DNA of 64,000 nt from an uncultured Nitrososphaerales archaeon (lineage in GTDB: Archaea; Thermoproteota; Nitrososphaeria; Nitrososphaerales; Nitrososphaeraceae), in the NCBI GenBank assembly GCA_963841565.1, contig CAWJCY010000012.1, positions 1 through 64,000 on the forward strand, in the 5' to 3' direction. The translations under genes and the position numbers were made by a program. Below the pieces are notes generated by a model that saw only the letters and a list, made by a program, of their open reading frames with translations, was not told the origin of the DNA and did no database searches. The first letter of the stretch is position 1. Every line of letters starts with the position of its first letter. This document shows, piece by piece, positions 1-64,000 of this stretch.

Positions 1-125
1 TAGAACTAAGGTAAAATCTCAGCAGCCATGGATCTCGGTTTACTCAAATAACTTTATAAGAATGTCTTGCCCCTTCTATATTGATGTCATTTTTTGGAAC
101 CTCTAGAAGAGTTGCACGTAGAACT

Positions 126-350
126 TCACGTAGAACCGTAAGAAGATGGGGAGCATAGAATCAAACGGCTCCAGGAGAACCTTACGAGGAAGAAATACTC
201 CTTATCAATCGCAACCATAGGAAGCCGGCGCCGTGCGGCGTTCAATGCATCTCGAGCATGAGTCAACTCCTTTTCTTTTTTGAGTAACCTCTTTCGATCA
301 ACTAGCCATTTTTCTCGCGTTACAATTTCTGGCAAGTTTATCTTGTTCAA
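126..350 (-). pseudogene. DUF899 (thioredoxin-like) family N-terminal remnant
   Basis: IVTREKWLVDRKRLLKKEKELTHARDALNAARRRLPMVAIDKEYFF matches the DUF899 N-terminus; similarity stops after ~54 aa. Confidence 0.7.
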
Positions 351-1314
351 TTTTCATATTGATCATACAAAGTATTTTATATAACTGAATAAGAGATCGA
401 AAGTATAGTTTTAGCCAAGAAATTCTCTGCTCTAGGAAATCATGCTACCACATATCCATTCCGTTCCTTCTGGCTACCTTAAAAATTCTTCAATAGAGAT
501 CGAGAATATAGAATGAGGATGTAATTATTCTGGACATGTATAGCCGGAATATCGATGATATAGAAACAATTTTGAAGGAAACAAAACCCTTTGATGGCGA
601 AACGAAGGCGGAAATATTTCATAAAGCGATTTCTAATTTCCTTATTGATATTGTAGTGATCCAGGTGGGTAGCTACCCCTGGACAATAATATCTTTTACC
701 ATTTTCTATATCACAATTAATGTTTCGGGCTGATTCATAACAACCTAGAATTGATCCCCCCAAATTCAATACTGGTTCTTAGGGGGGGTAGATTTGTTCG
801 CCTGAAGATTTACTTTGACCATCTTTTCTGCATTCAACAACCTTGGGATTTGATAGTACGTCTTTGATCCATTCTAGATTTGCAGCAGATCGTTCAACCA
901 CTCGCCTCATATCCTTGTTGGTGAACCTAAAGCGTCAACTGGATGGATGCTACGCACAGGAGCAACAATGACTTCAAAACTTGGGCGTTATACAGAAATG
1001 ATAATACTCTATTAATAAACAAATAATGATACTAAAATTAGCAAAACAATATACCATGGTCAGCGCATCATTGCAATAACTGCACTTACGTCTAGACATC
1101 TGGATCCCATTCTGCATACTTATGACCGCACTTGTAGCAGTGCCAGTATGTTTTATCGTTTTCCATATCCCAGATACGCTCCATCTTCTTGTTACCACAC
1201 TTAATGCATTCTGGCATATCCTTTCATGGTCGAAGAGAAGATATGAGAATAACTAAATACATCCATAACATGACAGCTGGCCACATATCTGAACTGTATG
1301 CATCACCAATTACT

Positions 1315-1854
1315 TTAATTAAAAATTTGTCCTCTAATTTCTCCATCAGGATTTTGTTTAGTGTGGACATTAACATACGCATCGTTATTATTCATAAGTA
1401 TAATCATATCAGACATCTGTTTTCCCTTCAATGGTCCTTGAAGTTTATCAGCTGTTATATTACCCTCTGCTAATAGTCCATCTACTAGACCAGTGGGCGT
1501 TATAGATTTGAATCGTATAAGTGTTACTACAACGGGACCATTTTCACCTTTTTTACCTTGTTGTATTTGAGCCATCGTAACGTTATCTATGTCTTTAACA
1601 TTTACCTCGTACTTCATCCTCATTCCATCATTACTAAGAATAAATGTAGAATTACCAGTAGCCTTAGAATTTGTGGTCGGCACTTCGTCTTGGCTGATAA
1701 GACTTGCGGTAAAGTTTTGCTCCTCTTGAGCTAACACAAACATTGGAAGTTTGATAGATGATGATGACACCATCATATTTGGTACATATATTGCCGCTAC
1801 AAGACTAAAACACAATATAATTACCGCTACATCTTTGGCACCTTTTATATCCAT
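1315..1854 (-). CDS. Secreted CHRD-domain protein
   Basis: Signal-like N-terminus; FTASL..QDEVP, GENGPVVV, AYVNVHTKQNPDGEIRGQI. Confidence 0.85.
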   Translation of the reverse strand: MDIKGAKDVAVIILCFSLVAAIYVPNMMVSSSSIKLPMFVLAQEEQNFTASLISQDEVPTTNSKATGNSTFILSNDGMRMKYEVNVKDIDNVTMAQIQQGKKGENGPVVVTLIRFKSITPTGLVDGLLAEGNITADKLQGPLKGKQMSDMIILMNNNDAYVNVHTKQNPDGEIRGQIFN

Positions 1855-2042
1855 AAATCTGTTCTGATATTACTTCATTTGAACGTATCTGGAGCTTGTC
1901 ATTTATAATTTATTTACGTATATAATTTATTTATGTAAGTCCGCCAGAGTGCTTATGAGCTATTCCTCTTAGCTTCGTATCCGCCTTGCGTGGGTAAGAT
2001 GAAAACATTCTTACAACATCAACCTTTTAAAATCTTTAAACG

Positions 2043-3143
2043 CTACTTTATTACGGATACAAGCCCATCAACGCCTGTAAGGGTGCCAGCTACGTAAACA
2101 GCCTTATTCGCTGGATTATATTCTAAGGCGAGAGGTAGACTATTAACATCTGTGGTAGAAGCCACCGTATTATTCTCACTGTCTAAAATGGATACAGAAT
2201 TGGATACAACATTACCTACGTACATGTCAGTATTAGATGGGTTGAATAGCAAAGCGACAGGCTCGGTACCAACTCCGACAGTTTCAAGTAACGTGCTATT
2301 AGAGCCATCAATTACAGATACAGTTCGTGAACCGCGATTGGCTACGTAGATATCATTGTTGGCAGGATTGAATTCTATGGTGGTAGGTTCATTTTCAACT
2401 TTAACATTATTTGCTACCACGTTACTCCTGGTATCGATAACGGAGACCGTTCCTGAATCTCTGTTGGCTACGTATAAAATGTTGTTTGAGGGGTTATATC
2501 CTAAGGATATAGGTGAGCCTTCCACTTCTATCTCTTTAATTACCGTATTATTATTGCCAACATCAATTACTGAGACGGTGTCTGAGCCTTCATTTGCTAC
2601 GTAGATATGGTTATTGGAGGGATTAAATTCCAAGTCTACAGGATCTATACCTGCTTCAATATCATTGGTAACCTCATTAACATTGCTGTCGATTACTGAA
2701 ATAGAGTTTGAAATCACATTAGCTACGTAAACATCGTTGTTGACTGGGTTGAAGAGCAGTTGTTCTGGGAAGCTGCCGACAGTAACATTCTTGATCACCG
2801 TATTGTTAGCAGTTTCTATCACAGACACTGTCCCCGAATCCCTATTGGTCACGTAGATATTGTTGTTGGATGGGTTGAAGACAAGTGCGTGCGGAGATGC
2901 GCCGACGGCAATATTTTTAATTACCGTATTGTTAGCAGTTTCTATCACAGACACTGTCCCCGAATCCCTATTGGTCACGTAGATATTGTTGTTGGATGGG
3001 TTGAAGACAAGTGCCTGCGGAAAACTACCCACCGGTATTACTGAGGTCACCGAATCTCCGAATATTTTGTTCACTCCAGGCGAGGATGATATGATCATTA
3101 GTACAATGAATAAGCATAAGCATACGAAGGGAAAAGATAGCAT
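2043..3143 (-). CDS. Secreted YVTN/YncE beta-propeller repeat protein
   Basis: Signal peptide plus ~8 repeats of VG..P..L.FNP.NN.IYV(T/A)N..S.TVSVI. Confidence 0.9.
   Translation of the reverse strand: MLSFPFVCLCLFIVLMIISSSPGVNKIFGDSVTSVIPVGSFPQALVFNPSNNNIYVTNRDSGTVSVIETANNTVIKNIAVGASPHALVFNPSNNNIYVTNRDSGTVSVIETANNTVIKNVTVGSFPEQLLFNPVNNDVYVANVISNSISVIDSNVNEVTNDIEAGIDPVDLEFNPSNNHIYVANEGSDTVSVIDVGNNNTVIKEIEVEGSPISLGYNPSNNILYVANRDSGTVSVIDTRSNVVANNVKVENEPTTIEFNPANNDIYVANRGSRTVSVIDGSNSTLLETVGVGTEPVALLFNPSNTDMYVGNVVSNSVSILDSENNTVASTTDVNSLPLALEYNPANKAVYVAGTLTGVDGLVSVIK
2797..3014. repeat. Intragenic tandem duplication, two identical 92-nt blocks, 126-nt period
   Basis: 2797-2888 is identical to 2923-3014; one 42-aa propeller blade. 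Confidence 0.9.
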
Positions 3144-4650
3144 ACTATACGTATCATGATTAATTGATTAGTATATAAAAACTTCTAGTAAGACATAAGT
3201 GCATAGTAAGAAAGGAACACAGAGCACACAAACTGCTGGCCTGTTTACACTGCTACTTCATAGTCATGGTTATTCTTGCATTAATCGGGCTGGGATGGAA
3301 AGCTTCACAGCCGGGGTAATAAGCGGGTTCGAAACTATTTTAGAAGTTGGCCAACCTATAGTGAGAATTTGACTCATGAGGCTCTAAATCGATATAATCA
3401 ATGCCGGAATTGAAGTGAGAGCCTAAAACTATCTAAAAAGTTGAATCCTTACAGATAACGAAAATAATAACAAGGAGTCAGGCCCCTGCTGCAAACAATG
3501 AAAGGATACCTATCTCTATGGCTAATGAACAAGCAAAATAGAGACTGTTATCCAACGGCTGTGTCTAAGTTCCTGAACCGTACTGCAGAATGGGTTAAGT
3601 GTTGTTTCGCGGTATCTCATAATTTAGACAAACGGGTCTAAAGGCATCAAGAAGATCATCATGCAATGTCTGCTATTTGTCCAGTTTCAAGTCGTCCAAT
3701 ACGACTGCAGTTCTAAGTGAAACTACAAGTCATTGCAGCTAAGGATGTATTTTGATTAACCTCTCGGACATCAACGTGTACGTCCACTGCACCATCTCTC
3801 TCTGTCTCTTTTGGAAGTTAACGGGGATTATCTGTCGACTACTATTTCTCAGGTCATTTCACACAATAGAGAAAAATAATTGACTAACCAAAAAGATGTT
3901 CAGACTGTGTTAAGGTAAGCTGCTTTTGATCTACCGTCTTCGAAAAACAGGGTGTATTTACTTAAGCCATATTTTACATAATTCTTAGGCTCAAATTATA
4001 GGGGGGGCCTGAGAAATATTTCTTACAAGACGCCTAGGTTTGTTTAATGGTATCTTACATCTTCAATCCTACTAATATTCTACACCTATAAGACTCTTTA
4101 ATTAAACCTTTATAGCTATATGCAAAGATTATTACACCTATAAAATAATTAGCAGATTCCACTGAAAAGGTCATAAGAGTTTTTGCACGCAAGGCCAGCA
4201 GTAAAAATGGAATAAAGAAACCAACTGGTTGATTGGGATGACTGTGGTGAGTTGGATGAATGCTCGGAATTAGCAAGTACAGGGGTGGATAGTGAAAGTC
4301 ATTTACACAGGTATTCCTAGATCTTGACACAATGATCGATTCCTGTTCTATTCAAGCTATTAGCAGTATGCACCGTGACCAATGCAGTAACCATTTTAGT
4401 TGCTCCCTTCAAGAACCTCCCAACAAAAATACAATAACCTTTTATTGATGTAGTACAGCATTCTGCCGATCCGACCAATTTTAAATTTTGTTTTCTTCTT
4501 GCATTCGATCAATATTCTGCTTTTAACTCGAAACTAGTTTTAGCAACTGTTCAGGCTAGGTCATAATTCTTCCATCGTGATAGTAACGGCCTAGTTAGTA
4601 ATCTATATCAAGTCTGAATCTTTGTTCCGCTATTGAAATTAAATAAATTG

Positions 4651-4670
4651 GAATCACGCATGCGTGATTC
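4651..4670. repeat. Perfect 20-bp palindrome
   Basis: GAATCACGCATGCGTGATTC equals its own reverse complement. Confidence 0.85.
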
Positions 4671-5090
4671 AAGAGTGTGAATGACGTGATGTTCCACATA
4701 ATGGAACTATTCAATATAATCTTTTACTACTTATCTAATGGTCAAGGCAATTAGTCTAAAATATAAAATGTGAAAAGGTATGTGTTATAAAAGATTTTAT
4801 TATACATGTAACTAGTCTATATTGTGGTCTTAAATAACCCAAACCAGGACATATCTAATCAGCTGGTTAGATGTGCAAGCATTGCCTTATGCTACTTTGA
4901 AAAGGCTACCGTCGACTTACTTCGCTATTTATCTCTTTTAACACTGCATCTCTATGTCTATCCTGATCTTCTGGCTCGTAAGGATCATGTGATTCAAACT
5001 TTTCGGATCTAGTCCAATTCAACCATGATATGTCATCTCATGCTTACATACAACATCTATTAAGTAGTGAGTCGCTCAAAATAAGTCATC

Positions 5091-5816
5091 ATGCAAAATG
5101 CTCCCGGAGTAATTTTCATCGTGAAAGAGATGGTAAAGCACCTTCTTAACTTGCTATTTGTCAATGCTCTATTCATATTCCTTGTACGCAAAGGAACAAA
5201 ATCAGGAGCAGAGTACAATATCAAGTTAATTGGACAGCCGACTAACTACTTTAAATTTAGCGCCGCCCTTATCGGCATATCGTTTGCGGTTATTGCAATT
5301 TTGATTGTAATTGTATTCGATCAAAACGTAATGATAGTAATTGCTGCTATTTTCATTTCTCTTGGGGCGGGGCGACAGATCTTTGCCTCGGCACTGGATG
5401 TCGTAACAACGAACCTGGACGCCTTCTTGTCATCTTGGGCATCAACTCTTCTATTGCTTGCAAGGACTAGGCTGATGGTGACGACGACAGATTGGCGTTC
5501 CATAGAAAGGCGAATCGAGCTGATACTCATGAGCAGGGGGCTTGAGTATAATTTGCCTGTTGAACTTGATGGGGTAAAACCAGAATCTCAGCAAATATTA
5601 TTAGAGTATTTGGATGAGCATAAATGGGAGTTAAAGTGTCAACAGGCTATTACAGATGATGATTCTAGCTGCCTTGCATTTGTCCAATACGCAACTAAAC
5701 AGATGAGAGAGAAGTTGCAGATATATGATAGACTGGAAGAACTACAGGAAAGAAGTGGAGGCGTTAACGCAGTAATCCTGATAGCATTGGGAACATTGAT
5801 TTGGTTAATTTCATAG
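5091..5816 (+). CDS. Hypothetical membrane protein, possibly frameshifted at the 3' end
   Basis: 241-aa ORF with several hydrophobic segments; a hydrophobic reading (VNFIVLALMAVLGLEISF) continues in another frame past the stop. Confidence 0.5.
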   Translation: MQNAPGVIFIVKEMVKHLLNLLFVNALFIFLVRKGTKSGAEYNIKLIGQPTNYFKFSAALIGISFAVIAILIVIVFDQNVMIVIAAIFISLGAGRQIFASALDVVTTNLDAFLSSWASTLLLLARTRLMVTTTDWRSIERRIELILMSRGLEYNLPVELDGVKPESQQILLEYLDEHKWELKCQQAITDDDSSCLAFVQYATKQMREKLQIYDRLEELQERSGGVNAVILIALGTLIWLIS

Positions 5817-6041
5817 TTTTGGCACTAATGGCAGTTTTAGGGTTGGAGATTTCATTTTTCTCAACTTCAAAGACTTTGGGTGCAATTATCTCACAGCTAC
5901 CGAAGGCCAAACAAAGAGAGGGCTCTACTATTATTTGAAAACGACTACTGATATCTTGTTGCAGCCGTCTTCCGAGACTTACTTTTTCATCCATTTCAAT
6001 AGTTTTTACCATATCTAACATATTGACCCAGTTCTAACAAG

Positions 6042-6308
6042 GTTGGTTTACTATCTAATATTGAGAGCGATTCATATTACATATACACCGAATATGTAGT
6101 TCGGTTTTTACTTATACTACTGTTATACTCTATGTGGCTATTTTTTACCTTCTAGTTCCTACAACTGTAGATGTAGCTTTATCGTCTTGCTTTTCTAATA
6201 TATACAAACATATAGTATGATCCTCTTGATCTCTTTTGCTTTTACTTTGAGAATATTTCTGTTGTAGTAAATTCTACAGACAAACGGGGCTAATTTTGAA
6301 TTTCATGC
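6042..6308. repeat. Dispersed repeat copy A
   Basis: 6081-6308 aligns with 7758-7958 (direct); 6042-6116 aligns with the reverse complement of 13727-13804; core hairpin ACCGAA-N-TTCGGT then a T-run. Confidence 0.9.
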
Positions 6309-6769
6309 AAATCCTCACTGTCAAAGTCAAACCAGAAGAGGTTTAACCAGATAACCGCCGTGATTGCAATAGCACTGGTCGTCTTGAGCGCTTCTGTGGT
6401 TATCAGTTGGGACAACCAATTACTGCCCAGAACCAGCTTGACAATATGACCGGTAATAAGACAGTTAATCAAACCGGAGGACTAAGAATGTCTATGTATT
6501 CCGATATCAGTCTGGTGCAGAAAATTACAAGAAATAACATGTCAATAACAAATAGTAACACAAGTTAGCCTCAGTTCAACTCTATAACAAATGATAAATG
6601 ATAAGGATGAAACCATGATGAACCATAGAGGTTATTGCTAGACCTTTAATGCCTACATATAGTAGAGAAATCTAGTTATCTTAACTTGGTAGCAAACAAG
6701 TAAACCAACTCGAAGTGAAGATAAACCATTCGATTATGTATTTCGACCGGCTACCACTACTAACTTATT

Positions 6770-7528
6770 CTAAAGGATAATTTGTTCAGCAGCAAATTTC
6801 CTAGGGTCTAGTAAATTAAATTCCTCTAAAAAGGCTTCAACTTCTTTTTCTGACTCCAAAAAGGCTTTAGCTTCACCTTTTCGCATCTTATCTAGTTTCC
6901 CGATCGCTTCTTTAAATTTCTCAATATCCATTACTAATCCATAGTAATCTCTTACTCTTTCCAGAGTTGTTTCATAATGTCTCTTGTCCCCGGACGCCGT
7001 AGCATCAGATATTATCATCACATCGTAACCTAAGTTAAATCCTTCCCTTAATGAAGTCTCTACACAAATAGAAGTATCAATTCCAGTAAATACCAAGAAA
7101 TTAATGCCCTGACTCTGAAGCATAATCCGGAAATCTGTATCTAGGAAAGCACCATCCCTTCGTTTTATAATTACAGGATCTTTCTCTTTAGGTTTTAGTT
7201 CATCGATTGTTACTCCATCCCAAGTACCTCTAATACATATGGGTACTTTCAATCTCTCCTGTCTTGATTTGGGTAAGATGTTATGGACGTTTGTAAGAAT
7301 ATCAATGCCACTATCCTCCTTTACTGCTTCGGTGTAAAAGACAGGAATACCCATACTCCTGCAGAATTCAATTAAATCCTTAAGCTTTGGAATAATCTCT
7401 CTATACAGAGAGGTGTTCATGCCAATTTTATCATATGAACCACCTTTACTAACAAAACCATTCTGCATATCTATAACTACCAATGCAGGTGCGAGTGTAC
7501 GTCCATTAGGCAAAATGACTTTAAACAA
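6770..7528 (-). CDS. Isochorismatase-family cysteine hydrolase (RutB-like)
   Basis: VIDMQNGF (Asp), IIKRR (Lys), GIDTSICVETS (Cys) catalytic triad. Confidence 0.88.
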   Translation of the reverse strand: MFKVILPNGRTLAPALVVIDMQNGFVSKGGSYDKIGMNTSLYREIIPKLKDLIEFCRSMGIPVFYTEAVKEDSGIDILTNVHNILPKSRQERLKVPICIRGTWDGVTIDELKPKEKDPVIIKRRDGAFLDTDFRIMLQSQGINFLVFTGIDTSICVETSLREGFNLGYDVMIISDATASGDKRHYETTLERVRDYYGLVMDIEKFKEAIGKLDKMRKGEAKAFLESEKEVEAFLEEFNLLDPRKFAAEQIIL

Positions 7529-7757
7529 TTTTTCATTCTTAATACTAATCCGCTTAAAGATAAACTTTTAATTACAGACATGCTGGGGTAAGCCTATACT
7601 TGTCCTTGTTCAGCATATGCATAGTGTACATTGAATATTCATACGTTGTCAGCACCATCTGTCTAGATTATAATAAAAGATAATGACTGGAAGTACATTG
7701 TAGGATGGAATGAGCTGGATTAGGAGGAATTCATACCGATGGTCGAAAATAAATAGT

Positions 7758-7958
7758 ATATACACCGAATATGTGTTCGGTTTTTACTTATACTATTTGT
7801 GTAGTTGTTTTCTGACTTCTGGTTCCTACCACGTCTTGCTTTTCTAATGTATACAAACATATAGCGTGATCCCATTGATCTCTTTTGCTTTTATTTTGAG
7901 AATATTTCTGTTGTAGTAAATTCTGCAAACAAACGGGGATGATTTTGAATCTCATGCA
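7758..7958. repeat. Dispersed repeat copy B, overlapping a 61-aa minus-strand ORF (7788-7973)
   Basis: Direct diverged copy of 6081-6308. Confidence 0.88.
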
Positions 7959-8317
7959 GCTCATCATACTCATTCAAGTATGCATTCTATAAGAAGTATA
8001 AATTAATTTCATTTCTATTTTTAAACTTCACAGACTAAAAGATTTCGTTACTTTTCAATTAAGATTCTCATTTACTATTCGACTTTATTTCCTAGCCTAA
8101 TTTGCCCTATTTTTTGACATAACAGTGAAGAGCTCTAATCTCAGATTGGGTACAATGGTTATTTGCCAGCCAACCTATCCTAGTCACTGGCTTTGGATGC
8201 CAGTACATATTCTTTGCACCTAGGAATAAGAGGAGCAGTCCTCCAGTCCTTCAGTTAGGAGTATATGTTTGTATATGTTTATTTTTCAATGAATATTTGT
8301 CGTTGTATATATGATTA

Positions 8318-8644
8318 TTATTGCATACATTGCAGAAGGTAATCATATTGTGATTCAATGTTCGATTTATCCTTAACTCTGTCCAATCGATTTTCTATCC
8401 TATTACTAATTGTAAAATGACTCGTAGATGGATCTTTAAAATAAGTGATAAATTCTTTATTCTCTTCCAGTAACCATTTTGTTGAACTTCTTGAACGAAA
8501 TGATTTGTTGTCATTTTCTTTGTATTTATCTTTAATTAAATATTTTATAATGTTTTGATACAATAAAGCATTGCGTGTATAACCACCATCGGATTTCAAG
8601 AAAACCGGCGGACTCCTTTTCAGATTCTTATACAGGCAGAACAC
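8318..8644 (-). pseudogene. Hypothetical protein fragment, divergent from the topoisomerase-like gene
   Basis: 108-aa charged ORF overlapping the 5' end of the next ORF; no firm motif. Confidence 0.35.
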
Positions 8645-11316
8645 CCAAGAACATCTCTTCTAATCCCGATCCAGAGTATAAGATTTACGAACACGAAGAT
8701 ACCCCACCGAGTAAAAATAACACCATCCAACTTGACGACTGGAATACACAAAAAAGTCTCGGTGGTATCCAATCACGCACAAATTCAACTGCTTTATACA
8801 CTGCCGAGAAGAGCAACATGGACTACTTTACCCTGCCAGGTGTTTGTAAACGCACAGGATGTAGTATAGTCGAATTAATTGTATGGGCTATAAGGCAACT
8901 AATCGATAATGGAGTTGATTTTGTCGAAAGTAATTATGATGAAAATTTACATTCAGATGACACCAGGATATACATCTCAACAAAATATGATCCTAATACA
9001 AATCAACTGATAATAAATGTAAGCAATCCAAACTTTGGAAAACATGAAGCAGGATTCACTGAAGAGAGGGTTAACGCCATATTCGAGGACTTGAATCAAT
9101 TTGTTTCCAGTAAACGGAATCTATTCAAGCTCACACGAGGTTATCAGGGTGATGCAATGCAAGAGGAATTAGGAATTCCAACCGCATTAGCTTCAAAATA
9201 CAGCAAAGGGAGAGAGTGGAATGAACCACTTACTATACGGAATGGGGCTGGACAAGAATTTGAAATCAGAATTATAATAGACAAGATATATGGACGCAAT
9301 TATTCGAAGATTAAAACTAATCAAACCAATAGAGCAGATAACTATACACAAGTAGAGATACGAGTACCATACAACAAAGACATAATCAATTTAGATGAAA
9401 TAAAAAAGGTTCTAATTGAATACGCATTACTCAACACACACATCAGTTTCAACCTCGATTTGGTAGATTCCATTAATACAGATAATCCTTTCGAATTCCA
9501 AGAACCATATCGAATAGACCTGCCAGCAACACAAAAGATGTTCATTAGCAATACAAGCTACAAAAAACTTACTCGCATATACCATTTTGACCTAGGGATA
9601 TTTGAGAATCTCCTTTATAGTATCGAAAACAAGGGTCTAAATATCTATGATGATATTCTTCAAGCTCACATCAAAGAAGGACATTGGCTAGTTAGAAGTA
9701 ATGATTTACTAGTTCCAGTCGGACAACTTCATAAATTACCAGAAAAAGAAAGTAAAGCGAAGATCCGTGATATTTTTCTTAGGTTACGCAGTGCCCGTCC
9801 GAACCAATCCATGGAATTAGGCCCGTCATTAGATGACATCAAAACAAAAAGAGATATGCTTCCATTCCATTTCAAAGAAAGATCTGAAGCACTAAAACTA
9901 AGAGTAGAACAACTTGGATATAATGTCGAGGATATAAAATATAAGATTGAGGTAGGCTACAGCTATAGTAATCCCTCCAATAAGTCAAATATTTCACAAA
10001 GTACAACAGATACTTGCGTTCCATATGTGGTTGAAGTTGCTATAATACATACCGAAGATTTAGAACATAAATTACTATACTGTGAAGGAATTAATGCTTC
10101 GCCAAATTATTATCACTCATTTACCTACAATGGTTACTATCATAACTATCTGACAAAGGGAGGTTCAGAAAAACGGGCATCTGAAGCTAAAGATTTATTA
10201 AGACAGTGTGGTTTTTCTAATGATTCAGACTGCAAACCAGAGAAAGAGAGAAGTATAGTTCTACTTAATCTATGGTCTCCAGTTATAGAGTACAAGGAAT
10301 ATGGTAAATCCTCCATCAACCTAGATCCGTTCGGATACACAGTCTATAACATGATGGGTCGAATGTGTTCTTCGACAAATAAGGTGCGTAATTCTAAAGG
10401 TGAAGTATTAGAGACAAAATCACTTCTAAAAGATTTTCTCACAGAAAGATACAAAACCGTTCTACTAAATCCGACTCTCAAAGAAACAGATCCTTGGAAG
10501 ACTAGCACAGTAGTTTATCGAAAACGTCCTGATTTAGAAAGAAGAGGACTTTATCCAACTAGGAAGTACCTACAGGGTTTAGTCAAGCCAATTTGTGACG
10601 AGATATCAGAAATGAAATTAATGATGAACAAAGACGGAAGCTACCATTTTGAATACACAGGTGTTATAGGGGTAAAGAGAGAGGCTCTTGGAATCTACGA
10701 AGCAACACGCGCTTACATATACTTTAGAGGTTTGACCCATCCAGTATCGCTCATAAGACTAGAAGAATTGAAGACATTGGCCGCTTTTATCGTGGTAATT
10801 GAAAAGGAGGGCGTAGTCGAGCTGCTCACGCATTGGGCAGATTTGTATGGTGTGGCATTATGTTACACCAAAGGATTTCTGACAGACAATGCAAAGGAAC
10901 TTAGTAGATTAGCTGACGAATCTGGTTGTAGAATTGTTATTCTTACTGATATGGATTTTGCCGGTCGTGCTATGGCTAATTTGGTTCCCAGTATTCCAAG
11001 AATTGGTATTACGCTTCAAACACTAAAACAATTAGGTCTTGAATTAAATCCTGATATTCTAGAAGAGCTACCTCAACCAAAGGTCAAAAATTCAAAGAAG
11101 TATAGGGTTCTTACTTATCTACACAATACACATGCTTCTACTGCTAAACTCATGTATGAACAGGGATCGATATGCAATGAAGACTGGAAAATTATGAGTG
11201 GTGGTAAATATGGCAAACGCATTGAAATAGACAATGTTCTTGCAGCTGCAGGAGCTGAGAAATTCTGGAAGGATTTCATTCTTGCGAGTTTTAGAGAATT
11301 GTTTGAAAAGTGGTAA
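8575..11316 (+). CDS. Single-chain type IIB topoisomerase-like protein (Topo VIB + VIA fusion, Topo VIII-like)
   Basis: GHKL motifs RQLIDNGVD and SSKR...TRGYQGDA; putative catalytic Tyr in STVVYRKRP; TOPRIM IEKEG, TKGF, TDMDFAG, RIEID; true start may lie downstream of 8575. Confidence 0.8.
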   Translation: MYNHHRISRKPADSFSDSYTGRTPKNISSNPDPEYKIYEHEDTPPSKNNTIQLDDWNTQKSLGGIQSRTNSTALYTAEKSNMDYFTLPGVCKRTGCSIVELIVWAIRQLIDNGVDFVESNYDENLHSDDTRIYISTKYDPNTNQLIINVSNPNFGKHEAGFTEERVNAIFEDLNQFVSSKRNLFKLTRGYQGDAMQEELGIPTALASKYSKGREWNEPLTIRNGAGQEFEIRIIIDKIYGRNYSKIKTNQTNRADNYTQVEIRVPYNKDIINLDEIKKVLIEYALLNTHISFNLDLVDSINTDNPFEFQEPYRIDLPATQKMFISNTSYKKLTRIYHFDLGIFENLLYSIENKGLNIYDDILQAHIKEGHWLVRSNDLLVPVGQLHKLPEKESKAKIRDIFLRLRSARPNQSMELGPSLDDIKTKRDMLPFHFKERSEALKLRVEQLGYNVEDIKYKIEVGYSYSNPSNKSNISQSTTDTCVPYVVEVAIIHTEDLEHKLLYCEGINASPNYYHSFTYNGYYHNYLTKGGSEKRASEAKDLLRQCGFSNDSDCKPEKERSIVLLNLWSPVIEYKEYGKSSINLDPFGYTVYNMMGRMCSSTNKVRNSKGEVLETKSLLKDFLTERYKTVLLNPTLKETDPWKTSTVVYRKRPDLERRGLYPTRKYLQGLVKPICDEISEMKLMMNKDGSYHFEYTGVIGVKREALGIYEATRAYIYFRGLTHPVSLIRLEELKTLAAFIVVIEKEGVVELLTHWADLYGVALCYTKGFLTDNAKELSRLADESGCRIVILTDMDFAGRAMANLVPSIPRIGITLQTLKQLGLELNPDILEELPQPKVKNSKKYRVLTYLHNTHASTAKLMYEQGSICNEDWKIMSGGKYGKRIEIDNVLAAAGAEKFWKDFILASFRELFEKW

Positions 11317-11545
11317 TATTGGCACTTTTCAGACAAACAAGTAGGGTGATTTACTGAGATTTGTCGAAGGACAGTTCAAAGTTTTACCCACGATCTTTAT
11401 CTGATGCGTTAGAGTAGCAGAAATACTAGTGTGTGTATACTAGTTGGCCTTCCTGTTCTTTCCCTACGGAATCTAACCTAGTTCTGAACTAATAAAATAC
11501 TATTCAAAATATTAACTGTTTTTCTAGTTAGTTAGACCTTATAGA

Positions 11546-11860
11546 TTACATTTTTGATAACAAGTCTGCTTTGAGTTTCTGGAATTCCTCGTCAGATAAT
11601 ATTCCTTTTTGGTGCAGATCAGCATATTTCTGCAACTTCTGAGTGACATCTTCCTGCTGTGATTGGGGTTGGGATTGAGGTTGTTGTTTTTGTTGCTGTA
11701 AGGCTTCTATTTGCTTTTGCTGTGCTTCTATCTGTTGTTGTGATGATTGTTGTTGAGCTTGTGCTGCCTGCGCCTGTTGTTGCTCCTGAGCACCAGCGCG
11801 ACTTCTGGCTACGTGTGCTCCTACAGCTGCTCCAGCCCATCTTCCTCTCATAACCTTCAA
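11546..11860 (-). CDS. Gln-rich SHOCT-domain protein
   Basis: C-terminal LQKYADLHQKGILSDEEFQKLKADLL. Confidence 0.8.
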   Translation of the reverse strand: MKVMRGRWAGAAVGAHVARSRAGAQEQQQAQAAQAQQQSSQQQIEAQQKQIEALQQQKQQPQSQPQSQQEDVTQKLQKYADLHQKGILSDEEFQKLKADLLSKM

Positions 11861-12036
11861 TAGAGTATATGTAGTTAATATACTTTCAAAAAGGAAATTT
11901 CAGTATTTTAGTTATGGTTTAACTCCTTGATACGCTGGTCTGATGGACTTAGTTCAAATGAGGACATTTTCTAAGGCCTCTTCCACTTGCCCCAGGCGAT
12001 ATTACTTAAAACAGAGTTCCATTTGTGGCCTGACTG

Positions 12037-12225
12037 TTATTTCTTGCCTTTAGCCTTATCACAATCATCTAGTTCGTCAAGTACCCTAGCCAGAATATCA
12101 TCAAGAGTCTCGCCCCCTTTGCCATGCGTAACCAGTCTTTGATGAGTTGTTTTTGAGATCTTGATGGTTGTGATGCTTTCCTTATCCTTGACCAACTCGG
12201 TATCGATGGTATACTTAAGACTCAT
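12037..12225 (-). CDS. Small ribbon-helix-helix (CopG/antitoxin-like) DNA-binding protein
   Basis: TTIKISKTTHQRL...GETLDDILARVLD; SD-like GAAGGAGG upstream. Confidence 0.65.
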   Translation of the reverse strand: MSLKYTIDTELVKDKESITTIKISKTTHQRLVTHGKGGETLDDILARVLDELDDCDKAKGKK

Positions 12226-12658
12226 TTGTATATCTTATGCCTCCTTCAGTCGTATTATAGACAACATTTCTTTGTTTTTTCATATACCAAAGATATCAAT
12301 GTGTTAGTTTCGTATACCCTAATATATCTGGTATGATGTATATCTGGTGGTATGAATCAAGAGTTAAAACAGATTCAACAAGAGAACAAGACACTGGATA
12401 AAGCACGTATTATCGTACTACTAACATTTGATTAGAATATTTGATGAGCGTTACTAGTTAGCATATATCATTTTTTCACGAATGATGCCGCTTGTGATAA
12501 TAGTGTATTCGGAACTGCAGAAAGTCATTATAGATTACATTTCCTATTCATAAAACAGTTTCTAGATAGCAAATCCTATCTATAAATAAATGAACGCTAA
12601 GGTACGTAAGAATACGCATGGTCGTTAGCTTTTAAGGATATCTCTACAGGCATTAGGC

Positions 12659-12811
12659 ATGAGAGCCAGGGCAGCCTCTTTAAATGACGTCGGTGATAAC
12701 GCTTCGACTAATTGGGAGTACCCCTTCGCTACTGGAGACGTGCACGTGGCGCTAGCAATTTACTCGAGGGACGATCAAAGCCTGGAAGCAGTTTTGGAGC
12801 ATTCACGCTAG
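12659..12811 (+). pseudogene. Dyp-type peroxidase fragment (not in ORF track)
   Basis: Hand translation MRARAASLNDVGDNASTNWEYPFATGDVHVALAIYSRDDQSLEAVLEHSR resembles the GMAARA..LGD.G..P..W....DVH segment of Dyp peroxidases. Confidence 0.55.
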
Positions 12812-12990
12812 CTTGGAGTATGCCTGACAGATTCGACAACGGTTTATAGCATGATTGTTAAATTGGTGGTGCGTTAGCATTCCTTCATCTATCGTTGCTT
12901 CGCCATGTCGACGATGTTAATAATAAAACCAGTTTATCCTGTCTAACAGTATAAAACAAGCTTAAATACTCCATATTCCATCTAAAGATT

Positions 12991-13230
12991 ATGTCTGATG
13001 CTGTAGTAAATTGGGAATCCATAGTACATAAGAACGTTAGGTCGAAGGATGGAGAAGGCGCAGGGAACGTGGACGCTATTTTTGGAGATACAATAATCAT
13101 TACGTCACAAGGTGATCGTGCAGAATATAAACTACCAAAATCCCAGGTAGAGGGGTACAATGGGGCAGAAGTTTCGTTAAAAGTTACTTTAGATGAATTG
13201 GAGAAGTATAGAACTACCTCCCCTGAATAG
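12991..13230 (+). CDS. Small PRC-barrel-like protein
   Basis: VHKNVRSKDG..AGNVDAI...EYKLPKSQVEGYNG.EV.L. Confidence 0.6.
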   Translation: MSDAVVNWESIVHKNVRSKDGEGAGNVDAIFGDTIIITSQGDRAEYKLPKSQVEGYNGAEVSLKVTLDELEKYRTTSPE

Positions 13231-13630
13231 GACCGCAATTTTTGACTGAATCGGTCCTCAGATTATAAGTCAGATAATTACTTCTTTTAGCAAATAAAAG
13301 TACATCTCCTGTCCACTGTTTTCTAATTTCGCCCTCCTTGACATAAGTCTTGACAAGAATATACTTCCCTAACTTGTTAGTTACGTTATTTAGTAATCGG
13401 GCAATCCCGGCATCATCATCGGATGACGATACAATAGGTCAAACTATCGAGAAGGATGTGAGGTGGGGATGATCCAAGGGAGAGAGGATCATGGCGATGA
13501 TAAGGAACATGATGATAGTCGTCCTCCTGAAAAAGGTGAAATCCTATCATTGAAATAGGATACAATAATTTAACTTAATTTCACTCTAGGCTCCGCAGTT
13601 GTTGCACTTCACTCCTAGAAGGAGATCATT

Positions 13631-13735
13631 ATGAATAAAGTCGGAACTAGAGACATCCCGCCGCTGAACTGGGACGTGCTCGTAACGCCCGGCATACCTA
13701 TTGCCATGAACGACCTACACAGATATTATAAGTAA
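13631..13735 (+). pseudogene. N-terminal remnant of a probable MBL-fold hydrolase, cut at repeat copy C
   Basis: AGGAG SD then MNKVGTRDIPPLNWDVLVTPGIPIAMNDL; the reading runs straight into the repeat. Confidence 0.4.
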
Positions 13736-13804
13736 AAACCGAACTACATATTCAGTGTATATGTGATATGAATCAACACTCTCAGAATTAGATAGTAAAC
13801 CAAC
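13727..13804. repeat. Dispersed repeat copy C, inverted relative to A and B
   Basis: Reverse complement matches 6042-6116 with a few substitutions and one small indel. Confidence 0.9.
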
Positions 13805-13945
13805 TCTAAATTCTACCACAGAAATGGATGCATAATTTGTAAGCTTAGCTAGTTGTCGAGTTAACAGCACCAATCATGCTCCTGCAAAGCTCTATATATC
13901 ATCATCATAAAAGTCGATAGTATATCCGACACAGCTAGGATAATA

Positions 13946-14482
13946 TTGTATATTATAATTATCGTCATTGTAATTATTACCAGAATCAAATGGACTAAAC
14001 ACGGAAGAAAGGTGACGAAGCGAATAATTGTGGCTGACTCTATTTTCTTCTCTGCGTTAGCTTCTATTTTTATTTTTGATTCATTTTATAATATTGGCGT
14101 TCAAATTTTATATCTTATTCCTTATTTAATTCTGTTCTTAGCCTTCGAACATATTTCTTATATGCATTCAAATCGGCTAATATCGTTCTGGAAGGATTCG
14201 AAGTCTGGTTCTATTTACGTCAAGGGGGGAACACACATCCATTATGCATACATTATAGGAACAGCATCACGTCTTATAGTATCAGTTTTATTTATTGGCG
14301 GTTTGTTTGCACGTAGTCGAGAAGGAATAATACATGTTGATAATTCTGCAGCAGTACTTGCAACCATGGTGTTTGATTTCTTATTAATGATTTGTTTCGG
14401 CTTGTTAATAGGAATAAATAGAAGGGTACTTATTAGATACAATTTGATTAAAGAAGGAAAAGAAAAGATCTCGGAAGGGTAG
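13946..14482 (+). CDS. Hypothetical membrane protein (DUF1453/CcdC-like)
   Basis: About 5 hydrophobic helices; FWKD..GSIYVKGG. Confidence 0.55.
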   Translation: MYIIIIVIVIITRIKWTKHGRKVTKRIIVADSIFFSALASIFIFDSFYNIGVQILYLIPYLILFLAFEHISYMHSNRLISFWKDSKSGSIYVKGGTHIHYAYIIGTASRLIVSVLFIGGLFARSREGIIHVDNSAAVLATMVFDFLLMICFGLLIGINRRVLIRYNLIKEGKEKISEG

Positions 14483-14550
14483 ATATACGGTTTCTCTTGT
14501 TTTAATCCTAATACTGTACTCCTACATCGATAAATTTCGCTAACCATTCG

Positions 14551-14676
14551 TTCTCGAGTTGGTTGACTCCCAAGCCATTTCTAAGTCAGCCTGCTGCCTT
14601 AGTTAGCTGAGCTGAAACACTAGCAAACAAAACTTGGGCCTCTATGAGCCCTAGCGGCAAGGCTTGGATGCGAGAA
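14551..14676 (+). ncRNA. Candidate structured RNA
   Basis: Nested stems TTCTCG/CGAGAA and CCAAGCC/GGCTTGG enclosing three hairpins; folded by eye only. Confidence 0.3.
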
Positions 14677-14951
14677 TATAGAGTTCCCAGGTCATCATGA
14701 TCTATCATTCTGGATGCCAAAAGAATTCGCTAACACCATTCAGAAGACGTTAGAACGGTATGGATACAGTCAAGAATGACTATAAAAATTATGCCATTGC
14801 ACCAAGACTAAATAACCAGCTGATCTTTTGTCTGAAGCCTTAACTACCCGGATTCGTAAGATAGCGTGAATAGTTTAGATAACACTTAGACTTGCATTGC
14901 GAGAACCTACGATGTCGTATGACTGTACTATCCTGCTACAAAAAATAAACG

Positions 14952-15212
14952 CTATTCTAGTTCCGCTTTGATACGCTTTACTAACGAATCTACAGTAATA
15001 GGTTTCTTTATGAAGCAACCTATACTCTTCAGTGGATGCACTTCTCTTTTGGCATCTATATTAACTTCTCCAGAAGTCATAAAGCACACTTTGACATTGA
15101 GGTCCTGTTGTAATAATTTTTCACATAATTCAAAGCCATTCATTAAGGGCATGTTTATATCAATAAGTAACAAATCATAAAAGCTGGGTTTGAAATCTGA
15201 TAATGCGAGCAA
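14952..15212 (-). pseudogene. Response-regulator receiver domain, 5'-truncated
   Basis: YDLLLIDINMPLMNGFEL...FMTS...FIKKP; lacks the N-terminal acidic pocket strand. Confidence 0.75.
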
Positions 15213-15491
15213 GGCTGAATTAAATTCGTGAAAAGACTGAACTAAGCAATAAGGCTAGAACCTATCAAGATTTCTGTGACCGAAACTTGAAATTAAAAAA
15301 GAGAGAAGATGATTTTCAATTGTCTATCAACAAATTGGAAGCCAAAGAGGCAGAATTAAATAATTCATCATCTCAGACATTATACGTACCCTACTGCAAG
15401 AATTAGAAGTAGAATTAACTGGGGGAGAAATGTGTGTAGGAGAAGGCTAAAATCATACCTTACGTTACTAGTTCAAGGATTTCCACCTCAC

Positions 15492-15728
15492 GAATTCTAG
15501 GGACAAAGGCTAACACAGATTCAAAACTCAGGGACCTGTGTATAGCGCCCAGCCAGCCAGCCAGGGGACACTTTTGAATTGTGTGTATGCATTTACATAT
15601 GAATGAAATGAATTCTAGGGACAAAGGCTAACACAGATTCAAAACTCAAGGACCTGTGTATAGCGCCCAGCCAGCCAGCCAGGGGACACTTTTGAATTGT
15701 GTGTATGCATTTACATATGAATGAAATG
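15492..15728. repeat. Tandem duplication, 2 x 118 bp with one mismatch
   Basis: GAATTCTAGGGACAAAGG... starts at 15492 and again at 15610. Confidence 0.95.
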
Positions 15729-16040
15729 TACTACTGCATAATATTTCCTAGCCTTTCTCTAGGAATATATAATCCAACAAAAAGTGGGAATAAATTAGTA
15801 ATCAGTTCCATAACAGATAGTAATGTGGTCTACAAAGATTAATCTGGAGTGACGGTCCAACAATAATGGAATAGAGGTGTGTGTGGGAGTTCTCCTCACT
15901 GTGCGTCTGCTATCTATAACACATTTTTAATTACTTAGTTCACTTCTTCTTTGCTGGCTTTGCATTATTCTGCATGCACATTTATGCGTCATTGTTGTTA
16001 TCTTTGCCACTGCCTAATAATAGGCGGCTACAATATTTAA

Positions 16041-16199
16041 CTAAGTTTTATTGCCATGCCGTTCGAGTTCGTGTCTAACACTGTGTTCTATACAATATTT
16101 TCTGCCGCAATAAATACACTCTTCTGTAGCCGGAGAATCGCAGTCGAGCCAACTACATTTCTTCTTTGAGTTATCATTATTGGTGTCGTTATCCTTCAA
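16041..16199 (-). CDS. 52-aa Zn-finger microprotein (not in ORF track)
   Basis: TTG start; MKDNDTNNDNSKKKCSWLDCDSPATEECIYCGRKYCIEHSVRHELERHGNKT; C-x4-C-x7-C-x2-C-x4-C-x2-H-x3-H. Confidence 0.7.
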   Translation of the reverse strand: MKDNDTNNDNSKKKCSWLDCDSPATEECIYCGRKYCIEHSVRHELERHGNKT

Positions 16200-16565
16200 T
16201 GTTCTTATCTCTTCCTGATGTTATATTGTGTACGAGTTCTTATAAATACGGCATATACAATTATATAAAAAAACTAAGGTTAATTCGACTTATTTCTCAT
16301 AAGATAAGTACGGCTAATTGGTAATTTTAAAGTCGCTGACCCGACAAATAAGCCGTCTTGCTCTTAAATTCTTCTAGTAATATCCAGGTATTCGTCAGCA
16401 TTAGCCAGTTCTTCATCATCTCGTGACTTATCTCATGGAGTGATATGTGTTACCATAATAATAATAATCAATGATTTCAGCATATCTGAAGAATGAGTTG
16501 GCGTTAAAGAATCCTCAAGTCAAACACAAAAAGATTGATATTGCGATTCTTGATTCATACATAGA

Positions 16566-16703
16566 ATGGCAAAATGTACAAAATGTGGAGCAGATATTAA
16601 ATCTGGCGGCTATGATACAGAAGAATTAAAGCTTCCCAATGCTACCTGCTATTTAGTTTCTTGTAAGCAATGTAAGACTGTGCTTGGAATAGTTCAAGAG
16701 TAG
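16566..16703 (+). CDS. 45-aa zinc-ribbon microprotein (not in ORF track)
   Basis: MAKCTKCGADIKSGGYDTEELKLPNATCYLVSCKQCKTVLGIVQE; two CxxC knuckles. Confidence 0.7.
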   Translation: MAKCTKCGADIKSGGYDTEELKLPNATCYLVSCKQCKTVLGIVQE

Positions 16704-16836
16704 CCAAATTTACTACTCCCGTTAATATCATCAGAGATGAAGTAGAACCAAAGGCAGCGTATGCTCAATGATTCGATTAATATAGAAATTATGGTTATGC
16801 ACGGATTAACCTAAATATTTCAAACAAAAAGTAAGA

Positions 16837-17361
16837 TCAACGAGAGATCTGCTTCTTGGCCATGGCTTGAGATCTAATTGATGCCAGGGATTGATCAATT
16901 TGATATACCGCCAGTTTCTCTCTTCCAAATATCTCAAATTTTTGAAGAATTGATCGAAATAGGATCTCTTCCTCTACTTGTTCGCTTACAAACCATTGTA
17001 GGAATAAGTATGTTGCACGGTCTTTTTCTTTTTCAGCAATCTCTACTAAATCGTTGATGAGGTTAGTAACAGTCTGTTCACTCTTTAGAGCGGCTTGAAA
17101 AGTAGATTCTAGTGAATCGAATTTACCTTGAGGTTTTTCTATTGCTGGAATTATAGCTTCAGCCTCAGCATTATTAAGATAATGAACGAATTTTAACATG
17201 TGTGTATTTTCCTCAACTGCTTGTTCGAAAAAGAAAGCTGCACTTCCATCGTATCCAGTTCTTTCACACCATGATCCCATCGCAACATATGCATTGATAG
17301 CAGATGCTTCATAGGCAATTTGATCATTAATCGCTTTTTCCATTTGTGATGAAATTCTCAT
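16837..17361 (-). CDS. ftnA: Non-heme ferritin
   Basis: INDQIAYE, EQAVEENTH, EQTVT, FLQWFVSEQVEEE ferroxidase residues. Confidence 0.92.
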   Translation of the reverse strand: MRISSQMEKAINDQIAYEASAINAYVAMGSWCERTGYDGSAAFFFEQAVEENTHMLKFVHYLNNAEAEAIIPAIEKPQGKFDSLESTFQAALKSEQTVTNLINDLVEIAEKEKDRATYLFLQWFVSEQVEEEILFRSILQKFEIFGREKLAVYQIDQSLASIRSQAMAKKQISR

Positions 17362-17911
17362 TTCAACAACGTTAGTATTTACTGATATCTATATTTTTTT
17401 GGAATTACGTGAACGCGCCTACTTCCAGATTAACTAAAGCCAGAACAACATTCCTACATTCGTTATTAAGGTGAGCGTATTTGAGAAATCCTATGCTTGA
17501 GTTATGAGGATCACAATCATAAAGAACACGTAAAGAATTTTGTTAAGAAATATCCTACAGCAAAAGGTAACATACCCGCTGCAGTCATAATGGTAGACCC
17601 TAGGTATTGGTATATTTGAAGGTATATATCTTAATGGTCACAGCAACATTCCTGATAGCAATTGCAATCTCAATCCCTGTCAATTCAATGGCTGCATATG
17701 CGCAAAGAGGAGCCATATCTTAAGATCATTAAGTCCAATATCGGACTAGATTCAGTTACTAGTTCAGCGTGGAAGTGTGTAAATATTAGAAAGCGTAGGA
17801 CGAAACTCAAATAACAGTTTAAGTATTTTATTTTTAACTCAGCTTATACTGCTGAAATATAGATCCAATGATGTTAACTAGCCTTTTGTATTTTGCTCAT
17901 TTTTGATCTTG

Positions 17912-18199
17912 TCACCTGCTCTTTCTATTTCTTCTAACTTTGGTACTCTTAAGTGATTTGCTTTTCTTAGATCTAGATAACGTTAGCTCTGGAGGTATTT
18001 CCCCTGTCGAAGGCTGTTCATCTGTTACATCAATTGAAGTGGGTCCTACTTCACTTTCCTCTAACAGTTTATCCATCTGTTCAGTCACAATAGCTCTTTC
18101 TTCTCTTTCCTCTGCCATGTCGCTATTTTTCGCCCTCATCTTATTTATCTTAGATATAACTAAGAAAGCAGGATTTAGACGGTAAGTCGATTGTTGCAA
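17912..18199 (-). CDS. Hypothetical protein with acidic middle and basic tail
   Basis: Open frame only; start probably at MRAK or MAEE. Confidence 0.4.
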   Translation of the reverse strand: MQQSTYRLNPAFLVISKINKMRAKNSDMAEEREERAIVTEQMDKLLEESEVGPTSIDVTDEQPSTGEIPPELTLSRSKKSKSLKSTKVRRNRKSR

Positions 18200-18275
18200 A
18201 CAACATCTTATTGTATGACATAATTCAATTATGATACTAGTTGTTTTGTTCTATCGGGTATTATCCAATACCAGT

Positions 18276-18569
18276 CTATTCCTGCACGTTAATCAATCCT
18301 TTGGCTGATGGATTTGTGGTAGAATAATAGGGATAAGAACCTGGATTAAGATTTGCCGTTACAAACTCTGCATATCCCTTTGAATTTATTACCCCTGTAT
18401 CGAATAATTTACCTGAGAGTGGATCCTCTGGTCCAATACCACTTGTAATACTCTGAGGGGAATTGCTGTTATTGCCAATAAATATTTCTTCTCCTCGTGT
18501 TATATTGTTGTTTCTGGTCTGAGCGTCGTTATCATTACCGGGTAAAGGGATTATGTCAATGCTGTAATA
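18276..18569 (-). pseudogene. Cupredoxin-fold remnant without Cu ligands or start codon (not in ORF track)
   Basis: Hand translation ...NNSNSPQSITSGIGPEDPLSGKLFDTGVINSKG...PGSYPYYSTTNPSAKGLINVQE. Confidence 0.65.
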
Positions 18570-18662
18570 TCAATACTATCCTTAATTCCTCAGGTTGAGT
18601 TTCTGAGACTGTGACCTTATCTTCTAAAGAAGTCACATGCCTTACTATTTCTTTTGCAATAC

Positions 18663-19085
18663 TTAGGATGCTAGAATCACTAGGATCCTAAGCTTTAGTA
18701 GTGACTCCATTGCATCAATTCCTAACAACCCTACTGCAGTCTCTTTTAGATCCATTTTATGGATTCTTTCTAGGATACCGGCCAGTGTGGCGTACTTTGT
18801 CCTCAATTCATTAATCCCATTTTCAATCATTTGATCAAGCTCCTTATTTTCCCCTATGAAAGTCAATCTCGTAGCGTGAGTCTTCAATACCGACCTTACA
18901 GGATCGACTAGTACCAATACGCTAACGACTTCTTTTAGGTCCATGACCGGAATCCTTTCCAGGATAGCAGTAAATATAGGATACTTTGACCTCAACTCAT
19001 TAGTCTGTTCCTTAACCTTCTCGTGACTGGCATCTTTGTCTGAAATACTCATTAGCTTAAGACTCCAATTGTAGTAATTAAACAT
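18663..19085 (-). CDS. Hypothetical protein with two internal helical repeats
   Basis: ELRSKYPIFTAILERIPVMDLKE and ELRTKYATLAGILERIHKMDLKE; paralog at 39974-40375. Confidence 0.65.
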   Translation of the reverse strand: MFNYYNWSLKLMSISDKDASHEKVKEQTNELRSKYPIFTAILERIPVMDLKEVVSVLVLVDPVRSVLKTHATRLTFIGENKELDQMIENGINELRTKYATLAGILERIHKMDLKETAVGLLGIDAMESLLKLRILVILAS

Positions 19086-19704
19086 TCTAAGAACATCAGG
19101 TAACTCTGCTTCAACAATATGAATATCACTAATAATAGCACTATATGTTTCGAGAAAGTGAATATATGAGTGCTCTTAGTGACACTCGCTTCCAGCACGA
19201 TATTTGGTGACACCATCTCCTAAAGCTGCTGAAGCCCATCTCCCTCTCATAATCTTAAAGGAGTATTGACTTAGTGTCAATGGAAAAATGTTAATTAATG
19301 ATTAAGAAATAGACCGACCTTAGGACTGAATAGAACATTTAGCAATGATTTATGATGGCAACAATCTTATGAATGAAGCTCGTGAAGAGTATGAGCTATG
19401 TGGACTGCTTCGACACCTTAAAACTAGGTTTGAAAGCTAACCTTTTCATTATAAAGAAGAAAGTAGTGATCATGCATGTATAGACATAAGTTTCAGGATA
19501 CAATTAACGTCATGTAGTTTCAGGATATAGTTAACGATCGTGCAGACATGGAAACGATTTTAGAAGACATCAAGAAGCTTATCAAGAAACATAGCAAATC
19601 ACTGTCATGATGGTGATGATAATATTAGGAGAGGAATCAAAGCAGTCAATGAATTTTTCTTCCCAAGTATATGCGTGTCCAGCTGTAAGAGCTTGTATAT
19701 ACAG

Positions 19705-20049
19705 TCAAGCATTAACATTTTCATTATTTTTATCGGCTGCAATAGAGACTAATTCAGATTGTATTATAGCTATCAATCTCATGATTCCCTCGTAGTGATT
19801 CCTTAATAGCAGACTCCTTGTCTTGCCGTGCAACTCAGGAAATGCGTTTTGGGATTCCCTTATTCTAAAGAGTGCAGAATCAATCTTGTTTACATAGAGA
19901 ACACGGCTTAGTCTAAGCAAATAATACTCTGCTTTTAACAATATAGCCTTGTCATTCTGTGAAACATCAGTGCGTGTAGCGAACGTCGAAAGCGCTCTCT
20001 TTTGCTCTTTTATATCTGTCCTAACCTTAGAAAAAAATTCTTCTGACAT
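19705..20049 (-). CDS. Hypothetical protein
   Basis: 114-aa helical-looking ORF with ATG start. Confidence 0.45.
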   Translation of the reverse strand: MSEEFFSKVRTDIKEQKRALSTFATRTDVSQNDKAILLKAEYYLLRLSRVLYVNKIDSALFRIRESQNAFPELHGKTRSLLLRNHYEGIMRLIAIIQSELVSIAADKNNENVNA

Positions 20050-20188
20050 AGGCTATTTGTTATAAACAAGATGGTTCAACTATTTACCTCGTTCGTTTCT
20101 GAGGACGTTAGAAATTCTTTACAGAATGGATAAGCCTCAAGGAATGAGTGATAAAGAATGGGCTGCTAAAAAGAGACAAGCAAGAAAA

Positions 20189-20377
20189 TTACGTAGAGAA
20201 ATCAGGAATGAGGTCTGTTGAATTTTCTAATTGTGCATTTGCGATTTTATACAGAGGTTGATTCGATCCTTCCATTAGGATAGCAACTTCTAATGCAATC
20301 AACAAAGCACATACCACAAAAATTGTCATTGCATTTGCATTTGCGGTTAACGAGACATGATTGTTTAATCGCGTCAT
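20189..20377 (-). CDS. Small putative exported peptide
   Basis: Hydrophobic stretch followed by ANAQ cleavage-like motif. Confidence 0.35.
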   Translation of the reverse strand: MTRLNNHVSLTANANAMTIFVVCALLIALEVAILMEGSNQPLYKIANAQLENSTDLIPDFST

Positions 20378-20544
20378 ACGGAATCTCCAGTAATTGCATT
20401 TATAGAGATGAGCGAGATATTAGCCATAAATATAATATTACAGAAATATATAGAAGGAGGCTTAATTGTGTGAATGATATTTATCCTACTTATTTAACAA
20501 ATACATGTTGCTTCGTTATATCCCCCTCAAAAATAGGTCTGTTG

Positions 20545-21259
20545 TTGACCGCTGGATCAAAAAGCAATTATCTGGTTGAAATTGTTGGCACATTCATCCT
20601 CGTTTACGCTATTTGCTCAGCAGCTACTGTATATTCTGGGACCAACAAACTGCTTGGAATAGCTGGCCTCGGACAGCTCGGAATGATTGGAATAGGTTTG
20701 GTCCATGCTTTTGCCTTAACTGCAATAGTATATGCTATAGCATATCGCACCGGAGCTCAGGTTAATCCAGCTGTTACAATAGGGTTGCTAGTAACAGGAA
20801 AAATGCGTGCAAAAGAAGGCAGCACTGTACATTGCGTGCCAAGTATTAGGGGCTGTTATCGCTGCCGCGGTAGTATATTCAATGTTTGGAAGCGATATGG
20901 CTGCTAGTGTCACACTTCCTGCAGACGATAATGTTAGTAGAGCATTTATATTGGAAACTGTTATGACATTTACTCTTGTATATGTTGTATTAACAACAAC
21001 TACATCTAAAAATTACAAGATAGCGTCATTAGCCGGAGTGGCAATAGGATTTACCCTTGGATTTAATGTCATATTGGGAGGTTCTATAAGTGGCGGCTCT
21101 TTAAACCCAGCACGTTCTTTTGGTCCTGCGCTAATTGTTGGAAACTTTGACTACCAATGGATTTACTGGATAACTCCCATTCTTGGAGGACTAATAGCAG
21201 CCGGGGTGTATAAGGGACTACATAAGGATTTAGACTTACCATCGCCTGAAAATGCGTAG
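20545..21259 (+). CDS. Aquaporin (MIP family), split by a single-base frameshift near 20818
   Basis: GAQVNPAVT and GGSLNPARSFGP in consecutive ORFs; removing one G in GAAGGCAGCA restores KEAALY. Confidence 0.9.
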
Positions 21260-21541
21260 ATAAAATAGGGTTATAGTTCTATGTATTATATTTGAGGTTC
21301 GTAGCATTAACGTCTTTGATATAGTACAGTTCGATTCTATGCCCGTATTGTTTTGATAAATCTATTTCTAAAGACCTCGATTTACAGTTCCTTGCGGCAC
21401 GGTGAATTCAAGCCATTTGATGTTTTCATTATTAATGTTTCCGTGATGAACTATTCTAAAGAGCTGGGCTTTGCGGTGATCTGTTATCAACACCGCACTT
21501 CACAAAAGGGCTAATTTCTTTGATTGTTATTTGGTAGTGGC

Positions 21542-22081
21542 TCAAGAGCGCCTGACAATATCGTGCCTACTTTTAACTATCATTAGGACGTACGAGGCCG
21601 TAACAGGAATAATAAGTAAGAATGCAACATTCAGAACTGGATCGTTTAAAGTGCCAGATAACAGAGCACTAATGATGTATCTTACAAGAATAACAGTGAT
21701 AGGAACGATAAGTGCAAAATAAGCGATCAGGTAGAGACGCTTCGTAAAAACAGAAAGTTTGTGTTCTTGCCCAATGTACAATCCAAAGATTACAAACGCC
21801 AATCCCATCATGAAGACAATAATGGTCAGGTTTAGCTGGATGATACTTCCTTGTCTTGATTTTTCCAAAAGCTCAATTATGGTATCAAGGCGATTTTCTG
21901 TTTGATTACTCGTGTTCTTAAATGAATCCTGACCAAGGACTGCTTGCTGGGCCCAAATAGCATAACCCACCTCTAATAGAGTAAATAAAAGTAACAGCAA
22001 TGAAATCTTCGAATGACTCAATAGCAATAATGTTTTTTTGTATGAGCGATAATTAAAGCTATCAGACTTTGTCTCTATCAA
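21542..22081 (-). CDS. Hypothetical membrane protein
   Basis: Signal-like segment plus 3 TM helices. Confidence 0.55.
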   Translation of the reverse strand: MIETKSDSFNYRSYKKTLLLLSHSKISLLLLLFTLLEVGYAIWAQQAVLGQDSFKNTSNQTENRLDTIIELLEKSRQGSIIQLNLTIIVFMMGLAFVIFGLYIGQEHKLSVFTKRLYLIAYFALIVPITVILVRYIISALLSGTLNDPVLNVAFLLIIPVTASYVLMIVKSRHDIVRRS

Positions 22082-22252
22082 GACTAGACTAAGTCAAGTT
22101 TACTGGCCATTAACAAGTATTATCATTATTTTTTGTGGGCTATTTGCGTCGTTATACTTACTGAATAAATGATCCTATCAAGGGAGTAGTATGAGTTTTT
22201 GTTCCATCACTTACACATTATCCACAGATCTGATATTGAATATTTAATTAAA

Positions 22253-22639
22253 TTAGTATCCTACTCTCTTCATCTTTGAACCGCATATAGGACAAGCGAT
22301 TTCCCTGTGCTCGTTGCCGCAATTCATGCAATAGTAATTGACTGGTCCATAGTCATTTTCTGTAGAAGGAGATCCTTTGAAAGATGAAATTGATCTAAAG
22401 AAATCCTTGATACTCATAAAATCAGTACTGCTACCTATACTATTCCTCTTATGATCAACATCTAATTTTCTAAAGAGCTGGTTTCTTCTGTACCAGCTAA
22501 GTAGCAAGAATGCAAACAATGCAACAATAAAATCAACGGGAAAAGGCAAGAACAACATGATAATAACGGTGATAGCCATGTAAATCGCCGCCCATTTAAG
22601 TTGATATATGGCAAGCTGTTTTTTATTAAGATCTTCCAT
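22253..22639 (-). CDS. Two-TM membrane protein with C-terminal zinc ribbon
   Basis: YYCMNCG...ACPICGSKM. Confidence 0.7.
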   Translation of the reverse strand: MEDLNKKQLAIYQLKWAAIYMAITVIIMLFLPFPVDFIVALFAFLLLSWYRRNQLFRKLDVDHKRNSIGSSTDFMSIKDFFRSISSFKGSPSTENDYGPVNYYCMNCGNEHREIACPICGSKMKRVGY

Positions 22640-22743
22640 CTGTTCCTATTATTATCATTATTCTGATCATGAATTTAACATTATGCTTGTAAAATATTGC
22701 CACCTACTAACAGACAGTTGAAGGGATATGGCTACTCAGTCGA

Positions 22744-23979
22744 CTATGTGATTTTTGATTTTTTCAGATATTGATTCAATAGAATAGGATTTACTAATAG
22801 ATTAATCGCGATTAGAGGTATGATTAAACTGATGAATAGATTCTTGAATTCATATTCTGCAGAAAGTGAAAGAACCAATGCCACTGTCATGCCTCCTCTT
22901 ATTCCCCCGAGGGTAAGAACGTTCTGCCATTTGACAGGAATTTTTACTCTAAAGATTCTTAAAAAAGTACTTCCACCGTAAACTACAACAGCTCTAGACA
23001 TCATCATTATGACAAATGGGGCTACCAGGATGAGAATTAGTGGATACCCAATACTTTCAGCTGTTCCTACAGCAAGCAAAGGAATTCCTATAAGGAAAAA
23101 CAAAATGCTATTTGTTACGAAACCTAAATAGTCCCAGTATTTGTGGAACAGTTTTCTAACACCAGTAGAAATCTCTTTGTGCTTAGTAATTAGTAGCAAT
23201 GCAGTAAACAAAGTAGTAACTACTCCAGAAACATGCAGAAAGTGGTCTGCTACTATATAGCCGCTGATGGCCAAGCCTAAGGAAAAAGTGAAGTCGACGT
23301 ACTCATCAGCCTTCCATTTATCGAGAACTTTTCCACCAACCCACCCTATTGCCGTACCAAGAGCAATTGCACCAACCATTGACCAGATAAAAGAGATAGA
23401 CGCATCCAGTAGTGAAAATGCGACTCCCGAAAAGATTATCCCTCTAATAACATTAAAAGAGATAACTCCAGTTGCATCATTAAACAAAGACTCACCTTCA
23501 ATAATAATATTCAACTTATGCGGAATTGGAAATTTCTTAAATATGACACCCACGGCTACAGGATCGGTAGCAGCCAAAATAGCCCCAAGAAGCAAGGCAT
23601 CAATAAATGGAATCTGAAATATGCCATTGACTGCAATCCCTATAATTATGATAGTTAATATTACTCCTATAATTGCAAAGAACCCTATTGGTATAGCTTC
23701 TTTTTTGATCTGTCCAATTTTTAACTTGCGTCCAGATTCAAAGATCAAAATAGGAATAATAACTAAAAGTATTATTTCTGGTAGTCCTTCAATGAAATTG
23801 TACAATTCGTCTACTTCAAAACCAATAATAGGAGCAGCTGCCAAGATTGCCCCAAGGAACATCAGAAAAGTTACACCGGGTATGATAAAGTTTCTGGTGT
23901 AACGGCGTACTGCGGAGATGATAACTAATAGTAGGCTAAGGCTGAGCATGAAAGTTACTATTAGCTCACCTTCGGCCAC
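22744..23979 (-). CDS. CPA1-family Na+/H+ antiporter (NhaP-like)
   Basis: ATDPVAV, EGESLFND, GGIRGG motifs; 12-13 TMs. Confidence 0.92.
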   Translation of the reverse strand: MAEGELIVTFMLSLSLLLVIISAVRRYTRNFIIPGVTFLMFLGAILAAAPIIGFEVDELYNFIEGLPEIILLVIIPILIFESGRKLKIGQIKKEAIPIGFFAIIGVILTIIIIGIAVNGIFQIPFIDALLLGAILAATDPVAVGVIFKKFPIPHKLNIIIEGESLFNDATGVISFNVIRGIIFSGVAFSLLDASISFIWSMVGAIALGTAIGWVGGKVLDKWKADEYVDFTFSLGLAISGYIVADHFLHVSGVVTTLFTALLLITKHKEISTGVRKLFHKYWDYLGFVTNSILFFLIGIPLLAVGTAESIGYPLILILVAPFVIMMMSRAVVVYGGSTFLRIFRVKIPVKWQNVLTLGGIRGGMTVALVLSLSAEYEFKNLFISLIIPLIAINLLVNPILLNQYLKKSKIT

Positions 23980-24522
23980 GAAATACGTATTCTGGGCTTT
24001 GATTTAATCATTGCTACTTCTTGGCAGTGCAAAATGAGATCCGTACTACTTTGACTTCAACATTCGACCCTGATCCTGAACCGGATAACTTGGGAGACTG
24101 GACAAAGAAGCCACAACGCATGATTATAAGACGATTCGTAGATCGGCAAAATTATCTTGCGGCATTGGATTTGTCATGTGTTATCTAGTACCCGATTTCG
24201 TTTACCATTTGCAACTTTTCTCCGCTGATAAACTGTGAATCTCGCGCCGGCAGACATGAGCCATGTTACTGTCGCATCACAGTTAAAGCCGACATAGGAT
24301 CCTCAAGTCATAATTATTAGCTGCGGGTGCATATACACATTATTTCAAATTATGAGTGGTAGCTGATGTGGAACCGCTATCCACTCTGCTACTCCATTTT
24401 CTACTTTACTTATTGCGTACGAAATAGCATTAAGTTTAGTCGAACCCATGTTATGCTTGAACCATCCCGTACCCGCATACGGTGTGACCCCATAATAATA
24501 ATAAATATACCAGATAGTATGA

Positions 24523-26019
24523 ATGAGATTTATGAAACCCAACATCAACAGAGCTTTAATATTTCAAGGCGGTGGCTCACTTGGTGCATATGAAGCAGGT
24601 GCATACAAAGCTATCTATGAGGATCTTTCAGCATTTTTTAAAACAGAAGGCAGGGAAAACGAGCCGATATTTCATATCATATCTGGAACGTCAATTGGCG
24701 CGATAAATGCTACCTTATTGGTAAGCTATGTAAAGGAAAATAAGACATGGGAAGGATCTGGTGAAATGCTTGTCGATTTTTGGGAATATCTTTCTACACA
24801 ACCATCAGTTGAAAACATACCTTACTTTACGGCTTATTGGGATTCTTGGCGTAAATTAGATAGTCGAATTGCATCTGGAGAATCAGCCAGAAGATATTTC
24901 AGCACTAAGGAATTTATTTTTAAGGGAGTTCCTAACGTATTTGTACCTAAGACGCCCCTGCCAGACCATAGGTTTTTTGATCCGTCAAATACGTGGTATA
25001 TCTATGACAACAGACCATTAAAGGAAAGCCTGGAAAAGTTTGCAAAATTTCCTATTTCCACAAGCTTCGAAAATAATGAACCTAGACTCCTGCTAGTCGC
25101 TGTGGATGTACTGGATCTTACGCCTGTGGTTTTTGATAGCTATGAAAAAGAGGATGGAACAAGAAAGTCAGAATATGGGAGATTTGGTAGAGTGAAATTT
25201 GGTCATTCCGAGAAAGATCAGGAAAATACTGAGGGATTTGAACATGTTATAAGATACGACGATGGCATTATTGCAGATTTCGTCTTGGCAAGCTGTTCAG
25301 TTCCAGTAAATTATGATTATACTAGACTAAATGTGGAGAGCCGTGCTTTGGTGGGAGGAGGGCAAGGTGACAACGCAGATTCTGGAGATAATAATAGACC
25401 TTCTTCTTCTTCTTCTACGGTTGTCAATAGCAGCTTACGAAGTTTCTGGGATGGTGGGCTATTAGCTAATACTCCACTAAGACAGACTGTACTTGCTCAT
25501 AGGGAATATTGGCATAAAGTGAGGAAAGAAGAGAACATACCCAGACTGAGATATGGCATAATAAATCTTCATCCAGCTAAACAAGATTATCTTCCTTCAG
25601 ATTATGACGGTGTTGTTGATAGAAAGAATGACATCATATTCCATGACCGAACAGCATTTGATGAAAATGTTGCAGTTCTATTGTCTGATTTCATAAGGTT
25701 AGCCAAAACTCTCATTAAATTAGCCGAAGAAAATGGTGTGAACAAAGAGGTGCTGCAAAAGACTCTGAAGGAAGAAACCAGGGCAGTCTATCTTGCCACT
25801 GGGAAGCATTTTAGGTTTGATGAATTACTCAAGGCTAATGTAGATGTTGATTTTGTTGTTCGTCTGGATCGAAAGAATGACAGTCATACTATTTCAAATA
25901 AGACATTTGACTTTTCAAAAACTACAATCCAACAGTTAATTCAAGATGGATACCAGGAAACTAAGGAACAGATGAAAGAAGTGCTTGCAAGAATAAGAAG
26001 AGAATTGTCTGGCAAATAG
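24523..26019 (+). CDS. Patatin-like phospholipase
   Basis: QGGGSLG, GTSIG nucleophile elbow, WDGG. Confidence 0.9.
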   Translation: MRFMKPNINRALIFQGGGSLGAYEAGAYKAIYEDLSAFFKTEGRENEPIFHIISGTSIGAINATLLVSYVKENKTWEGSGEMLVDFWEYLSTQPSVENIPYFTAYWDSWRKLDSRIASGESARRYFSTKEFIFKGVPNVFVPKTPLPDHRFFDPSNTWYIYDNRPLKESLEKFAKFPISTSFENNEPRLLLVAVDVLDLTPVVFDSYEKEDGTRKSEYGRFGRVKFGHSEKDQENTEGFEHVIRYDDGIIADFVLASCSVPVNYDYTRLNVESRALVGGGQGDNADSGDNNRPSSSSSTVVNSSLRSFWDGGLLANTPLRQTVLAHREYWHKVRKEENIPRLRYGIINLHPAKQDYLPSDYDGVVDRKNDIIFHDRTAFDENVAVLLSDFIRLAKTLIKLAEENGVNKEVLQKTLKEETRAVYLATGKHFRFDELLKANVDVDFVVRLDRKNDSHTISNKTFDFSKTTIQQLIQDGYQETKEQMKEVLARIRRELSGK

Positions 26020-26530
26020 TCACTTTTCATATTCTGCTAATCTGTATTCGTTGAAAGTCTCTTCTATAAATGAAGCAGATTCTCTTGAAAGGATCCTCTG
26101 TTGCAGGCATTCAGTAATAGGTATCATATAGTTTGTTAGAATACTTATCTATTGAGACATTTTCGTTCCTTTGCTTTGGCGCCCGCAAATTCGTTAGTGA
26201 AAACACCAAATCCTTATTCAATTGTCTATTGTACGTTCAAGGCTGATTGCAAGTGAAATTTAAGGAGATATCAGACCTAGTGTATCCGACATAAACAATG
26301 GGGTTACCATATCAACGTACATATGCAAGCAAACCCTGACCGAAATTCGCAGGCAGAGAAAGAATCTGTCACCCCAGAATGTATTTGAGCTAAAATTGCC
26401 GTTTCGAAAAATAAATCGGTGCGATAGACTAGTCCTGCCTCCACAGCTTTGTTATCAACTCAACCGGTGCCACATGCATAACCCGTCTATCTAATTCGTA
26501 TAGTATGGAATCTTACTAGCTCCAACACTC

Positions 26531-27143
26531 TTACTTCTCAGTGACATTAGCTAGAAATTTGTATATCACATAGCCGGTGACATATTCGTTTGCGGAGGAG
26601 GGAATCCAAGTAGCTGAAGTCAAAAGTACGTATGATCCTTTAGGCAAGTTAATTGTAAATGTACTTGTATCCTCTTCCGTAGCATTTAGCACAGCAACGG
26701 AAGTGCCATTGATCGCGTAGGCAGATATATCCAGACTATCAGGTGGCAAGGTCCTAGGAGTTCCCACCACAACGAACTGCGCGCACGTATCTTTTATTAT
26801 CTCTACAGCCTCAGCTGGAAGATCTGAACTAATATTTTCTGGAAGAATGTCAAGATTGCCAAACGTTTCACCTTCTCTGTATTTGGATTGCGACAGCTCT
26901 CCTTGATATGTTCTATCTCCATAGATCATATACATGTTAGGTGGAAGAACGTCCTCCTTTGCGGAAGGAAGAGTAACATTACCCGTCATTGGCTCACAGC
27001 GGGAGCATCCAAATTACTCCCAGGAATAGATTCGACTTCTTCTTGGCTAATGCAACTGACAAAAAGCCTGCTGGCCCAGAAGTGAACAAGCATAGAGAAC
27101 TGAAGAGTAGCACCATTGCAGTCTTGTATTCACAGCGTTTCAT
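26531..27143 (-). CDS. Putative exported beta-sandwich protein, 5' part frameshifted
   Basis: Signal peptide (MKRCEYKTAMVLLF...SVALA) lies in ORF 26994-27185, body in 26531-26989. Confidence 0.45.
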
Positions 27144-27348
27144 CACCAAATAATGTTCTTTCACATTCAATGCAAAATAATACATGTACTGATTTCTTAA
27201 AAAGACTATCTAGAGTACTAATTTCACATAGCAAATCCTATCTATAATCATTCTAGCATCAATAAGCGGTTTAAAAAAAGCCCCACAATTCGCATCAGAT
27301 CGCAAGCGACTTCACGCTCAGGACTTTGTTGCTCTTGAACTAGCATCG

Positions 27349-27600
27349 TCAATCCATATAGCGTTCTAGACCTTCATTTGAACTAGCGTACTCAAAGTCC
27401 CCGTCTGGTAATATATCAAGGTGAGAGGGAAAATGTTCTGAACAGTAATAATTGGTGCATTTTTTACATTGAGTGGTTGGCTTGTCGAAGCAATTTACTA
27501 TACCGCATATGCCTCCCTTCCCTGACCTTCGTGTCCATTCATTTATCTCCTCTTCAGTTGGTAGGTCGTCAGTGAGTAAGTGTATGTCTGTCTCCCCCAT
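27349..27600 (-). CDS. Small Zn-finger protein
   Basis: CGIVNC-x7-CKKC-x4-CSEH-x3-H, same spacing as 16041-16199. Confidence 0.7.
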   Translation of the reverse strand: MGETDIHLLTDDLPTEEEINEWTRRSGKGGICGIVNCFDKPTTQCKKCTNYYCSEHFPSHLDILPDGDFEYASSNEGLERYMD

Positions 27601-27889
27601 TTATCAGGGCTTGGAAGGACAGAATAGACGAAGATGCAGATTACGAACAGCAGATCTCTTTCTACAAGAAAAACTATCCATCAGTCTATGATCTGCAGTT
27701 CTTACAACAGAATATGTTATGTGATTCCGGTAACCTTTTCAAAGGAACAAATGCAAAAGCTAGCCCGTTCTAAAGAAATGATGGAATATCAAAAGGGGTA
27801 TGTGGCTATTCATCCACGATACAACAATGATATGTTCACTATCAACCACTGCAATGCCAAAGAAACGGTTGTTTGTTAAGGTGTTGTGG

Positions 27890-28264
27890 TCAGCTTTGCA
27901 ACAGCCCCCCTGCTTCAGAAGATAGTGATATCCTGTTATGATCTATGACGCCATTCGCCCCAGCGACAAGTAAGATTCCGATCTGGCCAGGGCTCTCCGA
28001 TTTCTCAGCGGCAACATTGTTACTGTATGAAACCTTTATTGTTGAGTCCCCTCCAAAGCTAAAAATTCCGTGGTCACGATAGTCTTCAACAGTTGTCCAT
28101 GTTACAGTTGCATCTCCCTCTGCAAAAATCCCGTTGTAAGTACAATCTTTAATGGAAGCGAAGTCTAGGTTGAGAGTTGCATCTATCATAACGCTTATTC
28201 CGATTAGTCCCTGAGGACATGACGTACGGCTGGGGGCACTTACGGCAAGTCCCTTCGCATACAT
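27890..28264 (-). pseudogene. Parallel beta-helix (pectin-lyase-like) protein fragment
   Basis: Repeating NGIF / HGIF / IGIL turns and IDHNRI. Confidence 0.45.
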
Positions 28265-28549
28265 GCGAGAATGATAATATTAGTATGGACATCACTGAAA
28301 TTTAACGAGGGAATCTAGGCAGATCAACGACATGACGCTATGCAAATCCAATTATGATACGGTCGCTGCTAATTACGAGAATCCTGGAGGATTGAGAGCT
28401 CATAGTGAATGAAGGGATGTTCGTTGCACCCTTTTTTAAAAGCACGTAGACTCAAATGGATAACGACGCGCAAGGCACAAAACAATCAGGGTAAAAAGAA
28501 ATTTCTTAACAATAAACCTTATTAAAATCTATGTTAATCAACTTTTGGA

Positions 28550-28972
28550 TTGAATGTGCTCACAAACCTAACCCTATATTCTCTGGGTCTTAGCGCTTTG
28601 ATAGTGCTTACAGCCTTATTGATCCCGCCAAATTACATACTATCAGTTCATGCTCAGCTGATCTATATGGATGAGGTTGTAGAAGTCAAGATTTCAAAGG
28701 GATCTTCAGCTATTAATAATACTCAATTCTATGCACCTCCTGAAGTTCAAGTAGCTGCTGGTAACAGTATCAAATGGACCAATGATGACAATGTCATTCA
28801 TACGGTAACCCAAGGCAAGCCGTCAGAAGGTGCAAATTCTACAGGGTTTAATTCAGGTCCAATCCAGCCCGGGGGCACATTTGTGCACTTTTTTGATGAA
28901 AGCGGGACAGTCGATTACTACTGTACTATCCATCCGCACATGATAGGAAAGGTTATTGTAAATCCGTACTGA
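28550..28972 (+). CDS. Exported blue-copper cupredoxin (plastocyanin-like)
   Basis: WTNDDNVIHTVT ... YYCTIHPHMIG type-1 Cu ligands. Confidence 0.9.
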   Translation: MNVLTNLTLYSLGLSALIVLTALLIPPNYILSVHAQLIYMDEVVEVKISKGSSAINNTQFYAPPEVQVAAGNSIKWTNDDNVIHTVTQGKPSEGANSTGFNSGPIQPGGTFVHFFDESGTVDYYCTIHPHMIGKVIVNPY

Positions 28973-29365
28973 GTGGAGACGATAAAAAGTTCAAGGTCAC
29001 CAGAGAAATGAGTAAATTGTGAATTGTGAATTATATCTACTGGCTGGCACAGGCGAAATCATGTTAGACGCCGCTTCCAATACTTTGACTCAAACTTTAG
29101 CAAATGCATAACCCACCTAACGAATATTCACCAATCAGTTGCTGACCTATGTTTGAAGGCCCGCTGGTATACGCGAGCGGAGCGAATGAAAACACCAATA
29201 GTACTATTAGCATTGCTAAACGCATCGGCGGAAGAAGACTATGATATAACTGTTGTTACTATTACCAGCTTCTGTATTGCAACACATAACCATATATGTA
29301 CTTTATTTCTCAAATACTCTTCTTTTAGATATGCTACTCTATTTTGATGCCAGGCAGGCACAAAA

Positions 29366-30654
29366 TTATTTTGACACTTGCTGCTTGCCTCCTTCATTAC
29401 CAGACGACTGTGAATGAGGTTTCGGAAGTAGGGGCGTGATCGCTTTCGATACTATGAAACCGATGACTGCCCCAATAACAATTACTGGCAATAGATCTGT
29501 TTGTCCTCCCATAAGCCCGAGTAAGAGAGATATCGTCAAAGGAAGTGGGAAGACAGCGCACGCAAGGGCTGCCATCCCCACGGTCACTGCCACTCCTTCA
29601 GGAATGAATGTGAGGCCCTTGGAAATCGCAAGCCCTAACGTACCACCTATGAAAAGTAACGGGAATATAGGCCCACCTTCAAATCCTGTGGCAAAGGATG
29701 TGCTTGTTAGGAGTGCTTTAACAACAACCATAACAAGCAAAAGTCCTATGCCAAAGGAGGCAGGGTTATGGATAATTTGAAGCAGCTGATTCTGACCAGA
29801 GTACAGTGTCAATGGAAGAAACGTCCCGATGAGGCCTATGACTACGCCACCTATGATCGCTCGGCCAACCGGTCTCTTGGCAAACCGGGCAAAGACACGG
29901 TGAACAATACCAAAGATCAACTTGAACATGATTCCGCCAAACCCAGCTATGATGCCTACAAGTAAAGCCCACCACAAATCAACAAGGTGCGGTGACGCAT
30001 ATTCAGGGAAGCTGTAAATTCCTAGAAATGACTCCTGCAGTATTGCGGAGTAGACGCCAAATCCAACAGCGCCAGCCAATAGGCCTGGAATCAAATGACG
30101 ATCTGAGATCCAACTCTTTAATGAACATGTACTCGATGGCTCCAACGGCTCCAATCACGGGTGAACCAAAGAAGCCGCCGAATGCCCCGGCTATTGAACT
30201 GTAAACGAGTACCTGAACATCGTCTTTCTTGAGTTTGAGTCGTTCTGAAAGATAAGTTCCGAAACCTCCAGTCAGAAAAGTAAGAGGACCTTCAGGACCA
30301 ACTGGAGCTCCGCTCCACAGCGATATGAATGCTTGAAGCATAATGGCTCGGCACTTTGCGAGGATTGATTCGGCCAGTCTGGGCATATTGACTCTGGGCA
30401 ACTCCCAGTCCTCCATTCTGACCAAATCACTTGATAACAAGGCCGACAAATACCCCTGCAACCGTGAGCAAGACCAGTGGCCACACGTTGATATTAAGCA
30501 CAATTAGGTTTACTTGCTCAAAGAACTTGATGCCTTGATTATAAAGTGTGATATAACCCACAGTAAGCAGGGAGGATAAGGCGCCGAACAGTGCTGCATA
30601 GATCATCAACTTGTAATAGCCGATCTTCAATGGTGCGTCTGGTTCGATTGTCAT
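29366..30654 (-). pseudogene. ClC-family chloride channel/transporter, disrupted
   Basis: GAPVGPEGP and GFEGGPIFP motifs across three ORFs; in-frame TGA at 30427 plus frameshifts. Confidence 0.8.
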
Positions 30655-30846
30655 AGTGAATTACTCGTTCCAGTGGCTGCCGTATTTATTTTTGACAAAA
30701 TAGCAATTGAAGTCGGTGTTAGTAATCTCAGAGATTCAATTAATTTCAAAGCGAGTTAATGTGGTTATTAATAACCCGGATATTAAAATCAAACTCAGAT
30801 AGAATAGGAATCTGCTCTGCACGGGCAAAAATGATACACCGGGTTT

Positions 30847-30947
30847 CGGTTCCCTTCCCCGAAGCACAATTGAGGTAGGGAGGAAAGGCCAAATACTGGA
30901 CTGGCCAAAAAGAGCCTGTTCCCGGCAGGAGAGATGGCTCGGGACCG
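30847..30947 (+). ncRNA. Candidate four-way-junction structured RNA
   Basis: GC-rich island: CGGTTCC/GGGACCG, CTTCCC/GGGAGG, GGCCA/TGGCC, GAGCC/GGCTC joined by A-only linkers. Confidence 0.45.
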
Positions 30948-31098
30948 CTTATGGATGAAGGATATTTTCGCTATTTAAGGGATTATATCATTGTCGCACT
31001 TGATAGTTAGCAATCGCTAGTTATTGGCAACAATTTATTTGATTTTAGTATAGTGTAATAAAAAACGCCAATTTGAGCCCGTTTGGACAAAATATGTC

Positions 31099-31167
31099 TG
31101 TTTACAACCGTTAACAGGTCTTGTTAACACGACGAAAAAATGTTTACATTATTCGAAAATGTTAACA
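31099..31167. promoter_or_regulatory. Cluster of five (T/C)GTTWACA boxes
   Basis: Copies at 31099, 31109, 31122, 31141 and 31160 in a divergent intergenic region. Confidence 0.45.
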
Positions 31168-31535
31168 ATGTATATTGAACACTTTTAGAAATTCACGCTC
31201 AACAATTTGACTGATTCTGAACAGATGATGTTGTATAATATATTTACAAAATATTTCCCTAGAGGGCATGTGTCAGAATTGTCAATGCTGCCAGTCAAGA
31301 CAGCTATGTTGTCGAATTGGAGACAGACTGCAGTTTAAGACAACTCTCCCTCTGAATAAATTGGGCTTAATTGTTTCCTCCTATGACAACTATAGAATTC
31401 ATTCAACCCATATAGCGACTTTCTTGGTCTATAACGTTCGAGAAATCAGAAGATCGAGAAGTAGGTCATCTGAATAGCTGCTCTAGGTAGCAAAATTAAT
31501 ATTCTACCCGAGTATTTAAGGGTAATAGAAGGCTT

Positions 31536-32012
31536 TTGGCGAAAATTAACGTGTTAAAGCTTATGGCAGTTACCATTACGACTATTGCCTTGACGGCATT
31601 GATGCCAACTATGAATGGGATTCTACTTGTTACTCCCACATTCGCACAGGAAGAAGAGGAAAAAAGTGGAGATCTCACTGAAGCCGAGGATAATGTGCCT
31701 TTCGGGGGAGATAATGCGGGTACTTTCAGTATTGGGCCAGATCGGTACGGGATAAGGGTGCAGGTGGACATGAGTGACCCACCAACCAATGGCACGGTAT
31801 ATGTAGCTTGGTTGGTAGACAATTCTACGGACAATGACATAGCCATTGGGCAGCTCGTTGACGACGAATTGGCAGCCACTCAGCAGATAACAAACTCGAG
31901 TTTGTATAATCTAATTGAAGTGACAGAAGAATCTCCAGATGCTCTCGGTACTTCAAGAAATCAGTCGGCGGTAGTTGCCGGTGCTGAGCTTGAAGGTCAG
32001 CCAGCGGATTAA
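31536..32012 (+). CDS. Secreted protein with RskA-C (anti-sigma-K)-like domain
   Basis: Signal ending TFAQ; VYVAWLVD...IGQL...IEVTEE. Confidence 0.6.
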   Translation: MAKINVLKLMAVTITTIALTALMPTMNGILLVTPTFAQEEEEKSGDLTEAEDNVPFGGDNAGTFSIGPDRYGIRVQVDMSDPPTNGTVYVAWLVDNSTDNDIAIGQLVDDELAATQQITNSSLYNLIEVTEESPDALGTSRNQSAVVAGAELEGQPAD

Positions 32013-33136
32013 GTAGTCCCTCTTCTTTTACTTCCGGTCAGTAGTCATCGGTTTACTTTAGCCGTGCAAATTAGAAAATCATCACAGATGGGTTATCCCA
32101 TCTAGAGTGCTGTGGTAACAGATCTAGACACCAAACTGTGGCAAATCCGACCTCATCTTCTGTTACCTGCTACACCTGAATGTCCAGTCCCTTTTTATTT
32201 CGCAATAAACACAAAAAAACTGTCTTGTCAATGAGACCAACTGGTTGTTCCAATTCCTTTCTTTTATTTCAGAACATTCTCTACTTTGCTTTGAAGCAAA
32301 GTACATTAACTTTGATGTCAAAACTTCTACTACTATTCCACTTCCAATTTTGAAGTGTTTGAATTTCACAGGATCCTAGGAACCTGGATACGATAGATCC
32401 ATGTCGGCATCAAATCTGAACGAGTGGGTAACAGCATCAGTTGATAATAACAATATTATGCGTTCTCTAATTCAGTCGGTATCAAATCCATGGCAATATT
32501 CATCTACGGATCTTCTATTAGTATTCTATTCATCACTGGCATGCGCGGAACGAATGTGATTGCAACTGTTCCGATGCATTGTTACTCTGGAGAACCTTTA
32601 CAACTCCAATGATATTTTTTACCCTGAAAATAGAACCGATTTATGCTAGGATAGGTATTAGTTGGTGTGAAAGGTCTAACTTGCAAGATGATGACTCCAT
32701 AAGTATAGTTACCTCAGAGGATTTACGACATTATTTTTGAAATGACACCAATTGAGCGCTCCAAACATGAGAGTCAGTCTTAACGTTATATGCAACAATG
32801 AATCAATTCCTTGGTCTCTTTGTGGATCAGATTAGGAATCATCAGAGGAATCCTATGGTTAGTCGTCCTGTTAGGCTTAGAGACGGGGAAATCGTAGTAG
32901 GATAGTTGCGTTCCTACCAAAGGGATATCAATATGCAATGGCTGATTACTTTGGTAACTCAATAAGCGAGGATATTCCAACACTAATGTCGTGGATACAT
33001 TCGTCCTCCTCCTGAAATCAAGTGTACAAGTATATCAATTTCCTATCAATCATAACATATAATGCGCACATTTACAATTATTTTTGATTAAATAGAACAG
33101 ACATGTTTATTTATTTCACTTTTAGTATATCGTAAT

Positions 33137-33907
33137 ATGTTTGAAGTCAATCTCGGTGGAGCTTCTAAGATTAATTTAGGTCTCATAGTGGTCGATATGC
33201 AGAATGGATTCGTAGCGAAGAATGGGTCATACGATAAACTGGGAATGAACACACCGTTATATAGAGAGATTATCCCCAAGGTGAGGGAGCTTATTGATTT
33301 GTGTAAATCTTTAGATATACCGGTATTCTATACCGAATCAGTTAGAGAAGCAAGTGGGATTGACCTCTTGACCAAAATTCATACACTTTTACCGAAGTCT
33401 AGGGAAGAAAGATTGAAAATACCGATATGCGTGAGGGGAACTTGGGATGCTCAAACGATTGATGAGTTAAAGCCCAAAGAAGACGAGGGCGATCATATAA
33501 TTATTAAAAGAAGAGATTCAGCGTTTCAAGATACAGAGCTCAGAGTATGGCTTCAAAGTGCGGGCATTAATGTCTTGATCTTTTGTGGTGTTGATACTTC
33601 AATATGTGTAGAAACGTCCATTAGAGACGCGTTCAATCTAGGTTACGACATCATCTTAATCTCCGATGCTACCGCTTCAGGCAATAAAAACCACTATGAA
33701 ACAACATTAGCAAGAGTGCGAGATTACTATGGGTTGGCGATGAATTTTGAAAGATTTACCAAGATGATTTCAAACCTAAACACTGCAAGACATTTGAAGG
33801 GCCTCGACTTAAATGAGCACAAGCAGGTAATAGACAACTTCATAAGTGAGTTCGGGTTGCTCGACTTCAGAGATTTTAAAATAGTAGCCCCCGAGCATGC
33901 AGCTTGA
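33137..33907 (+). CDS. Isochorismatase-family cysteine hydrolase (RutB-like), paralog of 6770-7528
   Basis: VVDMQNGF, IIKRRD, GVDTSICVETS. Confidence 0.88.
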   Translation: MFEVNLGGASKINLGLIVVDMQNGFVAKNGSYDKLGMNTPLYREIIPKVRELIDLCKSLDIPVFYTESVREASGIDLLTKIHTLLPKSREERLKIPICVRGTWDAQTIDELKPKEDEGDHIIIKRRDSAFQDTELRVWLQSAGINVLIFCGVDTSICVETSIRDAFNLGYDIILISDATASGNKNHYETTLARVRDYYGLAMNFERFTKMISNLNTARHLKGLDLNEHKQVIDNFISEFGLLDFRDFKIVAPEHAA

Positions 33908-34031
33908 CTTTATATAAAGTAGTGCTTATAGATCCGGAAAACAGATTGTGAACTAGAATTCACGAAAAATTCCTCTATCTTCTTCTAGTCTTATAGTGGT
34001 GTTTTAGTGTTTTAGTATTATCTGGTTAGTA

Positions 34032-34645
34032 TCACTCAGACAATAGTCTTAACAGGTCCAAATATGTCTCTTTGGTAATCTCACCCTTCGCCAATCTTAT
34101 CTTTAATATTGTTTCTGGGTCCTTTTCTGAAATTTCAGGGGTTCTGGAACGTGTCAGCCCTGAAGCAAGGGTTGATATGAAAGCACCAGTAATTCCGATA
34201 CCTATAAGCATTATTATGCCTCCAAGAATTCTCCCTTCAGTGGTTGTGGCATTAGGTCCAAATGTTGAGGTTGTTGCAGTTTGTAACGTCCACCACAACG
34301 CGTCTCCCATACTAGTTATTTGGGAATGTACGTCCGAACGTTCTGCTCTATAGAAAAGAAACGAGGAGACCGTCAGGGTTAGAAAGAAGAGGATAAATAT
34401 CTGCTGTACTGTTCGATTCTTGATTTATTTTGGATAGAACGTGAAAGCTTGAGTAGATACATGGAGGCAACAACCATTGTATCGAATACGTAAACAAGAT
34501 AGTTCCAGCCTCCAGTAGATAACTGAGTAGACATAGAGATAAGCACCACTATATCTATCAGGCTAAGAAAACCAATCAGAATGTCACCTTTCTTTCTTTC
34601 CAAGGTTATCTCATAAGAAAGAAGTGAAAGTAACAAGTCTTGCAC
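34032..34645 (-). pseudogene. K+-channel-fold ion channel with C-terminal SHOCT, broken and internally deleted
   Basis: GDALWWTLQTATTSTFGP...EGRILG pore; LKIRLAKGEITKE SHOCT; upstream TMs in a separate ORF. Confidence 0.7.
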
Positions 34646-35050
34646 GGTTCAAATAAAAAAATAACATCCAATGAATAAATGGGTCCGCAATGATTCTGAA
34701 CTACTGAAATCGAAAAGTCTTCGTGATGCGAAAATCTAGAACAACAAAGAATCTAAAAATTCCCTACTAAGTCAATTTGAATCGACTCTGATCTTTCAAA
34801 AGGAACAGACTAAATCTGCTAGCACAGACAATTTTGTATAAAAATACAGCTCAAAAAATCCACGAGCAATTTTCCTATCTAGCTCTGGAACAACAATCCT
34901 CTTCCGGTCGTAGTATTTCTTGTATTCAACTTTCAGATATTTGGATTCCCAAGTTGGGATAGTGTAACTTCAACACCTAATCAAATTATTTGATGGCAAA
35001 TTTCAAAATCACAAATTAGATCTAACTAGACCTAATTTGGGAATTATTTG

Positions 35051-35431
35051 TTAAGATACGTTGACAGTTCCGACCATCTGAGGATGCATAGTACAGTGAT
35101 AATCATATGTGCCTGCTGTGTCGAAGACAAAATCGAAGGTAGCGTCAGGGGACATAATACCAGAATCAAACACACTTCCTGCGTCTTCACTTCCAGCAGC
35201 ACCAGACGTTGCCGTATGAATCTGACTGTCATCGTTGGTCCATGTTACTCCTTCTCCAACTTTTACATCTATTGGATTAGGTGAATAAGCCTTGTCCCCC
35301 ATCGTAGCTGCATTCATGGGAATCGTCACATCTTTTACTAATGATGGTTGGGCCAGCACAGTAAAGTTGCTGAATACTAAGCTGCTCAACAGGAGAGTCG
35401 CTACTCCTACTACGATCTTTATTGTATACAT
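35051..35431 (-). CDS. Exported blue-copper cupredoxin
   Basis: WTNDDSQIHTAT ... YHCTMHPQMVG; start taken at MYTIK (signal peptide). Confidence 0.9.
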   Translation of the reverse strand: MYTIKIVVGVATLLLSSLVFSNFTVLAQPSLVKDVTIPMNAATMGDKAYSPNPIDVKVGEGVTWTNDDSQIHTATSGAAGSEDAGSVFDSGIMSPDATFDFVFDTAGTYDYHCTMHPQMVGTVNVS

Positions 35432-35757
35432 GATAAAGGCTATTACCGGTATTGGATAATAAGTTTTCGATAATTGCTTTGCTTGAGTCTTGGGCAAAGA
35501 GCCAATGGTTCCATCAATCACAAAGCACTAGCCCTGTTGCAATCATGGCTTAAAAGTGAGACTTAATAGAATAGAATTAGCTCAGGCATGATGAAAGTGT
35601 TGAAGAGCCTTAGCTTTAACATTAGACATGTGCTAATTCAATTAGAATTGAATTCCTGAACTAAGCTTTAGCCGAAGGCAAATGATCATTCCTCCGGTCA
35701 TATACCACTATCGATTATTCCAAACCCAATATTATTAATAAAGCAATTTGGTGGGTA

Positions 35758-36999
35758 TTGGCCATAAACGCCGGTGACACTTCGTGGGTACTTATTTCTA
35801 CGGCTTTGGTAATGTTAATGATTCCAGCCCTTGGCTTCTTTGAGGCTGGATTGATTAGAAGTAAAAACTCACTTTCAATTCTTATGCAGACCTTTTCTGG
35901 TCTCGCTATACTTACAGTGCTCTGGTTCGTCATTGGATTTTCATTGGTGTACGCGACTTCCTATGGTGGATTTATCGGTGGATTTGAATGGATATTCTTC
36001 AATGGCGTACCCTTTGATGAACCACTTGATTATGCACCCAACATTCCTGGGGTCTCCTTTGCGACATATGAGATGATGTTTGCCGTAATAACTCCCTTAC
36101 TTATTACAGGTGCTTTTGCTGAAAGGTTGACATGGAATGCCTTTTTTGTATTTATTATTGCATGGAGCATTTTCATCTACTACCCATTAGCACATTGGGT
36201 TTGGGGGAAAGGCTGGCTTGCTGATCTTGGTGTTGTAGATTTTGCAGGGGGGATTGTCATTCATACAAGTGCAGGTATGGGCGCCATCGCGGCGGCACTC
36301 GTATTAGGTAGACGGAAAAATTTCGGAAAATCAATAATGGTATCCCACAATATTCCACTTGCAGTAATTGGCGCGGCCATGTTATGGTTCGGTTGGTTTG
36401 GGTTTAATGCAGGCAGTGCCCTCTCTGCAGGGTCACTGGCTGGCAACACATTGTTAGTATCACAGGTCGCATCAGCAACATCAGCTATGGTCTGGATTGT
36501 ATTGACTTGGAGAAGCAAGACAGAGAAGCCAAATATCACAGCCGCTATTACAGGTGCAATAGCAGGATTGGCAGGGGTGACTCCAGCTTCAGGATTTATC
36601 AGCGCACAGGCCGCGTTCTTCCTTGGTATTGTACTTGGCTTGGCATCTTACTATATGGTCTTGCTTCTGAAACAACGCCTTAAGTTAGATGATGCACTTG
36701 ATGTAGGCTCCGTTCATGGGATTACGGGTATCATAGGATCTCTAGCCATAGGTCTAGTCGCAAGTAGTTTAATTAATCCTTCTGGTCCAAACGGTTTACT
36801 TTATGGAAATGCAGCGCAACTAGGAATTCAGGCCTTGGGAGTCGCCGTAGCAGCAGTACTTGGATTCGGAGGAACGATAATCATTATGAAAGTAATTAAC
36901 GCGATCATGGGATTAAGGGTAAAAGAAGTAGAAGAAGAAGTTGGTCTTGACATCACGGAACAAGGGGAAACGGCGTACGGCGAAGATTGGGGAGTATAA
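35758..36999 (+). CDS. amt: Ammonium transporter
   Basis: DFAGGIVIH, WFGWFGFNAGS, DDALDV..VHG; twin His present. Confidence 0.95.
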   Translation: MAINAGDTSWVLISTALVMLMIPALGFFEAGLIRSKNSLSILMQTFSGLAILTVLWFVIGFSLVYATSYGGFIGGFEWIFFNGVPFDEPLDYAPNIPGVSFATYEMMFAVITPLLITGAFAERLTWNAFFVFIIAWSIFIYYPLAHWVWGKGWLADLGVVDFAGGIVIHTSAGMGAIAAALVLGRRKNFGKSIMVSHNIPLAVIGAAMLWFGWFGFNAGSALSAGSLAGNTLLVSQVASATSAMVWIVLTWRSKTEKPNITAAITGAIAGLAGVTPASGFISAQAAFFLGIVLGLASYYMVLLLKQRLKLDDALDVGSVHGITGIIGSLAIGLVASSLINPSGPNGLLYGNAAQLGIQALGVAVAAVLGFGGTIIIMKVINAIMGLRVKEVEEEVGLDITEQGETAYGEDWGV

Positions 37000-37005
37000 T
37001 AAGAG

Positions 37006-37326
37006 ATGAAAAGGGTAGAAGCAATTGTACGTGTTGAACGGCTACACAAGGTAAGGGAACGTCTTAAGGAATTAGATGTAGGCGGTATTATTCTTCATGC
37101 AGATGGATGGAGCAAGGAGACTAAATTTCATATGAGGTATAGGGGCCTGCCTGTGTCCTATGATCTTATACCTCTAGCCAAATTTGAATTGTTTATACCA
37201 GACGATAGATTGGAACTTGTTGTCAAGACAATCAAGGAAAATGCCAGAACCGGAGAAGCATATGATGGTGTGATAGCCATATCAGACCTGGAGAATGTCA
37301 TGAATATCACTCCTACAGATAAATAG
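37006..37326 (+). CDS. glnB: Nitrogen regulatory protein P-II (divergent)
   Basis: MKRVEAIVR, YRG T-loop, ARTGE..DG; directly downstream of amt. Confidence 0.85.
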   Translation: MKRVEAIVRVERLHKVRERLKELDVGGIILHADGWSKETKFHMRYRGLPVSYDLIPLAKFELFIPDDRLELVVKTIKENARTGEAYDGVIAISDLENVMNITPTDK

Positions 37327-37643
37327 GAAGGCGCAAGCGCACTCTAGTCTCAAGTCTTGTAAAGGAAGAATAAATTGAAAGCATTCTTTTATTGCTTCTC
37401 TGTAAAGGTAAATGGGCCAAGAAAAATATTGTAAACGATTTTTTAGGCTAGCGATCGCAACCACTTAATCAACTATTCGACTAGCATTTGTTATTTGCTA
37501 TTTATTGTTCTTAGTCCACCTAATTAAATAGAATAACGTGAATTAGGTCTACAACAAGCCTGCGAATTCTTTGTTCTCGCTCAATCCATATTAATTGGTA
37601 TTTAAAAAATAGTGTTAGATAAAAATCAAGTTCGGAAATTTTA

Positions 37644-37665
37644 GGATGGATGTCTTAATCCATCC
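37644..37665. terminator. Hairpin between convergent genes
   Basis: GGATGGAT-GTCTTA-ATCCATCC, 8-bp stem. Confidence 0.4.
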
Positions 37666-37697
37666 GCGTATCAGATGATTTCTTCTGTCAGTCTATA

Positions 37698-38147
37698 CTA
37701 TTGGCCCATCGGTGGGACTAACCAGGTTTGTGCAACAGAGTTTGACCATGATGGCAACGGACTGAGTGAATTAGCTGGTTGTTGGGTCACAACAATATCT
37801 GTCCATGTTCGTGCATTGGTCTGTATCTCATCAAAAGATAAAGTTCCCTGATCCAAAAGCTTTCCCATTACTAGTGGATAGCCTGAACCTTCATAACTAT
37901 CGTCAACGAGCCAAGCATTGAACACCCATCCTTCCTTTGGCTGATAATTTGTCGCAAGATCAACAGTTACTGTATAACCGTTTGTGCAAAGATTTGCAAC
38001 TCCAAATACGGTGCCGCCATATCCGATGAGAGCGCCGGTCTGACATTTGGTTGGTTCCGCCTGCGCTTGAACATTCGCCAATGCTGATGGTGCTATTGCT
38101 AAGCCCAAAGCAGCTATTAGAGTAATAGCAATGATACCCTTTTGCAT
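37698..38147 (-). CDS. Secreted protein with RskA-C-like domain, paralog of 31536-32012
   Basis: Signal peptide; VFNAWLVDD...MGKL...IVVTQQP. Confidence 0.6.
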   Translation of the reverse strand: MQKGIIAITLIAALGLAIAPSALANVQAQAEPTKCQTGALIGYGGTVFGVANLCTNGYTVTVDLATNYQPKEGWVFNAWLVDDSYEGSGYPLVMGKLLDQGTLSFDEIQTNARTWTDIVVTQQPANSLSPLPSWSNSVAQTWLVPPMGQ

Positions 38148-38581
38148 ATCTTGTTTAGACTTTTAGGCTATATATATAGTATTCCCAATTAACTAGATTC
38201 ATTAGATTTCGAATTTTTTTAGAGTCTGACCATTCTCCGATTCGGTTTAATCGTTCGTTCATCCTGATTAGAAACTTCTGCAAATCGTCTACATGAAGTC
38301 GACCCAAGGGGAAATGAAATTCCCATTTCAAGAATTTTTAATTATTTCGTATAATTTATCTTGAATTAAAATAGCTACGAGTAAAAATGCAGAGTAGAAA
38401 ATAGGAAAGTCTGCTGTTCTATGGGTTTGCAATAACAATGGAGAATCAGAATTTTGTCTAATGTAACTCGAAAAAAAGGTGATCCTTATCGATAGGAAAT
38501 AATCAAGCGAAGACTATTAATCCAAATAAAGGTAACGAAAGTAATTCAAAGTATGGCAGCAGCGCTGCCTATTACAATCTT

Positions 38582-38995
38582 TTAGGCACCGCGGCTACCG
38601 TTCAGGGTTTGAAGTTTCTGAACAAGGTCTCCAAAATCAGAACCTGCAACTAACTTCAAAGTCTTGAGATTTGTCGCATTTATACCAAGTTGTGATAGTT
38701 GCTGTGATATTTCCTGTGATAACTTGCTAAACGCAGGAGAATCCGAAAGCGCTTGTAGCTTTTCTGTCAGATTACCACCTTGAGCAATAGTCAAATTCAA
38801 ACCTGCCTTAGAACCCAAAGCTTTAACCTTTGCTGCAAGTTCAACAAGCTGTTGTTGAACTCCTAGAGACTGATTCTGAGCCTTCGCCAACATATTGAAG
38901 GTCGGAGCAAGTGTAATCGATAGTGCAAGAGTCGAAAGTATGCCAATCGCTATTGCGAATGTCAATTTTTCATTTCCTTTCACGAATAATTTCAC
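38582..38995 (-). CDS. Secreted helical hypothetical protein
   Basis: Signal ending AKAQ; internal repeat NLTEKLQAL / DLVQKLQTL. Confidence 0.55.
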   Translation of the reverse strand: MKLFVKGNEKLTFAIAIGILSTLALSITLAPTFNMLAKAQNQSLGVQQQLVELAAKVKALGSKAGLNLTIAQGGNLTEKLQALSDSPAFSKLSQEISQQLSQLGINATNLKTLKLVAGSDFGDLVQKLQTLNGSRGA

Positions 38996-39297
38996 TAAAA
39001 AGACTTCGTATGGGCATTATAAATGTGTTACTTGATCCATCGTAAAAGGGACCATTCTGACAATTTAAACAAACCGTCGCAGCGATTTCTTCAATTGCAT
39101 GCCAGGTTCTTGTTGAACAGTCAGGTGACGTGTAGAAGCGCATATTCAAAAAGCTGGCCTTTACCGTGGGAGCAATTGTATGACGTTTGTTCTATCATTG
39201 ACTTTGGTTCTATACATACGGGATTGAACTGTATTTCAAAAATCAGCAAAAAGTTGATGTATGCTTTTTAAGCATAATACCCATTATAGTAATAGAT

Positions 39298-39763
39298 ATG
39301 ACTTATTCTAGTGAACCTGTAGAGGAGGGGGATGCACCAGATAGAAGCGATACAGCAAAAACAACAACAACAACAACGACTGTGGATCAAAATGTTAAGC
39401 AAAAAATAGATTCAATAAAAAATGTTGCAAGTACAATAAGGGATATTTCGGCAAGGATAAGGGATACCGTACGCGCTTTACGTGAAAGCGGGGCGATAGA
39501 TGAGTTGATTGCAGACCATCCATGAAGCGACTATTACAATGAGAGATACTACGATAGAGATTAGCAAAATATCTAAAGATCTCAAGGAACGGGGAATGAT
39601 CAAGGACACTGCCAAGACATTAGACGAAACCGTTGCAGCAGCAAATGAAGCAACTGAATCGTTCAGACAAACGGTGGAAGATATGAAAGAGGCAGCTCCT
39701 CAGACGGCTGAGGTCATAAAGAAAGCTAGAGAGCGCATAAAAACTAAAAAAGAAAATAGGTGA
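39298..39763 (+). CDS. Coiled-coil hypothetical protein, frameshifted near 39515
   Basis: Two overlapping ORFs with the same amphipathic helical repeat (ALRESGAIDE / DLKERGMIKD). Confidence 0.55.
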
Positions 39764-39973
39764 AGGATCTATATGTGTAGCTAAATTCTATTCAGTGAAT
39801 TTTTTTTCTGTCATTCCTCTGATAAGTCAAGGCCCTCTATTCACGGATAGTAAATAAATCTAACAATGCCAATTTGATGAGCTTGTAAGTTTATTGAAAT
39901 GTGAGGGAGCTTTAGCTATGTTAAGCGGCCGTTCGTTGCATAACCTCCAGAAGACCAGACATATCGGCCGCGA

Positions 39974-40375
39974 TTATGTTAAATTGATTTCTACGAAGTC
40001 GCTAGCCGGGCAGCATGGATCTTTAAGAGCATTCTTAGGCCTTCTATCACGACTAACGCGTTGAACGACCTCCTTTAGATTCATCTCATGAACCTTTTCT
40101 AGAATAGCAGCGAATACTGGATGATGTGGTTTCAATTCCTTAATTCTTTCTTCTACCATTTCATCGGTGATGGCTTTTTCTCGAGTATCAACAAGTCGCA
40201 TATCGCGAACTTTTAATATCCACTCCAATCATTCAGAAAGCACCAGCACTCTTACGGTGTCCTCTAGGCTTATTTTGTGGATATTTTCCAAGTTAGAGGC
40301 AAGAAGTGGATGTTTTGGCTTCAATTCTTTGATTTATTCTTCAATCATTTCATTGGTAATTTCTTTTTCAAGCAT
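39974..40375 (-). pseudogene. Disrupted paralog of 18663-19085
   Basis: IKELKPKHPLLASNLENIHKISL and IKELKPHHPVFAAILEKVHEMNLKE; in-frame stop and frameshifts. Confidence 0.65.
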
Positions 40376-40629
40376 TTCCGCGTAAAATATATCATTAAGG
40401 AAATACCTGTAGTTGCTTTCAATGCAAAAAGTGAAGAGCGACTGCCTAAAGCAAAGAAGTCTTTTGTATCTTTCAGATGCAAGCTTTCATACTCTGTCAG
40501 GCAAGATATAGGTCATATCATAACCCTCCCCTTTACGGCCGTCTGATGGTACACCACAGGTTAAAAGAAACCAGGCCGGATCAAAGACTGATGGCATACC
40601 ATCATTATCGGACTCTGAAACTTGGAACG

Positions 40630-41131
40630 TTAGTTCTGTCCGCGAATTTCGCCATCAGGATTTGCCTGCGTAAGTACATTTACATATGTAACCCCGCTAC
40701 TCATTGCTGAGACTAGGTCTGATATCTCTTTACCTTGCATAGGTCCTACCAAATCAGAAGCAGTAATAGTTCCTCCGGCTTCAACATCATTAGCTGAGAT
40801 CAGCTGATGATGCATTTGGTCTAAATAGAGTTACAATTACAGGCCCATTTTCACCAACATTGCCTGAATGAATACTAATGGACGTAACATTCGACACACC
40901 GGTAACACTTACCTGATAATCTATTCCCCCGGAGCCTAAATTGAATTCAGCTGTTCCGGTTGCGGTAGTGCTTACAGATGGAACTTCCTCTCCGCCTGAC
41001 ATCTGAGTAGTAAAGGCCTGTGGTTGATCTAGCTGCGAAAGGGCAGATGAGGTAAATGTAAGTGAAACAAAAGTAATGGCTATGGCGAGACCTAAGAAAG
41101 AATCTTGTATTACCTTAGTTTTTACTGACAT
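40630..41131 (-). CDS. Secreted CHRD-domain protein, frameshifted near 40800
   Basis: SGGEEVP...GENGPVIV in one ORF; YVNVLTQANPDGEIRGQ in the next. Confidence 0.8.
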
Positions 41132-41962
41132 AAACTAAATTTATCGCTCTATTATATTTAAGTAGATCTGAGGATTTACCAACATTTTGCCGTGATCCAT
41201 AAGATGCCTTAGCAGAACTAATAGTGGCTGCCTCAACTGACTCCCAGGTCATTTGATTGGTTGAACTTTAGAGTATAGATAAGAAATCGCAACCTACCAA
41301 GTGCGTTCCGACACAATGTCCTGTCAGTTGTCAACATTTCGTTTAAATTCATCTCTTCGGTAAATCTCCAAAATGTATGATCTTGTTACATACGTAATTT
41401 AGAAACAATATTGTGTGCTGTTAAAGCAATACAATTGCTTCAGGATTCATTAAAATGGAGAGAGTAATGGAAATTCTGGCAAATCCAAATCCGATTCCGT
41501 GCGCTATCACTGAGCTTTTTTGTGCAAGATCAGACTAGTTCAACAAAAGAAGAATATAGGAATAAAGTTTTTGATTTCAAGCCTCGCTTTGGAAATGCTC
41601 TGTACGCTTTCCCCGATTGTCTTCTGAGTGATGGAATTACGCAGGAGATTTATTGCATATAAAAGCTCAAGTGGACAGTAGAATGCCATAACAGGGAGAG
41701 TGCAGGAGATACAATTACTTTCTCGGTAACGCTTAGTTTTCTAAGATGTTTAATTCGTGTTTATACAATTCAATTGTTGAAATTTCAACTTCTGAGATAA
41801 TGATGTGTCAGTAACGGATGTATCAATAGTTAAGGACGCAGCTACGCTGAAACAATATCTCCAGTCCTAGAAATGGACCGAGTATTGTACAAATATCCAC
41901 TATTACCGCTACTATGCATAGTAATCAAAATAATGATACAAACATAGATTCCTAAGCGCTGC

Positions 41963-41995
41963 TGATTCATGTGGTGTATGCAGCCACATGAATCA
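41963..41995. terminator. Perfect 12-bp-stem hairpin downstream of 42030-42272
   Basis: TGATTCATGTGG-N9-CCACATGAATCA. Confidence 0.55.
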
Positions 41996-42029
41996 AGGCA
42001 ATTCTGTCGTTTCGCAGTCCTGAATCTAA

Positions 42030-42272
42030 CTATGGTTGCGTGGGGGCTGGTTCGTCAAAGACAGTAATGTTATCCGGAGCGGTAGCATTGCTTGCGTTTG
42101 CGGGCATCTTTGCAGGCTCATCAAACATATTTATGTCACTTGATGAGCTAGTATTTTCTGATTGTGAATATACATTTGCAGCTTGTGTAAAGGAAATGGC
42201 AATGACAAAAGTCAATAATACAACCTGAATTGTTTTCGTACTCATGCCTCTATTGTTTTGTATAATCCTCAT
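42030..42272 (-). CDS. Small secreted peptide with duplicated FDEPA motif
   Basis: Signal peptide; INMFDEPA and ITVFDEPA. Confidence 0.5.
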   Translation of the reverse strand: MRIIQNNRGMSTKTIQVVLLTFVIAISFTQAANVYSQSENTSSSSDINMFDEPAKMPANASNATAPDNITVFDEPAPTQP

Positions 42273-42584
42273 ACCTAGTATAGAAAATGGCTAGTTATTA
42301 AATATTTAACGATAGCGGTGATATCCGTGATGGAGTTATAGTTAATTTATCACATCGACCTGCATTCACCTGAATTCAACATTCAATGTTTCATATCGCA
42401 ATTCATGCGAGAAGATCAGTAACTGATTTCGGCATTTTTGTGGGACAGGATCTTTTTTTCACATTCTTATTTAGTCCTATTGCAGTACACTACACCTGAG
42501 CTTCTATTATCGTCATAATACCTAAAGTGTTAAAAAAAGAAACAGAAGTGTTTTGGGCCTTGTAGGTGTAATGAGGATCTTTTG

Positions 42585-42805
42585 TTACCCCTTCTTGATC
42601 CTACTGAACTCCGCATTAAGTGTAGTCTTCCTAGTGAGTTGAACTACATCAAAGATAGCCGCTCTCCCTGCACTTGCTGCATCTCCTAACAATCGCACAA
42701 TTATCCCCGAATTGTACGGCATAATGGATGCGCCTGATACGACCTCAGTATTGTTAGACAAGATCGAATTCAGATCATCTTTAGTGGATTTTACAACTGT
42801 GTTGG
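42585..42805 (-). pseudogene. Duplicated 3' end of ureD
   Basis: Aligns with 44372-44592; weaker similarity continues into the downstream non-coding DNA. Confidence 0.9.
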
Positions 42806-42996
42806 AGCAGTAATAACTGATCTCAACACACACCTCACCGCCAGCACGTACAACATCTAATCATTTGTTATTTTATTTATGGGGAATAAGGCATGATCCA
42901 AGATGAGTTTCAGTCCTAGATGTAGTCTTGTGATGCCGAAAAAGAACTTGTGCCTTACAGCATTTTTAAATAGTCGTTGTAATATCAAAACGATAT

Positions 42997-43356
42997 ATGG
43001 CAAGCCAGACGCAAGATCCAACACTGGACATACAGACAAAGTATGAGGAATTTCAGAGAAGCTGCAAGACTATTCTTCCTAAAATAGATATCAAGCTGAT
43101 TGAAGACTTTCTAAATCGCCAACAGGAAGACCCTGGCGCTAAGTATTCTATTGGAGTCACTACGAAAGAGGGGTTGGATACACAAACAATAAAAGATCTA
43201 GTGTGGAGCAAAATTGGAGAAGTACCGGACGTAGATAATCATGGCACATATTACAGAATTGAACATAAATTATCACTGGATGCGCTCAAGACATTATCTG
43301 ACTATGATTTTGTTTTGAATGTAAAAGGATCATATATAGGTCATGCATTCATTTGA
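42997..43356 (+). CDS. Hypothetical protein
   Basis: 119-aa clean ORF; TATA-like TTTTAAATA ~30 nt upstream. Confidence 0.6.
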   Translation: MASQTQDPTLDIQTKYEEFQRSCKTILPKIDIKLIEDFLNRQQEDPGAKYSIGVTTKEGLDTQTIKDLVWSKIGEVPDVDNHGTYYRIEHKLSLDALKTLSDYDFVLNVKGSYIGHAFI

Positions 43357-43738
43357 TTCTAGATAAATAACTGTCAGACCGCTGATTCCTGAGCTTGGGC
43401 CAGCCGCTATTAGTGCATATCGTCGAATTCAAATCATGTCATGACAAGTTAGCTCACAGGTTTTTAGGAAGCATCCAAAACCTTTGCATAATTATACCTA
43501 GGAAGGCATCTGATGATTTTGACAGAATGAAGTGTCTTATATCGATATAGGACAAAGTATAATTTTTAAGCAAACGACATTTTATAATTTGTTCAATTTT
43601 CCAAAACGCCGAAAATTGTCCCATTAAATAATCTATCGAATAAACGAGATGTTGCATATCAACATATCGAGGTATCCGGTAGCAAACTGCGTTCAATCGA
43701 TAAAGTTAACTATGAAAATGCTCCCACAGTTTAATCAA

Positions 43739-43907
43739 TTCTGAGTCAGAACATGCCGAACAAAAAAAGGATGAAATGAAATAACATGTCGCAAGAAATC
43801 ATCAGTTAATTATTCATGACTTGGAAATCGCAACAGATGTGATGATTATTTCGTTCTGAGTCAGAACATGCCGAACAAAAAAAGGATAAAATGAAATAAC
43901 ATGTCGC
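43739..43907. repeat. Two 54-bp direct repeats, 115-bp period
   Basis: 43739-43792 and 43854-43907 differ at one base; each starts with the palindrome TTCTGAGTCAGAA. Confidence 0.92.
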
Positions 43908-44371
43908 TCTACTCAATCTTTCAGTTATCTGAAATTGTGCAATCTAGTGAAGGAACATGAATTCAATAATTAATTCCCTAGCATTTTGATCATTAACCTG
44001 TGGATTAACTTAACCTTGAATAACCGACAATCCTTGTCTTTCACATCCTTACTCTAGTCCCAATCTTTTGCTTCTTCCACGACATCCAGATACTCAATAT
44101 TGAGACTTATAAGAATCCGGCCATATAGCCACTTAGACTATATATAACACATCGACTTGCATTCGCCAAATGTCAATATTCTGTCTCCAAGTCACTCAAA
44201 ACAATCCGTCCATGAAATTGGCATTCTAATCGAACATGAATTTACTCTCCTAATTAGACCAATTGTAGTAGAATCAACCTGAACCCATACCAATACCCCC
44301 AGTAAACAAAAGATTCGCAAGCAAATTAAAAGTATCTAAACCTGCAAATCTAGTGCATTGTAGATTTCATT

Positions 44372-45392
44372 TTATCCCTTTCTAATCCCACTGAACTCCG
44401 CATTAAGTGTAGTCTTCCTAGTGATTCGAACTACATCAAATATAGCAGCTCTCACTGCGCTTGCGCCATCTCCTAACAATCGCACAATTATCCCAGAATT
44501 GTACAGGCAGAATGGACGCTCCAGATACGACCTCAGTATTGTTAGACAAGATCGAATTCAGATCATCTTTAATAGATTTTACAACTGTGTTGGGGCAGAG
44601 CAGGTAAACGCTCCCTACAACGGAACGATTACTTAGCACACCCAATTGGCTTATGTTCCTTTTCCTTGGTTCTAGGATTGCAATGTCAGTGAATCTCAAT
44701 TGATCCTCTTGATTGAAACCAACTGCCTTCATGTAACAAATATCGTATTCAAAAGACTCACCACTAGCCACCCTTCCCGGTACAATCATCTCTGAGTAAA
44801 TCATTGTAGCACTATCATGTACTCGCATTCTGAGGGTTTGATAAAATCTTGAATTTCTGTATGGAATGATCTGATCTGGAATAAATTCAAAGTAAGCACC
44901 GGGCCCCAGATCAATGTTAATGATCTGAGTGGCAAAGTTCCGCTCCATTCGATATACTCTGGTCGCACCTTGGGTAGTGATATGTGCTTGAGAACCCTCG
45001 GACAAGGATATCTCCATCCTATATCTATCCCCCTGCAATATCCCCCCTGATGTTGACATAATGTACATGTAAGCCATTGAAGGTAATGATTCCTCCAAAT
45101 AAAGGGCACGTTGCGCATGTAGAGGTCCTTTTGTGTAGAGATCTCTGAGAATGGTTTTTCTTCGATCGCTGTCATATTCCAATTTTAAAGTGAGCGCGCC
45201 TATCTTTCCTGATCTTCCCACTCCTAGCTGCTGCAGCTCTGATCCGTATGCAAGAACTTCTGGTGGAATGTCCAATGGGATATAAAAATCTGGGAAATTA
45301 GGATCATCTGGACTAGAATTTTGAATTCCAGTCTCTGTTTCATTTGAGCTGCCAGAGGCCTTGCCAGACCTATTCTTGCCGTTACTTGCCAG
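44372..45392 (-). CDS. ureD: Urease accessory protein UreD, +1 frameshift near 44505
   Basis: SGGILQGD, TTQGATRVY, GRVASGE.F; the duplicate at 42585 shows the true C-terminus ends at TAA 44372; start is TTG 45275 or CTG 45392. Confidence 0.88.
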
Positions 45393-45458
45393 AACAAAAT
45401 CACCCAGTATTAAGTAAGAAACATATTGTCGTATTATCGACCTTTATTTCAGAAGCAT

Positions 45459-46124
45459 TTATCGATTCGCCTTTGGAGTAACAGCTCGTGGTGGCTGATC
45501 AAAGAGGACGTATTTTGTAATCTGATTTGCCACCTCTTCAACTCCTTGTCCTTTCTTTGAATTGACAAAAACATAAGGTTTGTCTCCTCTGACAATCTTA
45601 GCGTCTCTTTCCATTATACTCAGATCTGCCCCGACGATCGATGCAATATCGATCTTGTTAATTACCAGTAGATCGCATGTCTCAATTCCAAGACCTCTTT
45701 TTCTTGGATACTTGTCCCCTCCTGTAACATCGATTATATAAATAAAGTAGTCTGCTAGTGCAGGACTAAATGTAGTTGTAATATTATCTCCCCCGCTCTC
45801 TATTATAATCAGGTCTAAATCCCCGTATTTAGCTTCCATCTCTTCAACTACTGACAAGTTCATGGATGGGTCTTCCCTAACAGCTGTATGTGGACATCCG
45901 CCTGTAGCCAAACCGATAACGAGATCTTCTGGCATTAAGCCTCTCTCAGTCGCCAAATTCTTCCTCATCCTATCGGCGTCTTCCTTAGATACTACATCAT
46001 TTGATATTATACCAATATTGTAACCTTTGGCAGATAAAAGTGGTACAACCTGTTCTATGAGCATCGTTTTACCCGAACCGACTGGTCCACCTACTCCTAC
46101 ACGAGGGATCCTTTTAGAGCTCAT
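45459..46124 (-). CDS. ureG: Urease accessory GTPase UreG
   Basis: GGPVGSGKT, TGGCPH, ESGGDN, NKID. Confidence 0.97.
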   Translation of the reverse strand: MSSKRIPRVGVGGPVGSGKTMLIEQVVPLLSAKGYNIGIISNDVVSKEDADRMRKNLATERGLMPEDLVIGLATGGCPHTAVREDPSMNLSVVEEMEAKYGDLDLIIIESGGDNITTTFSPALADYFIYIIDVTGGDKYPRKRGLGIETCDLLVINKIDIASIVGADLSIMERDAKIVRGDKPYVFVNSKKGQGVEEVANQITKYVLFDQPPRAVTPKANR

Positions 46125-46142
46125 AAAAAATGTACTAATGTA

Positions 46143-46898
46143 TCAGGTTATAAACATTTTTGACAGCATTTTCTCATGTGAAATTTGTATCAGATCTATA
46201 CCAGGAGCAAATTGCCATATGCCAGTCAATGGTCTGTCTATATTGGATCTAATTGTACTTACGAGTGTGTTTCTCAACTGATGTATGATCATCTGTCCGT
46301 CAAAATGTTGCAACACTCCTAATCTTAGGGCTGCTCCGACCATACTCACTGTGAACCCATACAGCATAATCAGCGCAGCTTTATTTCTGGGGATCCCAAG
46401 GCTATGTGCTGACACGGCTAAGGCGACTGGAAATATGCCTGTAGCTTTCTTTGAAGAAATGGCTTTCAAATAACCATTCATTACCGAATGTTCCGTGACA
46501 AATGATCCAACACATCGTAGCAATTGGGTTCCCGACCTAGAGGACGCATTTCTTATCTCTTCAATTAACTTCATTGAAAAAATGAGATTATCTACCTCAA
46601 TCAGTTTAGGGAGATTGTTTTTGACAATCTGTTCATAGGCAGCCCCTAGTGCCGTGCAATCAGCGGGTCCTATTTGATTCTCTATATATACCTTCAAGAG
46701 ATTGAGCAGATCCATAGGATTAGCTATCGACTTTCTGTTACCATAAAATAGAGCTTCTAATCCATTTGACATCGTGTACATCCCTGTAGGAAAGAACGAA
46801 TCTGACAATTGTAATAGTCCTATATCTTCTGGCCTCAGTTCAAAATCATAATTCTTCAATTCGGGGTCCGTGTTTTCAGTTTTATTTTTACGGCTCAA
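46143..46898 (-). CDS. ureF: Urease accessory protein UreF
   Basis: LQLSDSFFPTG.Y..S.GLE ... HE....MFIT. Confidence 0.95.
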   Translation of the reverse strand: MSRKNKTENTDPELKNYDFELRPEDIGLLQLSDSFFPTGMYTMSNGLEALFYGNRKSIANPMDLLNLLKVYIENQIGPADCTALGAAYEQIVKNNLPKLIEVDNLIFSMKLIEEIRNASSRSGTQLLRCVGSFVTEHSVMNGYLKAISSKKATGIFPVALAVSAHSLGIPRNKAALIMLYGFTVSMVGAALRLGVLQHFDGQMIIHQLRNTLVSTIRSNIDRPLTGIWQFAPGIDLIQISHEKMLSKMFIT

Positions 46899-46924
46899 AA
46901 ATCAATCACTATTTCCTTAATCTC

Positions 46925-47452
46925 CTAATGCTCATGCACATTCATAGTCTCACTGGGTTCAAAAACAATCTTTTTGCTCTGAATCTCTATATGGTGATGA
47001 AACGGATGAAACAATTTCCTAAACATCTCAATCTCAGATTCAGCCTGAATTGGGAAGTATATTCTAGACCCATCAAGCTTAATTGGTCTGTGAAGATTTC
47101 CAATTGTATGACCAATTTGGACAGGAATCTGAATTACACTTTCAGTACTGTCAGTAAGTGTTTCTTTAATGATCTCTACTTGTAGTACATTCTCTGGTTC
47201 TATTTCAACAACTACAATTTGGTTGTCATTTAAGAGAAGCACGTCGCCATGTCTCAGATGTTGGCTGCCAGAATGCAAGTTCAAAGCAATGTCTGTTCCT
47301 TTATTTGAGACTTTTCGCATTCGCTGTCTCTGAGATTCTGTTCTAGTAATTAAAAAAGTTTCATCTTGCTGTTTTGAAACAAATTCTTTAAAGGTAGCCT
47401 CTAATTGATCATCGTTGTATATGTTACCAATAATACGATCGATCGTTATCAT
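46925..47452 (-). CDS. ureE: Urease nickel chaperone UreE
   Basis: LRHGDVL, GHTIGNLH, C-terminal HEH. Confidence 0.93.
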   Translation of the reverse strand: MITIDRIIGNIYNDDQLEATFKEFVSKQQDETFLITRTESQRQRMRKVSNKGTDIALNLHSGSQHLRHGDVLLLNDNQIVVVEIEPENVLQVEIIKETLTDSTESVIQIPVQIGHTIGNLHRPIKLDGSRIYFPIQAESEIEMFRKLFHPFHHHIEIQSKKIVFEPSETMNVHEH

Positions 47453-47481
47453 TGTCGATATTCTCTGCCTCTACCTCTATT

Positions 47482-47896
47482 TCATCCCTTCGAGTCGGTA
47501 TTTACGTTATTCGAATTGGAGGCCGAAGCTTGGACTGACGCAGTCGGGGATACCTTGCTTTTTTCCTTCTCCTTTACCTTATCTATCATATCTGTCAATC
47601 TCTGAGTGTAATCAACCTTGCCATAATGACCATATGATGACTGACCAACTAATGCAAAAACCAACCCATTGTCTTCTATCTTGACTTGAGCTCCTATTTC
47701 AAATTTTTCAGTTATAATGCATTTCGTTACTTTATGCAGAGAATAGTCAACATTCAGATGTGAAGCTGGATCGATAAATCCAGACATCGAATGGATCTTG
47801 CCAGCCAGATACTATAACATGCTTTATCAATGTCGGATCTATTACCAGATAATTTTCGTCTATATTGGTTTCCTCGACGCAGTGACGTATTATCAT
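47482..47896 (-). CDS. Unknown protein inside the urease operon, apparently frameshifted near 47800
   Basis: AAGGAAGGT SD-like then ATG 47896 (MIIRHCVEETNIDENY...); joins 47482-47787 if one base is removed (415 nt total). Confidence 0.65.
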
Positions 47897-47920
47897 GAAT
47901 GAATTTCCACCTTCCTTTTT

Positions 47921-49504
47921 TTACCTCTTTGAATCAGAGAGTGATTGAGGACTTAGATCTTCAGCGGCCAAATTTCTGTCAATTCGGAGAACCGATTTTG
48001 ATATCTCGGCAGCAGCTTCAAGGGCCATTGTCTTTACCTTTAATGGATCCAATATCCCCCTCTTCCACATATCAACTGGTTCACCGGAGTCTATATCTAT
48101 GCCGAAGCCATCCGGTGAGGCTTTTGCAGCCATTACTTTTTCCAATCCGTTATAACCTGCATTTGTTAGAATCTGTCGCATTATGCTTTCAAGAGCCGAG
48201 ACAACAACTTCAAGTCCAACCTGCTCAAGCCCCTTGAGCCTTAGTTTTTTCACTTTATCGATAACATGTAGTTCTGCCGAACCCCCACCTGCAACTACGC
48301 CTTCGTTAAGAGCCGCTTCTGCAGCATTAACTCCATCGATTGCAGCCCTCCACCGCTCAAGCGATGTTTCCTTAGTCGAACCTGAAACGATCATGGTTAC
48401 GATATTCTTACCTGCTCCATTTTCAATGTATACTACCGCGTTTTCTTCGTCTTCCCTCACAACATCTGCATATCCTAATAATTGTTCACTACTTTTTTCT
48501 AAATTTTCTGTGCTGCTTAGCTCCTCAATCATTCTAATTGGTTTTGCTTTGGTGTACCTTGATACATGTTCAATTTCCTCCGTCGAGATCCTTACCGCAA
48601 ATATTTTTCTTGCAACTAGTAAATCTTCAATCACTTGATCGACTTCTGAAGATGCTATTAGAATTGCATTTGCCCCGGTGGATACTAATTTATCTACTAT
48701 TTCTTTTGATTTTGATACCCGATCCTTTTCCATATTCAATATTTCATCATATTTACTTCCTTCCTTTAGCCATGATTCTTTGACTGGTTTTAAATCCATC
48801 TTGACAACTAGAATTTTTGCTTGCTTCACTTCGGTAGGCATTTCAGGATCGAGCTTATTCCGTTCCAGAACTATGCCATTGACAACTGCATCGTCCATGT
48901 TTGTACGTCTAATTACCATTATGGATTTGTCAAAATCATACTGGTTATGATACCTTGCATTAGCACCAACCGTTCTCAAGGCAGATATCACAAGCTTTGA
49001 AAGTTTTAATCCGTCCAATTTTGAAGACAAAGATGTCCTGACCACATGTTCAAGTCCTAGATCTGAAATGGAAATGGACCTTGTCTCTTCTCGCAATAGA
49101 TCGCATGCGTGTTTAACTCCACTATCTATACCTTCAACAACTTTTGTGGGATGCACACCCAGTTCCTTCACTAATCTTTTCCCTTCTTTGATCATCTCAG
49201 CAGCCATGACCACTGCGGTAGTTGTGCCGTCTCCAACTAGTTGTTCTTGTCTTTCTGCTATTTCAACTATCATTCGTGCCACCGGGTGGATTGCACGCAG
49301 AGAAAGGAGAATAGTGACCCCGTCGTTAGAAATGTGGCGATTCATAGCCTGGTCTATCAAGAGCTTATCCAATCCTTTAGGTCCCAAAGTTGTCCTCACA
49401 GTATCTGCTACAGCAGTAACAGCATTGGAATTTGATTCTAGAGCATTGAATTCTACACTCTCGGCCATAGGTCTCCATACGCCAAAATTAGGATTCGACA
49501 TCAA
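47921..49504 (-). CDS. Divergent thermosome/TCP-1-family chaperonin embedded in the urease operon
   Basis: TTLGPKG, NDGVTIL, GDGTTT, VAGGG, DP..VK. Confidence 0.92.
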   Translation of the reverse strand: MMSNPNFGVWRPMAESVEFNALESNSNAVTAVADTVRTTLGPKGLDKLLIDQAMNRHISNDGVTILLSLRAIHPVARMIVEIAERQEQLVGDGTTTAVVMAAEMIKEGKRLVKELGVHPTKVVEGIDSGVKHACDLLREETRSISISDLGLEHVVRTSLSSKLDGLKLSKLVISALRTVGANARYHNQYDFDKSIMVIRRTNMDDAVVNGIVLERNKLDPEMPTEVKQAKILVVKMDLKPVKESWLKEGSKYDEILNMEKDRVSKSKEIVDKLVSTGANAILIASSEVDQVIEDLLVARKIFAVRISTEEIEHVSRYTKAKPIRMIEELSSTENLEKSSEQLLGYADVVREDEENAVVYIENGAGKNIVTMIVSGSTKETSLERWRAAIDGVNAAEAALNEGVVAGGGSAELHVIDKVKKLRLKGLEQVGLEVVVSALESIMRQILTNAGYNGLEKVMAAKASPDGFGIDIDSGEPVDMWKRGILDPLKVKTMALEAAAEISKSVLRIDRNLAAEDLSPQSLSDSKR

Positions 49505-49691
49505 GCACTATCTTCACAGGCAAGAAATAAAGATTGAGGTGATATGCCGACTCCTAAGGGCGTTATCCCTTCTGTGTCTTGGGATTAAAAGTATTTTTCA
49601 GTCTTAGGCTCACAACCATGTAACCAATATCGAATTTTAGAAATTGTTATTAAATAAAGATAAAAAGAAAAAAGGATTTTAGGGAATCGCC

Positions 49692-51420
49692 TTATGCCAT
49701 GAAATACCTCTGCGCAGAGGATAATTCCTTGGCTGGTTCTACGGTCGCCACAGTACCGTCCAGTTTTACCTCGTAAGTCTCGGGATCGATGGTAATTTCA
49801 GGAGTTTTGTCATTCCATACCATATTCTTTTTGTTAATGCTTCTGCAACCCTTAACTGGAAGCATAATCTTCTCCAGGCCTAACTTCTCTGGAACTCCCA
49901 TGTTCAGAGCCGCCTTTGAAGTAAATGTGAAGCAAGTCTTCTTGACAGCTCTTCCGAGGGCGCCAAACATAGGTCTGTAGTAAACAGGTTCTGGAGTAGG
50001 TAACGAAGCGTTCGGGTCTCCCATGATGGACCATGCGATAAATCCTCCCTTAAAGACCATTTTTGGCTTTGCAGGGAAGAATGCGGTGTTGTACATTACA
50101 ATGTCAGCATACTTGCCAGTTTCAAGTGAACCCAGATAATCGGACACTCCATGGGTAATTGCAGGATTAATGGTGGTTTTTGCTATGTATCGTTTCGCTC
50201 TTAGATTGTCATTATCGCCACTCTCTTCTTTGTGCTTTCCTTTCATCTTCTTCATTTTATCAGCGGTCTGAAATGCTCTAATTACTACCTCACCGATTCT
50301 GCCCATTGCCTGACTATCAGATGAGTACATACTCAACACACCTTCATCATGCAATACATCTTCTGCAGCAATTGTCTCGGCTCTAATTCTAGATTCGGCG
50401 AATGCTACATCTTCTGCAACTGCAGGATTAAGGTGATGGCAGAACATGAGCATGTCCAAATGTTCATCTATTGTGTTAACGGTATATGGCCTTGTGGGAT
50501 TTGTCGATGATGGCAAGGCAAAATGTTCACCTGCGATCTTCATTATATCTGGTGCATGTCCACCGCCAGCACCTTCAGTATGGTATGTGTGTAATGTCCT
50601 TCCATCGATGGCATCTATAGTATCCTCAACGTAAGCGCATTCATTTATAGAATCTGTATGGATTGCCACTTGAGTATCAGTTGCATCGGCTCGCTTTCAA
50701 AGATGCATCAAGTACTGATGCAGTAGTTCCCCAGTCTTCATGATCCTTAAGTCCACATGCTCCTGCCTCAATTTGTTCTAATAAAGGCGCTAACGTTGGA
50801 TGAGAGTCATTCCCTTTCCCTAAAAATCCCCAATTCATCGGTGTGTCTTCAACGGATTCCATCATTCTACTAATATTAAATACACCTGGTGTGCATGTAG
50901 TCGCGTTCGTACCATCTGCAGGTCCAGTCCCTCCACCTATCATGTTGCAAATACCATTGCTTATTCCGTCAATATACTGCTGTGGAGAGATCATATGTAT
51001 GTGGGTATCAAAGTGACCTGGGGTACATATTGTATGCTCACCTGCTGTGGCCTCTGTGCATGCAGAAACAACTAAACGATGATCTACTTTATCCATCGTA
51101 TAAGGATTACCAGCTTTGCCAATTCCTGCAATCTTGCCATCCTTTATTCCAATATCACCTTTTATGATTCCAAGTACAGGGTCAAGGACCACAGCATTAG
51201 TAATGAGATAATCAAGGGCCCCATTGGCGCTCGTAACTCCCGGCGTCTGAGCCAAACCATCTCTTAGGGTTTTCCCGCCACCAAACACACATTCGTCGCC
51301 AGGAGTAATCAAGTCCTTCTCGACTTCTATAAACAACTCAGAATCTCCAAGTCTTATCTTGTCTCCTGTCGTAGGACCAAACAGATCAGTATATTGTTTT
51401 CTCGTTAATTTTAATACCAT
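49692..51420 (-). CDS. ureC: Urease alpha subunit, +1 frameshift near 50692
   Basis: [32 protein letters not shown] and SSDSQAMGR all intact across two ORFs. Confidence 0.95.
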
Positions 51421-51446
51421 TTCTTTCTAAGCCTCTTTTCTCCCTG

Positions 51447-51815
51447 TTATGCTCCTTTGTATCCTGCCTTCTTAGCCTTTTCCAAAGCAGCGTTTTTTAT
51501 ATGAGATGATCTGAGACCTCCCATTGTCAGACCGTTGAATCCATATACGATTCTAGCTCCACCTATTTCTGTCAACTCTATATCCTTCTCGTCTCCCGGC
51601 TCAAATCTAACACCTGTTCCGGCTGGGATATTTAGCCTATAGCCGTAAGCCTTTTCTCTAGGGAAATCTAATGCTTTATTCACTTCAAAGAAGTGAGTAT
51701 GCGAGCCTATTTGACATGGTCTATCACCTGTATTCTTAACCTTTAACTTGATTGTCTTCCTGCCTTCGTTACAAATTACAGGCTCCGAACGCAAAACATA
51801 TTCACCTGCGATCAT
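51447..51815 (-). CDS. ureB: Urease beta subunit
   Basis: NTGDRP.QIGSH.HFFEVN, NIPAGT.VRFEPG. Confidence 0.96.
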
Positions 51816-51942
51816 TGAACTATATACCTCCCTAGATACCTTCCTTGAATTAGATACCTTCTTGGTTTGTTGTCGTTGTTTTTTTTAGGCGCTGCTTTTA
51901 TTCTTTTAATTTTCTTAGCCAATTATATCAGACTCCTTCCTC

Positions 51943-52245
51943 TTATTGAACTGGTTCGTGAACTGTCACCAGTTTTGTTCCATCGGGAAATGTACACTCT
52001 ACTTGTACCGTGTGTATCATATCTGGGACCCCTGACATCACATCTGCCTTTTTCAATACAGTTCTAGCAGACTTCATCAACTCGGCAACACTCTTTCCGT
52101 CCCTTGCCCCTTCCACAACATGATCTGCAATATAAGCCACGGTCTCAGGATAATTCAATTTCACGCCCCTCTCTTTCCTTGCTTTTGCAATCTGAGCAGC
52201 TGTCCAGATCATCATTTTATCCACCTCTCTAGGTGCTAACATCAT
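51943..52245 (-). CDS. ureA: Urease gamma subunit
   Basis: [31 protein letters not shown]; start moved to ATG 52245. Confidence 0.96.
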
Positions 52246-52342
52246 ATTTCCAAATACCTCATTTACTTCTAAATGATTGAAATATTTAAGTCTAAAAAAA
52301 TATCCGCAAATATTCAGCAACCTAAATTAATTATAGAATTAA

Positions 52343-52377
52343 GTCGACGTCGACAATAACATCCAATGTTGTTGTCG
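52343..52377. promoter_or_regulatory. Palindromic element upstream of ureA
   Basis: GTCGACGTCGAC overlapping the inverted repeat CGACAATAACAT-CCA-ATGTTGTTGTCG; similar element at 54495-54524. Confidence 0.45.
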
Positions 52378-52397
52378 CCCGCTATATAGTGTGTTTC

Positions 52398-52982
52398 TTA
52401 CGATTTTACCACTTTAACCGGAATCACCGAATCTAGCCAAAAAAAGATTCTATCAAAGTGACCGTCCTTCTTTGTAGGCAGCTTGAAATCAAAAGTCTTT
52501 TCGCTAGTCGTGAGCGTAAGAAAATTAGTTTGAATCATTGAACCCATCATATTGTGGACGATAGTCTCAGTACCTTTCCGAATTTCAAGAAGTTTTATGT
52601 CATCATACCAAACATAGAAACTCTGAGCTCTGTGCAGGATTGAATTAACGTCAATAGAAGCTGACTTTTTCATGATGTCTGAATTCTTAATTTTCTTGCT
52701 CAAAATTAGGTAAGGATAAGGAGCCATTCCAGCAACGTAGCCCAAATCCAGAAATTTCCTAAAAAATTCCTTTTTGCTTATAATTATTCTTTTTGTAGTA
52801 AAATCGAGGAAAGTATTTTCTCCCCACCCACCCCGTGATTCGGAGCTAAGGCGCAACACAAGTTCTTCCAAGCCCTTCCTGTTACACCAATCTATAAACA
52901 ACTGTAATTTTTCAGGATCGGTAAGACCTTCCGTTCTTGCCTTCGAATACTTTAAAAACTCTTGAAACTGTTCGGGCCCCAA
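52398..52982 (-). CDS. Hypothetical protein between the urea transporter and ureA
   Basis: 194-aa ORF co-oriented with the urea genes; PH-like beta pattern. Confidence 0.65.
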   Translation of the reverse strand: MGPEQFQEFLKYSKARTEGLTDPEKLQLFIDWCNRKGLEELVLRLSSESRGGWGENTFLDFTTKRIIISKKEFFRKFLDLGYVAGMAPYPYLILSKKIKNSDIMKKSASIDVNSILHRAQSFYVWYDDIKLLEIRKGTETIVHNMMGSMIQTNFLTLTTSEKTFDFKLPTKKDGHFDRIFFWLDSVIPVKVVKS

Positions 52983-53093
52983 TCTGATTACAAACGGGTA
53001 ACACTTAGCAAATATGTAAAGGTATCAATCAATCAACTAGACTTTCAAAAAAAAGAAAAATATGGGCTTTGGGGCTCGCAACCTTCTAACAAT

Positions 53094-54299
53094 CTAAGGA
53101 CGCGACCACCCAATACCTGCAGGAATGTTCTCGAACCCGGATATTCCCAACAGTGCGACCCATGCAGTGAACACAAAGGGTCCGGTCAACGCAGGCAGGC
53201 CCCACGTACCAAAGAATCGCTGCAAGGCAGGCATCACGAAGAGCGAGCAAGCCACAGTCATGAAGACAGCGATGAGGAAGGACTGCCAAGTGAGCGGCAG
53301 GAAGCTAGTCAGAGCTATCATGACCAAAACTTGGTTAAACCCGTGAAGGCCTAATCTAATTTCGGCAGTAGGTATTTTTGTTAGAATTGCACACGCCGCT
53401 CCTATAGCTGAACCGACAAGAGCCATTACTCCACCCAGATACAGGGGAGACAAAGGATTCCATCCTGCTGTGAAGCCATTAGTCCACCAAGGACGATCTT
53501 GATTCATCGGGTCTCCATTGATGTCTACAAGGGGAGCAAGTTCAAATGCTAACGTAAGCCCTACAACCCAGAAAACACCTGTCTTCCAGTTCGAAACAAA
53601 CGTAACTTGAGAGACTCCCTTTAAGGTCGCAACCGTGAATTCTTTAGCCGTCCACTTAAAGTCCTCCCTGGTGTCGGGATTACTACTAGCTGCAAGAAGC
53701 TTCGGAGAAGTTGGCGGCGGTGGCGGACCAGGCCATATATCACGCCCATATCTTTGGGAAGCGTACATCATGGCCCAAGTCGTGAATATGAATGATGAAG
53801 TAAAGCCAGGAATAGCCCATGAGTTAGATGTACACGCTGCATCAGGAGGGCCAACACATACGCTGAACATATCTCCCATCAAATGGGAAAACGCCATCCA
53901 TACTATTGCAGTGGCAGCGGCTCCATAGATAGAGAGCCAAAATGTGGCTTTATTTGTCTTAGTAAATGGACCTGACCAGAAGGCCATACCAGTCAAGATT
54001 GAGTTGTAACCGAAGAGACCGAACGTAACAAGTCCGTAAGGTGCCCCAAGCAGGATAGCCATCCCTGCTCCAACAAGACCCGATATTACCATCATTGCTC
54101 CCGCGTATCTTGATGCAATGATAACACCGGCCAGGATCAGGATTCCATTCACTGGAGAGCTGAACAAAGGAACTTCACTTATGCCATTAAATAGCGTGTA
54201 AAAGAAATCTAGTGCAGGATTTCCGGTAGAGTAGTCAGCAGGACCTGCTATTTGAAGTGTTACCACAGAAAATAATAATGCCTCTAATGCGCCTATCAA
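53094..54299 (-). CDS. UT-family urea transporter
   Basis: Two homologous halves: GISEV..GLFGYN..PGFTSSF and GVSQV..GLHGFN..LPALTGPF. Confidence 0.88.
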   Translation of the reverse strand: MIGALEALLFSVVTLQIAGPADYSTGNPALDFFYTLFNGISEVPLFSSPVNGILILAGVIIASRYAGAMMVISGLVGAGMAILLGAPYGLVTFGLFGYNSILTGMAFWSGPFTKTNKATFWLSIYGAAATAIVWMAFSHLMGDMFSVCVGPPDAACTSNSWAIPGFTSSFIFTTWAMMYASQRYGRDIWPGPPPPPTSPKLLAASSNPDTREDFKWTAKEFTVATLKGVSQVTFVSNWKTGVFWVVGLTLAFELAPLVDINGDPMNQDRPWWTNGFTAGWNPLSPLYLGGVMALVGSAIGAACAILTKIPTAEIRLGLHGFNQVLVMIALTSFLPLTWQSFLIAVFMTVACSLFVMPALQRFFGTWGLPALTGPFVFTAWVALLGISGFENIPAGIGWSRP

Positions 54300-54551
54300 A
54301 CTAGATTGTAATTGTAAAGGTATTTTTTAACAATTTGTGCAGTAATGGTATTTATTAAGGCTGTTACCAAGAAAAGGCAACCCAATAGATTACACCTTCT
54401 CTCAAGTTTCGTTATGAAAAGAGTGATCGATGTATGCAAAGGATTCCAAAGCCGGTTGAAAAGGAGACCTTGGGAATAATTCCTAGCTCAGTGTGCCGAC
54501 GTCGACTAAACCGACACCAATGTCAGGATGTGACTCGCTCGTATACACGAG

Positions 54552-55696
54552 TCACTTAATCAGCATCGTAGGTCTGGACGTCAAACGCAGGACTTTACCA
54601 GTTACATGGCCTACATTTGCATCTGTCCTTCCCAAGCCTTTTGTTCCCATTATGATAATATCTACCTCAAGTTTATCGGCCATTTCTGCAATTTTAATTG
54701 CAGGATCTCAAGAGTGACTATTCTTTCACAATCAGGGTTCCTTGATAATAGTGCCACACTTCGCAACATTTTTCTTCCCTCTTGTTCCATTTGAGATACC
54801 AAGTCTTCATCGACAGATTCATCCTCCTCATCACTCCACTCCATAACGTGCAACATGTAAATTTTTGACCTGGAATCAGAGGTGAATAAAATACTTGTAT
54901 AACTTCGCCCGTAGGGATGCTAAGAATCCATCTACTGCGAAAAGAATTTTTTTGGATTGCAATATACCATGTCCCTCATATGCATTACGAAGGTTGGAAT
55001 CATTTTGCTGAAGGGGTATCTCCCTTCTTCCTTGTCCTATTGAGGCGGAGGCGCCAGCGATTTTCTTGAATACCTGGATTATACCTGCTCTAGATTCTAT
55101 AAGTGGTAACAACATAATAACACATGCGGCTATACTCGTCCACGCAAACCTACCCGCAAGCCAACCCAGAGCGAATAGACAAACAATGAGAATACATATC
55201 CTGAAAAAGAGAGTGGAAGAGGCCATACTACCACGAGTACAAGAGAGAGCTATCGCATAACGATAGGTAAATCTGGCATCTCGCTTAAGTTGGTTGTGGA
55301 TAGTATCCTTTTCTATGATGGATCTGATCCTGTCGTCGACCACGGATCTTGTGCTTCATCAGATCAAAGTTGAAGTTTTGTGGCTTGATTAAATATGCCA
55401 AAGAGAACCATCTGAATGCTAGCACCGGCAGCATACCAAAATGGACCACTAATGCCGAATTGAAATGCTACAGTAGAAGATTGAAAAAGGGTAGCTGCCA
55501 CGTCCATGCAGAGACTAAAGGAGCTGCTATAAGTCCAGTCATTACATTTCGACCTGCCGTGTAAAACCACTCGAATGTTTTTCTTGTTCCAAGCCATTTG
55601 TGTCCGACCCTTACTAACAAAGTAACGGCAATTGCCATTACTAAGCCAACACCGAGGAGTATGATGTATCCGATACCCTCAGAATGGCGAGGCCAA
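54552..55696 (-). pseudogene. DUR3-type urea:solute symporter fused to a USP domain, internally deleted and frameshifted
   Basis: EWFYTAGRN..SAWTWAATL.QSS..GISGPFWYAAGA joined directly to IKPQNFNF..WPLP..LLPLIESR, then USP KKILFAVDG..GDPA..IIMGTKG. Confidence 0.8.
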
Positions 55697-55877
55697 ATTA
55701 AAATTGCCAGAGCTGGAGTATATAAAGGAATCTATAAAAAATAATGTATTCTCCGAAATTCGCTTCAAAATGAAAGAAATTGGCTACAGTGAAGAATGAT
55801 TTATGTTATTTGTGTATTATACATATATTAGAGATTATAGTTAATAACGGCTTTAGCATTCAAGGGCATTACCAATC

Positions 55878-56420
55878 TTGATGATTGACAATATTGATGA
55901 ACTCATACTTTCTGCTCTCTGTAAGGATTCCAAACAAGATATAAGAGAGATATGGGATTTCCTTCGAGATCATGGCTATAATTTAAGCGAAGATGAGATA
56001 GAGTCAAGAATTTTGAGATTAGAAGATGACAAAGTGATAACTGGTTACACCATTTCAGTGAATACGAAGAAGATTCATCGTCGAATTATCCGTGTTGAAT
56101 TGGTCAGATTCAAGTTTTCGCAGCATCTTGCAAGCAGGATTGAAGGGCTGAAGAAATACTTGACTGATGCACCCTTTGTCCTTTTCTCAGGGCGTACTCG
56201 AGGAGGATACGACTGGATTTGCGTACAATCTTTTCTTAATGAGGAAATGGCGGATGAAGAGAGCGATATATACCGTAACCTCTTTGGAGATATAATTCAG
56301 TCATATGAGGTATATGATTTTATTCCGATGAAGGAACCATCATATCATTCACTCACACATACCCCAGAAGAGTACAAGAGATTTCTTGATGAATGGATTC
56401 CTCCGTTCCTTGGGCGATAG
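55878..56420 (+). CDS. Lrp/AsnC-family transcriptional regulator
   Basis: IDNIDELILSAL..DSK, SRILRLEDDKVITGYT, GGYD; divergent from the DUR3 remnant. Confidence 0.85.
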   Translation: MMIDNIDELILSALCKDSKQDIREIWDFLRDHGYNLSEDEIESRILRLEDDKVITGYTISVNTKKIHRRIIRVELVRFKFSQHLASRIEGLKKYLTDAPFVLFSGRTRGGYDWICVQSFLNEEMADEESDIYRNLFGDIIQSYEVYDFIPMKEPSYHSLTHTPEEYKRFLDEWIPPFLGR

Positions 56421-56445
56421 TTAAGAACTGTTCTGCTGCTCTCTG

Positions 56446-57351
56446 TTACAAATTCGGATCTTCTTTTCGAGTACATGCGTTTTTGTATCTAATTGTCTCA
56501 TCAATTAAGGAATGAATTCTAAGTCTGGTCCCCATTAGAAAGCTAACTATCTCCGCTCGTTCAGCAGGTTCAACAGTCGAATGAACTTCGTCAATGAGGT
56601 TATCAATCCGCGCTAAAGTGATACGAAGGGCCAAGGTAGTCTTTTTTGTAAGTTTCAACATGTGTGATTTCCTGTTTAGTGCTCTCGGGGGTATCTGACT
56701 GAACTGATCGGTCCCGGAACTTTCGGCAATGGTTTTAGTTTTCATCAGCGATTTCATTTCCCTAATTTGTCTTACTGTCAGATCGCTTGAATCAATTTGT
56801 TGCACAATCATGTTCTGCTTCTCAGAAGAGATGCTCGTCAGCTCCAATGCTGAGCTCACATTAAGACGGTTTTCGATTACATGTTGTTTTACCTCTTCTG
56901 GAAGTTTTAGGAGTTGGATCCGGTGCGACACATATTCTTCGCTCTTTCCAATTTTTGCCGCCAGCTCAGTAACTCCTCCCCACCCAAAATCAACGACGTA
57001 TCTTCGGAACGCCTCTGCCTCCTCTATTGGATCCATAGATTTTCTTTGCATATTCTCAGTTAACTGAATTTCATATGCCTCCTTATCAGCCAGTTCTCTA
57101 ATTTTACAAGGAATGAATCGCCAACGGAGAGATCTGCAAGCATGAAATCTTCGATGACCTGCAACTATTTCAAAACCATGAGAGAGGGGTCGAATCAAAA
57201 TCGGTTGCAAGAGACCGTGTTCTCTAATGCTTGCAATTAGACAATGATCGTCATCTGACATACGCTGAAATCGATCACGCACGGCAAATTGAGAAGATCT
57301 TATCATTTTCATTTCAATTTGTTCGACAATGCTTGTGTCGAAAAATTCCAT
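56446..57351 (-). CDS. ParB/Spo0J-like protein
   Basis: SIREHGLLQPILIRP, VAGHRRF, TENMQR, EEAEAF, HTH. Confidence 0.9.
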   Translation of the reverse strand: MEFFDTSIVEQIEMKMIRSSQFAVRDRFQRMSDDDHCLIASIREHGLLQPILIRPLSHGFEIVAGHRRFHACRSLRWRFIPCKIRELADKEAYEIQLTENMQRKSMDPIEEAEAFRRYVVDFGWGGVTELAAKIGKSEEYVSHRIQLLKLPEEVKQHVIENRLNVSSALELTSISSEKQNMIVQQIDSSDLTVRQIREMKSLMKTKTIAESSGTDQFSQIPPRALNRKSHMLKLTKKTTLALRITLARIDNLIDEVHSTVEPAERAEIVSFLMGTRLRIHSLIDETIRYKNACTRKEDPNL

Positions 57352-57565
57352 AGGAAAAAGTGGAAGTATTAGTACTTATGGTTTACTAATGTTTAGCAAG
57401 TTGAACCCTTTGGTACTCCTATTGTTACATCCGGAAAATTTGGTATAGTTTAAATAATAATTGGGTTGTCAGTTGTCAGCTTAGCCGACAATCCCTCATG
57501 ATCTTCAAAGCAGTAGATTAGTGTCGGCACAGGGATAATAAAGTAGATTCATGAATACAGGATAG

Positions 57566-58258
57566 ATGACAAAACCTATCCTAAGCCTCCAAAATATTCC
57601 ATGTGAGACTCTAGGTAACTTTGAGGGTTTATTTTTAAATGACGGATTCGATATTGAAAAAGTTAACACCAGGAAACACAGAGTTCCAAGTGATCCAACT
57701 CAATACAGTGCAATAGTAATTCTAGGCGGTCCCATGTCAGTTTATGAAAACAGCGACTTCATAAAGGACCAAATCAGTCTCACACAAATAGCCGGTAAGA
57801 AGAAGACACCTTTGCTCGGAATATGCTTAGGGTCACAAATTATCGCGCAATCATCTGGGGGAACGGTATTCAAAGGACCAACAAAGGAAATTGGCTGGTA
57901 TAAGATTATGATTGAAAGTTCTGGAAGCGAGGAATTATTTTCTGGATTTGACAATTCTACGCCAACTGTTTTTCAGTGGCATGGGGATACTTACTCTCTT
58001 CCTAAAACGGCAAGAATTTTGGCTCGTTCTGATATGTATCCACAGGCCTTTGCTATAGGATCTCTAATTGGTATTCAATTCCATTTGGAGGTAACCGAAA
58101 AAATGATTCAGTCTTGGTTAAGAAATTACAAGTCAGAAGTAGTTTCTGAGAAAATCGATATGCGAAAAATGATAAAGGAATCCGCAGTTTATATTAATGA
58201 ATTGGAAAGGCAATGCAGTCTAGTGTATTCAAATTTTTGCGCCAAGTTTTCTCTGTAG
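57566..58258 (+). CDS. Class I glutamine amidotransferase
   Basis: GGPMSV, LGICLGSQ, QWHGD, QFHLE. Confidence 0.9.
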   Translation: MTKPILSLQNIPCETLGNFEGLFLNDGFDIEKVNTRKHRVPSDPTQYSAIVILGGPMSVYENSDFIKDQISLTQIAGKKKTPLLGICLGSQIIAQSSGGTVFKGPTKEIGWYKIMIESSGSEELFSGFDNSTPTVFQWHGDTYSLPKTARILARSDMYPQAFAIGSLIGIQFHLEVTEKMIQSWLRNYKSEVVSEKIDMRKMIKESAVYINELERQCSLVYSNFCAKFSL

Positions 58259-58411
58259 GGGTTGATTTCAGAAATAGATCTACACAACCTCTGTTGGTAC
58301 AGGTATCATCGCCAAATGATTGTGTTGTTCTCGTTAGAACATTATAAGGAGATCGTAGGACCCCTACCTCGTCGCAATTTCATACAGGCTAAGCAGAGGA
58401 GCTGCGATGAA

Positions 58412-59449
58412 TCATGATCTCTCGTGTAGTGCAGCGTAGATAAACGGTAGTAAAGTAGTAGCTTCTCCGTGGATCGTGACACGAGATGCTTTTGAGGTTA
58501 TCTTTCCCCATGATACAGCTTCTTCAACCAAGGCTCCACTTAGACTCCCGTCCCATTCTGGACTGGTAGTCAAATATACTGCGTAATCCAATCCCCCTTT
58601 AAATTGATTCCACCAAAGGGTATGATGTTTCGAAATACCTCCCCCAATCATGAATGCACCAGTTCGCTTGGCATCGTAAACAATGTCGGAAATGGTGTCC
58701 TGATCTTTAAGAAGATCAAGGCCAAAATCTCGGTGTTCCTGGTGGAATAACCAGAGCTGGCTACCTACAGCTCCATCGACAATGCCAGGAACTATTACAG
58801 GTATGCGGTGCTTATTGGCCCAATAAAGAAACGATGAATCATTTAACTTGCTACCTATGAAATCCAAGATTTCGGAGGGTGCAATAAATTTTTTATTATG
58901 GTCAAAATACAACTCTTCTAAACATGCTCTGACTTTCTTTTCAATAACGGTTCCGTAGTTTGCAAAAGGTATTAGCACATTGCCCAACCTATGGATACCC
59001 ACTTTCAAGAGAGAAGAGTCGTTTAGCCTGAAATCTCCGGCATAATAATTCGCAGAGGTTCGTGCTATATCGTGATCCAGAGCACCACAGGTTGTTACAA
59101 TGCAATCAAAAGCGTGTTCTTTTATCAACTCGCGTATTATTCCTCTGGTACCTGTAGAAATAATTGCACCCACGAAGGAGAGAAACTTTAAGCAGTCTCC
59201 ATCACTGCTCATAGATTTCAGGATTTCGACGCCATGTGCGAGGTTAACTGCCTCGAATCCTCCTGAATTCATCATTCCATTTATCAATTTGGACGTTTCT
59301 GAATAGTTAGATGGGTCATAGTCGCGTATGGGTTTCCTTAACAGGTCATTCGAAGACCTTTTACGGGGCTTGGTGCCTTTTGGGTTTAGTCGAGAACCAA
59401 TTCTTATCTTGGAACGATTTATCTTACTTGCGCTCCCCACGCTTCTCAT
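58412..59449 (-). CDS. dys: Deoxyhypusine synthase
   Basis: GGGISKHH, DGSLSGA..EAVSWGK. Confidence 0.9.
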   Translation of the reverse strand: MRSVGSASKINRSKIRIGSRLNPKGTKPRKRSSNDLLRKPIRDYDPSNYSETSKLINGMMNSGGFEAVNLAHGVEILKSMSSDGDCLKFLSFVGAIISTGTRGIIRELIKEHAFDCIVTTCGALDHDIARTSANYYAGDFRLNDSSLLKVGIHRLGNVLIPFANYGTVIEKKVRACLEELYFDHNKKFIAPSEILDFIGSKLNDSSFLYWANKHRIPVIVPGIVDGAVGSQLWLFHQEHRDFGLDLLKDQDTISDIVYDAKRTGAFMIGGGISKHHTLWWNQFKGGLDYAVYLTTSPEWDGSLSGALVEEAVSWGKITSKASRVTIHGEATTLLPFIYAALHERS

Positions 59450-59547
59450 TAATTTAGAGGTATAAAATACCTTTCATGAAATCAATTTTATTGCAACTAA
59501 TAATAATAACAATAACAAATACAGGCTTTTAAGTCGGCATACTCAGT

Positions 59548-59648
59548 GGCTCTCCCGTTAAACGAGAAAGGCAATATGGATGTTAGTATTTTGAAGTGGT
59601 GGGCGATACTAGTCTGGATTGACCAGATGAGCATATAGTTTCAGAGCC
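59548..59648. ncRNA. Candidate ~100-nt structured RNA
   Basis: GGCTCT/AGAGCC closing stem with nested ATATG/CATAT, TAGTAT/ATACTA, TCTGG/CCAGA. Confidence 0.35.
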
Positions 59649-59654
59649 TACTTT

Positions 59655-60005
59655 CTAGTCTCTTCGTGTTGGACCCGCTGTAGAAGGTTCTGTAACATGG
59701 AGTTCATTGAGGACCTTTACAACACCCTCTATCTTCCAAATTTCTTCCCCAATCCGGCGCTTTTGTTCATAGGTTTGTACTGAACCTGTGATGGATACTA
59801 TTTGGTCCACAACATTGATAACGACCTTGCTTGTATCAATTTGAGATATTTTTTTTAATTTAGATGATACAAGTGTGCGGAGCTCCTCGTCAGTCTTTCT
59901 TCCAGGAGGTTCTTCTTTAGAAGTATAAGGAAAGCTGCCTGCCCAGTTGAAACTACCCTCGGCTTTGTGTTGCTCGTTGTCGTCACTGGAATTGGAATCA
60001 TGCAT
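59655..60005 (-). CDS. BON-domain protein
   Basis: TDEEL...V.ITGSV....K......WKIEGVVKVLNELHV. Confidence 0.8.
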   Translation of the reverse strand: MHDSNSSDDNEQHKAEGSFNWAGSFPYTSKEEPPGRKTDEELRTLVSSKLKKISQIDTSKVVINVVDQIVSITGSVQTYEQKRRIGEEIWKIEGVVKVLNELHVTEPSTAGPTRRD

Positions 60006-60128
60006 ATTCTGAACAATACGTTCGATATTTTTAAGCGTTCCCGAACCCGCATCACATCATACAGATATTTGTAAATCTTGTGTCTTGGCACATACATTTT
60101 AAAGTGATTATCATGACACCTTAAGGAA

Positions 60129-61226
60129 GTGAACAGATTTCACAACTTTTCTGGGCGTAAAATAGACCCTCCTTCTATTTCAAGCAATATGGGCGTTCGC
60201 GATTTAGTAGAATATTTCGGAGCAACAGGTTTCAACGCTCGTCGACTCCATGAGGCTTTACAGATCACAAAGCGGATGATGGATGATGGAGCGTGTGTTT
60301 GCTTGACACTATCAGGTGCGCTCGCTCCAATTGGACTGGGCAGAGCGATTTCGGTTTTGATAGAGCATGGGTTTATAGACTGGATTGTTTCTACGGGCGC
60401 AAATGTTTACCATGATCTTCACTTTGCCTACGATCTACCCGTAAGACAAGGATATTTCGATGTGGACGACAATATTCTATATTCAAAACAAATTGTGCGG
60501 ATCTATGACGTATTTATCAAGGAGATTGGAACACTGCAGAAACAAGACGAGATCATCAAATCTGCAATAGATATGGATAGGCAAAATCTGCCTGACAATT
60601 CATCAACAGCCGACTTGTGCAATATTTTAGGGAAGTCGGCGAAAAAAAACTCAGCACATCCTGAAAAATCTTTCACTGTGTGCGCGTACGAAAATGACGT
60701 GCCGATTTACTTGCCTGCTATAGCTGATTCTTCGATTGGACTAAATATGCTTCCTCTTCTCCTTGAAGACAAACCAATTAGCCTTAACGTTATATTGGAC
60801 GTCGCTGAATCAGCGGCTATTCTTTGGAAGAATAAGAAATCTGGAGGAATTGAATTAGGAGGAGGTGTTCCAAAGAACTTTTTCCAACAGACCGGCCCCG
60901 CTCTGTTTCAAATTCTTAAGTTGAAAGAAGGGGGACAGGACTATCTCGTCCAATTCACAGATGCTCGTCCCGATACTGGAGGCTTGTCTGGCGCTACACT
61001 ACAAGAAGGCAAAAGTTGGGGGAAAATCAAGTCAGCACATGAGGGAAACGTGATAGTTTATGGAGATTCATCAGTTTATTTTCCCATCTTGGCTGCATTC
61101 ATTATGTCCGAGTGTAAGCCTCGTGAGCGAAAGAAGTTATTTAAAACTAAAAATGCATGGGTAGATGAGATGAAGCTAGCGTATCTTCAAAGCAGCAGCA
61201 AACATAAGCGAACTAGAGTTCATTAA
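60129..61226 (+). CDS. Deoxyhypusine-synthase-like paralog (possible homospermidine synthase)
   Basis: STGANVYHD, GGGVPKNF, DTGGLSGATLQEGKSWGK. Confidence 0.85.
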   Translation: MNRFHNFSGRKIDPPSISSNMGVRDLVEYFGATGFNARRLHEALQITKRMMDDGACVCLTLSGALAPIGLGRAISVLIEHGFIDWIVSTGANVYHDLHFAYDLPVRQGYFDVDDNILYSKQIVRIYDVFIKEIGTLQKQDEIIKSAIDMDRQNLPDNSSTADLCNILGKSAKKNSAHPEKSFTVCAYENDVPIYLPAIADSSIGLNMLPLLLEDKPISLNVILDVAESAAILWKNKKSGGIELGGGVPKNFFQQTGPALFQILKLKEGGQDYLVQFTDARPDTGGLSGATLQEGKSWGKIKSAHEGNVIVYGDSSVYFPILAAFIMSECKPRERKKLFKTKNAWVDEMKLAYLQSSSKHKRTRVH

Positions 61227-61297
61227 ACAATGATAAACGATCTCGTGGTATCAAGATATACCTTTGATTCCATAATCATATTGCTGGAAGAAGTGTC

Positions 61298-61765
61298 ATG
61301 AACAACAGCAAGAAAGATTTAAAATTCGAAGTAAGAGAAATTGAATTGGGCGACCTAAAAAAGGGATACTTCTCTACACTAAAGAATTTGTCTGAATTGG
61401 GAACCATCGAAGAGAGTATGGAAAAATCAGAACAGATATTAAATAATATTAGTGCAAACCCACTTCACAGGATATTTGTTGCGATAGACAAAGAGACCTC
61501 TGAGGTGATAGGTGCGACTACACTTCTAATTGAGCAGAAATTTATTCATAGCGGGGGAAAAGCTGGTCATATTGAGGACGTTGTAACACGCAAAGGTTTC
61601 CAGGGCCTGGGGATAGGCTCTGCGCTTATTAATCACGCATTGCATTTTGCAAGGACTGTTGGTTGCTATAAGGTCATATTGGACTGTTCCGATGCTAATA
61701 TCAGATTTTACCAGAAAACAGGTTTTAAGGTACATGAAACCTCCATGAGATACGATTTGCTTTGA
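61298..61765 (+). CDS. GNAT acetyltransferase, glucosamine-6-phosphate N-acetyltransferase-like
   Basis: IEQKFIH..G.AGHIEDVV, QGLGIG, GCYKVILDC. Confidence 0.88.
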   Translation: MNNSKKDLKFEVREIELGDLKKGYFSTLKNLSELGTIEESMEKSEQILNNISANPLHRIFVAIDKETSEVIGATTLLIEQKFIHSGGKAGHIEDVVTRKGFQGLGIGSALINHALHFARTVGCYKVILDCSDANIRFYQKTGFKVHETSMRYDLL

Positions 61766-61878
61766 ATCTCGGACTTATTAATTTGCATGAGTCACATTTG
61801 TAAGACCAGCGTTTGTAAATCTCCATCTCTGCCTTCTACTCTGATGACTGCATTGCGATTAATAGGAACAGCCCACTT

Positions 61879-62376
61879 TTATTGTTCGCTTAGTTTGTCT
61901 ATTAAGGGTTTTAATTGCCATATGTCTCTATTACCGATAAGGTCGACAATTTCGATATTAGTCCTGAAGTATGAAATCACTTCTTTGGTTGATTTTAGTG
62001 TAGGATTACTCCCTCTTGCACCTATTATATATCCGTCTTCTCTTGTTCCGTGGTTGTAGAGCGAAATCAGGGCTTGTCCAGGAAGATGTCCCTTGACATC
62101 TTTTCCACATAAAATCAAATACCTCAATCGAGGGTAATTTTGAACGGTTTCAAGAATATTATCAATTCCTCGATTTTCTGAGAGAAGCCTACCGACAAGA
62201 AAAATCTTGTGCATAATATCCTTACTGGAGATAATTTCTTTAAGAAGACTCATGTCTGAGAGTGTGCAAATGGCAAGCGTTTTGCCGTTTCCCATCTCAT
62301 ACGATAATCGTATAGGAAGAACGAACTCGCATATTTTGCCCGCAACCGTGTGTAAGCAATACAGTGTTTTCTTCAT
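61879..62376 (-). CDS. MtrA-like corrinoid-binding-family protein
   Basis: AICTLS, SENRGID, RYLILCG.DVKGHLPGQAL...G.IIGARG. Confidence 0.8.
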   Translation of the reverse strand: MKKTLYCLHTVAGKICEFVLPIRLSYEMGNGKTLAICTLSDMSLLKEIISSKDIMHKIFLVGRLLSENRGIDNILETVQNYPRLRYLILCGKDVKGHLPGQALISLYNHGTREDGYIIGARGSNPTLKSTKEVISYFRTNIEIVDLIGNRDIWQLKPLIDKLSEQ

Positions 62377-62538
62377 GAATCAGTTATCTGCAATAATATG
62401 CAATTGATGTAGTATATTCTTTATGAGCAGGTGGGCCCACAAAGAGAAGAATCCGATCAATCAAAACAAGGATGAGCAAAATCGTGCCGCTGACATCAAA
62501 TATATAACAATCCCGTCGAGTACGGATAACAAACTCCT

Positions 62539-63077
62539 ATGACAGAAGAAGAAGAAGGAATAGTTGTGATCTTTACTGGAAAGGGGAAGGGAAAGACAAG
62601 CGCAGCGCTAGGGATTGTACTGCGATCAGTCGGACATGGTCAGCGGGTAGCCATGATTCAATTCATCAAAGGGGAATGGTATTACGGAGAGCTAACAAGC
62701 TCAAAAAGGCTCGAACCAGAATTTGACATGGTAGTATCAGGTAGGGGATTTGTTGGGATTATCGATGATGATCTTCCTTTGGAAGAGCATCAAGCGGCTG
62801 AAAGCTAGCCGTTGATATTGCAAAGAAGAAGGTTAGCTCTGGCGATTACGATTTGGTGATCCTAGATGAAATTAATTATGCTTTGAAGCTAAAGCTCATC
62901 GTTATCGAAGACGCCATTGATCTTTTGAAATGCAAGGCTAGAAGGACCTCAGTTATCCTGACAGGAAACTATGCACCAACAAGGTTAGTAGAACTTGCTG
63001 ACATGGTCACAGAAATGAAAGAAATAAAGCATCCATTTAGAAAGGGGGTAATGGCTATGAAGGGTATTGACTACTAG
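62539..63077 (+). CDS. cobO: Cob(I)alamin adenosyltransferase, frameshift near 62805
   Basis: TGKGKGKTSAALG, QFIKG, ILDEI, EIKHPF..G....GIDY. Confidence 0.9.
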
Positions 63078-63307
63078 GTTTTGGCCCTTCGATTAGGCGC
63101 ATCTTCGGGCCCGAACACGAACTTTACTTTGACGTAGTGCAAGTGTCATTAGCCCCACCCTCACTAAATCCATTGTCGGTAAACCAAAACTTCGATTAAA
63201 TTAAAACTGCAGAATGCATTAATTGATCCTAATTATTGTTCAAATCACGCTGTAGGTGGTCTAATGGCAACGTTAAAGTAGCCGATATGTGGCGTTTACC
63301 GTTATAA

Positions 63308-64000
63308 ATGATGACTGCCGAGGTTAGACGGCTTCCTGAAGAAGGGGAAATCGTTCTAGTTACGATAAAGGAGGTAACAGGTCATGGAGCTTACATTACT
63401 CTTGACGAGTATGACGAAACGATTGGCTTTCTCCATATTTCCGAGATAGCTACAGGATGGATCAGAAATATCGAAAGGTACATCCGACCTAAGCAGAAGA
63501 CCGTATTAAAGGTTATTCGAGTAAACAAATCAAGGGCTGAAGTGGACTTGTCGCTTAAACAGGTTACCGGCGACGAAAGGAAATCGAAGCTGATAGAAGT
63601 TAAGAAAACTGAAAAAGCCTCAGCATTCATGGATATCGTAAAGAAAAAGGCAAACTTGTCAGATTCTGAATTGAATACCCTGGAAGACGAAATCCTAAAA
63701 AAATATGATCTCGTCTATGATTTATTTGAGACTGTTTCAAGAAAGGGGATCGATTCTATTCGTAGTTTGGGATTTTCTGAGGAGCTTATGAAAGCAATTG
63801 AGACGGAGAGTAACAAGATCCAAATACCTCACGTAGAAATAATGGGAATTCTTGAAATTTCTCTCAACAAGGCAGACGGTATAGAAAGGATAAAGAATCT
63901 ACTCGGCTCCATAGAAATGTCAAAATCTAACACTTCGATCAGTATAACCTATGTTTCGGCTCCTAAGTATAGAATGGTAGTTAAAGCAGATAATTTCAAA
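63308..64000 (+). CDS. eif2a: Translation initiation factor aIF2 alpha subunit (runs off the window)
   Basis: Hand translation MMTAEVRRLPEEGEIV...GAYITLDEY..GFLHISEIATGWIRNI...VDLSLKQV (S1 domain). Confidence 0.93.
   Translation, partial: MMTAEVRRLPEEGEIVLVTIKEVTGHGAYITLDEYDETIGFLHISEIATGWIRNIERYIRPKQKTVLKVIRVNKSRAEVDLSLKQVTGDERKSKLIEVKKTEKASAFMDIVKKKANLSDSELNTLEDEILKKYDLVYDLFETVSRKGIDSIRSLGFSEELMKAIETESNKIQIPHVEIMGILEISLNKADGIERIKNLLGSIEMSKSNTSISITYVSAPKYRMVVKADNFK

Follow-up and report, generated by a model that had tools for sequence, protein, structure and literature searches.

The window, a stretch of 64,000 nucleotides from an uncultured Nitrososphaerales archaeon (contig CAWJCY010000012.1), encodes a single-chain protein with the domain order GHKL, H2TH-like region, transducer, 5Y-CAP without its N-terminal part, and Toprim, which is homologous from end to end to an accepted topoisomerase VIII (Topo VIII). 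The protein is part of a large, hitherto undescribed Topo VIII-like group in soil ammonia-oxidising archaea, whose ATP module, judged by its motifs, is remodelled and not decayed. We consider it probable that it belongs to a Topo VIII-like clade (found in Nitrososphaerales in the named records, with B and A halves fused, and usually element-borne) and that it acts by the DNA-gate mechanism proposed below.

The gene is a single open frame on the plus strand (8575..11316; 913 amino acids and a stop codon, with a GTG start in the ORF listing and its translation). The whole ORF was assigned as a Topo VIII-like fused type IIB topoisomerase homologue by its homologues and by hhalign. The true start of the ORF is uncertain, because residues 1–68 (8575..8778) are predicted to be disordered (pLDDT <50) and the first in-frame ATG corresponds to residue 82; in the alignment, conservation of residues 1–68 is restricted to near relatives. 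The AlphaFold2 model of the whole 913-amino-acid protein has a mean pLDDT of 88.1, and the model of the C-terminal 314 residues (600–913) one of 94.7. The GHKL domain with its Bergerat fold covers residues 80–329 (8812..9561, approximate boundaries; all features given here lie on the plus strand) and was assigned by the profile alignment to Top6B, Foldseek, and the motif census. It is followed by an H2TH-like region (approximately residues 330–415, 9562..9819), which is spanned by the continuous Top6B profile alignment and is helical in the AlphaFold2 model, and by the transducer domain (about 416–632, 9820..10470), recognised from the model and from a profile match to the Top6B stretch that we take to bear the switch lysine, here K578 (10306–10308). 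In the model, the long transducer helix 606–631 runs directly into the A half. The latter comprises a 5Y-CAP (winged-helix) domain without the N-terminal part of Top6A (about 633–735, 10471..10779; VIA-align and hhalign) and the Toprim domain (736–913, 10780..11313), for which the Pfam Toprim and DUF2399 matches were below threshold and the assignment was made by the census and by Foldseek and VIA-align to Top6A, MksG, and Spo11.

An earlier note, made from the sequence alone, had read the ORF as a single-chain Top6B–Top6A fusion of the Topo VIII type, and this reading was borne out by profile comparison, Foldseek, VIA-align, and hhalign. The family profile (alignment A2) matched Top6B of S. 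shibatae with an E-value of 2.4e-25 over chain residues 34–467, and the full model retrieved Top6B chains in Foldseek at 9.9e-20 to 5e-14. With the C-terminal model, Foldseek found Top6A (1d3y_B) at 5.6e-8, and the highest VIA-align scores were those of Top6A chains (Z 16.6 for 2zbk_A, 16.5 for 1d3y_B, and 14.5 for 2q2e_A), while generic Toprim proteins reached Z 9.5 at most. Model residues 5–311 were placed on chain residues 71–386 of 2zbk_A, i.e., the alignment to Top6A begins only at about chain residue 70. The plasmid 5 protein of Halalkalicoccus jeotgali, which is named as a Topo VIII in PMC7671362, was aligned by hhalign with a probability of 100 and an E-value of 9.5e-42 over 681 columns (query 7–745, template 6–775). 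In this alignment, Y648 falls on the second tyrosine of the R-x-x-Y-Y motif, and R651 and P652 on its +3 arginine and +4 proline. Three other identities were rejected. Topo VI has separate A and B subunits instead of a fused chain, and the genome's own Top6A gave only a marginal likeness to the profile (hhalign probability 3.9, E 0.011); beyond the window, the contig also carries a gene for a canonical Top6A (PF04406, 49.7 bits). Mini-A was rejected on account of the B half, which is present, and of the box RIEIDNV, which stands in place of xWELDAL. For the Wadjet proteins JetD/MksG, the DUF2399 match (16.4 bits) stayed below the cut-off of 23.4, PADLOC gave no match, and SMC-like neighbours were absent. 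Family matches covering the A half only (about 350–460 amino acids) exist, and split B/A gene pairs were also seen.

The candidate catalytic tyrosine and the Toprim acids, which the earlier note had picked out, are present in the ORF (STVVYRKRP, residues 644–652; IEKEG, 742–746; DMD, 792–794) and invariant across the family. The tyrosine (Y648, 10516–10518) is found in 204/204 rows, the arginine at +3 (R651) in 179/204, and the proline at +4 (P652) in 128/204; arginine and proline at these positions are described as a Topo VIII-specific signature (PMC7671362). The Toprim glutamate (E743, 10801–10803) is kept in all 195 rows, the first aspartate (D792, 10948–10950) in all 187, the second (D794, 10954–10956) in 184 of 186, and the glycine (G797) in 185 of 186. 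The T2BI-like box at R882–V888 (RIEIDNV, 11218–11238) follows the pattern of the published RVELNAM with conservative changes, but is not that string; its arginine is present in 165/178 and its glutamate in 176/178 rows. The cleavage core, which had been called intact, is so with regard to the tyrosine and the Toprim E/DxDxxG residues, but not with regard to the residues in front of the tyrosine. Topo VI, Mini-A, and most Topo VIII have a conserved arginine at −4 (PMC7671362), whereas the window protein has S644 at this position and V647 at −1, hence neither a basic residue at −4 nor an aromatic residue or methionine at −1. Across the family, position −4 is serine in 156/203 rows and arginine in 7/203, and position −1 is occupied by V, F, W, and Y in 69, 56, 51, and 21 of 204 rows, respectively. 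Given the serine at −4 and the valine at −1, the cleavage chemistry may differ.

The window copy ends early. A 93%-identical relative (P0002, 1026 amino acids) matched the window in tblastn only over its residues 6–858 (window 8749–11307); full-length relatives cease to resemble the ORF at 11307/11308, after which it closes with K-W-stop (break point, 11307..11316). Absent from the window ORF is the C-terminal tail of the family (about 100–170 amino acids), which nearly all full-length relatives carry in the alignment, and a near-identical tail was not found elsewhere in the assembly. The family tail was not aligned with that of H. jeotgali Topo VIII by hhalign. Three metagenomes hold close relatives, whose contigs depart from the window sequence at 11308 and continue into the tail, and the window's own junction at 11308 is absent among the metagenome matches listed; therefore, a mis-join in the assembly at this position may be the source of the missing tail. 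No integrase or replication gene was found within the 26 kb examined around the window copy, on its contig the closest integrase-like match lies approximately 100 kb away, and its flanks are mosaic in structure, with repeated modules as well as inverted repeats. Neither the missing tail nor the location outside a recognisable element had been part of the earlier note. The copy may be an orphan, tail-less and without element genes around it, that is either retained or heading to decay, and it may be non-functional.

It appears rather unlikely that this copy is a decaying, 3′-truncated relic of a lost element without present function. The missing tail, the lack of element genes nearby, and the mosaic flanks would fit a relic, as would the many family copies elsewhere that are fragmentary, split, or interrupted by internal stops in the genome survey. 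However, the frame is open over 913 codons with every catalytic residue in place, and the break leaves the complete Toprim domain and the last helix in a confidently folded model. In addition, synonymous changes are more frequent per site than non-synonymous ones in the clade, as distinct from the window copy alone: the 26 differences to metagenome relatives among those listed comprise 13 synonymous (581 sites) and 13 non-synonymous ones (2158 sites), a ratio of approximately 0.27. RNA was represented solely by two short contigs of a 95–97% relative from a single soil metatranscriptome, which may stem from carried-over DNA.

The departures of the ATP site from the GHKL consensus were located by the Top6B profile alignment, in which RQLIDN (residues 107–112) coincides with the N-box and N-P-N-F-G with D-N-G-I-G of the G1 box. 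In the N-box (R107–N112), Q108 (8896–8898) replaces the glutamate and N112 (8908–8910) is retained, hence there is no canonical ExxxN. The G1 box, contained in NVSNPNFG (148–155), has N151 (9025–9027) for the aspartate and N153 (9031–9033) for the first glycine, followed by G155 (9037–9039), and is not DxGxG. Both changes had been recognised before, and the census confirmed them. The N-box position is E in 119, Q in 19, and D in 3 of 141 family rows, a count that includes the window sequence twice. The G1 aspartate position is asparagine in at least 122/139 rows, and canonical D, G, G were found in 5/139. The loss of DxGxG is therefore real, but nearly family-wide and shared by the Glu-bearing members, so that only Glu→Gln marks the window's clade. 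All 10 other clade members that cover the N-box (65–93% identical) have the glutamine and an NPNFG-type or similar non-DxGxG G1 box, which shows that the changes are not strain-specific decay. Judged from the alignment and from a tree of 82 near-full-length rows, on which glutamine requires three changes, Glu→Gln is clade-specific, fixed down to 65% identity, and has arisen at least three times.

The remaining nucleotide-site residues are kept: the Mg-binding asparagine in 139/140 rows, the two glycines of the G2 box in 143/144 and 145/145, the switch lysine in 186/186, and the SSKR lid (residues 178–181 of the GHKL domain), which is near-invariant in alignment A1. The G2 box of the window protein (R188–A194, 9136–9156) is of the GxxGxA type (G189-Y-Q-G192-D-A194), like that of 129/145 rows; the last residue is alanine in these and glycine in 11. 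Within the Gln clade, conservation is equal in the GHKL and Toprim domains (72% identity in both between the window protein, P0001, and a relative, P0006). The term degenerate, which the earlier note had applied to the ATPase, thus describes the lost glutamate and the lost aspartate and first glycine of G1, but not the Mg-binding asparagine, the lid, the G2 box, the switch lysine, or the domain as a whole. Because the phosphate-contacting residues are under selection, we regard the B half as a working clamp. A few distant members retain DNGxG, which indicates a canonical ancestor.

From these motifs, we infer a loss of hydrolysis or of ATP binding. Among GHKL ATPases, glutamine in place of the general-base glutamate is the classical substitution that abolishes hydrolysis, and the exchange of aspartate for asparagine at G1 abolishes ATP binding in Hsp90 and GyrB. 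Together with the replaced first glycine of G1, this makes it unlikely, more so than for the relic, that the protein is a competent nucleotide-driven topoisomerase with a non-canonical pocket, which would use an NTP, perhaps with another base preference (asparagine for aspartate), and whose Gln clade would be slow or use another general base. The near-complete conservation of the switch lysine, the Mg-binding asparagine, the G2 glycines, and the lid, the equal conservation of the GHKL and Toprim domains, and the canonical ancestry argue for such an enzyme. Given that the switch lysine, the G2 box, and the SSK lid do not vary, most members, namely those with the glutamate, could be conventional enzymes driven by NTP in spite of their unusual G1 box, in which case "ATP-uncoupled" would be the wrong term for the family.

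One search yielded 69 homologues at E ≤1e-3, and a profile search at E ≤1e-30 returned 437 cluster representatives, a number that includes fragments; chance would not produce matches of this order. The named records of the family are from Nitrososphaerales only. Within the taxonomic family, homologues are present in 42 of 151 genomes (one of them, G035, unpublished) with a patchy, multi-copy distribution. A viral contig collection gave no match, and Nitrososphaera has no occurrence in the text of the Topo VIII papers PMC4117785 and PMC7671362. In the tree, the window's Gln clade consists of seven rows (support 100), and its sister is a Glu clade of 25 rows that includes a paralogue from a different contig of this genome. 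This paralogue is of the Glu type, 57% identical, intact, and provided with the tail. Its presence and the sister relationship of the two clades would suit a hydrolysis-dead window protein that pairs with the paralogue in a heterodimer, i.e., an asymmetric clamp with one active site. Such a pairing is improbable, however, since the two genes are unlinked and are seen together in this genome only; the loci from the 151 species genomes that were searched yielded no other member of the Gln clade.

The homologues are associated with mobile elements. Integrase-like families F1 or F2 were found in 16 of 20 homologue loci, with PHROG integrase matches of 6.6e-8 and 3.4e-10 for the representatives of F1/F2; as a rough control from one genome, about 10 such integrase-like places occur in its 2.05 Mb. 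Homologues sit on integrase-bearing islands and are adjoined by genes for PolB, MCM, and D5-like primase–helicases, and the elements that carry the family are normally integrated plasmid- or virus-like ones. The window copy itself has no element genes nearby. Of the two roles suggested in the earlier note, element mobility or defence, the second was not sustained. A defence nuclease, that is, a Toprim/winged-helix DNA cutter of the MksG/JetD kind directed against invading DNA and regulated by the GHKL clamp, is very unlikely: although the A half resembles MksG (VIA-align Z 13.1; Foldseek 8.3e-5) and JetD (Foldseek 1.1e-2) and has the sub-threshold DUF2399 match, Top6A outscores MksG in VIA-align, PADLOC had no match for the window protein, its conserved neighbours, the paralogue, or a distantly related member, and the homologues are accompanied by integrases and replication genes instead of SMC-like partners, which are also absent at the window locus.

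The preferred reading, a Topo VIII-like DNA gate, can be outlined as follows. The A halves of two chains would form a dimer of the Top6A/Spo11 type, which would cut both DNA strands via Y648 with Mg2+ bound to E743, D792, and D794. The B half would still work as a nucleotide- or phosphate-sensing clamp, with a base recognition unlike that of canonical GHKL enzymes; in the Gln clade, it would not hydrolyse the nucleotide because of the glutamine in place of the general base. The enzyme would then be a nucleotide-latched or nucleotide-independent DNA gate that carries out cleavage or ATP-independent relaxation, two activities for which some bacterial Topo VIII offer examples. Its role would be the replication or resolution of the carrier element and not the control of cellular supercoiling, since the latter is covered by the genome's own Topo VI. 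A more far-reaching version, which we put forward only tentatively and consider unlikely in its full extent, is a rewired GHKL clamp that either has a different nucleotide specificity or senses triphosphates irrespective of the base, because the adenine-reading aspartate is replaced by asparagine nearly throughout and the phosphate-contacting residues are invariant. Against this background, the hydrolysis-blocking Glu→Gln change would have become fixed at least three times independently. The Gln types would be nucleotide-latched gates, which could act as single-turnover double-strand cutters or as the dead partner of the Glu-type paralogue and would serve mobile elements of thaumarchaea in their replication, resolution, or integration.

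Among known systems, H. jeotgali Topo VIII (Gadelle et al. 2014, PMC4117785; Takahashi et al. 2020, PMC7671362) is similar in having both halves in one chain that aligns end to end, a 5Y-CAP domain without the N-terminal part, the tyrosine followed by Arg +3 and Pro +4, a GxxGxA-type G2 box, the switch lysine, the Toprim E/DxDxxG residues, and, where Toprim ends, an R-[VI]-E-[LI]-[ND] box. Homologues of the window protein lie in integrated elements beside replication genes, and the H. jeotgali gene likewise adjoins a P4-family primase. In contrast to Topo VIII, the archaeal family described here has N-x-N-x-G nearly throughout instead of DxGxG, glutamine in the N-box in the window's clade, serine instead of Arg/His at −4 and valine at −1 of the tyrosine, RIEIDNV instead of RVELNAM, and Nitrososphaerales as hosts, and the window copy lacks the C-terminal extension. 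Precedents are provided by the Topo VIII of Microscilla marina and Ammonifex degensii, two type IIB fusions for which plasmid linearisation or DNA relaxation in the absence of ATP has been reported (PMC4117785). The A. degensii enzyme shares the GxxGxA G2 box (PMC7671362); both enzymes are, however, reported with conserved N and G1 boxes. Topo VI (Top6A2–Top6B2) has the same five domains and catalytic residues and provides the best solved-structure matches for both halves, but it consists of two separate subunits with a full 5Y-CAP domain and canonical ExxxN and DxGxG motifs. Spo11–TOPOVIBL likewise couples a Top6A-type cutter (VIA-align Z 11.8 for Spo11) to a B-type module with degenerate ATP-binding motifs. 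In TOPOVIBL, a single glycine remains in the G2 box (PMC7671362), whereas the B module of the window protein is fused to the cutter and keeps the lid, G2, the Mg-binding asparagine, and the switch lysine; a meiotic or recombination context does not apply to the archaeal protein. MksG/JetD of Wadjet-type plasmid defence share the Toprim and winged-helix parts and differ in lacking a GHKL/transducer half and in having SMC-like partners.

Of the type II topoisomerases, Topo VIII is the one that is least well understood. A survey from 2020 counted 82 members (PMC7671362), and according to a 2021 review none of the archaeal ones had been characterised (PMC8185306). The 437 cluster representatives (E ≤1e-30, with fragments counted) point to a much larger archaeal Topo VIII-like branch in soil ammonia oxidisers, in which the ATP site has undergone systematic remodelling, with the residues for cutting and for phosphate sensing remaining fixed. 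The Gln and G1-less variants, their Glu-bearing sisters, and the few canonical relatives form a natural variant series, with which the role of a B-type clamp could be probed once ATP is no longer burned, the same question that is posed by Spo11/TOPOVIBL. If the rewired-clamp reading is true, the family would be a natural experiment in the GHKL clamp of type II topoisomerases. In Nitrososphaerales, where the search for replication modules and genetic tools is continuing (PMC6563490), the family is also a marker of integrated elements.

The open reading frame at 8575..11316 of the window (+ strand) is a single open frame of 913 codons with a GTG start. All sequence strings quoted in the earlier note are present in its product: RQLIDN at residues 107-112, NVSNPNFG at 148-155, STVVYRKRP at 644-652, IEKEG at 742-746, and DMD at 792-794. 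With the protein itself as query, Pfam returned sub-threshold matches to DUF2399 (16.4 bits against a cut-off of 23.4) and to Toprim (13 bits), both within residues 738-804, and there was no match in NCBIfam, in PHROGs, or among the PDB sequences searched with phmmer. The small family profile A1 matched Top6B in the stretch carrying the switch lysine alone (E 0.0056). The wider profile A2, built from 86 members, matched Top6B of S. shibatae with an E-value of 2.4e-25 over chain residues 34-467, Top6B of M. mazei with 4.8e-16, and MutL with 1.9e-7. By these sequence matches to Top6B and MutL, the N-terminal half is identified as a genuine GHKL-transducer module with a probable H2TH region in between.

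No family profile reached Top6A by sequence, and the identity of the A half therefore rests on fold comparison and on the hhalign comparison with Topo VIII. The full-length AlphaFold2 model (mean pLDDT 88.1, pTM 0.67; disorder at residues 1-68) had Top6B chains as its best Foldseek matches among solved structures (9.9e-20 to 5e-14). Residues 600-913 modeled alone (pLDDT 94.7, pTM 0.87) matched the Top6A chains 1d3y_B (5.6e-8) and 9o8p_A (2.9e-6). In the VIA-align comparison of this segment with the Top6A chain 2zbk_A, 255 residues were aligned (Z 16.6, rmsd 4.3), with model residues 5-311 placed on chain residues 71-386, so that the alignment begins near Top6A residue 70. Other Top6A structures scored similarly (1d3y_B, Z 16.5; 2q2e_A, Z 14.5), followed by the MksG nuclease (Z 13.1), Spo11 (Z 11.8), and generic Toprim proteins (9.5 or less). 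The Toprim domain, including its last helix, is complete in the model. A complex prediction with two copies of residues 600-913 (score 0.01, mark 0.42) spoke neither for nor against pairing.

A tblastn search of plasmids with a distant family member as query matched plasmid 5 of Halalkalicoccus jeotgali, whose protein is referred to in the introduction of PMC7671362 as the first archaeal Topo VIII. In hhalign, the family profile aligned to this 906-aa protein across 681 columns, starting at the N-box and running to where the Toprim domain ends (probability 100, E 9.5e-42), whereas the same profile hardly aligned to the Top6A of the window's own genome (probability 3.9, E 0.011). A canonical Top6A (PF04406, 49.7 bits) is encoded elsewhere on the window's contig. 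On the strength of the hhalign contrast, the protein is very probably a Topo VIII-like enzyme and not a cellular Topo VI. The residues around the catalytic tyrosine fit the published Topo VIII signature in part. [quoted passage not shown] However, position -4 is mostly serine (156 of 203 rows; arginine in just 7), and position -1 also differs from published Topo VIII, being V in 69, F in 56, W in 51, and Y in 21 of 204 rows (valine in the window protein).

For a census of the active-site motifs, residues were tallied at the key positions of an alignment of 256 sequences to the family model; row totals vary by position. The cleavage center is practically invariant, with the catalytic tyrosine in 204/204 rows and, in the Toprim domain, the glutamate in 195/195, the two aspartates of DxD in 187/187 and 184/186, and the glycine in 185/186. 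The ATP site presents a mixed picture. The Mg-binding asparagine is kept in 139 of 140 rows, as are the G2 glycines (143/144 and 145/145); since the last G2 residue is mostly alanine (129/145; glycine in 11/145), the box is of the GxxGxA type. The switch lysine, which aligns with the Top6B stretch bearing that residue, occurs in 186/186 rows, and the SSKR lid motif is near-invariant in the A1 alignment. In contrast, just 5 of 139 rows have a canonical (D,G,G) G1 box, asparagine occupies the aspartate position in at least 122 of the 139, and the general-base position holds glutamate in 119, glutamine in 19, and aspartate in 3 of 141 rows (the window protein being entered twice). The ATPase had earlier been called degenerate. 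This stands for the replaced general base and the lost DxGxG, but not for the Mg-binding asparagine, G2 box, lid, and switch lysine, which are retained; the site is better described as remodeled.

The exchange of the general-base glutamate for glutamine is not peculiar to the window copy, as the earlier note had left to be checked: it is conserved in all 10 other members of its clade that cover the N-box, from 93% down to 65% identity. On a FastTree phylogeny of 82 near-full-length rows (69 with E, 11 with Q, 2 with D), glutamine requires three changes, one in a lone row, one in a clade of 3 rows (support 100), and one in the window's own clade of 7 rows (support 100). Its sister group, a 25-row glutamate clade, includes a second copy from the same genome, located on another contig, which is 57% identical to the window protein, intact, and equipped with the C-terminal tail discussed below. 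Within the glutamine clade, the GHKL domain is as well conserved as the Toprim domain (72% vs 72% identity between the window protein and its relative P0006, 83% vs 67% between the window protein and P0004). When the window ORF was compared with close relatives in three soil or plant metagenomes, 13 of the 26 differences listed were synonymous and 13 were not, which corresponds to a substitution ratio of about 0.27 (581 synonymous and 2158 non-synonymous sites), a rough value because 330 more differences exist besides the 26 listed. The conservation of the GHKL domain together with this ratio indicates, at the sequence level, that the B half is under selection and has been remodeled rather than lost.

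The window copy itself is a tail-less orphan of this glutamine-bearing clade. Its relative P0002 (93% identical, 1026 aa) matches the window only as far as 11307, and nothing in the window corresponds to the ~170 residues that follow in P0002. Most full-length relatives have a tail of this kind; the sole match to that of P0002 in the whole assembly is the tail of the paralogue (42% identical). Metagenome contigs of close relatives (three in run X1, one each in X3 and X4) diverge from the window exactly at 11308, and their in-frame continuation starts like the P0002 tail. None of the metagenome matches listed bridges the window's own junction, but 184 more exist besides these, so this is not evidence of its absence. 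The junction may accordingly be either a genuine rearrangement or a mis-join of the assembly. In one soil metatranscriptome, 10893-11290 is covered by two short contigs of 215 and 155 nt with 95-97% identity, weak evidence that a close relative of the ORF is transcribed.

Within the 26 kb examined around the window copy, no integrase, transposase, or replication gene was found; the neighboring genes code for an isochorismatase-family protein, a SHOCT-domain protein, DUF7557, DUF2171, and ferritin. The flanks are composed of modules that recur elsewhere in the genus, together with inverted repeats (6069-6119 with 13724-13774; 7775-7804 with 13715-13744). A repeat of ~80-280 nt is found in direct orientation at 6042-6317 and 7758-7966, around the isochorismatase-family gene, and inverted at 13715-13804. 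The inverted-repeat arms flank the segment with the topoisomerase-like gene, and pieces related to the repeat are also present in further genomes of this genus. Among the 13 other genomes of the genus, no clean empty insertion site was found, only scattered matches to repeated flank modules. A copy 97% identical to the SHOCT-domain gene (11546-11911), which lies shortly downstream of the break, is located on another contig of the genome (C7:994-1359), and a second genome of the genus has copies at 96% identity; these copies are consistent with a mobile or recombining cassette that abuts the truncated gene. Further downstream, a short dispersed repeat of ~50 nt (12448-12500) has numerous 86-92% matches spread over several genomes of the genus, and metagenome contigs also break off around 12421-12501. 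A tandem duplication of two 118-nt copies, exact in length and 99% identical, is located at 15492-15727. The aquaporin gene (MIP, PF00230; 20293-21259, +) is divided into two overlapping ORFs (N-terminal 20293-20907, C-terminal 20807-21259), which suggests a frameshift or a sequencing error.

The surroundings of the paralogue (contig C1:5287-8136, - strand; locus L044), a 949-aa ORF with the glutamate-type N-box KENIDN, look like a decayed integrated element. An integrase-like gene in four ORF pieces lies beside it (L044 11661-13019). The same locus (1-18000) also contains HTH genes, as well as a small ORF that carries a DPPY motif, has no Pfam match and for which the motif alone would allow no more than a guess at a methyltransferase.

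An association with integrated elements is also seen across the family. When neighboring ORFs from up to 20 kb around 20 homologues were clustered, two integrase-like families were represented at 16 of these 20 loci. Family representatives matched PHROG integrases (6.6e-8 and 3.4e-10) and, weakly, Pfam integrase families. As a rough control, the same queries matched about 10 places in one genome of 2.05 Mb, so that about 1 in 10 random 20-kb stretches would be expected to contain an integrase. Genes for a family B DNA polymerase (2e-38), an MCM helicase (7.7e-30), a D5_N/DUF5906 primase-helicase (5.2e-20), and DDE transposases also occur beside homologues; likewise, the Topo VIII gene of H. 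jeotgali adjoins a P4-family primase. The defense role that had been considered found no support, as PADLOC recognized neither the window protein nor the conserved neighbors. Genes of two further families are located immediately upstream of family members and oriented like them, F3 (~275-360 aa, e.g., L061:2201-3280) in 5 and F4 (~340-440 aa, e.g., L052:8081-9409) in 4 of 21 loci; in L061, F3 and the start of the topoisomerase-like gene share 4 nt. Neither matched Pfam, PHROG, or PADLOC, and an atlas look-up for F3 led to a Nitrososphaerota cluster without a name (0.90) and to weak leads for DUF7845 (0.81). Both are absent from the window and are possible partners of the topoisomerase-like protein.

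A word-indexed search yielded 69 homologues at E <= 1e-3, nearly all unnamed, the named ones from Nitrososphaeraceae MAGs. A profile of 21 homologues found 1974 matches at E <= 1e-3 among 1.84 billion cluster representatives (1139 at 1e-10, 437 at 1e-30); many of the best 150, which were listed, are fragments or one half only. Within the taxonomic family, 42 of 151 species genomes (one of them, G035, unpublished) matched at E <= 1e-10, including 27 of 103 high-quality genomes and covering 10 of 18 genera. Several matches per genome are common; many are in pieces or contain internal stops, and some consist of adjacent B-like and A-like genes. Some of these forms are split after the transducer (B-like ~610-655 aa, then A-like ~340-375 aa), among them a pair adjoining PolB (L053, G074:C279) and one near a 1441-aa MCM-domain protein (L058, G040:C26), and others after the GHKL domain (~270-340 aa, then ~560-660 aa). 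Split forms recur in L053, L058, L049, L050, L054, and L046 and are candidate two-gene enzymes or broken genes. Class-wide, 6 of 301 genomes matched. Apart from the window's own genome, these were 3 among the 39 of its family and 2 among the 10 of one further family; the largest other family (180 genomes) and the remaining twelve (71 genomes) gave none. An A1 pattern scan of species genomes confirmed 22 loci, titled Nitrososphaerales, Nitrososphaeraceae, Nitrosopolaris, or Nitrososphaera in 16 cases, Thermoproteota only in 5, and Nitrosopumilales in 1; in a viral contig collection, none of 39 pattern matches was confirmed. The tblastn search with the distant member also matched an unannotated stretch of a Synechococcus plasmid.

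In the mechanism we propose, two chains would pair via their A halves, like Top6A and Spo11, and both DNA strands would be cut through Y648 with Mg2+ held by E743, D792, and D794, while the B halves would form a clamp gating the cleavage. The clamp probably still senses a triphosphate, because there is no variation in the residues contacting the phosphates, Mg2+, and the gamma-phosphate. With asparagine in place of the adenine-reading aspartate, the family probably differs in base recognition, and hydrolysis is probably lost in the glutamine clade, in which the general base is glutamine. In other enzymes of the GHKL type, such substitutions of the general base and the G1 box prevent hydrolysis or binding. 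The interpretation of an ATP-uncoupled enzyme serving element mobility is supported in part, and the observation behind it is confirmed. Plasmid linearization and ATP-independent relaxation are on record for bacterial Topo VIII (PMC4117785). With this precedent, a nucleotide-latched or nucleotide-independent gate for the replication or resolution of integrated elements is the best-supported reading, and we hold it, as a whole, to be moderately likely.

In the Topo VIII papers PMC7671362 and PMC4117785, Nitrososphaera does not occur and Thaumarchaeota occurs once each, in the reference list only. A full-text search for "Topo VIII" with "Thaumarchaeota" returned only PMC7671362 and a 2021 review in which the terms are unrelated and in whose table N. 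viennensis is given a single type IIB enzyme. Among the matches listed for Topo VIII literature from 2021 onward, no title or abstract concerned this group, and a 2024 review contains neither Nitrososphaer nor Thaumarch. Type IA topoisomerases are the sole ones mentioned in a survey of thaumarchaeal integrated elements. The supplementary sequence lists of these papers could include members of the family. Topo VIII itself is known; what is new is a Nitrososphaerales branch of enzymes, very probably Topo VIII-like, with a remodeled ATP site.
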